Assembly: GCA_002104905.1 (NCBI GenBank)
Contig: MCFE01000295.1
Coordinates: 1-64,000, forward strand
Origin: Basidiobolus meristosporus CBS 931.73
Taxonomy: Eukaryota > Fungi > Basidiobolomycota
Reading direction: 5' to 3'
Length of the DNA: 64,000 nucleotides
The notes below the pieces were generated by a model, which saw nothing but the letters and a program-made list of their open reading frames with translations, was not told where the DNA came from and did not search any database. Each line of letters begins with the position of its first letter. Positions within the stretch are counted from its first letter, which is position 1. Made by a program: the position numbers and the translations under genes. Shown here one piece after another: positions 1-64,000 of this stretch.

Positions 1-60
1 GTAATGACCTAGATGACCAAGTTAGGAGAATATTCAAGTGTAATTACGAATTTTTTTACA
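1..60. mobile_element. Terminal fragment of a copia family-A LTR, cut by the window edge
   Basis: gtaatgacctagatgaccaagttaggagaatatt...tttttaca aligns by eye with the LTR end at 35182-35242 (gtagtgatctaaatgactaagttaggtgagtatt...tttttacaaca). Confidence 0.6.
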
Positions 61-833
61 ATAGGATTAACCGAGAGTTCTGCAAAATTTACCAGATTAG
101 TAGGCAGAACACCAAGCTAGAACAATTTAATTGTTCATGTGGGTGGATTGAATTCAATAAACTTAAACTTAACAGCTGTCAACATTGAAGCATTTACTGT
201 TAGGAGTCCCACATCTCTGTTCAAATGACGATAATCAGTTTTTGTCTTGGTATGCAAAAGTATACCAATAGAGCATAAAACCCAGGTGATGGAATCATGG
301 TAAAGCAATCCACTTCTGATGGCGTATGTTCGTTCGATCATGAAACCATGAACGAAAATAAAAATTAGGAAATTTGAAGCCCCAACAGGGACAGTTGTAT
401 ATTTGGAGCAACAACAGGGACAGTCATTGTATAAAGCTAAGGATCTGTACGACAGATCAATGAGCAGGTGTAAGACTTATGGCTGATTGTTTAAATGAAT
501 CTCCTTTTCATCATTTCAAACTAAATGAGATTTTCCGGGATATTTCCCCCCTTTTCCTACGACCTCGATTGCATGCTTACTGCCTCGCGTAGTAAGAATG
601 GTCAGATAATGGCCTGGATGCACACATTGCTTCCATTGTGAACTTGCACCGATGGAAGGGAAAAAATCGGCCATCAGGAAGAATGTCCACAATGTCGGTT
701 GTGGGGGAATCTGGCATCGAGCTTACGGAACTAAAACCCGTGGCATACGTTATCAGGGGAAGAATGCGTCTTAGGGGAATAGGAATCAGGAGACTAAGGG
801 GGAAGCGAAAAGCACCGATTTACCCTCGGTCAC

Positions 834-840
834 TATAAAA
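834..840 (+). promoter_or_regulatory. Probable TATA box of the Gly/Asn repeat gene
   Basis: TATAAAA about 115 nt upstream of the ATG at 955, followed by a pyrimidine-rich leader. Confidence 0.5.
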
Positions 841-954
841 GGGAGAGATTTTCGTTGGAGTGACCGCACCGACTTATTATCTGCATAATATTCTTTATCT
901 AGATACCCGAACAATCTCTTCTCTTTACTTTAATTTACGCTACTTTAATCCACT

Positions 955-3621
955 ATGAAATTCTCCGCACCAAAACTCCTCTGCATCCTGTCCGGCGTTG
1001 CTGCCATCAACTCCGCCACCATCGATCGTCGCTTTTGGGCACGAAGCAATGGCGCTTACGATGTGACCGATGTGTTCAACGGTGGTGACTCCGGTGGTGC
1101 AAGAAACGGTGGTGCGCCCGATTATGCAGGAAATGGAGCCGGTAATGGCGGTGGAGGAAACGGTGGAAACGGCGGCTATGGCCCAGGCAATGGCGGAGGT
1201 AATGGTGGTGACAACGGAGGGAGCGGTGGTAACGGAGGAGGCAATGGTGGTGCCGGAGGCTATGACACCGGAAATGGTGGCAATGGTGGCGACAATGGTG
1301 GAAACGGTGGAGGAAATGGAGGAAGCGGCGGCTATGGTCCTAGCAACGGAGGAGGTAACGGTGGTGACAACGGCGGCAATGGAGGAGGCAATGGTGGTGC
1401 TGGCGCTTACGACTCTGGCAACGGCGGTGGTAATGGTGGTGACAACGGTGGAAGCGGCAATGGAGGTAGCGGCGGTTATGGTCCTGGTAACGGCGGAGGA
1501 AATGGTGGCGGTAACGGAGGAGGCAATGGCGGTGACAACGGAGGAAACGGAGGTGGCAATGGCGGCGTTGGTGCCTACGACACCGGAAATGGCGGTGGCA
1601 ACGGTGGAAATGGCGGTGCTGGTGGTTACGGTCCTAGTAATGGTGGTGGAAACGGTGGTGACAACGGTGGAAACGGAGGCGGCAATGGTGGCGCTGGATC
1701 TTACGACACTGGAAACGGCGGTGGCAACGGCGGTAATGGTGGCGACAACGGTGGTAACGGTGGAGGCAATGGCGGCAATAACGGAGGAAATGGTGGTGCT
1801 GGAGCTTACGATACTGGAAACGGTGGTGGAAATGGCGGTAACGGTGGTGACAACGGAGGAAATGGTGGTGGTAATGGCGGTGCAAACGGTGGTGATAACG
1901 GAGGTAACGGCGGCAATGGAGGTGGTAATGGCGGTGCTGGTGGTTACGACACTGGAAACGGCGGTGGCAACGGTGGTGACAATGGTGGAAATGGCGGTGG
2001 CAATGGTGGTGCCGGCGGCTATGGCCCTGGCAACGGTGGAGGAAATGGAGGAGACAACGGTGGTAACGGCGGCAATGGTGGTGGTAACGGCGGTGCCGGA
2101 GCATACGACACTGGAAACGGCGGAGGTAACGGCGGCAATGGCGGTGACAACGGTGGAAATGGTGGTAGCAACGGCGGCGCTGGCGGCTATGGTCCTGGTA
2201 ATGGTGGAGGAAATGGCGGCGATAACAGCGGCAACGGCGGAGGTAATGGTGGTGCTGGAGCTTACGACACTGGAAACGGTGGTAACGGAGGCGGTAATGG
2301 TGGAGACAATGGTGGAGCTGGCGGCTATGGTCCTGGTAATGGTGGAGGAAACGGTGGTGATAACGGAGGCAACGGCGGCAATGGAGGTGGTAATGGCGGA
2401 GCCGGCGCTTACGACACTGGAAACGGCGGCGGTAACGGTGGCGACAATAGCGGAAATGGCGGTGCAGGCGGCTACGGCCCTGGTAACGGTGGAGGAAATG
2501 GCGGCGACAACGGCGGTAATGGAGGTGGCAATGGTGGCGCTGGAGCTTATGACACCGGAAACGGCGGCGGCAATGGCGGTAACGGTGGTGACAATGGTGG
2601 AAATGGCGGTGGCAACGGCGGTGCAGGCGGCTATGGCCCTGGTAACGGTGGAGGAAATGGTGGCGATAATGGTGGCGATAATGGTGGCGATAATGGTGGC
2701 AACGGCGGAGGTAACGGCGGGGCTGGCAATGGTGGTGCTGGAGCTTACGACACTGGAAACGGCGGTGGCAATGGCGGCAACGGTGGTGACAATGGTGGAA
2801 ATGGTGGTGGTAACGGTGGCGCAGGCGGCTATGGCCCTGGTAACGGTGGAGGAAATGGTGGCGATAATGGTGGTAACGGCGGTGCCGGCAATGGTGGAGC
2901 TGGAGCCTACGACACTGGAAACGGCGGTGGTAACGGCGGCAATGGCGGAGACAACGGTGGTAATGGAGGAGGCAGCGGTGGTGCTGGTGGCTATGGTCCT
3001 GGTAATGGTGGAGGAAACGGTGGTGATAACGGAGGCAACGGCGGCAATGGAGGTGGTAATGGCGGAGCCGGCGCTTACGACACTGGAAACGGCGGCGGTA
3101 ACGGTGGTGACAATGGTGGAAATGGCGGTGGCAACGGCGGTGCAGGTGGCTACGGCCCTGGTAACGGTGGAGGAAATGGCGGCGACAACGGCGGTAATGG
3201 AGGTGGCAATGGTGGCGCTGGAGCTTATGACACCGGAAACGGCGGCGGCAATGGCGGTAACGGTGGTGACAATGGTGGAAATGGCGGTGGTAACGGCGGT
3301 GCAGGCGGCTATGGCCCTGGCAATGGCGGAGGAAATGGTGGCGATAACGGCGGAAATGGTGGTGGCAATGGCGGTAACGGTGGTGACAATGGTGGAAATG
3401 GCGGTGGTAACGGCGGTGCAGGCGGCTATGGCCCTGGCAATGGCGGAGGAAATGGTGGCGATAACGGCGGAAATGGTGGTGGCAACGGTGGAGCTGGCGG
3501 TTATGGTCCTGGCAACGGTGGAGGAAACGGCGGTGGAAGCGGTCAAGAACCTGACTGCGATGATAATGGAGCCGGAAATGGTGGTCATGGTGGAGCTTAC
3601 AATGCCCATTCGGACTTGTGA
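955..3621 (+). CDS. Secreted Gly/Asn/Asp/Tyr tandem-repeat protein, 888 aa, intronless
   Basis: N-terminal signal peptide MKFSAPKLLCILSGVAAINSA, a dibasic RR site, then about 830 aa of GNGGGNGGDN spacers with alternating GAGGYGPGN and GAGAYDTGN motifs. TATA upstream, AATAAA near 3693. Confidence 0.9.
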   Translation: MKFSAPKLLCILSGVAAINSATIDRRFWARSNGAYDVTDVFNGGDSGGARNGGAPDYAGNGAGNGGGGNGGNGGYGPGNGGGNGGDNGGSGGNGGGNGGAGGYDTGNGGNGGDNGGNGGGNGGSGGYGPSNGGGNGGDNGGNGGGNGGAGAYDSGNGGGNGGDNGGSGNGGSGGYGPGNGGGNGGGNGGGNGGDNGGNGGGNGGVGAYDTGNGGGNGGNGGAGGYGPSNGGGNGGDNGGNGGGNGGAGSYDTGNGGGNGGNGGDNGGNGGGNGGNNGGNGGAGAYDTGNGGGNGGNGGDNGGNGGGNGGANGGDNGGNGGNGGGNGGAGGYDTGNGGGNGGDNGGNGGGNGGAGGYGPGNGGGNGGDNGGNGGNGGGNGGAGAYDTGNGGGNGGNGGDNGGNGGSNGGAGGYGPGNGGGNGGDNSGNGGGNGGAGAYDTGNGGNGGGNGGDNGGAGGYGPGNGGGNGGDNGGNGGNGGGNGGAGAYDTGNGGGNGGDNSGNGGAGGYGPGNGGGNGGDNGGNGGGNGGAGAYDTGNGGGNGGNGGDNGGNGGGNGGAGGYGPGNGGGNGGDNGGDNGGDNGGNGGGNGGAGNGGAGAYDTGNGGGNGGNGGDNGGNGGGNGGAGGYGPGNGGGNGGDNGGNGGAGNGGAGAYDTGNGGGNGGNGGDNGGNGGGSGGAGGYGPGNGGGNGGDNGGNGGNGGGNGGAGAYDTGNGGGNGGDNGGNGGGNGGAGGYGPGNGGGNGGDNGGNGGGNGGAGAYDTGNGGGNGGNGGDNGGNGGGNGGAGGYGPGNGGGNGGDNGGNGGGNGGNGGDNGGNGGGNGGAGGYGPGNGGGNGGDNGGNGGGNGGAGGYGPGNGGGNGGGSGQEPDCDDNGAGNGGHGGAYNAHSDL

Positions 3622-3828
3622 TACTGCTTGTTAGCAAATTAGTTACCTCTATCCATATGAATACTCCCATTAATCCTTGTATTTTAATCCGGAATAAAAC
3701 AACTATAGCCTTATGCACATATGATGTCTAGAATTTTTTACGTGTTTTAATGTGGTTACTATACATGATGGACTGAGTATTATACAACAGGTAAATTAAT
3801 CGCGCGAATGCCAGCGATATGAAATAAC

Positions 3829-4861
3829 TCAAGTATATAAGTAGCACCGTAAATCCCGCCTTGGCCGATATGCTGGTGGCAACTCGTCTCTGGATGCGAC
3901 TATATCGTCGTAGTCTGGCAGAGCGTTTGCCAACGCATACTGTGCAGCAGACTGAATAATGATCGGTAACTCCAGCTCGACATAGCCATGCTTACCACCT
4001 CTATCCATGAATTTTACTCTGACGTGCACACAGTGCTTGACCGAGATGAACCCAGTTGAACAATGTGTGTTGGCACTGGATGGAATGACCAGTCTCATTT
4101 TATCAGATTGTGCTGGGCTCATCAACATAGCTTTCGAAAGATCAAACGTTTCCGTCAATGTCACCCGAGTGCCGGGGTGCTTGTATACTCTGGTTTCCAT
4201 AAGGTTAAGATCCACCTTGATCACTTGCGCGCCAGGCTCGATCTGAAAGCTCATGGCTAAGGCCAGCGCTTCGCCGGCCAAGTACACAGACTTTCGTACA
4301 GAGAGGTTGTATTGAACCATATGCTTCCAATGGCCCCTGGCGGAGTTTTTCAATCGACCGAAGGCCTCATAATAACATAGCCGCTGTATCTTGAGCTCCT
4401 GACTGTACCTCAGGTTCGTGTGAGGAAAAGGGCGAATCACAATCGCGCTCAGGGTGTAGGTGACCTTACCATGTGGTAAGTCTATCGATTCTGGTAGATC
4501 ACCCTTCAACGGTAAATTAAAGTCAAAATGATGCTCCTGTGTGTCGAATTGATACGATGGGTTGGAAGGGGTGGAGGAGTCGAATAATACTAGGGTCCTA
4601 TGCACCACCGTTGTCTTGTCCCCGTGAACGTCTGCTCGGAAGTAAGTAGATTAGCAATAAGGTCACGACGCGTGTAATTCACCAGGTTCTACCTTGATTA
4701 GTATCGACACTAATCGTTCCGTGTAATTTAAGAGTGATCTGCCTTACTTTGGTTGCTTTGGAGGGTCGGAAGACTACGGTTCCCGACACAATGGTCCCAG
4801 AGCAATCATCTGGAGAGCCGCGCAGAAATACGTTGTCATCATTCAACCGGATGCTCAACAT
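3829..4861 (-). CDS. Alpha-arrestin 1, 323 aa, 2 exons (intron 4632-4692)
   Basis: Arrestin_N start (IRLNDDNVFLRG...SGTVVF...VRQITLKLHG), FDFNLPLKGDLPES...YTL motif, C-terminal LPDY and LPPAY motifs. GT...CTAAT...AG splicing restores a 972-nt frame. Confidence 0.9.
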
Positions 4862-5371
4862 GATGAGGAACCCGCGACTCGATTCCCATTGGGGAATTTA
4901 TATATTGTTGGTGAAACGCTGCTGCAGGAAGATATTTCACCCAAAAGCCAATCAAAATACGTGACAACGATCGATGGTACGCGACCGGTGGATCTAGATT
5001 GGGCTATCTTTCTATTTCATCGATATCGAGAATCAGACCCATCCCGTCGGATCAGGAAAATTCGATTTTTCATCTTTAATCCGACACTATTATCCAACAG
5101 TAACTTTAGATAAAACCATGCTATTCAACAGTAACTTTAGACAAAACCATGCCGTCTAAACCAAAAATCACGCCGTCTAAACCATAGTGCTGATGGAAGT
5201 GAGGGTAGCACCGACTCAAAGACTCAGGCGGCGGCACTGGTTTCAATGATTGTGGTGACCAACTCTGATTAATAATACCATCTTGGTGTATGTGACAACT
5301 GGAACGATCACACCTGGGATGACGTCAGTGTCAGGTATAATAACAGTTCGCTGACGTTGCCATCGCACAGC

Positions 5372-5845
5372 ATGTTATTTTCCCACTCGTGTATTTCCAA
5401 AGCTCTAGCAAACCCTAGGCTGGTCAATTTGACCTCTAGGGCGTTTCTGTCTAGCCGTGTGGTCGTTTCAACCACTGAGGGGTACCGCCAAGAAGCGCAA
5501 GTGCAAGCACATCGCCTGACGATCGACGAGCCCGTCCAGTTAGGCGGCACTGATTCTGGACCTGATCCTATCTCCACTGTAGCTAGCGCTCTGGGGGGAT
5601 GTACCAATATCACGGTGCAAATGTACGCTAAAAGGAAGGAATACCCTCTAGAGAAGGTAATCACCGAAGTGCTTATTTTGCAAGACCCTGCCGCTAGCAA
5701 CGCAAAGATGTTTCAAAGGGACATTCAGCTTATTGGAAATGAACTGAAGCCGGAGCACCGCGAGAGGCTATTGGCTATAGCGAATAAGTGTCCGGTCCAT
5801 CGTATCCTGGAGAATTCCACCAAAATTGTTACCAATCTGAAGTAA
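5372..5845 (+). CDS. OsmC/Ohr-family (YhfA-like) thiol peroxidase with a predicted mitochondrial presequence, intronless
   Basis: DEPxxLGGTDxGPDP, ALGGCT...MYAKRK and ANKCPVH motifs, with both catalytic-type Cys. First ATG at 5372. Confidence 0.88.
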   Translation: MLFSHSCISKALANPRLVNLTSRAFLSSRVVVSTTEGYRQEAQVQAHRLTIDEPVQLGGTDSGPDPISTVASALGGCTNITVQMYAKRKEYPLEKVITEVLILQDPAASNAKMFQRDIQLIGNELKPEHRERLLAIANKCPVHRILENSTKIVTNLK

Positions 5846-6039
5846 ACAACTGCATTTCCACCCCTCGACAGGTTGGCCTTTTCCAAGTTAAAACTGGTCA
5901 ATGCGGAATATATTAGAGTCGATTATGAATACAAGAGTTGTGGATAGTATGTAGCGACGGGGGATATTTACATTTAGTATACAACGGTTCAGGGGATTCT
6001 TTGGCTAAGGGTTGTTAGGTTAAGTTGACGGGATAGGAA

Positions 6040-7131
6040 CTAGAATGCTTGAGCCAGAACGGGACCAACAATAAGCGGGGTCTTCTCCTCATAAGGGGGC
6101 GGCCGAGCTTCGGTTTGGTTGGCTGGATTATGAGTCGAGCACGAGAAGTGCTCATAGCTAGGCGGAGACTGAGAAAGTTCGTACTGGGCTTCGGAGCGGA
6201 TGGCAAAGGGAATGCTGATATAGAACCACCAGCGGCGTTTATAACTGTCGTGGAGCTTTACTTTGGCCACCAACATATGAGAAACCTCGATCACATCGGT
6301 ACGGCAGTCGGGTTGAGCCGAATCAGGGACTTGAATCATCATTGAATACTCCGCCAGTCCAGCGCCAAATTTTGGTACGGGTCGAGTGATCTCACACAAC
6401 TTCTCCGTCTCGAACTCCGGGCGAAGCGACAGATCAGAGAATCGGGCTACTTCTTTGATGGATAGAGAAATCTCGGAGATGACGAAATATGCGTCGTGAA
6501 TGAAAAAGGAAAACTGAAGTGGGACCGTATCACCCGGGAAATATTGACCTCTGGGGATGGTGGCTGTATAACCAAGACTATTAGCCCATCGGCCAACACA
6601 TGAGATTTTCCCCGCCATATCTCCACTGAAATCGTAGTGAGCTCGTTGGACTTTGACCAACTCCGTTTTACGAATGTTTCGCAGAAGCGAAGGCCGCTCA
6701 ATCGTAGCTGTGAGTCGATAAGAGATTCGACCGTTTGGAACATTCACCGACACCGGGTCGTCGCCCTTAAGGGGATACTCGAAAGGGAATTCGTAGGATT
6801 TATCTGCTTGTAGGGTGTGCAATGAATCCCCGGGGCTCAAGAAACTCCATTGATGTTCGAGAAAGGGCACCCGCTGCCAGGTTTCTAAAAAGCGATTCGT
6901 ATGAGCAAAACATATTCGGCAGAGCCGGGAAGAAATCCAAATACCTCGAAGATTCTTAAGTTCGATCATGCCGGTAAAGTGGAGACTGACTGACTTTGCT
7001 TTGAGAGCTTTACTTGGGGTGATGATGAGCGTGCCATAGAGTACACTTCCCACTGATTCCTCTGGCAAGCCATGAAGAATAACCGGGTCATCCCGCAAGC
7101 GGATTTCAATCATACTGTCATTTGAATTCAT
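6040..7131 (-). CDS. Alpha-arrestin 2, about 343 aa, with a probable 60-nt in-frame intron (6885-6944)
   Basis: Arrestin fold motifs (YEFPFEYPLKGDDPVS...ISYRLTATIERP) and C-terminal PPSY and PPPY. GTATTT...GCTCAT...TTTAG lies at the same phase-1 position as the introns of arrestins 1 and 4. Confidence 0.9.
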   Translation of the reverse strand: MNSNDSMIEIRLRDDPVILHGLPEESVGSVLYGTLIITPSKALKAKSVSLHFTGMIELKNLRGIWISSRLCRICFAHTNRFLETWQRVPFLEHQWSFLSPGDSLHTLQADKSYEFPFEYPLKGDDPVSVNVPNGRISYRLTATIERPSLLRNIRKTELVKVQRAHYDFSGDMAGKISCVGRWANSLGYTATIPRGQYFPGDTVPLQFSFFIHDAYFVISEISLSIKEVARFSDLSLRPEFETEKLCEITRPVPKFGAGLAEYSMMIQVPDSAQPDCRTDVIEVSHMLVAKVKLHDSYKRRWWFYISIPFAIRSEAQYELSQSPPSYEHFSCSTHNPANQTEARPPPYEEKTPLIVGPVLAQAF

Positions 7132-7973
7132 TAATAGCTAAGCATACAGAATAGGGTGGAGTGTTAGTGATGCCACCGTCAGCAGTGGCATATCCTTTTA
7201 TACGCTGCAGTTTCTCCAACCCCAAGCTTGGATATTACATGAGCGAAACTGTGAAACAACCAGTGTGAAATTGGGTTTTACTGAAATCAGTAGGAGTGAT
7301 TCTATTAATGTTGAGTGGGAACTAGAATCCATGTGTCACGTAGAGAGATAAAGAGCAATGAAATATACAGCTCTATTCGCACTCAACAATATGGGCCAAA
7401 TCTGTCAATGATGACAATGGCGAAAACATTGACTAACCATAGACCGGAAGAGAAACTAGTTCACCATAAACCGGAAGAGAAACTAGTTCATTTCACTTTC
7501 GTGGCCCCAATAAATCTGATCATGTGGGCTCGATCTACACTGTCAAAGTATTCCAGTATTTCCAATTCCTGGATGATTCACACAGTTAGAGAAACATGTG
7601 CTATTCGGAGTGTGCCTAATCGAGCAATGGTAATACACTGCGAAAGTATACCAGTACTTCCAATCAAGAATTGCCAATTCCTGGATGATCTACCCATTTA
7701 GAGAAATATGTACTATTCGGAGAGTGTGCCCAATCTAGCAATAGTATTTTCCTTTACTGGGTGCGAGGGAGTGGCCAGAGACCACATTTATGGACATCAA
7801 CTCCATTGACTGCATAAAATCATCGCCACTCTATCCTCTATAGTGCAAATCCCGAACCAGTGTCACATCACGGCATTCAGATCTTCGATGGAAGAACCTC
7901 TAGGTAACGAGGTGCCATTGCAACTTTGGATAAAAACCGTACATCTTTCTTCATCTCGCATTTTTCTCCACCA

Positions 7974-8924
7974 ATGCGGCTGTTGGATTTAGTTCCTCTC
8001 TCCCTTACATTCTCGCTTCTTTCTAATGCCGAGCCATCCCGTTTCACGTTTAGCCAAACTTGGTCGCCCAAATCTCTAAGCCTAACGGAGTGGAATTACA
8101 ACAGCGGATCAAAAAGCTCCTTCAATAGCGTGTCGACAACGAATGATCCATTCAGCACAGATGGGGGGAAGTGCTATAGTGTATTTTTTGCAAAGCAGAG
8201 CTACGGCGTGGATGGCAACAATGATAGCGGAGTGCACGCGAATTTCAAACCATTGCAGGATCAACATGCCAACAGAGCGATGATCAGCTACGAACTTGCA
8301 TTCCCAGATAACTTTACTTGGGTATTGGGAGGGAAGCTTCCAGGCATCTCTGGTGGATGGGGAGATCTAGGGTGTACCGGTGGTCGTGAGGCCAACGGTC
8401 ACAATTGTTTCTCTGTTCGTCTGATGTGGCGTGAGGGTGGAGTTGGGGAAATCTACACATATTTACCCAGGGCCCTCAACAAAAACCTCTGCTCTAGATC
8501 CGATGTTGTGTGCAATGCCGATTACGGAATCTCTGCTGGTCGAAACTTTCAGTTCCGAACCGGAAAATGGATGAAAGTGGATCTATTTGTGCAGCTAAAT
8601 ACCCTTGATAGGTCCGACGGGTACATGAAGCTTTACATGAATGACAGGTTGGTCATAGACCTGTCTGGGCTGATATATCGCTCTGAAGACACCATGTACG
8701 CTGACATGCTCGCCTTCAGCTCATTTTTTGGTGGCTCTACCCCTGCCTATGCGCCTCCCGCTGACACGAACGTTTTCATCAAGAATCTCCGCTTTCAAAC
8801 TGACCAGGACTACCTGGACCATAATCTAATAACGTTAGACAGCTCGTCAGGCACCCCCTCTCCTTCAACAGCTCTCTTCGGTATTTCACTCCTTTCTGCA
8901 CTGCTTTTATTGAGTCTGAATTAA
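7974..8924 (+). CDS. Polysaccharide lyase family 14 (alginate/glucuronan lyase-like), secreted and probably GPI-anchored
   Basis: Signal peptide from ATG 7974. FPDNFTWVLGGKLPG and FSVRLMWREGGVGEIYTYLP motifs typical of fungal PL14, FFGGS motif, Ser-rich linker and hydrophobic C-terminal tail. Confidence 0.85.
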   Translation: MRLLDLVPLSLTFSLLSNAEPSRFTFSQTWSPKSLSLTEWNYNSGSKSSFNSVSTTNDPFSTDGGKCYSVFFAKQSYGVDGNNDSGVHANFKPLQDQHANRAMISYELAFPDNFTWVLGGKLPGISGGWGDLGCTGGREANGHNCFSVRLMWREGGVGEIYTYLPRALNKNLCSRSDVVCNADYGISAGRNFQFRTGKWMKVDLFVQLNTLDRSDGYMKLYMNDRLVIDLSGLIYRSEDTMYADMLAFSSFFGGSTPAYAPPADTNVFIKNLRFQTDQDYLDHNLITLDSSSGTPSPSTALFGISLLSALLLLSLN

Positions 8925-9290
8925 TTCACATATATTAATATACCTTCTTGTCATACATCACTTATTTACCATTGGCTCCATCCTATTTCTTGGCCGAGTA
9001 TCAGCAACAACTATACAGCTCAACCCTCCACCTAGTGTAATATTCACAATGAAACACAAATCAATTTATTCTAGTGTAGAGCATATTGAGCCTGTTTGGG
9101 ACAAATCCCAACTGGTGCATCTCTTCACGCTAATGAATGTTGGCATATGTTAATTAGATGCATCTTACTACAATAAATAACGAGATCCAACCATCTCATT
9201 GCGATATCAAGACGCCCACCCCTTAGTTAAACCCAGGTGCTGTTGTACACTACGAAATCGATTCTTTACTCCGACAACACTGCGTTTTCG

Positions 9291-10415
9291 ATGAAAACCT
9301 CTGCTCGCCGTTGGCGTTCGTCTTCCGTCGACCCGATAAATTCTTTGGATAGATTTCACTCCAAAGTAAGTACTCGGTCCTTGAGGGATGGTGGTCGGGA
9401 GTTTGGCGAGTTCCCACTGAAAAGGAGGCAGCCGGAGTACTCAACCAAGAACGTGGCACACTGCGTTTCCATTTTCGCCGTGCTGTTTTCTTTATATGTA
9501 CCGAGCTTGGTTGAGAATGCGTCAGGTATGTTGGCTCTTCTGGAGTTGCCTCACTAGCCAAACTAACTGGGCTCTCAGAGGTCTTCTGGAGTATACGGCA
9601 GCGAGTTTCCAAGAACGGCCTGGTATTCCTTGGGCTTCTGACAGCCACGATGAGTGTGCTGTTTTTCAAGTTTGTTTTTTTCTGCGCCTCCTTCGTATTT
9701 TGCTGTAAGTGTATGAACTTGGCAGTAGAGACCTCAAGGGGTACAGGCTAAACTCGCTTTTCTGTTATGAATCTAAGCTATCCTGATTTACGGTCTTGCT
9801 CAGCATGTGCTGCCCGCTAACACTCGGGTACTCGTATCCCACCCGCTTCTTGTGTGCATTTCCGGCTTGTTCGCCAGTTATGTGGTGCTTCGTTTCTGGT
9901 GGCAGTTGCTTGCCGCTTTTGGGGCACTTATTGGCACTCTAGCTGGTATGGCCACGACTCTTGCGAGCAAACGATTGGTCAGGAAAGGACGCAGACTTCG
10001 ACTGGTCATCATACTGCTCTCTGGTTGCGCTGGGGTTGGCTTCGTCTATTTTCTAGACAACATTCGGGGGATGCTGGCTCTAGCGACATACAGTGCTGAA
10101 CGGCAGTTCACCAGTATCTTGGAGTTTTCGATCATGCTCGCGTTTGGTACGATGAAAGTGGTGGGCAATGCGATACTTGTAACCTTCGGTCACGTGGTAC
10201 AGGGAATGGCCGCATTGATCACCCATCTAATTAGGGCCCTCTTTCATTCTGCTCTAGGCGCTTGTGCCATGGTACTTCGCTACATCGTTGGAAGCGGCCG
10301 ATTCATCTATTATTTGGCCTCACAGATACTCACACTCAGCAATTGTCTGATCGAAAGATTGGCCGTAGTTACACTCCACCTGGTTGTTATCTACCAGACT
10401 GTGCTCACCGATTAA
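9291..10415 (+). CDS. Uncharacterised multi-pass membrane protein, 310 aa, 4 exons (introns 9366-9431, 9526-9578, 9705-9777)
   Basis: Three canonical GTAAGT/GTATGT...AG introns join into a 933-nt open frame with several hydrophobic segments. No family recognised. Confidence 0.65.
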
Positions 10416-10650
10416 CCATCCTCCCTGCCCATTCCCGTACTTACCGGTTAACCGACCAACCCACCTACTTCTGTACAGTAACCCCACTTCCGGCAAGTCG
10501 GGATGATAAATAAATGATCCACAATGATTGGATTATTCAAGATTTATAGAACAAAACCAGTTGGGGAATGGATACATCGTCTAATCTAAACTGAAGTAAA
10601 TGTCCATGGAGGGCGGGGAGGGGCGATGGTATACTGATGGGCTGGAAGCT

Positions 10651-11370
10651 TTACATCAATGCATATGCAAAGGCCATGCTTACCAACCCCAGGAGGGTGA
10701 TGGCAGTATGCTGAGAAGCATCACTTGGCTTACTGATAGAAGGAGAGATGTTGGCAGGCTTGGTCGAGGTAGGGGCTTGGTTTGTGGACCGAACAGAGGA
10801 AGCCATGGAGGCAGTGCCAGATGAGGTGACTGATCCGCTGGAGGTCGGCTTGCTGGTTGCTGATGTGCTATTAGTCGCCGAAGCGGATGGAGACTTTGTG
10901 TCTTTGCTGGCAGTACCACTAGCGCTTGGCGACTGTTTGGATGAGGCAGCATCACCACTACCAGCCGACAGTTCGAAGTATGGACTGTATGATACCTGAC
11001 TACCTGCGCTAGCCCGGATCGCATAATCCTTACCTGGGGTCAGGGTTGCGGGGATTTTCCATTCGTATTGGCCTTTGCTTGAATCCACTCCTTTGGCAAT
11101 TTCAATGACCGGCTGGAGCGCGGTGGCAGGGCCACTCATCAAGTACAAGTCAAAAGTAGCAGCCATTTTCGGTTCAACACCATTATCGATCCTTGATGGA
11201 AACGGTAAGCTCAATGGTGCAATCAAGTGAAGTAATCAGATAACCTACCAGGTAATGATCTGGGTGGTGGACTCCTGCCATGTGGCCATAAGTGGGGAGG
11301 TGATGGATACCTCACTCTTTACCACAGTGGCGAGCACGAGAGCGGCAGCGGCGAAAGATCTTAGAAACAT
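10651..11370 (-). CDS. Ser/Thr-rich GPI-anchored cell-wall protein with a Kre9/Knh1-like N-terminal domain, 220 aa (intron 11192-11248)
   Basis: Signal peptide MFLRSFAAAALVLA, then IITW-IDNG...FDLYLMSG...YEWKIPATL..GKDYAI...SYSPYF domain, S/T-rich stalk and hydrophobic tail. Confidence 0.88.
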
Positions 11371-12232
11371 TGTGTGAATAGACTGTCTAGAGGTATAGAA
11401 GATGATGTGCTACTAGCTACGGGCATATGGAGCTTTTATAACTCAGGTACAATGGGCCATTATCCTGCACTCCTGGACCAGTATCATTCTGATTGGGTTT
11501 ATTTCCGAGTTCCCTCTTGTCCTTCGGATGCAAGCAGTGGTAGCCACCGCAGGGAAACAATAATAATGAGGTTTTGGGTGGTAATTATGTTGGGGAGGCC
11601 AGGGAGAGTGGCTGTTGAAATAGAGTTCGCGTCTAACCTACCAGCTGGCCCTAATGCACTCCTCTAATTCGGCAATGGATTGTTTCGGGGACTGCTTCAT
11701 TCGCTCCTAATCGCGGTGTACCCAGGCCAGGAATTATGTCTGAATAACCAGCATTCTTATTAGGGAGAAGAAGGGAAGGATGTCTGGATAGCTAGCATTC
11801 TTTTTAGGGAAAGAGCATGGAAAATCCGATCTACCTCTCACCCAAACGTCCTTGACCTTCCACTTCAACCCCAGGGAAGGTGCCAATAGCGCAAGAAAAT
11901 GCGACCCAATAATATCGCTCAATCCGATACAAGCCACCGTTTCATCAAGAAAGCTTAACTAGGGCCGAATGATCATATGTGAGGTTTCATGGTCCGTCTA
12001 GCAGATTTGATCATATGTGAGGTTTCATGAGCCAAGTAGCAGAATTTCCGTAGTAAACAAATCAACCACGAAGAACTGCGGTTGCCTGAACTCTGATATA
12101 TGAAGTATTGAGTAGTGAAGGTAATACAGTAGGAAGCGGAAAGAGGAGCTCAGGTAGTTGTTGAGACATTCGTCACCTCTCAGGCTATGACTAGTATAAA
12201 AGTCCAAAAAACTCACTGAGGTGCTGCCCAGG

Positions 12233-12571
12233 ATGTTTGAGTGGATCGCAAGTCTCTTCAATCCCGCGAAGTGTCCTACGGAAGGCCCCATTGACGAGGA
12301 CTGGATTCATCTGAACTGGGATGATTGTGGTCCTGACCTCAAGCCAACGAGGAAGCCCTTCACAAAGGCAGATTATGAGGTTGTCGAGAAGCTTTATTAC
12401 CACTTCCGGACCAGACACCACGACATCACCAGGGAATATCTGCCCAAACTTCGCGACCGCGAGCTGAAAATGATCAAGGCCAATAGACTGTGTAGGCATT
12501 CCAGTCGATTCCCCAGTGCCTTCCGAAATCCAAGTATTCAATCATGGCAGACCAACCTCTCTACCATCTAA
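12233..12571 (+). CDS. Hypothetical 112-aa protein
   Basis: Open frame from ATG 12233 in CpG-rich gene space with protein-like composition. No recognisable domain. Confidence 0.3.
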   Translation: MFEWIASLFNPAKCPTEGPIDEDWIHLNWDDCGPDLKPTRKPFTKADYEVVEKLYYHFRTRHHDITREYLPKLRDRELKMIKANRLCRHSSRFPSAFRNPSIQSWQTNLSTI

Positions 12572-13160
12572 GCATTGGCGACCATGAATAAAGACATTCT
12601 TTTCTTGCTGATTTGCTGCCACATACAGTGTCGTTGTGGAGATGTGGGATTTCCCAGGTGCGTTCCGATTCATTCGTACCAGTTTCAACCGTTTTCGTCA
12701 AAGGTGAGAATGGCCACACTGTCTGTTTCCAAGGGATTCTTCGTTGCATATCCAATCGGTTCAGTGTACCTGGTTGGTGGGTTGTTCGGGTCGAAAATTC
12801 TGGATTGGTTGGCAACTCCCAGGATAATCGTCCTGTTGGTCATATTAGGAAAACCATCTTCTCACACATACTTGCAAGCCAATACAGCCAGCCAATTCCG
12901 CATGAAATAACGGTGACTGCCCCACATCACGTGAGAGGATAAAAATGGGACTTTACGGATGAAAACATCCACACCACATCCACAGTTGTCTTGACGTCTA
13001 GACCAAAAGGATCAGTAGGAGTAGGAATGTTAACGTACTCACGGACAGGGTTTCCGAAACCAATCTTCTTTTGGAAAGAAAACCTGTACTCTTCAATGCC
13101 TTCCACCGATATATAAAGCCATGGCTCACTCCTAACCTATCCCTTGTCCGATTTCCACAC

Positions 13161-14102
13161 ATGTCAAACACCATTGAAATACTCCTCGATAATCCATATC
13201 TGGCTCTATACGGCTTGTCATCAGTCTCTGCAGGGAAGGCGCTCAGAGGCACGGTAATCATGCGTCTAAACCGGGTGACAAGAGTCAAATCGTTGGTGTT
13301 GAACTTCCTGGGGGAGATGGATGTTCATTGGATTTACAGTTCGGCATTGCTGAACACCAAGTGTCGGTTCAGAAATTTGTTGGTTGACCGTACCCTTAGT
13401 CTCTTGGAACCTGGCCCTGACTATCATACCCTACCCGCTGGTAACCATAGATTCCCGTTCGAGCTCGCGCTGCCTGGAGACATGACTGAGACGATCAGCA
13501 CCAAGGTGGTTCGCTGTAAGTACCTCCTCACCGCAGTGGCTGAACAACCGCGGTTTTGGAATAGACTCGAGACCAGGCAGGAGGTGATAATAAAGCGGTT
13601 TTATCCTCACGACGATGATCCTATCGTGTTATCCGAGGTGATCCCGGATTTCATGGAGATCACCGTCTTCGTAAATCAGAAGGTGTATGGTCTGGGTGAT
13701 ATCATCCCTGTATGCATTCAATGTAATCCTGCCGCCGATCACGTGATGACGCGGATCAGCTCCTCCATCAAAGAGGTCGTCACCTACCGAAAGCCGAAGA
13801 GTACCAAGGTGAACACGCAAAACCGGTGGTCCCCAGCGGTGTTTGAGGAAAAGTTCGAGCCGACCCCCGCTGAGAAAACCCTGTACATCCCGATCCATTC
13901 CACCCGACTAAATTCGGACTGCTTGACAGAGGTGATGGATACCAAGCACGAGATCGTAATCAAGATAGAGGCGAAACTAACGAAGGGCCAAACCACCCAC
14001 ACAGCAAATCACGTCTTAAAAATCCCTGTACTGATACTTTCGGACGCCTATAAGAAGGTTTATGAGGAATTACCGGCATATAATCCGGTCTGCGGTTGTT
14101 GA
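13161..14102 (+). CDS. Alpha-arrestin 3, 313 aa, intronless
   Basis: IEILLDN...LRGTVIMRL...VKSLVLNFLG, LPAGNHRFPFELALPGDMTET and C-terminal LPAY motifs. Confidence 0.9.
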   Translation: MSNTIEILLDNPYLALYGLSSVSAGKALRGTVIMRLNRVTRVKSLVLNFLGEMDVHWIYSSALLNTKCRFRNLLVDRTLSLLEPGPDYHTLPAGNHRFPFELALPGDMTETISTKVVRCKYLLTAVAEQPRFWNRLETRQEVIIKRFYPHDDDPIVLSEVIPDFMEITVFVNQKVYGLGDIIPVCIQCNPAADHVMTRISSSIKEVVTYRKPKSTKVNTQNRWSPAVFEEKFEPTPAEKTLYIPIHSTRLNSDCLTEVMDTKHEIVIKIEAKLTKGQTTHTANHVLKIPVLILSDAYKKVYEELPAYNPVCGC

Positions 14103-14270
14103 TCACGTTATCTTGTAAATAGATAATCTAATGCGTGTGGTTTACATCCGTAAGAATACACAGCCTAATATACCAGTCCCAATGACAACTTGTTCGTAAT
14201 GGAGCTAATCTTGCTAACCAGGCGCGTTTAATCTTTCACAATCAAAGTTTCCCCAGGTTGGTTGATGTGT

Positions 14271-16023
14271 CTACAGCTTGGCCTTATCCGACAAGCCCAA
14301 CAGATGACGACGAGTATACGAATTCAAAAACAGTCCGGTTGGGTCCAGATTGGCACGGAGCTGACAGAACTCGTTGAATTTGGGGTAAATCTTGGAGAGA
14401 TCGGATGGAGTCAATGGATGGGCCTGGATCAAGAAATGCTCGTTAGTTAAGTCGCATCTCGCCGTTACTTCACAGACCGCTACCTTGGCCCAGTGGGGGC
14501 GCCCGCGATACGATTTCATGATCTTTTCGTAGCCAGCCCAGTATTTCTTGTAAGAGACCGGATTTCCGTAAGGTCTAAGGAATGCTGGTAAGTACGAAGC
14601 GTGCATTCCACCAGGCAGCCGCTCATCTCCTTACCTGTACATGATGATGCCGATGTACACCACGTTGGTCTCATAGGCTGGACTAAGCCAGACCTTATCT
14701 TCTTTCACGAACCGGATCTCAATCGAGAAATGGACCTTGAGATTCGCCTCTTCAATGAACTTGCGCAAATCCCGAATAGCGTCAGCCGTGTGCTCCCACG
14801 GGATGGCCCATTCATTGACGTATTGTGGAAAGAGGCAGTCGAAATTAAACACCTTGTCACTTCTATCCTTGACCACTTGCTTCTCGGCAAAGAGCCAGTG
14901 GACGTATTTTTGGTTGATGTAAGGGATGATGGAGGGAACGTACCTACCCACGTTCAGGAGGTACTGGTAAAGGTGGACTCGGATGAATTGGTCCTTAAAC
15001 CAACCGGGGTACGGTGCTGGTTCAGGCTAGGAAGGTTGGCGAGGGGTTAGGATACAAGTGGGGGACGCATCTCGATGCCAACTAAGTCAAACCTTATCCT
15101 CGGTTCTATTCGCCTTCCAGACGACGACATCCTCGGTGTGAGGAATCCACCAAAAGCGTACGTGCTCCGCAGTTCGGATCAGTTCATTGAAATCCTCATG
15201 ACATCGTCGTACTTGAGGACTTCCTGTTGGGAATGCAGGGTAAAGGCTGGTTCGCACTGGATGGTCAATTCCAAGATGATCCCAAGGCAGCCCAAGCTAC
15301 ACAATGCGGCGTGGAAAAGATCCACGTTGTGAGACTCGGAGCACTGGATCCTGCGGCAATCCGCGGTAAGCAGGGTCAGCTCGGTTACCTGATTCGTCGG
15401 GTGGAGTGAGGTTAGCTTATCAGCGTATCTTCAGGCCGGCTGGCTCACTTACTTGCGTAGAGATGCACCCATATTCCACGCCAGTGCCGTGGGTGGCCGT
15501 GCTAATAACCCCCGCTATGCTTTGATCTGAGATGGAGCCTAGGTTGGACATGGCCAGGCCAACCTTGTCAAGTTCCTCGTGGAGTTGAAACAAGCGGATC
15601 CCCGCTTGGACAGTGAACTCTGTGGCTCTGATGGTCAACCTGAAATGGAAAGGTTGGTGACGTTGAATGATGCTCAATGGAAGGTCGAGAGGTGGTACCT
15701 TGAGGACTTTGTTGAGCTTGTCCAGGTTCAGGAGGTATCCGTCAGTAAGAGCTAAATCCGAGGGGGAATGTGCGGCGCCCACTACTCGGATGGTCTTGCC
15801 GTTTGCTTTGGCCAATTGAATGATCTAGTGGGCAGGGGGAAGTTCAGTTGCGTTCCTGGAAGGCCTTCGGCTCCAAACTCGATGGATAAATAAGGAAAGC
15901 TCGTCTCACCTGAACAATCTCGTCCTCGGTTTCGGGTTGGAAATACAACTCCGGGGTACATGTGTACGTTTTTGCCCAGTTGGTGTAGGTTACCTTTGGT
16001 TGTCCTTTCTTGGCGATATCCAT
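14271..16023 (-). CDS. ALO1: D-arabinono-1,4-lactone oxidase / L-gulonolactone oxidase-like FAD enzyme, 7 exons, two apparent 1-nt frameshifts
   Basis: NWAKTY, VVGAAHSPSD (His for covalent FAD), SIAGVISTATHGTG, VRFWWIPHT, EWAIP, IEIRFV and GRPHWAK motifs. Introns at 15825-15909, 15640-15698, 15389-15452, 15027-15092, 14575-14635, 14424-14483. Frame breaks at 15616-15617 (+1) and 15194-15195 (-1). Confidence 0.9.
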
Positions 16024-16151
16024 CGAAGGCTCTGTGGAGGTTGAAGTGGTTTGAGGTGGAGTGAAGAGATGAAATTTTAAGAGATGGGCCTATTGCCAAG
16101 GTTAATCCCGATATGGAAATGGGCGATTTGTGGCTGCAGGCACTCTGTGTT

Positions 16152-16272
16152 GAATCCAGCACAATTTACTTATGAATCATTTCGCTAGCAATGGAATCCA
16201 GCACAATTTACTCATGAATCATTTCGCTAGTAATGAAATCCAGCACAATTTACTTAGGGATCATTCCGCAAG
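16152..16272. repeat. 42-bp tandem repeat, about 2.9 copies
   Basis: gaatccagcacaatttacttatgaatcatttcgctagcaatg repeated at 16152, 16194 and, diverged, 16236. Confidence 0.9.
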
Positions 16273-16381
16273 ATCGGTGGAGTATACATGCACAAGTAGT
16301 AGGAATTAGGTCAATGTACGAGGGGCAATGGTGGATGGGTAGCTTGGTATATCGGAGTTATTATTGAGAGATTAGTAGGTT

Positions 16382-17510
16382 TCATGATGGTGTAGGTGGT
16401 AGTGAGTGGCTGAGGATCCCTTCGTATGTCGGGGCATAGGCGTTGAAGAGAGTGTCGTAGGAGGGAGGTAGCGAGGCCAGAGAGATGCGTCTTTCGATTG
16501 CTCGATAGGGAGGCAGGTCCAAAAAGATCTCCTGGCTAGAGCCCGAAACAATCACCACTGGGATACCGACGTAGACTGCTTTGACCACTCCGGGGGAGAG
16601 ACGAAACTCGATTTTCACCTTGAGTTTATGTCGGACATGTATCAGCTCTGTCATGCAGTCGCATTGGACGGCCTCGCTGGGTGACGGGATCTCAAGGGTT
16701 AGCTGGTTCTCCCAATTGCTCTGCGTTTTGGTGAAGTCCGTGGTGGAGAGTCTGGTTATCCATCGTGTCTGCAGCTTGCAACGGCCGCCACCCGCCACCC
16801 TATACGTGATATATTCTTTCAGCAGGCAGGATACTTTTCGCAAACTCAGGTCTTCCGACATCAACAAGATGTTGAACCGAATCGGGAGATTTTCCCCTGG
16901 GCCAAAGGCCTTGGATGGTATATGAACATCATACGCCAGTTTATCATTCCAGACCTCAGCGATGCTCACAGATTGAATAAGCTCCGTCGACGAAGACAAT
17001 GCGAACCGTTTGATGACCACCTCTTTCTCCACTATATAATTGGTGCAAAATGTGGGCCGTTCAATGGTTGCTCGCAGTTTGTATTTAACTGTGCCATACT
17101 CAGTATGGACTGTCTCCGGGAGGTTTCCGCTGAGTGCTATCTCGAATGGGTAGGTATGCTCCCCCTTCCCCAAGACTATTGGCTTCTTACTCGCCTCGAC
17201 GAAAGTCCATTGGTTCGACACCAGGGTGCGAGTCTCGTTCTTTGGGTTGCTCTTTACTCCAGGTACTAAAAAGGTGGCAAGCATTAGCCAGGAAGATTGG
17301 GGTGGCGTAAAACAAAGACAAGCTACCGTCATCCCAGCAAACCTTCATCTTCCCTTCCAAACGGAGGGACACGATTTTAACCTTGAGCGCCTCTGGGAGG
17401 AGGATCTTCAGGTCACCACGCAACACGGCGCCTGCTGACTCGTGTGCCGGTCCGTTAAATATCAGACATTCACTGGTAGGCCGGATTTCAATGTTCGGCG
17501 TTCGACTCAT
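16382..17510 (-). CDS. Alpha-arrestin 4, 355 aa, 2 exons (intron 17266-17326)
   Basis: IEIRP...LRGDLKI...VKIVSLRLEG, GEHTYPFEIALSGNLPETV...VKYKLRATIERP and C-terminal LPPY/PPSY motifs. Confidence 0.92.
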
Positions 17511-18048
17511 GGTTAAAAGTTAGGTGTGCACAAGAGGGTATAACTTGCAAAAGGCCGAAGGTAAGCCTGGACTGGAATATAAATATTACCCAGTGCCAAT
17601 ACAGATTAATGAAAGCCTCGCAGGCTATATCAATTTAATACTACTGTGGCAAATCAAATGAAATGAAAGTGACCAGATCACTGACACAACAGATATAAAT
17701 GCCCATCTTGCCAAGCAGGAGCACATCGGATGAATGAGACCCCTACAGATTGTGAATGGATTGTCTTCACGGAATTATAGTTGATATTCCCACCAGCATA
17801 TCCTCGCACTTATCCTCGCACTTCTCAAACCCATTAGCTTAGAAACCAGTGGTTAGAAACCTCATCTTAAACACTTTAAACACTGCATCATGCAACTCAA
17901 CTCTCCATTCTGATCACGCACTAGACCACTGCACCAATACTTGGCTCCAATCCAAATAAGACTTGTCGGCACATACATATATTATCGCCATCAATCATTT
18001 ATCACCCACTGATTCATTGCTATTGTCTCCCCAATCGTTCACTCATTG

Positions 18049-18968
18049 ATGCATCTTTCCATCCAAGGTATTCTTCTCACTGCGACCATCGTTCAGGGCG
18101 CCTATGGCCGCGTGTCACGGCAATCTCCCTTTCACGTCGAGACATTCAGCCCCCCAGCGATCCCTGTTGACCTTTACGTTATGTCGAAATGCCCAGGTAA
18201 AGGGGATGTTTCCTGAGTGCGAGGGAACCGAGATTAACCTGGTTGCAATAGACACCATCCATTGTGAAGAGGTTTTCGGCGGGATTCTAGATAAGATCGG
18301 GAGCATTGTGAATCTAAACGTATACTACATTGGGAGAGAAGTGAATGGAAGCCTTATGTGCAAACATGGTGAGGATGAGGTAAGTCACACATATGGATCA
18401 TGGCTGTTCCCGCATCTGACAGCTCCCAGTGCCGTGCCAACAAGATGCAGCTCTGTGCCAAGGCACTGTACCGTTGGCACGAAATCCCCACAGCATGGTT
18501 CAGGCTCATCCAGTGCCAAAACAAGGACTACGAGGCCATCGGGGCGGATGATAGCCTGGAGTACTGCTCCCTAAGAGAGGACATGTCTTTCCACAAACTC
18601 AAAGAATGCGCCGATGGCCCGTATGGCTCGAGTTTGCTCAGCCAGTCGTTCGTAGAGACCAGGGAGAAAGGGATAAGGTAGGTCTTCATTCCCGCTCCCA
18701 TTGACCAGCCACTCGACAATCGCTCAACAGCTCTTTCCTCAGCACCTCCTGCACGATGGTGATCAATCAAAAAGTCCGCTGTGTTCGGGATTCTACTTGG
18801 AAGGAATGTGCTGGAGGACACTCGGTCGACGATTTTGTTCGTGATATCTGTGATGTTTATAAAAGTATTTCCCCAACGTCGGCCCTTCCGGAGGGATGTC
18901 CGACTCCACCAGAGGATCACCAATCGATGCGATTCCCTAAACTACTTGTTGATTCCACTTCAAAATAA
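18049..18968 (+). CDS. GILT-like (gamma-interferon-inducible lysosomal thiol reductase family) secreted protein, 249 aa, 4 exons (introns 18197-18251, 18380-18429, 18678-18742)
   Basis: Signal peptide, then IPVDLYVMSKCPDT active-site region, CKHGEDECRANKMQLC signature and SCTMVIN. Splicing gives a 750-nt frame. Confidence 0.88.
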
Positions 18969-19199
18969 AGACATGCTAGTGGCGAGTGATGTCTTTCATG
19001 TTGCAAAAGTATTCAAAGTTGTCACGGATCCAGAGGAATTTCAATAACCAGCCAGCCTATAAGATTCAATTACGATGCGATGACGCCATACTGATTTGGA
19101 GGTGTTTGCCAAGCCTCCGCCAAAATTCATCTATCAAACTCCGATGCGTGGTGGTCATTTGATCCATTCCAGGTTTGTTGCTTGTCAACCCAGAACACC

Positions 19200-20625
19200 A
19201 TGGCTACCAACGGAAAAGTCATTGCAGGTTACTTTTGTGCCTGGGGGATCTACGACCGAAACTACAACGTGTCCGACATCGACGCACAGAAGATCACCCA
19301 TATCCTCTACGCTTTCGCCAACGTCAATCCGGACGGTGAGGTGTTTCTAACCGACAAATGGGCCGACATTGAGAAACATTACGAGGACGATTCCTGGAAC
19401 GATCCAGGGACAAATCTCTACGGAAACTTCAAACGACTGGCGCTCCTGAAGAAACAGAACCGGCACGTAAAGGTGTCTTTGAGGTAAGGCCCGTGGTGGA
19501 CTTTTATCTATCTACCTGGTGGTAACCGTGTCCCATACAAAAAGTATCGGCGGCTGGACCTTCTCAGCGAACTTCTCAGCAGTTGCTGCTGATCCTAGCA
19601 AACGGCAACGATTCGTTGGCACTGCCATGGACCTGCTAAACAACCTCGGTTTGGATGGATTGGATATCGATTGGGTCAGTTTTGTTGGAGAGTGCGCATC
19701 CGGCCATCATCCTAACGGTCGCTTTAAACCCACAGGAATACCCCAAGGACCATGCGGATGCTCAAAACTACGTCGCACTACTACACGACCTGCGATGTGC
19801 CCTGGACCAGTATGCTGCAAGTAAAGGGGAGACTGATCGTCGTTATTTACTGACGACGGCCATGCCCTGCGGCGAGTCTCAGTACTCGTTCCTGAAGCTC
19901 GCGGAAATGAACCAATACTTGGACTTGTTTTATTTGATGGCTTACGATTTCAACGGTACCTTTCCCATGCATCCTCTCCCCTCGCTCCCCCCCCCGCTTT
20001 TTCTAAACCTCGCTTGACCCTGTCTAGGCTCCTGGTCTAGCACCGCGGGCCATCAAGGTATGCACAGCATTTGATTTTCTCGAATCAGGTCCACGCAACT
20101 CAACCGCTCACCCTCGTAGCAAATCTGTACGGCTCTCACATGAGCGTGGATAAAGCCGTGAACTTCTACATCTCTGCTGGCGTGCCGCCCTGCAAACTCG
20201 TGGTGGGGGTTCCCATGTATGGCCGTACATTCCAGAACACAGATGGCCTTCATTGCCCTTACCAAGGGGTCGGCCAAGGGTCTTGGGAGGCGGGTGTCTA
20301 CGATTATAAGGTGTTGCCCATCCAGGGTGCCCAGGAATACTTTGACGACCAGGCTCTGGCAATTTACTCCCTGGACCAGCAAAAACGGGAGCTGGTCACC
20401 TACGACAACCCATATATGGTGATGCGAAAGTGCCAATACGTCAACGAGAAGAATCTGGCCGGGGTGATGTTTTGGGAGCTGAGTGCCGACCATCCCACCA
20501 GCGAGCCAAGAAGCCTCCTCAAGTCGGCCTTCGAATGCCTCGGGGGCAGTCCATGCATAGATCGTACCGAAAACCACTGCCACTTTCCCAACAGCTGCTA
20601 CGACAATGTTAGAAACGGCGTCTAA
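19200..20625 (+). CDS. GH18 chitinase, fungal class V/subgroup A type, no signal peptide, 389 aa, 5 exons
   Basis: GYFxxWGIYDRN, THILYAFAN, SIGGWT, intact DGLDIDWEY catalytic motif, MAYDF and GVMFWELS. Introns 19484-19544, 19675-19735, 19956-20027, 20058-20119. Confidence 0.95.
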
Positions 20626-20713
20626 ACCGAATTTTGTTTCATTCCCCAGCCTATGTCATTCTTCCAAAATAAACGCATCTTTATTTACATTTGGGGGTAA
20701 AGGCCGGTATACA

Positions 20714-22293
20714 TCACCGTTTCTCCTCCGTGTGCAGGGGACTTCGCGTTTCAGCCTCCCAGAGTCCCTAGAAATAAAGCCGCTGATGAGCAACAAGTCC
20801 ACGAACCAAACCTAGTTGTTCCAGTGTATCATCTCTCAAAAATACCGGGGCCACTGTGGGGTTGTGCCCAACAAGCAACCGATACGAGTTAAGATGACTC
20901 CTCGTGATCCATCACGTTTACTCTTCGATGACCATCGAACACCCCATATACCCGGGTCCATATGGCGTGTCCCGAAAGCTGAAAGGTCCATCGGGGAATA
21001 TGTCCAGAGAGTTGAAGGAAAATACTAACCACGTCGTTCCCTTCGCTAGCCGAAACCATCATCATGTATCTAGGGTTGAAGCCAACCGCGGTGACGGGCG
21101 CTTTATGCCCGGGTAGGGTTTGGAACGGCTCGCAGAGTAGACTTGGGGAATCCAAGTCCCAGACGCGCAAATCTCCGTCCTGCGAGCCTAAATTACCGAT
21201 TCCGGCCAGTGGTTAGCGAAGGCTCGTCCGTACCCAACTCCGTGATCCAACATTACCTGCCACGACAAACCTTCCGTCGGGGGTGAAGGTCACTTCCTCC
21301 CCGCTGTTTTCTTCCGGCAACGGTTTGGCTCCTGTAAGACAATGCTTGATGTCACCCGTGTACGCATCCAAGACGAAGTGACCCCCGACCGAATTGCTGA
21401 GCAGGATGGTGCTGGCATCGTTGCTGAACTTGACCGAGGTGAATGTTCCTGCGTACTCCGGAAACGCCTTTTGGATCTTACTCTGAACCGGGAAAGTGCT
21501 AAAGGGGCCTTTGTCGAAGCTCTTCATGTCGTATAGCTGGACGTTTCCTTCCGACGCGATGGCGAACACTCGCCCCCCGAGTCGAAAGCCACTGAAGGAC
21601 GTCCTGAGGTGTGAATCAGCCCTTGGCAGTTGGGAGAACGTAAGTCCCATAGACGAGCAGAGCCATCGATGCTTCCGGAAATGAAAACCTCTTCGGAGGG
21701 AGACATATCTAAAGAGTAGACTCTTCAATAACGGGTGAATATCCCATAGGGCGATCCCTTTCCCAGCTTTCACAACGTACTTTTTTTTGTGTCCCCGGAA
21801 ATAGCATATGTACTTGTTGTCCTGAATGGAGAGAAATCTAAGCGTGTCTGAAGGGAAAAATAGGGAGATCGCTGTTTAGCCACCGGTAGACTGACGATAA
21901 GAAACGCCTCGGCTTACCGTCCTCTTTGGTCGACGCATACACCACCATGTTGGGTCGGTGAGTGAACCGAGCCAGGTGGACGCCGTATTTTTTGCTGTAC
22001 AAGGTCTGAAGGGATCTGGAAGTAGGCAAAACCGCTTGAGTGGCCGACAACTTCGAGAAGGGAGGCGGACGCACTCGAGCGCGTCGCACCACCCGGTTTC
22101 GGAACGGTACTTACTTGCCTTGGCGGCAGTCGTACAGGTGCAAACTCTCGTCCGCCCCCGAGGTGATGCAGAACTCCCCGTGATCGTCAAAGTCTATCGA
22201 GCTGACCGGGCTGGTGTTTTCCTGGAAGATCTTCGAGAGTTTGAGGTTGGACAACACCCCGCTGTTGAGGGGTACGGATAGGTTTGTCGCCAT
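20714..22293 (-). CDS. SWD2: WD40 protein SWD2/WDR82 (COMPASS/CPF subunit). One homopolymer frameshift at 21573-21578; last exon uncertain
   Basis: [54 protein letters not shown]...[18 protein letters not shown] and [11 protein letters not shown] are characteristic SWD2 blocks. Confidence 0.88.
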
Positions 22294-22521
22294 TCTATTC
22301 TACTTCGCGTTACCAACTCTCACCACCTCCGCAAAGAGTTTATTTGCACCCCTTAGTGCATTTCCCTGCTGGACGGTCACGTGGATCGGGATCTCCAAAT
22401 CAACCACCCATCATGCGGCATGCAAAGTATTTTCGTAGGACACATATGAGGTTCACATCAAAGATGAATGTTGTTTATTGGAAAGTGATGAGGTGAATGA
22501 TTGGTTGGTTGGGAGATAGAG

Positions 22522-23254
22522 CTATTGCTTGGAGGCGATAAGGTCCTTGGACAGTAGGTATTCAATGATCTGCTTGACGCTGTCTTCCACCGAAAGGAGG
22601 TCGCTTCGGATATGAAGCTCTGGTGCCTCGGGGGCCTCATAGGGAGCGGAGATGCCGGTGAATTCTGTATCCGTTGGTAAATCCTGATGTTCGGTGACCA
22701 ATGGTGCAAACCATACATACCTTTAATCTCCCCAGCACGGGCCTTCTTGTACAATCCTTTGGGGTCCCGTTGCTCGACCACCTCCAATGGGCAGTCCACA
22801 TACACCTCGACGAATGGGATCCCTGCCTGGTCGTGGAGGGCGCGCGCGGAGTCGCGGTCGCTCTTGTAGGGGCTGATGAAGCTGGTGACCGCGATGGCGG
22901 TGGAGTCGGCGAAGAGTTTCGCTACCTGTAAGCCGAGGGTTAGTGCGGCCCCAGGTGCCAGTGTGCGACTGTCCTTACCTCGGCGATTCTCCGAATATTC
23001 TCGGTTCTGTCTTCGGGGCTGAAACCCAGGTTCTTGTTCAATCCGAATCGAATGTTGTCTCCGTCGAGACGGTAGGCGGAGAATCCGTTGTGAAGTAGGT
23101 GCTGTTCCAGAGCGATGGCGATAGTGGACTTGCCCGAAGCGGAGAGTCCGGTGAACCAGATGGTCAGCCCCTTCTGGTTGAGGAGGGTGGCTCTCTCTTC
23201 CTTGGTGACATTCCCTTCGTGCCAAGTGATGTTGCTAGCTATTTGTTGAGTCAT
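22522..23254 (-). CDS. MET14: Adenylyl-sulfate (APS) kinase, 207 aa, 3 exons (introns 22926-22978, 22665-22720)
   Basis: [18 protein letters not shown]-loop, [49 protein letters not shown]. Confidence 0.96.
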
Positions 23255-23928
23255 GTTGTTCCTGGTCCTTGTCCTTGTCCCGTCCATTTGCCCCTCATCC
23301 CCTTACGTATTTATCAAGGAGTGACCATATGATGTCCAAATTTTTCTGAAACTGATATCATCTCGTCGACTGGCGATTGGCTGGTGTTGGAACGTCCCCC
23401 CACCTCATCTGGTGATGGTCATCTTGACTGTTGCGTATGACGCGATAATGGTACCTAGTCACATAACATGGCGCCATCCCTCCGAATCCCCACCATCTCT
23501 GGCGGCGCGGATTTCCTGCTCCTTAACCATGCTGTCTCAGACCGACCACTCCACCAACTTCCCTTTGTCTTCGATTGCGAGGCCGGCCACGATCTCTCCC
23601 CGTACCTCGAAAATGGATCGGATTCCCCGGGGTCAGCTGGGATCCATGGGATCATTTGGCTAGTAGATGCGGTTTAATCCTTCTTTAGATAACCAAGACA
23701 AAGAGGCTCTACATGCGCACATGGTTTGCAATGTCGCTGATCTATTTGGGGAGGGGGAGTAGGATGGGGATAGGGGCAGGGGAATAGGGTTAGGGTTAGG
23801 GTGAGGGGTGGCGGATACTCTGTCTACCGAAAGGGTGTACAAGATGGGAGCCGCCGTCCACTAGACTGTTGGTAAGCCCTGGCGGGAGCCCCCGATACGC
23901 TCGTAAAGCTGGAGATCCGGTCGTTCAC

Positions 23929-25930
23929 CTATGTGGCACTAATCGATTTCCGCTGCTTCCTCTTCTTTCTTTTGGTGGTGGATTTGGACCCAGTGCTCGG
24001 GGGGATTTTACTGGCAAGCTCCGAAAGACTTCTGCCCCGAGGGGTGACGGGAGTGGGGATAGAAGTGGGAGTGGGAGTGGGAGTGGGAGTGGGAGCGGGA
24101 GCAGGTACGGGTAAAGACTGGTCTACCCTAGGGCCATTTATGATCTCGACGTTCGATAGTCCGGCTCTCTTGGATTCAACAAGCTTAAACGACCTCGTCT
24201 GCTTGGGAGGCGGGTTGATCTCTGTGAATGGAGTTAGATGTATACGGACCGATTCAAATCACATGACCGGGCCGGACTTACCATAGAACACGAGCCTCTT
24301 CGTTGTGGGATCTTTCTTGCGAAACTTGACGGCCAGAGCAGGTTCATGTACAACCTCCAGGCCATGGCCTTCGCATGTCTCCAGCGTATGCTCATCATCA
24401 TCGAACCACAGCAGATCCGTCAACTCGCTGAGCAGAATCCCCGGCGCCTGATAGAGGTACGCTTTGTTCATCGCCTTTAGGGCGTTTCTCCGCACATCCG
24501 CCAGATGCCACTCGAGGAGGCAGGCCATCAGGTAAGGGGTGTCAGGCTTGCGCATCAGCTTGAAGAGTTTCGAGAAGAAGTTCAAGGAAGCCTCGCAATT
24601 GGCCGGCATGTTCCGCTTGAAGTAGAGGTTGTTGCACTGGCATAACCCATGAAAGGTCAACGCAAGCTGGACCATGGGCGAGCGAAAGATTTCCCGGGGG
24701 TACAATTGGGCTTGCCGCGCGATATCCGGCTCACGAAGGTGCATGACGATGTTGTAGGCACGGAACTCCGCCTCATTGGGACAGGAGATACCGTCCTCCC
24801 TAAGATCCTCGTAAAATTCCTGTAAACTGAGGAGCACTAAAGACGAACGTGAGGAATGCTGATCATACTGGTCCTCCCCCTTGCCCCTTCCCCTCTCCAA
24901 CCTCGTGACAAGACGGCCTACCTTTCTGCAGTTGTTCGACCTCTTGCTGCTCGCTGAAGTTGGGGCTTTGACAGAGTTGGTGTAAACAGAGAATGTGGTA
25001 CCGTGCGATGCGCTCATGCGCGGACACCGCCACTAGATCTCGACAGTTCTGGAAGGTGAAGTCCTGCCGGATGGACCTCGTCCGATCTCGAACGAACGCG
25101 TGAGAGTCCTCTAGTCCCTGGCCACGTCCAACGATCTTCCCGACCAGGTAGTCCAGCGTTTTCTGTCCCGAGGGAAATGTGAGTTGGGTTGGTGAGTGAG
25201 CTGCTCAGACCGAAGGTCTGCACTTACCGTGAGCACCTCGGGAGAGCGAACGTCACACGGGAGTGGCTGTTCGTTACCGGCGGCGGGACGGTGATAAGCC
25301 TTGACCGCACGGAGCCGATCCAACTTGGTGGTACCTGGGATCTTGTGGGGGGGGGGAGGGAAGTCAAAGGTGAGTTCAAAGGGTCAGGCGCGAGAAGAAT
25401 TGCCCCGAGGATAGGTACCAACTCAAACTTGTCCAGGTTCTTCTGGTATTCTCTCTCCTCTCGTTCGAACTCGGGGCACATGTCCTGACAGGTACCCACA
25501 AAGGAGATGGCCTGCTCCAGTCGGAGCGGTTGGCTCGGATCTTGCAAGAGCCCCTGGGCGATGTATTTCGCTCGAAGCTGACCCCGCTTCGCTTTCAGCT
25601 GTCTCAAGGGAGGTTCCGTGGTTAGCGGGCTCTCCTCCTCAAAGCACTTTTCTTGGTCCACCACCTACCTGGAAGTATCTGTTGTCCTCTGGGACGCTGT
25701 TGAAGCGGGCCGCTCGCTCTTCCCGCGTTTGCCCTTTTCTTCGCTGCGTCGGCGTGGCCCCTTTCTTTCCCGGTAGCATCGGACCAGTGGAATCGGCTGG
25801 AAAGGGTGGAGCTCGTGGAATTTGTGGTGGGATTCTACCTGATCCCTGTGGATCTCTTCGTGGTCATTGGCTCCTCATCGGATTCGGATCCCAACCATAT
25901 CTGGCCGACCGATTTTGTGATCCACACTCC
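23929..25930 (-). CDS. SAC3: SAC3/GANP-family mRNA export factor, multi-exon; 5-prime end uncertain
   Basis: FVGTCQDMCPEFER, AVKAYHRPAAGNEQPLPCDVR, FVRDRTRSIRQDFT, HERIARYHI, SLQEFY, NEAEFRAY and YLMACLLE motifs across spliced exons. Confidence 0.85.
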
Positions 25931-26314
25931 TGATTAGCCGCCTGGGTTGAGGCAGATGTGCAAAATCACTCCTTGACTGTATGACTACTCTCTCTGGTTT
26001 CGGCTGCCAGATCATCCCTAATGCTGATCAGATACTGGGACATGGGGGAAACTACCCCACAAGGTTCGGGCGGCAATATGGTTCCATATTTCATGCTGCT
26101 GGTTGTTCCAGTTTCGGAGATGGTTGGATTTGTCCGCTGGGTATGCAATATCCCTATTCTCATAGACCTACGACATGGTATCCCTACTGGTCCTCTACAT
26201 ATGCTTTGATGCTCTGTAGGTCTGTGCGAAGTATCAATAAACTGCAAACATTTCAATATATTTGATGTCAAACATTGAAAGCAACCAAAAAATAATGGCT
26301 TCTTAGAAGGGATA

Positions 26315-26607
26315 TATGATGGTAAAATTGTAATCCACACAAATATTTACCTAGCTTAATCACTTCAATCATTGCTCACAACTCTTGGAAAATTCTGCCC
26401 AAATCCCTTGTTAGGAAACACATGAAATATTACACCAAAACTTCAGGTACCCCAAACATGGGAACTGATAGACAGTTCAGCAGCCCCAAACTCTGCACAC
26501 CCATTCTTGGGACCATCCTAAGCATATTTTGTGTGTTTGTTTGGCCAAGACTAGCTATAATAGATATAGCTACTACATTCAAATTCAATAAATCATGAAG
26601 TGAAATC
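26315..26607. mobile_element. Degenerate copia family-A LTR in opposite orientation, interrupted by another family-A LTR at 26608
   Basis: Matches the reverse complement of LTR 34894-35242 and abuts tgttgtagagtcttggagatatt at 26608. Confidence 0.65.
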
Positions 26608-29600
26608 TGTTGTAGAGTCTTGGAGATATTGAAAGTGATTGGGAGATCAAGTATATTATGTGATTTGCACTTAATGATTTATTCAATGTAAAAGTAGTGT
26701 ATGTACTATTACATGATCCAGTAAAGAAAGGTGTATCCTGTGGTGGATCTTCTGTCATCTATATTCTGTCCTCAATCAGCATCAGAGTGTCACACAAGAT
26801 CCTGCTCTGAATCCTTATAGGTGTACCTTAAGCAGATATCAGCAGTCCCCTTTAGGTATCTAAAAATCCACTTAGCTGCTGCATTATGATCTGATCCATA
26901 ATTCTGAAGATGCTGGCTGACAGCTCCCACTGAATATGTCTGCCTTTGGAGAACTTTATCCTTAAGTAGTAACTGAGCCCTCCTAGACTGGGCATCTTAA
27001 ATTCCTTATATAGGCTGGACCTAGTCTCCTCCAATATTTGTAGGTTATTGGTGGCTATAATTCAATCTTCCATGTATAGTGCTAAAAGAGCTGTATTTGC
27101 TCAATCTGGCTTATAGCAAATACCATAGTTAGAAATACTCTGCTGGAAGCTCAAAAATTTAGAACAAAAATATAACTTACAATCCCACACTCTTGGTTAT
27201 TGTATCAGACAATATAGAAGTTGTTTAAGCTTGCAGACCAAGTGGGGGCTATCTTAGTCAGCCAACCCATCAAGATGGTCCATGTACATGTCATCATCAA
27301 GTTCCCTATTCAAAAATGCAGTCTTTACAGTCACTTGGTGATTAGAAAACCTATATTTGGCTGCAATGGCCAATATTAGTATGATGGAGTTAAAGTTGAC
27401 TACTGGTGCTTAGGCCTCAGTATTGTCAAGTTCTTTTGTCTGAGAGTATCCTTTAGCCACAAGTCCTGCTTTGTATCTTTCAATTTTACCATCAGCCTGG
27501 TATTTTGACTTGAAGTCCCATCTGCATCAAATTGATTTCTGGTCAATTGGTAATTTGACCAGGTCTCAAGTTTGATTTTCCACCAGGGCCTGATACTCTT
27601 CAGTCATTGCAGATCTCCAAAACCTTTTCTGAGGGCTATTTAGGGCCTCTTTACAGGTCGGGGCTTGTCAATATGGACTGAATAGGCATAGACTAAGTTT
27701 GTACTCTCATCAATATAGTAATTTGGACCATTTCTGGTCAAGTTTGATGCCCAGGTTTGTAATCCTAGAACAACCACTTCTGGGATATTCCTAGGCACTG
27801 ATTCAGGCTGAACTATAGTTGTAGAGTCCTCTGGAGTGAGAAAATTTACATTGTTTTGCACTAATTCAATTGTAACCACTGGCTGGCTTGAGTTCAGATT
27901 TTGTGCTCATCTGATGTCATTTTTGGTCATAAGTTGGAAATTTTATCAAACAACATATTCCCTGGCATGAACAGCTTCTTGCTATGAAAATGTAGAGTCT
28001 GTATGCCTCACTCTCATTGAGTAGTTTAGAAATATGCGTTTTACATTTTTTGTCTTTAATTATGACTGATTTCTAGGCAGTTTCTTGGCATATGATATGC
28101 ACCCAAATACTCTTAGATGTTCTACACTTGGTCTATATCAGTATCATGCCTCAATGGAGCAGAATCAAGAAGTAATCTGCTTTAACTTCTATATTTAGGC
28201 TATACAGCTGTGGCAACTGATCTGGCCTACATATCAAAGGATTATTCTTGATCATGGAACATAGATCTTGCCATATCAACTATTGATCTATTGGCCTATT
28301 CTGCTATTCCAGTTTGCTGTGGGGAATACAGCACAGTAGTATCTTGCATTATACTATGAATATTGTAGAAGTCGATAAAGACTTTTGTGGTATATTTGCC
28401 ACTAAGAAGTAAATCCTGACAAGAAATTTGGTCAGTATTTACTACAATATGTAGATCATGATCTAAGTGACTAAATTAGGTGAATATTTAGGTGGAACTG
28501 CATATTTTTACAACTCTCCTACTCAATTTAATGCCTGTACTGACTAGTCCCATTTTGGATCTAAGATAACCAAATTTGTCTCTGGCTAAGGGCTTAGTAA
28601 GTTTGTCTGTAATCATATCATCAGTAGTACAGTATTCTAAGTTGAGTAAGTTATTCTCTATAGCCTCATATATGAAATGATGACTAATATTTGTATGTTT
28701 AGGTGTAGCATGAAAAGTAGGATATCTACTTAACTAAATACATCCCTGATTATCTTGAAATAAGAGATAGGCATTTTTTGAGACAAACATACATCTCTAA
28801 GAAGCTTTCTTAAGTGCATTGATTCTTTTGTAGCTTCATGGACTTCCATAAACTCTACATTGGTAGTGGAAAGTGTTACAGTTGGTTGCCTTGTTGAATT
28901 CCATGAAATACATCCATTACAGTAAAGAAAGGGATATACTATGGTGGGTTTCTGTCTTCTAAATTTTGTCCTTGGTCAGCATCAGAGTATCGCACACAAT
29001 CCTGCTCTGAATCATTATAGGTGTACCTTAGGCAGATATCATCAGTTTGCATCAGGTATCTATAATCTGCATAACTGCTACAATGTCATCAAATCTATAG
29101 ATCTTGATATGCTGACTGACAACTCTCACTGAATATGATATATCCTGATGTGTTCCAAGCATGATATACATCAGACTGCTAGCCATAAATTGGTAAGGGA
29201 GTATTGGGCTTTCAGATGGTACCAAGCTTTCTTGATTTAGTTGAGTTTTGATCAAGATGACAAGTATCCTCATTGGGGTAGTGGCCAGTTTACAGTCTTC
29301 TATTTGGTACTTCTTTAGTATATCTTGAATATACTTTGATTGGCTTAGGGTGATAGTGTGGGTACCTCTGTCTTTGGAGAACTTTATCCTTAAGTAGTAA
29401 CTGAGCCCTCCTAGACTGGGCATCTTAAATTAGATAGGCTGGACCTAGTCTCCTCCAATATTTGTAGGTTGTTGGTGGCTATAATTCAATCTTCCATATA
29501 TAGTGCTAAAAGAGCTGTATTTGCTCAATCTGGCTTATAGCAAATACCATAGTTAGAAATACTGTGTTGGAAGCTCAAAAATTTAGAACAAAAATCTAAC

Positions 29601-32600
29601 TTACAATCCCACACTCTTGGTGATTGTATCAGACAATATAGAAATTGTTTAAGCTTGCAGACCAAGTGTGGGCTATCTTAGTCAGCCAACCCATCAATTT
29701 GGTCCATGTACATGTCCTCATCAAGTTCCCTATTCAAAAATGCAGTCTTTACAGTCACTTGGTGATTAGAAAACCTATATTTGGCTGCAATGGCCAATAT
29801 TAGTATGATGGAGTTAAAGTTGACTACTGGTGCTTAGGCCTCAGTATAGTCAAGTTCTTTTGTCTGAGAGTATCCTTTGGCCACAAGTCCTGCTTTGTAT
29901 CTTTCAATTTTACCATCAGCCTGGTATTTTGACTTGAAGTCCCATCTGCATCCAATTGATTTCTGGTCAATTGGTAATTTGACCAGGTCTCAAGTTTGAT
30001 TTTCTACCAGGGCCTGATACTCTTCAGTCATTGCAGATCTCCAAAACCTTTTCTGAGGGCTATTTAGGGCCTCTTTACAGGTTGGGGCTTGTCAATATGG
30101 ACTGAATAGGCATAGACTAAGTTTGTACTCTCATCAATATAGTAATTTGGACCATTTCTGGTCAAGTTTGATGCCCAGGTTTGTAATACTAGAACAGCCA
30201 CTTCTGGGATATTCCTAGGCATTGATTCAGGCTGAACTATAGTTGTAGAGTCCTCTGGAGTGAGAAAATTTACATTGTTTTGCACTGATTCAATTGTAAC
30301 CACTGGCTGGCTTGAGTTCAGATTTTGTGCTCATCTGATGTCATTTTTGGTCATAAGTTGGAAATTTTATCAAAAAACATATTCCTTGGCATGAACAGCT
30401 TCTTGCTATGAAAATGTAGAGTCTGTATGCCTCACTCTCATTGAGTAGTTTAGAAATATGAGTTTTACATTTTTTGTCTTTAATTATGACTGATTTCTAG
30501 GCAGTTTCTTGGCATATGCTACACACCCAAATACTCTTAGATGTTGTGCACTTGGTCTATATCTGTTGTAAGAGTCTTGGAGATATTGGAAGTGATTGGG
30601 AGAACAAGTTGATAATGCGGTTTTCACTTAATGATTTATTGAATGTAAAAGTAGTATTTATACTTTTACATGGTCTTGGCATTACAAACATGTAGAATAG
30701 GTTAAGGAAGGTCCCAAGAACATGTGTGCAAAGTTTGGGGCTGTTTGGACAACTTAGAATATTTTCACCAAGATACCAGGTACCCAGAACATGAAAATTC
30801 TCAAAGTAAATCCCTACAAGGAATTTTGGTTGGTGTTCTCTAGGATTTGAAGGTGATGATCTAAGTGACTAAGTTAGGTGAATATTTAGGTGGAAATACA
30901 AATTTTTACACACTCCCACTCAGCTAAATGTTCATACTGACTAGTCCTAATATTGACCTAAGATATTCAAACTTGTCTCTAGCTAATGGTTTGGTAAATA
31001 TGTCTGCAACCATTTCATCTGAAGGACAGTAAGCTAAGCTAACTAAGCTAGTGTCTGTAGCTTCACGTATGAAATGATGTCTAATATCTATTTGCTTGGT
31101 TCTAGCATGAAAAGTTGGATTTCTGCCTAATTGTATACATCCTTGATTATCTTGAAAGAAAGTAATAGGTGTTTTTTGACATAGGCCTAAATCTGTAAGA
31201 AGCTTTCTTAACCACATTGCTTCTTTTGTAGCTTCACAGGCTGCCATATACTCTGCCTCTGTAGTGGAAAGTGCTATGGTTGGTTGCTTTCTTGAATTCC
31301 ATGAAATGGCTCCTTTACAGTAAAGAAAGGTGTATCCTGTGGTGGATCTTCTGTCTTCCAAATTTTGTCCCCAATCAGCATCAGAGTATACCACAAGATC
31401 CTGTTCTGAATCCTTATAAGTGTATCTTAAGCAGATATCAGCAGTTCCTTTTAGGTATCTAAAAATCCGCTTAACTGCTGCAATATGATCAGATCCATAG
31501 TTCTGATTATGTTGGCTGACAATTCCCACTGGATATGAGAAATCTGGACGTGTTCCAAGCATGATATACATCAGACTGCTAACCATGGATTGATAAGGAA
31601 AGTTAGGGCTTTCAGATGGCACCAAGCTCTCTTGATTTGGTTGAGTTTTGACCAAGTTAAGGTTTGTCTCCATTGGGGCAGCTGCTGGTTTACAGTCTTC
31701 CATTTGGTACTTGTTTAGTACATATAAATATACTTGGATTGGCTTAGGGTGATAGTCTGGGTACTTCTGTCTATGGAGAACTTAATCCCTAAGTAGTAAC
31801 TGAGTTCTTCTAGATTGGACATCTTGAACTCCTTAGATAGGCTGAATTTTGTCTCTTCCAATGTTGCTAGGTTATTGGTGGCTATAATAAGATCATCCAC
31901 ATATAGAGCTAATAGAACTGGATTTGCTCTATCTGGCTTATAGTATATACTATAGTCAGCATTACTCCTTTTCCAACTCAAAGATTTCAAATAAGAATCC
32001 ATCTTGCAATTCCAGGCTCTTGGTGATTGTTTGAGACCATATAGTGACTTTTTAAGCTTGCAGACCAAATGGGGGTTATCTTGGTCAACAAACCCATCAG
32101 GCTGGTCCATATACACATCCTCATCAAGTTCTCCATTCAGAAATGCAGCTTTTATATCTATTTGATGTATAAATAGCTTGTATTTGGCTGCAATAGCCAA
32201 TATCAATCTGATGGAATTAAACTTGGCTACTGGTGCAAAGGTCTCAGTATAGTCAAGTCCTTTTGTTTGAGAGTATCCTCTGGCTACAAGTCTTGTTTTG
32301 TATCTTTCAATTGTACCATCAGCCTTGTATTTTGTCTTGAAGACCCATCTGTATCCAATTGATTTTTGGTTGATTGGTAATTTGTCTAAGTCCCAAGTTT
32401 GATTTTCCATCAGGGCCTGATACTCCTCAGTCATAGCAGATCTCCAAACTTTGTCTGAGGGCTATTTAGGGCCTTTTTTACAGCCAGGGGTTCATCAATA
32501 TGGACTGAATAGGCATAGGCTAAGTTTGTGCCCTCATTGATATAGTAATTTGGGCTATTTCTTGTCCAATTGGATCTCCTGGCATTTGATACTAGAATGA

Positions 32601-35600
32601 TCACTTCTGGGATATTCCTGAGCACTGATTCTGTCTGAACCACAGTTGTAGAGTCCTCTGGAGTGAAAAAATTTTCATTGTTTGCTCTGATTCAATCCTG
32701 AAAATTGGTGGACTTGAGATCAAATTCCGTCATCATCTGATGTCATTTTTTGTGAAAATTTTGAATTTTCATCAAACAACACATCCCTTGACTTGATTGG
32801 CTTCTTTGCTTTGGTATTGTAGAGTCTGTATGCTTTACTCTCATTGCAGTAGCCCAAAAATATGCATTTCACACTTTTTGGCACAAATTTTGACTGATTT
32901 CCGGCCAGTTTTTTGGCATATGCTGTACAGCCAAATATTCTTAGATGTTCTGCACTTGGTCTGTATCCATACAATGCTTCAAATGGAGTAGAATCACAAA
33001 GTATTCTGTTATAACTCCTATTTTTCAGGAATACAGCAGTGGCAACCGATTCCGCCCAAAAATCATAGGATAATTTTTGATCATGGATCATAGATCCTGC
33101 CATATCAATTATTGATCTGTTAGCCTGTTCTGCTACTCCATTTTGCTGTGGGGAGTATGGCACAGTAGTCTCTTGCTTTATCCCATGAATTTTGCAGAAG
33201 TGGATGAAGAGTTTTGAGGTATATTCTCCACCATTGTCAGAGCATATTTTCTTGATTTTTTCACCAGTTTCTCTCTCTATCATGGCTTTCAACTCCTTGA
33301 GCTTAGACAGAGCTTCTTCCTTTCTCTCCATGATGTAGACCCATGTGTATCTTGTATAATCATCAATAAAAGTGATTAAATACTTCATCCTGCCTAAGGA
33401 TAAATTTTGCATAGGTCCACACAGATCTGAGTTAATTAGATCTAATTTTTTCTTAGTTTTGATCAACCCAGAGCTCTTGAACAGTTGTCTGGCTTGTTTC
33501 CCATATATGCAGGCTTCACAGTGTTCCAAATTTGCTGGGGGATCAATTTTTACTCCAGAAATTAGCTGATCTTTGATCATTTTGCACAAATAATCAAAAT
33601 TGATGTGCCCAAATCTCCTGTGCCAAAGCATTGGTATTTCTTCATTTAAGTTATTTATATTGGCTTCCAAATATGATGGAATATAAGTCAACTTGTATAG
33701 GTTCTGATCTCTGATACCCAAAGCAATAAGGGCACCATTTTGATCTGTGATCTTGCATCCTAAATTGTCAAAGCTGAAACTGAGTCCTTCTGCAGTGGCC
33801 TTGCTTACAGATAGTAGGTTCTTGGCTATATCTGGTACATAGAGTACTTCTTTAAAGGTCAGTGTATGGCTTCCTTCACTGCTTCTTAGGTTTACTTGGA
33901 TATTTCCTTCTCCCACTGCATCAAGTGTTCTATTGTCACCCATGAAAACTTTCTTGATTGGAATTTCTTGATATTGGGTAAAAAGTTCTTTTTGGTGTGC
34001 AAAGTGTTTAAATGCTCCAGAGTCAATATACCATGTCTGAGAATCCTTGTTTGTGGTCATATTTAGCTCAGATATGAATTGTCTATCTTCAGTTTTGGCA
34101 GCATTTCCATATTCAGGCTTCTTTTGCTGATTATCTTTCTTTATTGAGACACCAGTCTGATGTGTGTCCTTTCCTTTTGCAGTACTTACAAAACAGATTG
34201 CTGTTGCCTTTGTAAGGTCTTGGGTACCTCCTTTGTTGGTTATCATTGCTTATTAAAACATTTTCTTCTTCCTTCTTATTAGCTCTTGATTTTCTTAATT
34301 CTTCATCCAGGAGCCTTCCATATATGTAATTTAAGGTCAAATCTTCAGTTCTGGACTCTAGGGCTGATACAAGGCCCTGAGACTTGTCTGTAGGCTATTC
34401 AGGATGGTAACTATCACATCCTCATCAGTAGTTGGTATGCCCACAGATTCCATCTCATCTACCAGCAGGGTAATTCTGTTAATTAGATTTTTCATTTCTT
34501 CTCCTGGCAGCATCTTTGTAGTAAAGAATATCCATCTCAGATACATTTTCTTAGCACCTGAACATGACTGGTAGGTGTCTTCTAATGCCTTCCAGGCATT
34601 CTTTGCTGTTTTTGCTCTTGAGCATTGAATTAGCAATTTGTCCTTGACATTAAGGCAAATGCAGTTAAAGGCACTTGTTCTTTCTTCTGGTAATTTAGGC
34701 TTCCTCTGCCATGTTTTTAGGAGGGCATTCTTCTCCCATGACAATATCCCAAAGGCCTCTTTCTTGTAGCAGCATCTTCATCTTCACCTTCCATACTTGG
34801 TAGTTAGATCCATTCAACTTTTCAGCAGAGGGAAAAGTTCCAGTAATAGCAATACTAGACATTGCAGAGAGTGACAGCTCAGGGCTCATAGCCTGTTGTA
34901 AGAGTCTTGGAGATATTGGAAGTGATTTGGAGAACAAGTAGATTATGTGGTTTTCACTTAATGATTTATTAAATATAAAAGTAGTGTTTATACTTTTACC
35001 TGGTCTTGGCACTACAAACACATTGAGTAGGTCAAAAAAGGTCCCAAGAACATGTGTGCAAAGTTCAGGGCTGTTTGGACAACTTTGAGAATTTTCATGA
35101 TCTGGGTACCTGGTATTTTGGTGAAAATATTCTAAGTAAATCCCAACAAGGAATTTGGTCAGTATCCTCTAAGATTTGAAGGTAGTGATCTAAATGACTA
35201 AGTTAGGTGAGTATTTAGGTGGAATTAAGAATTTTTACAACAATATCAGTATCATGCCTCAATGGAGCAGAATCAAAAAGTAATCTGCTTTAACTTTTAT
35301 ATTTAGGTTATACAGCTGTGGCAACTGATCTGGCCTACATATCAAAGGATTATTCTTGATCATGGAACATAGATCTTGCCATATCAACTATTGATCTGTT
35401 TGCCTATTCTGCTATTCCACTTTGCTGTGGGGAATACAGCACAGTAGTATCTTGCATTATACTATGAATATTGCAGAAGTAGATGTAGACTTTTGCGGTA
35501 TATTTGCTACTTATAAGTAAATCCTGACAAGAAATATGGTCAGTACTTACTACAATATGTTGATCATGATCTAAATGACTAAATTAGGTGAGTATATAGG

Positions 35601-36529
35601 TGGAATTGCATATTTTTACAACTCTCCTACTCAATTTAGTGTCTGTACAGACTAGTCCCAATTTGGATCTAGATATCCCAATTTGTCTCTGGTTAGCGGC
35701 TTAGTAAGTTTGTCTGTAATCATTTCATCAGTAGTGCAGTGTTCTAATTTGGGTAAGTTATATATTATAGCCTCATATGAAATGATGACTAATGTTTAGG
35801 TATAGCATGAAAAGTAGGATATCTACCTAACTGAATACATTCCTGATTATCTTGAAATAAGAGATAGGCATTTTTTGAGACAATCATATATCTCCAAGAA
35901 GCTTTCTTAAGTGCATTGACTCTTTTGTATCTTCATGGACTTCCATAAACTCTACCTTGGTAGTTAAAAGTGTTAGAGTTGGTTGCTTTGTTGAATTCCA
36001 TGAAATTCATCCATTACAGTAAAGAAAGGGGTATACTCTGGTGGGTTTCTGTCTTCTATCAGAGTATCACAAAAGATCCTTCTCTGAATCATTAGAGGTG
36101 TACCTTAGGCAGATATCATCAGTTTGCTTCAGGTATCTATAATCTGCATAACTGCTACAATTTGATCAATTCTATAGATCTTAATATGCTGACTGACAAC
36201 TCCCACTGAATACGATATATCCTGATATGTTCCAAGCTTAATATACATGAGACTGCTAGCCATAAATTGGTAAGGGAGTATTGGGCTTTCAGATGGTACC
36301 AAGCTTTCTTGATTTAGTTGAGTTTTGACCAAGATGATAGGTATCCTCATTGGGGTAGCAGCCAGTTTACAGTCTTCCTTATGGTACTTCTTTAGTATAT
36401 CTTGTATACACCTGGATTGCCTTAGAATAATAGTCTGGGTACTTCTGTCTTGGTAGGACATTATCCTTGAGTAGTAACTGAGTTCTCTTACACTGGACAT
36501 CTTGAATACCTCACATAGGCTGGATTTAG
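26608..36529 (-). mobile_element. Tandem array of internally deleted copia family-A units, period about 2.42 kb (partial LTR, PPT, RNaseH/RT, partial integrase), hosting the full-length element at 30564-35242
   Basis: 27640/30064 and 29052/36129 ORF pairs are near-duplicates. The same integrase-to-LTR junction occurs near 28410 and 35515. Confidence 0.8.
30564..35242 (-). mobile_element. Full-length but decayed Ty1/copia element (family A); 349-bp LTRs at 30564-30912 and 34894-35242; TSD ATATC
   Basis: TG...CA LTRs, PBS GGCTATGAGCCC next to the 5-prime LTR, PPT TGAGTGGGAG next to the 3-prime LTR. Order gag (UBN2-like), PR (WYIDSGA), integrase (HRRFGH, SDLCGP, SDNGGEY), RT (LYVDD), RNaseH (YSDADW). 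ATATC on both flanks. Confidence 0.93.
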
Positions 36530-39500
36530 CACTATGAAGAATTATTTGGTCTTAGGGGTGGATCCAATCCATATCAGCCATCAGGATCCTGTTTGGAGAC
36601 CATTGTAATACCAGCAGCTTGAAATTAGTGACCCTCTTAATGGTCTTTTGATGGGATCACAATAGTGTTTAGCTCATTTTGCTGCCAAATAAAGTAATAA
36701 AATTGGACAGGGTTCAGTTGGTCCTGTATCAGTAATTGCATGGCAGTGTTGCAGTCTTAATGCACACTACAACTATTTTAAATGGTTCTAACCAGCCAGT
36801 TCATCCAATTGCCTTATATGGAAAAACACTTGTTGGTGTTTTAATGGCCTCCTTGCAAGTCTCTTATGGCATTATGATGGCAGTATGGTGGCCTATAGCC
36901 AGTTCTGTATAATTTTACCATACCAATTTACCAAACGGTATTTCCTTTTCTACCTCCACTTGTGCAATTCATGTTTTCTACTGTAGAATCACCCCTCTTC
37001 ATTTGCTTACCCACTACTACCTTGGGTATTCCAGTATAGTTCAAATCAATAAACTCTATGGCCTCCTGCTTACCAACCTCTACAAATGTGCATGCCTACA
37101 GCAATTGTCATACTTCTATCTCCACAACTTCATGGCTTTGTGGTGTGATACTTGCAAAGTTGCCATATACCTTGTATAACTGGTAACATATACATCTTGT
37201 AAACATATGCTTGGTTGCTGCCACTTCTGCCATGAATACCTCCTGAATATCTGCAAAGAACATTTTGGTATTTAGCCAATATATTCCTTCTCCCAGCTGG
37301 ATTCTAGTCCCCCTTATAGGTGTGCTCTGGCTTTTGTTTGTGTGAGTTCTGTATTGAATGGTGTTAATGTTGGCTTGTGACCAAGTGAAGTCCAGCATAC
37401 TTTGATAGAGCTTTCCTAATAAATATTAGTTGCTTGTTGCTCCCAACCCAACTTTGCATTACTTGACTGATTACCCATGCCTTGGGGCTGCTTAGCTTCT
37501 TAATTCCATAGACATAGATGTCTCCATGTGCACATCTGTTCCCAATATTTTCCAACTCTTCCTGGCTGTCCACCATGTACCAACTCATCAGATCCATCTT
37601 GGACTTGAAGATAATATCCTTGATGAGGTTGAGATATGGTAGTACCGGCAACTTAACTAGTCTTCCTATCTCCCCACACATTTGCTCCATAGATATCTCA
37701 CAAAAGGTGAAGCAAGGCCCAATATTGTCCACACACCATGCAAGATGGTGTAGAGAATGGATACAGTAGCTGCAGAGATCTATGCATTCAGCTATATGAT
37801 TGTAGTATAGCCGCTCAAATCCTGTTACAAACTCCTTACACAACAGCTGGAGAGGTGTCAAGTTGGCATTGATGATCCACTTTGTGATAATTATCCCTAC
37901 AATGTCCATATATGACTCCCAGTGCTTCCAATGTACACTTGGTAGAAATGGCTTCAGAATGCCTCCTGAATAAATACATATTCAGTTCATCCAGTCTTTG
38001 CATTTGTATTGTTGCAGAAGCATATGAATATTGATTGGGGCCCATAAGAAGTACTTAGGATAGTGGATACTCTGTAATATCTTGCCAATTCTTTCAAATT
38101 TTGCTGGTATCTCCAATGGTTCATTTAGCTTGCAACACCCCATGTACAACTTGGTCATCTGTATAGGAATATTGATGAAGCAGCAAATGCAATGCTCCCA
38201 GTGGAAAGCTTTTGCTCCAGTGGGTACCCTCTATCTTAAGTATCTCTGGTTTCCAATTGATTTTATATTTTAGCCAATGGCTTATAGCTTGCCAACTTTA
38301 CTATAATTGCATGATTACTTCTGTACATTCTCTTGGTGGGAGGACAATGTTCTTAGTGTTTATGTTCAGGTAATAATAATTTGTGTGAGTAATTGAGTAA
38401 ATCATCTGGATCTTGCACAGTCAACAGCAATATCATCCATTGTGCCTGGAAAAGCTATCTATCTTGCTGATGGCTAGGGTATCTTCAATGCGGATGAAGA
38501 TATGTGCATTGACATGACAGCCATTTACTGTTATCCTGCTGAAAGCATACAAAACTCATCCAGCAATGGATACAGTTAGCTATCCAGGTTGGACGGTGAT
38601 TTAGGCCTAAATACCAGTGAAACCACCATCAGATTTTTACTTTGATACCATGTGATAGGTGGCAGATCCAGGTTGATGAGAATCAGTGGGCAGCAGGATT
38701 TGCTGCCAGAGTACTTGTTTAATGGGAATCCATCAAGTGCTCAGGCAGAGGCATGGTCATACATACCTTCAGAGTAGCCCTGGCTTCTTAGCTATTTGTA
38801 ATGTTTGTCATTGAATACATTGCATGTGGGTTATTACTGACTGTACTTGGTGAGTGGGAGAGCTTGTAGGTCAAGTCAGTATCACTTGGTTCAGAATTGC
38901 TTCTGATAGAAGGTAGCAAGGTAATAAAGACTTGTGTTTATTTCATCCCAAATCACCTTGTTCTCTTACTTGGTTCAATTGGGTAGATATATATCACTTG
39001 AGGGCTTAGATAATAGACAATGTGTTATAAAATAGGGGTGTGAACACCTTCCTGTTATGGTAAGTGTTCTAACTAGATAAGGGCAGGGATAGTAGGGAGG
39101 GCACATGGGGGAATCATAGGGAGGATACTGGGGGACTTTGGGTAAGACTCTTGGGAGAACTCTTGGGCAAAGAGTGGGTACTGCATTTAGTACTCACATT
39201 GCATACATTTACGCTTGATTGATACTCAGTACAGTACTTTATAGCGTTGCAACATTTGCCTGACTGCATATGCTTCTTTAGACAGGGTAGTACTGGAATA
39301 TATCCAGAGTGTGAACAATGTTTTTCCTCAATGGTGGTGGATTTCAGACAATTAGGACATGTTGCAAGGGTGGTATTTTTGGATGTGAATGCCATGCAAC
39401 TGCTAACACATGCTGGAATCAGGATAGTCCTGGGGTCATATGTTGCCAGCCTCATGATGGTTGTCCACTTGTACCATGTAGGTGGTTAGTTGTATCCCAG

Positions 39501-42500
39501 AATGATTTGGCAGGAAGTAGTAGTAAATTGGCAAAGCCCCCATTACTGATATTAGTGGAAACACGCCACTTCTGTAGTCACAATAATACATTGCTCACCA
39601 GTAGATGGATTACTGGGCTTGCTTGGCTCCATAAAGTAACCTTGGCATTTGTTTCAATGGGTGCTGTCTCATTGCATATTGGAATTTGACTGGGCTCATG
39701 CATAGTACTGTTGATCAGGGGAAATAGACTTACAGTCCATCAGTGTGCCTTCTTCAGCAGGCTGAGGTGAGCCCAAAGACATCACAAACTCATCTGACTC
39801 AAGTTGCGCAAGGTTACAAAGACAGCCAGGTGCAAATATACAAGTATCAACTTGCTGGCAAGACAATGTTGGTAGAGTAGTGACTGATGAATGTTATGAA
39901 TAGACACAAGGCAGGAGAGTAGGGCTAGGCAAGGCAGGACCAGGAAAGGACTTAGGTGTGGTTCAACAAGGCAACGCAGATTTCCAAGGCAAGGCTGTTT
40001 ATTCAAGACCTCTGTTTATCAGACTCAAGAATACATAAGGGGGGATAGGATATATATACGTTTTGGCAATATGGATGCCAAGAGATATTGGCTAATACTG
40101 ATGGGGTTTTGGGGTGAGGCACAGTAAGTGTGCCAAGATAGAAAATACTAAAGAGCAAACTAGAATATCACATGGGGATATGTCAGGAGTCAGCTGATCA
40201 TGTGACCAGGTCATGTGACATTCAATTACCATATATAGAATGGGACTACATAAACTCCAATGGGAAGCTTCCATAGAATGCTCCATTGTGTAATGTCAAC
40301 TTGGAGTTTTCAAGAAGTTGCTAGAATGTAGTAGAACTTTCTAGAAGGAACTGAAATTTCTTCACTGACTTGATTTGGCTAGATAACTGGAGACCAGGGA
40401 TGTCATGTGATCATGACAATGCATGGTCAAATATGACATGTGTGGCAAAATACTGGCCATGATCCTTGTAATACTTCCTATACTGTCTGCATGCTCCATG
40501 GCTAAGAGGCTTGCAACAAAAGCCATACAGACTTTTTTCTCTTCTCTTATGGCATTGAATCACAGTAGTCTTGTCCATTGGGCAAACAATTTGACCTTCA
40601 ACAACATAACACTATTATATCACTTTTTGTTCAATACTCATGTGAATTTAAGACAACCTTGTATTTGAGACATGGCACCTTCCTGAATGTTAAGATTCAA
40701 CTAATGACTTGCCATAGTAAGCATTATAAATAAAGTTGTGGCACTACATACCCACATATATGTAACACTGTTTCCCGTTTGGTTTGACTCACTTCCATTT
40801 ATATATGCCACCAAAAAATAAAGCAAAGTTGTCTGGTTCTTAACTAAGCCCCACAGCTGACAGCAGTGGAAAATGGTTGGACAACAGCTTGCTGGGCATT
40901 CAGTGCAACAAGCAGGGCTACATTTAAAAAAGTTCATGTTAAAAATGTGACCACTAAAGGTAATAATGGTGACTCCTCAGGCTCTCAGTCAAGTAGGCAA
41001 TTGAGAACCTCTGCAGAGACACAAGCTGACTGTTATGCTCAGGCAGATGACAGTGTAGCAAACACCATACCTTTAGTTGAAGATCAGCTAGTAACTGTCA
41101 TAACATCACTGCCATCTGAATTAGCAAGTATTTTGTCAGTTCATACCAAAGCATTAATGAAGCAATTAGGTGCAGTGGCTGATAGAATAAATGCAAAGGC
41201 CCAGAGATATCAGGAAATAGTCCAGAAATAGGATCAGTGGACAAAAGGTGTAGAGCAATCAATATCCCTGGTAGAGAAAGCAGTATCTTTGCTGCAAAGA
41301 AGGAACTCAAGTAGCTCAATGTCACAGCCAAGAATTGAGCCATTTCCTGGTGTAACAGCAGAGGAACACTGTGCAGTCTTTGAAGCACACCAACAGTGCC
41401 CAAAGATAAAGCCCACTAAAAACCTATCACAGCATGGGTGGGAGACAATGTGGTGTTTACACTGAAGCCTAAAAGTCAAAAGGCATAGAAGATCTGTGAA
41501 GCCTTTGAGTGCAATAATGAAATGTGTGCTAATATTCAAGAGGCTGTCGGAAGTCTAGCATGCCATCACCTTAAGACTGGCATACCATAGGACCATCAGC
41601 AACTCAAGGCCAAGCAGAATGAACTTGACTTGTTTTATGACCATTATCCTGGATTCAAACGGGGCAAATGTATTTTGGGCCAGCATTTGTATTCTAAGAA
41701 AGTATCTTAAGAATAGCACAAACTATTAAATGCAGAAGAATAAGGGTGCTGAGGCTAAAAACCAGCAGCTTCCTCAAGAGCCTGCTGCAGGCTGGGCAAA
41801 AAGCTCCAAACAAGCATCAAAGAGTAGTCAGGTAGCTGGAAGAGTGCCAATAATGGACAAGCAGGCTGAAACAGATGCACCTGCCCAACACTTATCAAGG
41901 AAAAAGCACAGTATCACTCAAAAAGTTTCTAGTCCAAGTAGCAGTGAAGGACCTGGTGGTGATGAAAACTGTGGCTTTCTCAGGAGCCTGTCACAACTAT
42001 GGCTGAGAGCTCAAAGCAAGCAATAAAGTAACATTAAGTTGCTACAAGAGTGCCAGCAAGGGGCAAGCAGGCCAAAATGTATGCATTTGAGCAGAACTTA
42101 TCAAGATGAAAACATAGTTCATTACAAGAAGCACTCAGACAAAGCAGCAGTGAAATAATTGGCAGTGATAAAGGAAAAGGTAAAGGGAAAATGTCTACCC
42201 AAGCCTGAGACAGGGAAGCATGCAAAAGAAGCTGCAGGTCTTGCAAATTAACGTGGTAAGCCTAGAACAGATTGAATCCCATCACAGCTGCGAAGAATTA
42301 CCTACAAGAAAACAGCTGTTTTCATAAGAGTTGGAAGTGCAGGCAGTTGAGCTGCACTCCAGCAAGGTAGGTTTGTATGCAGAGAAAGGCAATTTGTCTA
42401 CCACAGCCTCCATGTCCTTCATTTTTGACAGAGTAGGGATCCTGCTGAGTGACAAGGCTACAGTGTGAAGAATTCAAAAGACTATCACAGAGCCTTCAGA

Positions 42501-42975
42501 GGAATTTTGGAATATTAGCAAGACATCAAGAGATTGCAGCACTTCCTCAAGAGCAGTGCTCAAGAAAATGCACTTGAATAATTCAAGGATTTATTGCAAG
42601 GACTGGCAGATGAGGTGCTAGACCGTGCAGTGCTGGCTGAAGACCAGGCCATGTGGGAACCAGTGAATGAACAGTGGCATCAAGCCGTTGTGTTCCTGCC
42701 AGAGTCATGGAAACAGAGCATTACAGCAGAATATACTTATTGAGTGTGGGTCTGGGCTTAATGCTAGTGTAGGGTATAGGGACTTGTATAGGTCAATACA
42801 ATTGGCAATTGAGGTACAACTGAAGTTTCAATGATAATAAATCAATTTGTATGCATAAAAAGTAAGAGAAACAGTTGAGTCAGGAAATGAGGAGTGTGAA
42901 AAAGAGGCAATAGCACATCAATATACACAAACATAGGAGTTAATTGAGTGTCAGGGATCAGAAAGTGAGCAAATT
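36530..42975 (-). mobile_element. Degenerate CMC/EnSpm(CACTA)-like DNA transposon, family Z copy 1: transposase on the minus strand (about 36900-39880) and divergent second ORF region on the plus strand (about 40700-42700)
   Basis: FERLYY...CIHSLHHL...IGPC...MEQMCGEIG and C..AFT....CP.C...YIP.LP motifs of fungal Tnp2-type transposases. CACTA pentamer at 36530, exactly where copia RT sequence stops. Homologous to 48890-60120 and 60121-62045. Confidence 0.65.
39892..40418. mobile_element. Probable solo LTR, 527 bp, of an unidentified LTR family inserted in the Z element
   Basis: Ends TGTTATGA...TCATGACA (7/8 inverted match), flanks ATGAA/ATGCA (4/5 TSD). Contains TATA-like and AATAAA-like signals on the minus strand and repeated CATGTGA and CTAGAA motifs. 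Confidence 0.55.
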
Positions 42976-44330
42976 CAAAATAGAAATTTATCTTGCAATT
43001 CCAGGCTCTTGGTGACTGATTGACACTATATAGAATTTTCATGCTTGCATACCAGATGAGGGTCCTCCTGGTCAACAGGCCCATCAGGCTGATGCATATG
43101 TATGTCCTCAACAAGCTCTTCATTCAAAAAGGCAGCTTTTGCATTATTCTGATCATTAAAAGCTCAAATATGGCTGCAATAACTAATAGACTTGTTCCAT
43201 TGCGCCATTGATTATAGTGCCAGAAAGTGCTGTATATTTTGTTATTAATTTGATATTTTAGGGTTATATGAATGTCAATTTAGATCCCAAATTGGCACTG
43301 TATGGCACCACATGGCACTCTGTGGCACAATCAGGCACCATCTGGCATGCTATGGCACTATTAGGCGCTGTGATCAGCTGGAATGATGGAACAAGTCTAA
43401 TATCAATCTAATGAAATTAAACTTGGCTACTGGTGAAAAGGTCTCAATATAATCAAGTCCTTTGGTTCAAGACTAACCTTTGGCCACAGGTCTTGCTTTG
43501 TATTGTTCATATGTGCCATCAGCCTTGTATTTTGTCTTGAAGACCCACCTGCATCTAATGGATTTCTGGTTGATTAGTAATTTGACTAAGTCCCAGGTTT
43601 AATTTTCAATCAGTGCCTGATACTCTTAACTCATTGCAGAGATTCAAAACCTTGTCTGAGGGCCATTTGAGGCCTCATTTACAGTCTAGGGGCACATCAA
43701 TATGGACTGCATAGGCATAGGCCTAGTTTGTACTCTCATTGATATACAATAAGTTGACTTTTACTGGTCCAATTGGATTTCCTGGCTTGTGATGCTGGAA
43801 TGATCACTTCTGGGATATTCCTGTGCACACTGACTCAGGCTGAGCTACAGTTTTAGAGTCCTCTGGAGTGAGAAAATATATACTATTCTTCACTGATTGA
43901 ATTGTGACTCAGAGCAGGCTTGAAGATCAAATTTTTGTGATCATCTTGATGTCATTCTTTATACAAAGTTGGAAGATTTATAAGACAATATATGCCTTAT
44001 AATGGATAGCTTTTTTGCTATGGTAATGTAGAGTCCATATGTCTCACACTCATTGGTGTAGTCTGAAAATACGCATTTGAATCTCTCTAGCTGAAATTTC
44101 AACTGATTTGTAGTCAGTTACTTTGCTTGTGCTGTACACCCAAATACTATTAGATGTTCTGGCATTTGATCTATATTCATGTCATGCCTCAATGAGGCAG
44201 AATCACCAAGCTTCCTGATGTAGCTCCTATTCTAAAGCTACACAGCTGTGGCAGCTGATTTCACTCAGAAACCAATGGAAATCTTTGATCATGGATTGTA
44301 GATGAAGCCAAGTCCTCCTGCTGTGGTCTT
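42976..44330 (-). mobile_element. Degenerate copia family-A-related RT/integrase remnant
   Basis: Aligns by eye with 31980-33100 (ccatcagccttgtattttgtcttgaagaccca, etc.). Many stops. Confidence 0.8.
43189..43397. mobile_element. 209-bp MITE with perfect 12-bp TIRs and TAATA target duplication
   Basis: GACTTGTTCCAT (43189-43200) and ATGGAACAAGTC (43386-43397), TAATA on both sides. Removing it restores the copia RT sequence gcaataactaatatcaatc at the same length as the intact copy near 32190. Confidence 0.88.
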
Positions 44331-44350
44331 GCTTACAGAAATTAGGCTCC

Positions 44351-46290
44351 GTTGTAAAAATCTGTAATTCAAGCTAAATATACACCCAACTTAGTCACTT
44401 GGATCATTACCGCTAAATTCTAAGCAATATGGACCAAATTCTGTGTTGGGATTTAACTAAAATATCTTCAACAAATATCAGATACCCACAATACAGGAAT
44501 TCTTAAAGCTGTCCAAGCAGTCTCAAACTTTGCACACATATTCTTGGACCTTCTTTAACCTGCAAGGCAGGTAGCATGGGTGGATGATTGGAGTGAGGCT
44601 TTGGGGAAGGGGGGCACCCTCAATGGGGGGAGGTAATTGAGATTAGGGTGTACCCCATGGTGTTTAATACCCTTGCTTTCACAGGGGCTGGACTATATCA
44701 TCATCCATATCAGCAAGCCAAAAGCCTCCTCTTTGCCCTGCATTTTGATGAAAGGTGTGTAGTCTCTAAGGATCCCACTAGAGCAACCCCGCAAACAGGG
44801 CCAAATCTTGTTGGTTTCCTGCTACTTGTTCATTGTTACATACCTTGGATTTTCACAAAAAACAACCTTGATTCTTTGGGGGTATACCTCCCCCCTATCA
44901 ATGCAGTACAGGGCTGGGGGCTTGATTGGTTTATCAAGCACCACCAAGGGCTCCTGATTGGCCCCCCCTGAGGAAGCACTTTACTATCCTAGGCAGGTTT
45001 CTTTTTGCTTTAGTCTTTAGGAGTTTCCAGCATATAGTCTTATGCTCACTGGAGCCTTACAACCATGGGGGCCCTACAATGGAGCTATAATATGCATTAC
45101 TGATAAAGCAGCTAATACAAAAGGTAATAGGTAATGAAGACTGAAGAATCTATTTAAAGTAGGGTTATCTACTGAGAATCCTCCCCAAAAAAGATTAACC
45201 AAGTCTCCACCTATTACTGGGATTGTTGATAATAGGTTAGTTGAAACTGTAGCTCCCCAGAAACTCATTGTCCCCTGTACTAGAGTATAACCTAAAAAAG
45301 CTGTAACCATCATGACAATTAGAATAACTACTCCTATTGACCATACCAAAATTCTAGGTCTTTTATATGATCTGTAGTATAATCCTTTTCAAATATATAC
45401 AAGATTGAAGAAGAATAAAGCCACAGTTACATGTGTATATTGAATAAGCCAACCAGAGTTTAAATCTCTCATTATATGCACTACACTCATAAAAGCTTAA
45501 TCCACATAACTTGTATAATGCATTGCTAAAGTTACTCCTGTAATTATTTGAATTCCTAGACATATGCCTAATAATAATTCATAATTCCATAAGTAACTTA
45601 TATTTGATGGTGATGGTGAATCTATTACATAACTATTAGCTATATTTAATAAAGAGTGACTTTTTGATAATTTCATCTCTTGTCTGCTTCCCCCACTCCT
45701 GGACCATGCCCCCTCCCTACCCAGGGGGGCCTTGACTCCAACAACCGGTCATGAGCCCCAAACTGTCACTTGATGCAATACCTATTACCGCTATTACTGA
45801 AATTCTTCCCTCTGCTAAAAGGTCGGATGGATCTATCTATCTAGTGTGGAAGGTAAAGATGAAGATGCTGCTGCCAGAAAGAGGCCTTTGGGATACTGTC
45901 ATGGGTGAAGAATGCCTTCCTAACAACATGGGAGAGAAATCCTTAAAGTACCCAAAGAAAGAACAAAGTGCCTTTAACTGTATTTGCCTTAAAGTTACAC
46001 AAGTTGCTAATGCAATGCTCAAGAGCAAAAACAGCAACAAATGCCAGGAAAGCATTAGAAGTCACCCACCATTCATGCTCAGCTGTCAAGAAAGTGTACT
46101 GTAGACAAAAACTCTTTACTACAAAGATGCAGCCAGGAGAAGAAATGAATAATCTATTCAACAGAAATACCCTGCTAGTGGATGAGATGGAATATATGGG
46201 TGTACCAACTACTGATGAGGATGTGATAGTAACCATCCTGCATAGCCTGACATACAAGTCTCAGGGCCTTGTATCAGCCCTAGTGTCTCA
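44351..46290 (+). mobile_element. 5-prime part of a degenerate copia family-A element (split LTR, PBS, gag remnant)
   Basis: LTR-like 44351-44560. LTR end plus PBS gactccaacaaccggtcatgagccc at about 45724-45757, then gag MSPKLSLDAI...VWKVKMKMLL homologous to 34695-34889. Confidence 0.7.
45080..45676 (-). pseudogene. cob: NUMT: 5-prime ~200 codons of mitochondrial cytochrome b
   Basis: [31 protein letters not shown]...AMHY...GW...GLYY.SY...WSIGV...TAFLGY...[11 protein letters not shown]...[25 protein letters not shown]-rich, with stops and a small deletion. Confidence 0.93.
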
Positions 46291-46379
46291 AAATCTGCTT
46301 AATTGCTTCAATTTGTTGAGATCCATAGTTCTACATGCATTGACCAACTATTCCCACTGCCACTGCAATGTTTAGATGA

Positions 46380-48560
46380 GTAGACATCATCAAGTATAAC
46401 AGGCTACCATGTGCCATGAATTAATGAGCTTTGGACCAGCCTAGTAGAGCCATTCTATTCAGCAAGAATGATTACATATCGGTAGACAACCAGACTTGGA
46501 TAAAGACAGAAGATATCCCCAAGAAAGCATTCATGACCCAGATATGGATACTAAGAGTACTCAGTCAAGAGTTTGGCTTCTCTAATGCCCCTGCAACATT
46601 TATGACCTTGATTTAGACTGTCTTCTAAGAGCACTTGGATGAGTATATGGTAACATTCCAAGATGACATATTAATAGACAGCAAGACAGACAAGGACTAC
46701 TTGGTGCACATAAAATAGCTCTTCAAGAAGCTAGGAGTGAACAATCTTTATGGCAAGTTAGCAAAGGGTTGGTTCTTTAAGGAGCACATTGAATATCTGG
46801 GATACATATTGACTAGCACAGGAGTGATCATGGACTTTGAGAGAGTAGAGCTTTAAAGAATCTGAAGCAGTCCCATAGCATTTCAGGGCTCAGATTATAT
46901 CTCTGAATGGTATTCTATTATTGGGGATTTTGCAAATCCTTTGGAAATGTTGTAGCCTCTGTGGACTGATATCTTCAAGAATGCTAACACCTTGAAGTGG
47001 GACATAGCTTGTGAGACTGCTTTTGCATGCTCAAGTGAATTTGCCAAGCTTAATACCTGACCACAGAAAGTAACTTCCTCCCTGCAAAGACATTTCAAAT
47101 TAGGCCATTGGTGAAGAGTTTCATCAAGAACATAAAGGAACAGAACACTTGGTTACTATTAAATCCAAGAATTTCAATGCTGCCAAACAAGACTGCCAAG
47201 TTCATGAGAAAGACATGCTTGCCATGATTCACTGCTTAAAGATATGGAGATGCTACACTGAAGGAGTCAAGTACTCTGTAAGACTGATTAGGCCTCACTT
47301 TCACTAATACTCATTTAGAAGGCAAGCTGCTAAGAATGATAAGATGGAATGAAAACATTCAGCATCCAACTTGGAGATGGTGTACTGCCCTGGAAAATAA
47401 TGTGGTTACTGGCACAATATCAAGACTAAAACAAGCTGCACAACCCAACTTGACGCATAAGTTAAATTGGCTTAAGCTTATTTGCATTGTACCAGAGGAC
47501 CAGACCATTCTAGTTGAGGTGAATACAAATATTATGAAGTTGTACTAGAATGAAAACAGCAAGCTCTAGTACAGAATGAGATACTCTACAAATTTGTGAT
47601 GGATGCCCCATTGCACTTGGACTAATGTGCCTTACCTGGACTTAATAGAGAAGCTTTACAATGGATACAGACTTCTTCAAATCAAAGGAACCCAAATTTG
47701 TTTGAGAGCCAGAGCATGGTGGCTCAGAACAAAACAAGATAGTGAGAAGCTATTGATAACATGCCTGAGGTGCCAAATCAACCAAGGCCATCCACAGCAG
47801 ATTGCTGAACTATTCTTACCGGAGACTCTAAGACCATTACAAGACTGTGAACAAAATGCTGCAAATTGCATTTACCACAATACCATGATGAGTTTCTGAT
47901 GCACTGTAGAAGTTGAATCACATAGACAAGCAAGTTGTAGAGCAAAACATCTGAATGTTACCCAGAAATGCAGCAGATCAAGCAACTAAAAGCTTCATCA
48001 TATCAGCCAAGAACTAATATAGTCATTGAGCAGTCTAATGAATTTTGTGGGAAATACAGACCAAGTATGCAGTGGAGCTTCCAACAGATTGAATCAGCAT
48101 TTAGACCAAGCACTGTTTGCCTGCAAAGCTAGAGGACAAAAAGCTACTCAGTAATAGCCATCCTACTTAGTGCATTTATGTAGACAAAGATTTCATCAAA
48201 TCCCACACAATCCAGGCTTATGGAAGCCTCAGAGGATTAACTCAGCTAGTGCAGTAGAATCCAGCAACTGGAGCAAAGATGTCAAGATGCACATGTCAAA
48301 GAGCATAATAGTACATAAAGTTGCAGCAGAGATTTGACAACACTATATCACCAGAAGCACTGTAGGGTGGGAACATTATATTGCTGAGAAACATCACATG
48401 GAAGAAGTTTGAGCCACAATGAATAAGACCATATAAGACCATCAGAGAATGTCTACTTTCAATCCATTAACTAGTGGTCAAACTGGGAAATATCCAAACC
48501 AGTTTTGCTCATTTAGACAAACTCAAGCCGGAAGAACTTATTAACAATAATGAGACAGTA
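46380..48560 (+). mobile_element. Ty3/gypsy pol remnant (RT, RNaseH, integrase)
   Basis: EDIPKKAF...FGFSNAPATF...DDILI...IEYLGYI (RT), then HEKDMLAMIHCLKIWR (RNaseH), then an integrase-like region. RT-RH-INT order; heavily disrupted. Confidence 0.85.
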
Positions 48561-49630
48561 AGACAAGGGTAGCACTGGAAAAAAAATCCAGGAGAGCTCT
48601 CTCAGCTTTGGTAGTGGCAAAAATTATGATCTATTGCATGAATATTATAAGACTTCTGTATTGAATGGTGTAGAAGCCAGCTATTGAACAAGAAATGCTC
48701 ATCATACTGTGGTAAAGTTGTCTTAATAAAAAATAGTCACCTATTACGCCCAACACAAACCTAATTAACCCATTACCAATGCATTGGAGCTGCTTAGCTT
48801 CTTAATGCCAAGAGCGTAGCTTTATGAGAAATTATTGTGATGATCCTTTAAAAAGGCCCTCACAGAACTAAAGTCCTGTGATTAGGAGGCACTGTTCCTG
48901 TCAGGACACCATGCAGCAACTGTTGAAAAATAATTGCACCCCAGATTTCACAAAAAAACTTGGTCATTTTTCATCACAACAATATATCAATGGCTTTTGA
49001 TTGGTTCCCTGCCAATTTGCTCACTTTCTAATCCCTGACACTTGATCACCTCTTATATTTGTGTACATTGATTAGCTATTGCCTCTTCTTCCCACTCCTT
49101 ACTTGCTGATTCAACCATTTCTCCTACTTTTTATGCATTCAAATTGATTTATTTCTGTTGAAGCTTCAGTTGTAACTCAATTGCCAATTTTACTGCCTAC
49201 ACAAGTCCCTACACCCTACACTAACATTAAGCCCAACCCCACACTCAACAAGTAACTTCATTATAATCAACTGCTCAATCAGTACTCCTGCTGCAATTCT
49301 CTGTTTCCATGACCCTGTTGGAAACCAAGCAGCTTTATGTCACTGTTCATTCACTGGTTCCCACATGTCCTGGTCCTCAGCCAGCACTGCAAGGTCTGGC
49401 ACTTCATCTGCCAGTCTTTACAATAAGTCCTTGCAATATTCAAGTGTGTTTTCTTGAGCACTGCTCTTGAAGAAGTGTTGCAACCTCCTGGTGTTGCTAT
49501 AAATGTTCCAATATTCTACTGAAGGCATTGTGATAGTTCTCTGAGTTCTTGATGTTGTAGCTTTGTCTGTCAGTGGGATCTCCACTCTGTCAACAATGGA
49601 GGATGTGAAGGCTTTAGTAGACAAATTACC

Positions 49631-52600
49631 TGTTGAAATATTGGACTATTTGGTATCATTCAGCAGCTAAAAATTTACTTAACAATTCTAGGCTAGTCTT
49701 AGTCACTGTAGGACTCATTTACTGCCTTAACTTTGCCACTTTCTCCGGATATATGATCTTATGATTATTCCCCTATAGTCAGGATCAAATTAGCACTATT
49801 ACCAAACATTATGTACTAACCCTGAAACTGTTACAGAATGCTCCTGAATATTGAGAAACCCTCCTTACTTAGTGTTACAGCTGTATTACTTCTACAAAGG
49901 TATAAATACTGAGCGTCTTTATGAATAAACAACAGTTCAACTATTATCACTATTTCTTGATAAGTTCCTTATATCCAAATCACTTCTTAAATTGCAACTG
50001 GTTATGAGCCCCAATTGCCTTAATCTATTCTAAAGATGACTTCTACCAGCAAACAAAGCAATACCAACATCTTCCCTGTAAAGGAGAGGTTTGATGGGAA
50101 GAACTACAGACTTTGGAGAATCAAGATGCAGATCCACCTTGAGGAAAGAAAGCTTTGGAACATAGTAACAGGAAAGGAAGTTGAGCCCAAAGGAACAGCA
50201 GAAGATTTGGAGAAGTTTCAAGAGAAGGAGAGAAAGGCCTTCAATGCAATATGCATCAATGTGCAAGACTCCTTCATTGGACAAATCCATGCCTCAAATA
50301 CTGCCAAAGCAGCATGGAAATCCTTGGAGAAGATCTTTAGAGCAAAGTCAGTATCAAGCAAGCTTTATTTGAAACAAAAGTTCTTCAACATGAGAAAAAA
50401 GCCAGATGATGACATGCTACAACTCATTACCAGAATGGAGACACTTGCAGAAGAACTTTACAGTATTAATGCTGGTGTAGATGATGAAGAAAAGATACTC
50501 TGTCTGCTTTGCAGCCTACCAGACGAGTATGAGCCACTCATACTTTCTTTAGAAAGCAGAGAAGACAACTTGACTTTAGACTATGTCAAAGGAAGACTTC
50601 TCCATGAAGAACTCAGACGTAATGACCAAGCAGAGAAAATTGAAGATAATGCTTTATTCAGTTCAGAAAGGCATACAGAAAAGAAGGGAAAGCAACAAAA
50701 CCAAAGAAAACCTGGCTGCTGTAACTACTGTAAGAAGCCAGGACACTGGGCAAGAGAATGCAAGAAGAAACAAGCAGACAAAAAACAGAAACTACAGCAG
50801 GCAAACCATATAACTACTGATGAACAGCTATTTGTCACTGTACAAGAGAGTGCAAGTAACTGAAGAAATGAATGGTATATTGACTCTGGAGCATCACAGC
50901 ATATTTGTGGTATAAAGGATTGGTTCAGCAACTTAAAGACTATTCCTGTAAGAAAGGTTTATCTGGGAGATAACTCTGCATTGGAAGCTACCGCCAGTGG
51001 GTCTATACAACTAAATATGAGTGATAACTCAGGGGCAACAACAGCAAAACTGACTGACGTACTCTATGTACCTGGAATAGCTAAGAACCTACTTTCAGTC
51101 AGTAAAGCAACTACTCAGGGACTGAAATTTGTTTTTACTAAGCTGAGCTGCTCAATATTGAGTGAAAATGGACAAAAATTAGCATTGGGAATCAGAGATC
51201 ACAATATATCCAAGTTACAATGCAAGACCATTGTACCTGAGTATGTCAACATTGCTGAAACTGATGAAACCAACTGGGAGACGTGGCATAGGAGGCTAGG
51301 ACACATAGGGGAACAGAAAATGAGCCAATTGGTGAAAAATCAGCTTGTTTTGGGCCTAAAATACTCAATTCCAATCAAATTGAATGTTTGTAAGGGATGT
51401 TCATATGGCAAACAAGCTAGGCAACGTTTCAAGAGCTCAGAAGGCATCAATACCACCGAAATATTGGCTATTGTACACTCAGACATATGTGGCCCCTTGA
51501 GAACACTGTCCTTTGGAGCCAAGAGATACTTTATGACGTTTATTGATGACAAGACAAGATATACATGGGTGTACTTTCTCAAAACAAAGGATGAAGCTTT
51601 AGAGATGTTTAAGCACTTCAAGAACATGGCAAAAACACAAACTGGGTGTAAATTGAAGGTACTACAAAGTGACAATGGAGGAGAATACTGCTCAAAGGAG
51701 TTTGCAAAATACTGCTTGTCTACTGGTATACTTCAACAGACCACAGTTCCTCATACTCCACAGCAAAATGGAGTAGCAGAACGTGCAAATAGAACAATAG
51801 TAGAGATGGGAAGATCTATGCTACATGATAAGGGAATGGACTACAAGTTTTGGGCTGAATCTGTTGCTACCGCTGTATACATCAAGAACAGATACCCAAC
51901 AACAGCACTACGTGATTCTACACCCTTTGAAGCATATACAGGCAAAAAACCAGATCTCCAGCACCTCAGGATCTTTGGCAGTGATGTTTTTTATCACATC
52001 CCTGACAAAAAACGCTCAAAGTTGGAACCAAAGAGTAGAAAAGGGATCTTTCTTGGGTATTGTGAAGATACTAAAGGGTATAGAGTGTATGATGGCAAAA
52101 TTCAGAAGCTGATCAAGAGCAGGGACGTTGTATTTGAGGAGAATTCAGATCAGAAAGCCACAGAAATCATTGGCCAGCTGCCTGATGATGCAATCAACAC
52201 AAATGAAGAAGATACGTACCAAATCCAGCCAGAGATGGAAGATACTTCTACCAGTTCCAGATCAGAACAGATTATCCCAGTTAGGAGATCTACCAGAATA
52301 AGAAATGCCCCTGGATCCTGGTGGCAGACATCCAATGATCATGAAGAAGCTTATCTTGCCTTATGTGCCAAACCTCAGAATCTGGAACAGGCAATGCAAG
52401 GCCCAGATGCTACTAAGTGGCAACAAGCCATGCAGGAGGAGTACCAATCACTGATCAAGGCAAAAACGTGGGAACTGGTAGATTTACCAAATGGGAGAAA
52501 GCCAATAGGATGTAGATGGGTCTACAAGATCAAGATAACCTCAAATGGTGCCGTTGATAAGTACAAGGCTAGATTGGTAGCTAAAGGCTATTCCCAGATC

Positions 52601-54316
52601 CAGGGACTAGACTTTAAGGAAACATTTGCTCTGGTTGCCAAGTTTAACTCTATTAGGACAGTTCTAGCCCTGGCAGCTGTACACAGCCTAGATCTACACC
52701 AAATGGACGTCAAAACAGCCTTTCTAAATGGGGATTTGCAAGAAACTATATATATGGAGCAACCAGCAGGTTTTACCGATCCAAAAAGCCCCCACAAGGT
52801 GTGCAAACTTAGAAAATCGTTGTATGGGCTTAAGCAGGCACCCAGAGCATGGTATAACAAGATTGACACATATCTAGAGGAAATTGGGTTCTCTCGTAGC
52901 ACTGCAGTTCACAGTATATATGTGAAACAGCTCAAAAAGGGTGTGATCATCCTAGTTCTTTATGTGGATGACCTAATTATAGCTACAAGTGATCAAGAGG
53001 CACTTAAACATACAAAATCAGATCTCTTCAGCAAGTTTGAGATGAAAGATCTTGGAAAATTGAGCTTTTTTCTTGGAATTGAGGTCAAATTTGACATACC
53101 TACACAGAAAATTGTGCTGAATCAGTCTAAGTACATCAGGGACACTCTTAGACGCTTCAAAATGGAAAATTGCAAACCTGCAGCAACCCCTATGGACAAT
53201 AACCTGAAATTAAGCAAATCTCAGCCAGTTATAGATGAAAACGGCTCAAATATGGACCAAAACTTTCACTATCAATCAATGGTTAGTAGCCTGATGTACT
53301 TGATGGTGTCTACACGTCCAGATATTGCAGTAGCAGTTGGAATAGTCAGTCAATTCATGCAGAACTATGGATCAGATCAAATTGCAGCAGTTAAGCGGAT
53401 TTTCAGATATCTACAAGGTACCATAAATATGGTACTGGAATACTCTGGAGCAGCTAATAGGCAAAAATTTGATGGTTATAGTGATTCAGATTGGGGTAGA
53501 GATTTGATTGACAGACGCTCTACCACAGGCTATGTATTTCTTTATGCTGGTGCAGCTATTACTTGGAATTGCAAGAAACAACCAACTGTGGCACTATCTA
53601 CAACTGAAGCCAAATATATGGCTGCATGTCAAGCAACTAAGGAGGCTATATGGCTATGAAAATTATTCAAAGACTTAGGTTTTAATTCAGGTGAACCAAC
53701 ATGCATTTACAAGGATAATCAAAGTTGTATTTCATTAGCTAGAAATCCTACTAATCATGCCAGAACTAAGCACATTGATATACAGCATCACTTTGTGAGG
53801 GAAGCTGTAGAAAATAACTTAGTGGAGCTGGTTTACTGCCCAACTGACAAAATGGTGGCAGACATATTGACAAAACCACTAGCTAGGCCACAGTTTGAGA
53901 TCCTTAGGGAGAAATTGGGATTAAGAAATTATTTAGTTGAGGGGGAGTGTTGAAATATTGGACTATTTGGTATCATTCAGCAGCTAAAAATTTACTTAAC
54001 AATTCTAGGCTAGTCTTAGTCACTGTAGGACTCATTTACTGCCTTAACTTTGCCACTTTCTCCAAATATATGATCTTATGATTATTCCCCTATAGTCAGG
54101 ATCAAATTAGCACTATTACCAAACATTATGTACTAACCCTGAAACTGTTACAGAATGCTCCTGAATATTGAGAAACCCTCCCTACTTAGTGTTGCAGCTG
54201 TATTACTTCTACAAAGGTATAAATACTGAGCTTCTTTAAGAATAAATAACAGTTCAACTATTATCACTATTTCTTGATAAGTTCCTTATATCCAAATCAC
54301 TTCTTAAATTGTAACA
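49631..54316 (+). mobile_element. Full-length young Ty1/copia element (family B); 369-bp LTRs at 49631-49999 and 53948-54316; TSD TTACC; single gag-pol frame 50036-53953 with two premature TGA
   Basis: PBS GGTTATGAGCCC, PPT TTGAGGGGGAG, CCHC knuckle (CNYCKKPGHWAREC), WYIDSGA, HRRLGH, HSDICGP, LYVDD, GYSDSDW. In-frame stops at 50861 and 53657. About 9 LTR mismatches by eye. Confidence 0.96.
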
Positions 54317-54939
54317 TTACCTTTCTCTGCAAACTCTCTACCTTGCTGGAGTGTAGCTCAACTGCCTGTACTTCCAACTCTTATGAAAAGAACTGTTTTC
54401 TTGTTGGTGATTCTTCTTGGCTATGATGGAATTCTGTCTGTTCTGGGCTTAAGGCGTCTATTTGTAAGAACTGCTGTTTTTTTGCATACTTGGCTCTCTC
54501 AGCCTTGGGTAGTCACTCTTCCATTTACCTTTTCCTTTATCACTGCCAGGTCTTTCACTGTTACCTTGTTGGAGTGCTTCTTGTAATGAGCTATGTTTTC
54601 TCCTTGATAAATTCTGCTCTGACGCATTTGTTTTTGCCTGCTTGTCCCTTGCTGGCATTCTTCTGGCAGCCTGATGCATCTTTAGTGTTTGTTTTGAGCT
54701 CTTGGCCATAGTTGTGATGGGCTCCTGAGAAAGCCTCTGTTTTTATCACTGCCAGGTCCTTCCCTGCTACTTTGACTGAGTGCTTCTTGAGTAGTTCTAT
54801 ACCTTTTCCTAGATAAATGTTATGCTGGGGCATTCATGTCTGCCTGCTTGTCACTTATTGGCACTCTTCCAGATGCCTGACATCTCTTTGACACTTGCTT
54901 AGAGTGTTTGGCCTTGCTTGTAACAGGCTCTTCAAGACC

Positions 54940-57225
54940 ATCACATAGTGCTGTTGTTGGGCATCTGTCCTAGATGTAAACTGCGGTAGCAACTGATTCA
55001 GCCCAAAACTTGTAGTCCATTCCCTTATCATGTAGCATAGATCTTCCCATCTCTACTATTGTTCTATTTGCACGTTCTGCTACTCCATTTTGCTGTGGAG
55101 TATGAGGAACTGTGGTCTGTTGAAGTATACCAGTAGACAAGCAGTATTTTGCAAACTCCTTTGAGCAGTATTCTCCTCCATTGTCACTTTGTAGTACCTT
55201 CAATTTACACCCAGTTTGTGTTTTTGCCATGTTCTTGAAGTGCTTAAACGTCTCTAAAGCTTCATCCTTTGTTTTGAGGAAGTACACCCATGTATATCTT
55301 GTCTTGTCATCAATAAACGTCATAAAGTATCTCTTGGCTCCAAAGGACAGTGTTCTCATGGGGCCACATATGTCTGAGTGTACAATAGCCAATATTTTGG
55401 TGGTATTGATGCCTTCTGAGCTCTTGAAATGTTGCCTAGCTTGTTTGCCATTTGAACATCCCTTACAAACATTCAATTTGATTGGAATTGATTATTTTAG
55501 GCCCAAAACAAGCTGATTTTTCACCAATTGGCTCATTTTCTGTTCCCCTATGTGTCCTAGCCTCCTATGCCACGTCTCCCAGTTGGTTTCATCAGTTCCA
55601 GCAATGTTAACATACTCAGGTACAGTGATCTTGCATTGTAACTTGTATATATTGTGATCTCTGATTCCCAAAGCTGATTTTTGTCCATTTTCACTCAAAA
55701 TTGAGCAGCTCAGCTTAGTAAAAACAAATTTCAGTCCCTGAGTAGTTGCTTTACTGACTGAGAGTAGGTTCTTAGCTATTCCAGGTACATAGAGTACGTC
55801 AGTTAGTTTTGCTGTTGTTGCCCCTGAGTTAGCACTCATATTTAGTTGTATAGACCCACTGGCGGTAGCTTCCAATGCAGAGTTATCTCCCAGATAAACC
55901 TTTCTTACAGGAATAGTCTTTAAGTTGCTGAACCAATCCTTTATACCACCAATATGCTGTGATGCTCCAGAGTCAATATACCATTCATTACTTTGGTTAC
56001 TTGCACTCTCTTGTACAGTGACAAATAACTGTTCATCTGTAGTTATATGGTTTGCCTGCTCTAGTTTCTGTTTTTTGTCTGCTTGTTTCTTCTTGCATTC
56101 TCTTGCCCAGTGTCCTGGCTTCTTACAGTAGTTACAGCAGCCAGGTTTTCTTCGGTTTTGTTGCTTTCCCTTCTTTTCTGTATGCCTTTCTGAACTGAAT
56201 AAAGCATTATCTTCAGTTTTCTCTGCTTGATCTTTACGTTTGAGTTCTTCATGGAGAAGTCTTTCTTTGACATAGTCTAAGGTCAAGTTGTCTTCTCTGC
56301 TTTCAAAAGAAAGTATGAGTGGCTCATACTTGTCTGGTAGGCTGCAAAGCAGACAGAGTATCTTTTCTTCATCATCTACACCAGCATTAATACTGTAAAG
56401 TTCTTCTGCAAGTGTCTCCATTCTGGTAATGAGTTGTAGCATGTCATCATCTGGCTTTTTTCTCATGTTGAAAAACTTTTGTTTCAAATAAAGCTTGCTT
56501 GATACTGACTTTGCTCTAAAGATCTTCTCCAAGGATTTCCATGCTGCTTTGGCAGTATTTGAGGCATGGATTTGTCCAAAGAAGGAGTCTTGCACATTGA
56601 TGCATATTGCTTTGAAGGCCTTTCTCTCCTTCTCTTGAAACTTCTCCACATCTTCTGCTGTTCCTTTGGGCTCAACTTCCTTTCCTGTTACTATGTTCCA
56701 AAGCTTTCTTTCCTCAAGGTGGATCTGCATCTTGATTCTCCAAAGTCTGTAGTTCTTCTAATCAAACCTCTCCTTTACAGGGAAGATGTTGGTATTGCTT
56801 TGTTTGCTGGTAGAAGTCATCTTGAGAATAGATTAAGGCAATTGGGGCTCATAACCTGTTGCAATTTAAGAAGTGATTTGGATATAAGGAACTTATCAAG
56901 AAATAGTGATAATAGTTGAACTGTTGTTTATTCATAAAGACGCTCAGTATTTATACCTTTGTAGAAGTAATACAGCTGCAACACTAAGTAGGGAGGGCTT
57001 CTCAATATTCAGGAGCATTCTGTAACAGTTTCAGGGTTAGTACATAATGTTTGGTAATAGTGCTAATTTGATCCTGACTATAGGGGAATAATCATAAGAT
57101 CATATATTTGGAGAAAGTGGCAAAGTTAAGGCAGTAAATGAGTCCTACAGTGACTAAGACTATCCTAGAATTGTTAAGTAAATTTTTAGCTGCTGAATGA
57201 TACCAAATAGTCCACTATTTCAACA
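54940..57225 (-). mobile_element. 3-prime-truncated copia family-B copy (LTR 56857-57225, gag, PR, partial integrase)
   Basis: Near-identical reverse complement of 49631-51920; PBS at 56845-56856. Confidence 0.93.
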
Positions 57226-60120
57226 GCCTGCACATTAGCTAACAGCAGAGATATTGAAAGTTATCAATTTTGAGAATCTTGGAATTCAGCTGTTATTATG
57301 AAGGTTTTTGCTGGCCTTTTCTTAATTTTTTTCTTAGGGGTTACTGCTTTCTCTATCTGGAGTATTGATTGCTATGCACACATTATCTGCTCATCTGGTT
57401 TCTGGGTTATTTCCTGACTTCTCTGGGCCATTGCATCTATCCTATCAGCCATTGTGCCTCGTTGATTCACTAATGCTTTGGTGTGAACTGATAGCATACT
57501 TGCTAATATGGGTGGTGGTGATGTAATAACAGCCACTTGCTTATCTTCAACTGTAGGTACTGCATGTGCTATACTCTTGGCTGCCTGAGCATAATGATCA
57601 GCTTGCAGCTCCACAGAGATCCTTAATTGCCTACTTGAGTGAGAGCCTGAGGAGTCTTCATTATTACCTTCAGTGGGCAGACTTTCAACATTGCCTCTCT
57701 GGATATTGCCCAGCTTGTTGTACCAAATGCCAAAGCAAGCTGTTGTCCAACTGCTCTTGTGCCCCCATCAGTTGTGGGACTTGGTTGGGAACCAGACAAC
57801 TTAGCTTTATTTTTTGGCAGCATATATATAGACATTAGTTGAACCAAAGGAGAAATAGTGTTATCTATATGTGTGTATGTGGTGCCACTGCTTTATTTAT
57901 AATGCTTACCATGATGGGTCATCATTGCATCCCACATTCTTATGACCCAGAGACTGTGCTGATTCCAGCATATGTTAACAGTTGCATGGCATTCATATCC
58001 AAAAATGCTACCATTGAAATACATCCAAAATGTCAGGAATGCACCGCCATTGAGGGAAAACATTATTCATACTCCAGATATATTGCAATAATACCCCATC
58101 TCAAGAAGCTCATGCAGTCCAACAAATATTGCAAAGCTATAGAGAACTGCACTCAGTATCAACAAGTGCAAGCATATGCAATATATTCAATTGCAAACAT
58201 TACAAACAGCTAAGAAGCAAGGGCTACTTTGAGGGTACAAATAGCCCTGCCTTTGCCTTATCACTTGATGGATTCTCTTCAAGCTAGTACACTGCCAGCA
58301 AATCCTGCTGGCCATTGATTCTCATCAACCTGAATCTGCCACTTATCTTATGATATCAAAGCAAAAATCCTGTGGTAGTCTCACTGGTATCTGGCCTAAA
58401 CACCATCCAACCTGGATAGCTACCTGTATCTATTGCTGGATGATTCTTGTATGCTTTCCAGCAGGATACCACTAAATGGTGGTCATGTCAAAGCACATAT
58501 TAGTATCTGCATTGGAGACACCGCAGCAATCAGCAAGATAGCCAGCTTTTCTGGGCACAATGGATGGTATTTTTATGGACTGTGCAAGATCCAGGGGATT
58601 TACTCCATAATTCACACACAATATTAATACCCAAACACCAACACCAAGAACATCGTCTTTCCACAGAGAGAATGTACAGTAGTCAGCAGGCAATTGCAGC
58701 AAAGCTGGCAAGCTATAAGCCACCAGCCAGGATATGGAATCAATAAGAAGCTGGAGACATGTAAGATAGAGGGTACCTATTGAAGCAAAAGCATTCCACT
58801 GAGAGTAATGCATTGGCTTTTAAGCAATATCCCTATATCAATAGCCAAGTAGTACATAGAGCACATCAAGCTAAAAGAGCCCTTTGAGATACCAGAGAAA
58901 TTTGAAAGAAGTGGCAAGATATTACCAAGTATGTACTACCTTAAGTACTTTCATGGGCTCCAATCAGTATTCATATGCAAATGCAACAATATATATGCAA
59001 AGACTGGATTAAATGAATATGTATTTATTCAGGAGGCATTCTGAAGCCATTTCTACCAAGTGTACATTGGAAGCATTGGGAGTCATATGTGGACATTTTA
59101 GGGATAATTATCCCAAAGTTGATCACCAATGCCAACTTGACACATCTCCAGCTGTTGTGCAAGGAGTTTGTAACAGGATTTGAGTGGCGATACTACAAAC
59201 ATTTAGCTGAATGCATAGATCTCTGCAGCCACTGTATCCATTCTCTACACCATCTTGCATGGTGTGTGGACAATATTGGGCCTTGCCTCACCTTTTGGGA
59301 GATATCTATGTAGCAAATGTGCGGGGAAATAGGAAGACTAGTCAAGTTGCAGGTACTACTTTATCCTAAATTCATCAAGAATATTACCTCAAGTCCATCA
59401 TGGATGTGATGCAATGGTACATGGAGGACAGCCAGGAAGAGTTGGGAAAAACTAAGGATAGATGTGAACATGGAGTCACCTATGCCTATGGAATTAAGAT
59501 GCTAAGCAGCCCCAATGCATGGGCAATCAGTTAAGTAAAGCAAAGTTGGGTTGGGTGCAACAAGCAACTAAATTCTATCAGGAAAGCTTTACCAAGGTAT
59601 GCTGGGCTTCTCTTGGTCACAAGCCAACTTTAACACCATTCAATACAGAATTCACACAAACAGGAGCTAGAGCATACATATAAGGGGGACTAGAATCCAG
59701 CAAGGAGAAGTAATATGTTGGCTAACAACCCAAAAGTTCTTGGCAGATTTTTGGGAGGTTTTAATGGCAGAAGTGGTGCCAACCAAGCATATGTCTACAA
59801 GAAGTATACATTGCCAGCAGTATAAGGTATATGGCAACTTTGCAAGTATCACATAAAAAAGACAGAAAGCTGAGGTAATACAAGTAAGTCAATTGTGGTA
59901 GGTGTGTGCATTTGTAGAGATTGGTGAGCAGGGGGCCACAGTTATTTTTGATTGAACCAGATGTGGAATACCCAAGGTAGTGTTGGGCAAACAAACAATG
60001 AGGGGTGATTCTACAGTGTAATATATGAATTGCACAAGGGGAGGTGGAAAAAAGAAATACCATTTGGTAAATTGGTACGGTAGCACTCTTCAGAACCAGC
60101 TATAGGCCACCATACTGCCA

Positions 60121-62045
60121 TTTAGGATACCATGCAAAGACCTTCAAAAATTAATTGCACCTCTGATTTCACAAAAAACATGGTCAAATTTTTTATCACA
60201 ATGATATAAAGGTGGCTTTTGATTGGTTCCCTGCCAATTAGCTCACTTTCTGATCTCAGATACTCAATCACCTCATAGGTTTGTGTACATTGATTGGCTA
60301 TTGCCTCTTTTCACATTCCTTACTTCCTGACTGCACAGTTTCTTTCACTTTCATGCATACAACTTTGAAGCTTCAGTTGTATCTGAATTGCCAATTGTAA
60401 TGACCTATGCAAGTCCCTATACTCTATACTAACATTAGGCCCAACCCCACTTAACATGTAACTCCATTAAAATCCCCTAATCTACATGTATTTTGGCTGT
60501 AATGCTTTGTTTCCAGGAATTTGACAGGAACCCAACAGCTTTATGCCACTGTTCATTCACTGGTCCCCACATGTCCTGGCCTTCAGCTTGCACTGCAAGG
60601 TCTAGCACTTCATCTGCCAGTCTTTGCAATAAGTCCTTGTAATATCCGAGTGTGTTTTCTTAAGCACTGCTCTTGAAGAAGTGCTGCAACCTCTTGGTGT
60701 AGCTATTGGTGTTCCAAAACTCCACTGAAGGCATTGTGATAGTTTATCACATTCTTGACTTAATATCCTTGTTTGTCAGTGGGATCTCCACTCTGTCAAC
60801 AATGAAGGATGTGGAGGCTGTGGTAGACAAGTTGCTTTTCTCTGCAATCATATCCACCTTGCAAGAGTGTAGCTCAACTGCCCGTTTTTCAACTCTTGTG
60901 AAAGCAGCTGTTTTTGTGATAGTAAATCTTCTTGATTCTGATGGAATTCAGTCTGCTCAGGTATATGGTTTTAATTGGCAAGAACTGCTGTTTTCTTTGC
61001 AAGCTTCCCTATCTCAGGTTTGAGTGAACTGTTTTCCTTTACCTCTCCATTATCACTGCCAGGTCTTTGACTGGTGCTTTGTCTGAGGGCTTCTTGTACT
61101 GAACTACATTTTCACCTTGTCAAATACTTCTCTAACACATCTATTTTAGCCTGCTGTCCCTTACTGGCACACTTCTGGCAACCAGAAGTATTTTGTTCAA
61201 GCTCTCAGCTGTAGTGGTGACAGGCTCCTGGGAAAACTGCTGGTTTGATTACTGCCAGGCTCTTCAATGCTACTTTAACTCAGCACTTATTGAGTGGTAC
61301 TATGCTCTTTGCTTCACAAATCCTGTGCTGGTGCATCCGTGTATACGTACTTGTCCCTTATAGGCACTCTTCCAGCTATCTGACATATCTTTGATGCTTA
61401 TTTCAAGCTTTTGGCCCTGCTTGTAATAGGCTTACAAGGAAGACACTGGTTTTTAGTCGTGGCACCCTTATTCTTCCACCATTGATAGCTTCTGCTATTC
61501 TTGGGATTCATAGCATACTAATGTGGGCCTAAAGCCTGTTTGCCTGTTTCAATCCAGGATAATGCACATGGAACAATTCTGCTTGACCTTGAGTTCCTGA
61601 TGGACCCATGGAGTACCACCCTCAAGGTGAAGGCATGCTAGACTTCTTACAGCCTATTCAGTATTGACCCATGCTTCATTATTGTGCTCAATGGCTTCAC
61701 AGATCTTGAGTACCTTTTGATTTTTAGGCCTTGCTATCAACATTGTACTATCTCCTTCCCATTTTGCAATAGGTTTTTCTGTGGGCTTTATCTTTGGGCA
61801 CCGTTGTTGTGCTTCAACAACTGTATGGTGTTCCTCTGCTGTTATACTGGGAAATGGCTCAATTCTTGGCTGTGACATCAAGCTACTTGAGTTCCTTCTT
61901 TGCAGCTAAGATAATGCTTTCTCTACCTGGGATATTAATTGCTCTACACCTTGTATCTGCTCATCCTGTTTCTGGGCAATTTCCAGATTTCTCTGGGCCA
62001 TTGCATCTATCCTATCAGCCACTGCACCTAATTGCATCACTAATG
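60121..62045. mobile_element. Family Z copy 3 (terminal region plus second-ORF region)
   Basis: Homologous to 48890-49630 and 54317-54935, and to the reverse complement of about 41100-42960. Confidence 0.65.
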
Positions 62046-64000
62046 TACTAATTTTGTCTGTTTAAGTGCCTCTTGGTCACTTGTAGCTATAATTAGGTCA
62101 TCCACATAAAGAACTAGGGTGATCACACCCTTTTTGGGCTGTTTCACATAAATACTGTGATCTGCAGTGCTACAAGAGAGCCCAATTTCCTCTAGATATG
62201 TGTCAATCTTGTTATACTCTGCTTTAGGTGCCTTTTTAAGCCTATACAACAGTTTCTATGTTTGCACATGTTATGGGGGTCTTCTGGATTGGTATACCCT
62301 TCTGGTTGCTCCATATATATAGTTTCTTGCAAATCCCCATTTAGAAAGGCTGTTTTGACATCCATTTAATATAGATCGGAACTATGTGCAGCTGCCATGG
62401 CTGGAACTGTCCTGACAGAGTTAAACTTGGCAACTGGAGCAAATGCTTCCTTAAAGTCTAGTCCCTGGATCTGGGAATAGCCTTCAGCCACCAATCTAGC
62501 CTTGTACTCATCAATGGCACCATTTGAGGTTATCTTGATCTTGTAGATCCATCTACATCCTATTGGCTTTCTTCCATCTGGTAAATCTACCAGTTTGCAT
62601 GTTTTAGCCTTGATCAGTGATTGGTACTCCTCCTGCATGGCTTGTTGCCACATTGTAGCATCTAGACTTTGCATTGCCTGTTCCAGATTCTGGGGTTTGG
62701 CACATAAGGCAAGAGAAGCTTCTTTGTGATCATTGGATGTCTGCCACCAGGATCCAGGGGCATTTCTTATTCTGGTGGATCTCCTAACTGGGATAATCTG
62801 CTCTGATCTGGAACTTGTAGAATTATCTGCAGTATCAGGCTGATTTGGTACGTATCTTCTTCATTAGTTTTGATTGCATCATCAGGTAGCTGGCCAATGA
62901 TTTCAGTGGCTTTGTGATTTGAATTCTTCTCAAATACAACATCCCTACTGCTGAGCAGCTTCTGAGTCTTGCCATCATACACCCTATACCCTTTAGTATC
63001 TCCACAATACCCAAGAAAGTTCCCTTTCTTACTCTTAAACTGCAGTAGTAACAGATTCAGCCCAAATCCTGTAGTCCATTCCCTTATCATGTAGCATAGA
63101 TCTTCCCATCTCTACTATTGTTGTATTTGCACATTCTGCTACTCCATTTTGCTGTGGAGTATGAGGAACTGTGGTTTGTTGAAGTATACCAGTAGATGAG
63201 CAGTATTTTGTAAACTCATTTGAGCAGTATTCTTCTCCATTGTCACTTTGTAGTACCTACAATTTACACCCAGTTTGTGTTTCTGCCATGTTCTTGAAGT
63301 GATTAAACGTCTCTAACACTTCATCCTTCGTTTTGAGGAAGTAAACCCATGTATTTCTTGTTTTATCATACTGTCATAAAGTATCTCTTGGCTCAAAAAA
63401 ACAGTGTTCTCATGGGGTCACATATGTCTCAGTGTACAATAGCCAATATTTTGTTGGTATTGATGCCTTCAAGCTCTTGAACATTGTCTAGATTGTTTGC
63501 CATGTGAACATTGCTTACAAACATTCAACTTGATTGGAATTGAGTATTTTAGGCCCAAAACCAGCTGATTTTCACCAATTGGCCCATTTTCTGATGCCAA
63601 ATGTGCCCTAGCCTTCTATGCCATGTCTCCCAGTTGGTTCTATCAGTTTCAGCAACATTGACATACTCAGGCACAATGATCTTGCATTGTAACTTGTATA
63701 CATTGTGATCTCTGATTCCCAAAGCTGATTTTTCTCCATTCTCACTCAATATTGAGCAGCTCATCTTAGTAAAGACAAATTTCAGTCCCTGAGCAGTTGC
63801 TTTACTGACTGAGAGCAGGTTCCTGGCTATTCCAGGTACATAGAGTATGTCAGTCAGTCTTGCTGTTGTTACCCCTGAGCTATTGCTCATATTAAGTTGT
63901 ATGGACCCACTGGCAGTAGCTTCCAGAGCAGAGTTATCACCCAGATAAACCTTTCTTACAGGAATAGTCTTTAAGTTGCTGAACCACTCCTTTATACTAA
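62046..64000 (-). mobile_element. Older, internally deleted copia family-B copy, running off the window
   Basis: PR/integrase/RT fragments (62040..62249, 62366..62674, 63549..63890) homologous to 50930-53020, with more CpG loss. Confidence 0.9.

Follow-up and report, generated by a model that had tools for sequence, protein, structure and literature searches.

The GGYGPG turn motif is typical of the elastic repeats of silk (MaSp2 and flagelliform), and the glycine-rich wall proteins of plants are extracellular and are thought to be insolubilised via tyrosine. Resilin is cross-linked through Tyr, its precursor pro-resilin carries a Rebers-Riddiford domain between the elastic repeat regions, and recombinant resilin repeats with periodic Tyr give resilient gels once the Tyr residues have been cross-linked (PMC9999432). 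Gly-Asn repeat extensions or spacers have been described in fungal class II hydrophobins, namely HCf-6, QID3 and the multipartite hydrophobins of Claviceps (PMC2253510). No fungal resilin-like protein was found in the literature, nor was any report tying Basidiobolus to glycine-rich proteins.

The gene described here lies in a window of 64,000 nucleotides, the whole stretch of DNA that was analysed, from Basidiobolus meristosporus CBS 931.73 (contig MCFE01000295.1, positions 1 to 64,000). The forward-strand open reading frame of 888 residues at 955-3621 is present exactly as the first-pass annotation had reported it, and the features of the locus are the following.

834..843, forward strand: TATA-box-like TATAAAAGGG, 112-121 bp 5' of the ATG; putative function, assigned from position only
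955..3621, forward strand: complete single-exon coding sequence, 888 codons plus stop, without interruption
955..1017, forward strand: signal-peptide-like N-terminus (residues 1-21) by hydropathy, kept in both B. ranarum proteins
1018..1080, forward strand: non-repeat N-terminal module TIDRRFWARSNGAYDVTDVFN (residues 22-42), conserved in the B. ranarum proteins
1081..3516, forward strand: Gly/Asn/Asp repeat array (residues 43-854) with 29 Tyr units
3517..3618, forward strand: C-terminal tail ending in SGQEPDCDDNGAGNGGHGGAYNAHSDL (residues 855-888), without a hydrophobic stretch
3556..3558, forward strand: codon of Cys868, the sole Cys of the mature protein
3693..3698, forward strand: AATAAA, a putative polyadenylation signal 72 bp 3' of the stop codon
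940..3609, reverse strand: antisense open reading frame of 889 codons, whose codon register exactly matches that of the forward gene

The start codon stands in the context CCACTATGA, with A at -3. The neighbouring genes (arrestin-like genes, OsmC, a PL14 lyase, a Kre9/KNH-like protein, APS kinase and SAC3) offer no clue to function and gene-cluster logic was dropped for this locus; no adjoining oxidase, peroxidase or tyrosinase gene was found when the neighbours were inspected using Pfam.

From Y75 to Y850, 29 Tyr units were counted, 15 of the form YGP[GS]N (A) and 14 of the form YD[TS]GN (B), in the order ABABABABBBABABABABABABABABAAA. The two forms alternate at 24 of the 28 junctions, compared with a mean of 14.5 in shuffled orders (P=0.00017), which bears out the earlier description of about 29 mostly alternating units; spacers of the GNGGGNGGDN kind, likewise described there, were read between the units as GGGNGGDNGGNGGGNGG-like sequences, with one acidic spacer of the GGDNGG type per Tyr unit. 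The Tyr-to-Tyr spacing has a mean of 27.7 residues (range 17-46), and three further Tyr residues (Y35, Y57 and Y882) lie beyond this series. Asn-Gly dipeptides number 169 in the array, and 169 of the 174 Asn residues of the protein precede Gly. Tandem Repeats Finder returned periods of 75-198 bp, the strongest of which, 159 bp, corresponds to one A+B pair. The DNA of the internal repeats is just 71-88% identical, and the array is therefore no young minisatellite.

Comparison of same-length repeat units in the forward frame gave 106, 128 and 913 differences at codon positions 1, 2 and 3, respectively. Differing codon pairs were synonymous in 808 cases and non-synonymous in 208 in this frame, whereas the antisense frame yielded 20 synonymous pairs out of 1016 and 996 that were non-synonymous. 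The peptides of the units are 88% identical, while identical codons are used at 46.9% compared with 41% expected at random, synonymous codons being close to randomised; GGG is rare, accounting for 2 of the 496 Gly codons. The forward frame is the frame under selection and the antisense open reading frame is a by-product of GGN-rich sequence, and the counts support purifying selection on the peptide. The first-pass view of a fungal protein is upheld, the gene being one of Basidiobolus that codes on the forward strand, and we hold with high confidence that 955-3621 is a real coding gene.

The N-terminus was judged by rule (hydropathy, n/h/c layout and the -3/-1 rule). Residues 1-21 contain K2 and K7, the hydrophobic core LLCILSGVAAI and small residues at 15/17 and 18/20/21; judged by this layout and the -3/-1 rule, cleavage would be expected somewhere within residues 17-21. 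The protein is probably secreted, and the signal peptide previously proposed is retained as a putative one, the region being kept in two B. ranarum proteins. The module that follows (residues 22-42) carries an RR dipeptide at residues 25-26 and the only Trp of the protein. This RR, which had been put forward as a processing site, is indeed present and recurs in the B. ranarum ortholog or allele, but RQ stands there in the B. ranarum paralogue and it is therefore not a conserved processing site. At the other end the tail closes with AYNAHSDL, and Kyte-Doolittle means over 15 residues rise no higher than -0.81 in the final 60 residues; the tail having no hydrophobic stretch, there is no GPI-anchor signal and the signature of a GPI-anchored wall protein was not found. 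The single Cys noted earlier near the C-terminus is the only one of the mature protein (residue 868), although a second, Cys10, lies within the signal peptide, and Cys868 is a candidate for an intermolecular disulfide. No N-x-S/T sequon occurs in the 888 residues.

Gly accounts for 496 residues (55.8%) and Asn for 174 (19.6%), followed by 54 Asp (~6%), 52 Ala and 32 Tyr, while there are 2 Lys, 4 Arg and 2 Cys. The signal peptide takes up both Lys residues and one Cys, which leaves the mature protein without Lys and with a single Cys, together with one Gln, at most 4 Arg and nearly no hydrophobic residues, in line with the scarcity of Lys, Arg and hydrophobic residues already remarked on; with Lys absent and Arg limited to these 4 at most, trypsin-type enzymes cannot cut the mature chain. 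The computed pI is about 4, the net charge about -51 and the mass ~70 kDa. AlphaFold2 gave a pLDDT of 24.9 with every residue at or below 50, and this single-sequence run, as weak evidence for disorder, hints at an intrinsically disordered protein without a predicted fold. A polyglycine-II bundle (snow-flea antifreeze protein or phage gp38 type) was considered and found no support in the PDB search or in AlphaFold2.

HMMER, run against 1.84 billion proteins, identified one true relative, a truncated B. ranarum paralogue (P0001; K7432_008854, KAK9709718.1, partial) with 84% identity over residues 1-48 and units of GGYG.GN / GAYDTGN set in Gly/Asn spacers as in the present protein; a further match, P0002, was spurious low-complexity sequence from a QQPGEGS-repeat protein. 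The search of relatives by the N-terminus that the first-pass annotation had suggested added, by word index, a second truncated B. ranarum protein (P0003), which matches at 56 of 58 positions at the N-terminus and is taken to be the ortholog or allele of the 955-3621 gene. All three proteins share the putative signal peptide, a WAR[SD]NGAYDV[TS]DVF module and then GYG.GN / AYDTGN units. The public B. ranarum models are marked 'partial' and lie on contigs of 8.4 and 12.9 kb, which we read as probable short-read contigs ending within the repeat.

Pfam detected no family in the whole 888 residues at E up to 0.1, PDB sequences gave no match at E up to 10 and the ESM Atlas no usable one, which together with the HMMER result agrees with the earlier view that no described family is represented. 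The word-index search with the whole protein returned nothing significant among 8000 low-complexity candidates scored. An N-terminus search among proteins of 488-1554 residues was empty, and a full-length model is therefore missing from the protein collection; the exact 888-residue protein is not in the collection of 15 billion proteins, and neither are four neighbouring open reading frames. DNA motif scans for AYDTGNGG gave one chance match in the JGI metagenomes, on a bacterial contig, and one in a Terriglobus MAG, and YGPGNGGGN gave none; since both matches lie outside Gly-rich open reading frames, no related repeat gene appears in the scanned collections, which hold few fungi. By these searches the gene family is lineage-specific and restricted to Basidiobolus.

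The best explanation, to which we give roughly even chances, is a lineage-specific secreted matrix protein that forms a joined network in or on the wall; that the protein is an extracellular structural or adhesive material is an evenly balanced judgement as well. We infer that the protein is secreted (by rule only) and that it forms a network, as well as the chemistry of its cross-links and its location. A chain of ~70 kDa would enter the secretory pathway and leave the cell as a hydrated, disordered polyanion, with the Gly/Asn spacers acting as flexible segments that do not fold. With Lys absent from the mature chain, Gln and Cys present once each and hydrophobic residues nearly lacking, Tyr provides the only abundant reactive side chains, and the 29 Tyr residues in alternating GGYGPGN / GAYDTGN contexts would be the sole abundant reactive or 'sticker' groups. 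Chains might then be joined at their Tyr residues, either through oxidative Tyr-Tyr coupling or through non-covalent aromatic contacts, with Cys868 linking them tail-to-tail and a rubbery or sticky network as the result; covalent Tyr cross-links, such as the dityrosine or DOPA links that the first-pass annotation had suggested, are a tentative proposal and less likely than not. Such a network might sit in the elastic 'rocket' conidiophore wall, in the beak glue of capilliconidia or in a spore coat: discharge in Basidiobolus has been classed as elastic energy stored in the cell wall and released by fracture (PMC4959704), and the beak of capilliconidia bears adhesive material (PMC13370150). Against such a network stands the lack of a cross-linking enzyme gene among the neighbours. 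Pfam and tail hydropathy revealed neither a chitin-binding or wall-anchoring domain nor a GPI signal, and chains devoid of Lys and with a charge of -51 would tend not to associate with one another if neither counter-ions nor a polycation were present.

Asn-Gly is the dipeptide most prone to deamidation, and over hours to days its deamidation could spontaneously add negative charge and isoAsp kinks to a secreted polymer, whose swelling or stickiness might thereby shift in a self-timed manner. With this element included, the idea that resilin/silk-like elastomers arose in Basidiobolus as a separate family, independently of those of animals, for the wall of rocket discharge or the capilliconidium glue is speculative and on balance improbable.

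Several other readings were weighed against a joined network. A secreted protective or hydrating coat that is not cross-linked, a protease-resistant hydrated polyanion without elastic or adhesive role that shields spores or hyphae during passage through the amphibian or reptile gut or against drying, draws on the resistance to trypsin-type enzymes, the near absence of hydrophobic residues with a charge of -51, the lack of a cross-linking enzyme gene nearby and the animal-gut habitat of Basidiobolus (PMC4959704). However, it leaves unexplained both the strict Tyr periodicity in two alternating conserved contexts and the conserved position of the single C-terminal Cys, chymotrypsin and pepsin can still reach the Tyr sites, and we consider it rather unlikely. 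A matrix protein that binds Ca2+ or a polycation such as chitosan, in which ions rather than Tyr organise the material, would account for the very low pI, the ~54 Asp, the acidic spacer in each unit and the 28 GGxGxD matches. Its related form, an RTX-like beta-roll (GGxGxDxUx), was rejected: position 8 of the 28 motifs is never hydrophobic (26 with G, 2 with S), Pfam HemolysinCabind is absent at E up to 0.1 and AlphaFold2 shows no beta-roll, and cation binding as a whole is judged very unlikely. 

A strong net negative charge without Arg, as in the present chain, is not known from FUS-type domains. An intracellular prion-like or phase-separating protein with FUS-type Tyr stickers, whose N-terminus is not a working signal peptide, would suit the G/N/Y-rich composition and the sticker-spacer layout, but the n/h/c layout is conserved in three gene copies, Pfam finds no RNA-binding or other intracellular domain, and the proposal has hardly any probability in our estimate. 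The weakest reading, that the frame is a non-functional by-product of a GGN-rich minisatellite or that the antisense frame is the real gene, can point to an array open on both strands, to the exact protein missing from the 15-billion collection and to B. ranarum models that are fragments only, but it is considered extremely unlikely in view of the position-3 excess (913 vs 106 and 128), the 808:208 against 20:996 synonymous to non-synonymous ratios, the 88% peptide identity despite near-randomised synonymous sites, the non-repeat N-terminus kept in the B. ranarum paralogue and ortholog, and the 'partial' marking of the fragments on their 8.4- and 12.9-kb contigs.

If an elastic or adhesive network were true, resilin, elastic silk and the glycine-rich wall proteins of plants would gain in this protein their first fungal counterpart defined by sequence, and it would offer a molecular handle on the elastic wall powering ballistic conidium discharge and on the capilliconidium glue, both of which are poorly understood. 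A chemistry of Gly, Asn, Asp, Ala, Tyr, Pro and Thr only could interest biomaterials work. The protein would escape standard annotation as well as tryptic proteomics, since the B. ranarum model is truncated to 'partial' and the mature chain has no Lys.

The first-pass annotation had called the protein resilin/silk-like, and the GGYGPGN motif, periodic Tyr and Gly-rich spacers do parallel both; it is nevertheless neither resilin nor spidroin, as the chitin-binding R&R domain of the former and the terminal domains of the latter are both missing. The exon-1 repeats of insect pro-resilin (GGRPSDSYGAPGGGN) are likewise Gly-rich and disordered, and secreted as the present protein probably is, with a Tyr per repeat in YG(A)PG…GGGN. 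In contrast, the Rebers-Riddiford chitin-binding domain is lacking here (Pfam, E up to 0.1) with no detectable homology, the Tyr spacing of ~28 residues is about double the 15 of resilin, and the present protein is fungal, strongly acidic and 20% Asn with scant Ser, Arg and Pro. Silk of the MaSp2/flagelliform type shares its GGYGPG turn with the A unit GGYGPGN, but the present chain is acidic and Asn-rich with no poly-Ala blocks and almost no Gln, and neither Pfam nor HMMER over 1.84 billion proteins found spidroin N- or C-terminal domains. The Gly-Asn hydrophobins are also fungal, with GN-type low-complexity repeats, and are secreted, as the present protein probably is, but their 8-Cys domain is lacking (just Cys10, in the signal peptide, and Cys868; no Pfam match), and here the repeats make up the entire protein and carry periodic Tyr. 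Plant glycine-rich wall proteins follow a similar plan, in which a signal peptide (putative here) precedes nothing but Gly-rich repeats with Tyr scattered among them, but they are much shorter, lack Asn/Asp spacers and two-motif alternation, and gave no homology. The likeness to resilin, silk and plant glycine-rich wall proteins is best read as convergence, with no shared family.

The Gly-Asn-Tyr repeat protein is encoded by one uninterrupted ORF (955-3621, + strand, 888 codons) and consists of 55.8% Gly, 19.6% Asn, 6.1% Asp, 5.9% Ala and 3.6% Tyr, with two Lys, four Arg and two Cys in the whole 888-residue chain, in keeping with the scarcity of Lys and Arg reported in the first-pass annotation. 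Splitting the protein after each Tyr motif gave 29 units that range from 17 to 46 residues in length, most of them with 25 or 28, where approximately 29 Tyr-centred units had been described. Each unit is composed of a Gly/Asn spacer of the GGGNGG(N)GGDNGGNGGGNGG type, as had also been noted, and ends in one of two Tyr motifs:

Type A unit (n=15): ends in GAGGYGP[GS]N
Type B unit (n=14): ends in GAGAYD[TS]GN

The order of units along the protein is ABABABABBBABABABABABABABABAAA, and the proposed alternation of the two motifs was borne out (24/28 versus 14.5 expected, P=0.00017, 100,000 shuffles). Since this alternation is non-random, the true building block is the A+B pair of ~53 residues, with which the strongest Tandem Repeats Finder period (159 bp) agrees. 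Asp occurs about once per spacer and once more in each B motif, and Gly follows Asn in 169 of 174 cases. The first description of the protein was correct in all essentials.

Three regions were delineated outside the repeats:

Residues 1-21: signal-peptide-like N-terminus (K2 and K7; hydrophobic core LLCILSGVAAI; small residues at 17-21 fitting the -3/-1 rule)
Residues 22-42: TIDRRFWARSNGAYDVTDVFN, the sole non-repetitive conserved module
Residues 855-888: C-terminal tail without a hydrophobic stretch

The claimed signal peptide fits by layout rules, residues 1-21 are conserved across all three gene copies, and the protein is probably secreted. An RR dipeptide, annotated as a processing site, is indeed present in the residue 22-42 module; however, the paralogue has RQ at this point, and Kex2-type cleavage is therefore not a family-wide trait. 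Both Lys and Cys10 lie within the first 10 residues, and the mature protein is therefore without Lys and retains one Cys, Cys868, which is the single Cys near the C-terminus noted previously. The tail, lacking a hydrophobic stretch, provides no GPI signal, and no N-x-S/T sequon was found in the whole protein. The mature chain is ~69-70 kDa, with a pI of 4.05 and a net charge of ~-51. Weak evidence from a single-sequence AlphaFold2 prediction made without an alignment (pLDDT 24.9, no residue above 50) agrees with an intrinsically disordered mature chain.

The spacers would act as flexible, hydrophilic, non-folding segments presenting one Tyr per ~28 residues. Once the signal peptide is removed, Tyr and the lone Cys868 would be the only side chains able to join chains, as the chain lacks the Lys that transglutaminase- or lysyl-oxidase-type links would need, and hydrophobic residues are nearly absent. 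Flexible spacers with periodic Tyr would by analogy represent the design of Tyr-cross-linked elastomers. Conidium discharge in Basidiobolus is a fluid-pressure catapult, which is classed as storing elastic energy in the cell wall and releasing it by fracture and which reaches ~150,000 g (PMC4959704; PMC13370150), and capilliconidia carry adhesive material at the beak (PMC13370150). On the strength of the resilin-like design and these discharge and adhesion structures, the protein is given an even chance of being a component from which an elastic or sticky network is built outside the cell; covalent Tyr links between its chains are a more tentative suggestion. Several observations count against the network: no oxidase gene was found near the repeat gene, no wall anchor or chitin-binding domain was found in the protein, and its strong negative charge would work against self-association in the absence of Ca2+ or a polycation. 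Under physiological conditions Asn-Gly converts spontaneously to Asp/isoAsp over hours to days, a reaction that depends strongly on pH and temperature (PMC11659308). The disordered chain has 169 of these sites, so that after secretion the protein should steadily gain acidity and kinks. The function is wholly inferred, and the idea is testable in a culturable fungus.

A hydrated, protease-resistant coat without cross-links, serving gut passage or drying, would fit the shortage of Lys and Arg but does not account for the strict Tyr periodicity, and was considered unlikely. It is quite improbable that the protein is a cation-binding matrix or RTX-like protein, as suggested by its 28 GGxGxD motifs, because none of the 28 has a hydrophobic residue at position 8 and no Pfam match was obtained. 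Very little weight was given to an intracellular prion-like condensate protein, given an N-terminus that is both signal-peptide-like and conserved. The weakest reading, namely a non-gene or an antisense ORF as the true gene, draws on an array open on both strands and is rejected by the codon-position test.

For this test, codons were compared between every same-length unit pair (65 pairs, 1729 codon pairs). Differences at codon positions 1, 2 and 3 numbered 106, 128 and 913; differing codon pairs were 808 synonymous and 208 non-synonymous in the + frame, versus 20 and 996 in the antisense frame. Amino-acid identity between units was 88%, DNA identity of the internal repeats was only 71-88%, and the same amino acid used the same codon in 46.9% of cases versus 41% expected from a random draw from the gene's own codon usage. 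With the peptide conserved and synonymous codons near-randomised to the point of saturation, the units are old, and the pattern is one of purifying selection on the Gly/Asn/Tyr peptide of the + frame rather than of a young minisatellite. The antisense ORF (940-3609, - strand, 889 codons) lies in exact codon register with the repeat gene, and its product would be rich in Thr, Ser, Ala, Ile and Val; this ORF arises as an artefact of the GGN and AAY codons and could mislead gene finders. The Gly codon GGG is avoided (2/496), which fits a normal fungal gene, as do the following elements in their putative roles:

834-843: TATAAAAGGG, TATA-box-like, putative promoter element
Position -3 relative to the ATG: A, putative start context
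72 bp past the stop: AATAAA, putative 3' signal

Judged from its sequence, the repeat gene is real, selectively maintained and lineage-specific.

When 1.84 billion representative proteins were searched with HMMER (E up to 0.001), two matches were returned. One is a true relative, the partial 96-residue B. ranarum protein KAK9709718.1 (K7432_008854), with 84% identity over residues 1-48 and GGYGAGN and GAYDTGN units after the conserved N-terminus; the other, a QQPGEGS-repeat protein, was rejected as a spurious low-complexity match. A short query run against a word index identified B. ranarum K7432_011872 (103 residues, partial), whose N-terminal identity of 56/58 makes it an ortholog or allele. 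These relatives place the gene in Basidiobolus, and the nearest public protein is from B. ranarum. Both models are ~100 residues, marked 'partial', and come from 12.9- and 8.4-kb contigs; the short-read assemblies appear to break in the repeats, which would leave the family under-represented in public protein sets. No full-length model was present in a 15-billion-protein collection. The view that this is not a described family was upheld, as no Pfam family, PDB sequence (E up to 10) or usable ESM Atlas entry matched. Degenerate DNA patterns for both Tyr motifs gave isolated chance matches only, none inside a Gly-rich ORF, in JGI metagenomes and 185,579 prokaryotic species genomes. No literature was found linking Basidiobolus with glycine-rich proteins or describing a fungal resilin-like protein.

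The neighbours of the repeat gene (four arrestin-like genes, OsmC, a PL14 lyase, a Kre9/KNH-like protein, APS kinase and SAC3) are ordinary eukaryotic genes and give no hint of its function. Features located in the window were:

3829-4608, - strand: arrestin-domain ORF (Arrestin_N/Arrestin_C, LDB19-like)
6040-7131, - strand: arrestin-domain ORF (Arrestin_N/Arrestin_C, LDB19-like)
7926-8924, + strand: polysaccharide lyase family 14 gene (E 4.6e-64)
10651-11226, - strand: Kre9/KNH-like wall protein with a Ser-rich stretch
13071-14102, + strand: arrestin-domain ORF (Arrestin_N/Arrestin_C, LDB19-like)
16382-17332, - strand: arrestin-domain ORF (Arrestin_N/Arrestin_C, LDB19-like)
32720-34246, - strand: copia-type LTR retrotransposon ORF set
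50036-53659, + strand: copia-type LTR retrotransposon ORF set
55492-56730, - strand: copia-type LTR retrotransposon ORF set

The four arrestin-domain ORFs, inside 14 kb, form a local cluster of alpha-arrestin-like paralogues. The PL14 lyase and Kre9/KNH-like genes are separated from the repeat gene by a few kb and their products are probably both secreted; no functional link of either to the repeat gene was found. At ~26 kb the G+C content drops sharply from ~0.50-0.56 to ~0.36-0.42, staying low to the window end, and ~26000-64000 holds at least three copia-type ORF sets, which places the repeat gene in a gene-dense block adjoining a transposon-rich, AT-rich block.

Among known proteins, elastic spider silk has a turn motif that resembles the A motif GGYGPGN. 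The repeat protein lacks, however, the terminal domains of spidroins, the 8-Cys core of hydrophobins (the mature chain has one Cys), the hydrophobic position-8 residue of RTX motifs and the GPI signal of anchored wall proteins. Exon 1 of resilin comprises 18 copies of GGRPSDSYGAPGGGN, and Tyr-cross-linked recombinant repeats form gels of 93-97% resilience (PMC9999432); the Rebers-Riddiford chitin-binding domain of resilin is absent here. Fungal precedent for Gly-Asn repeats exists in class II hydrophobins, where they form N-terminal extensions and spacers (PMC2253510), although these are short, without periodic Tyr and joined to a hydrophobin domain. The protein would, by analogy, work in the manner of resilin, of elastic silk or of the glycine-rich wall proteins of plants while being a member of none, and its sequence suggests a disordered, acidic, probably secreted protein of an already known extracellular, low-complexity structural kind, reached by convergence.
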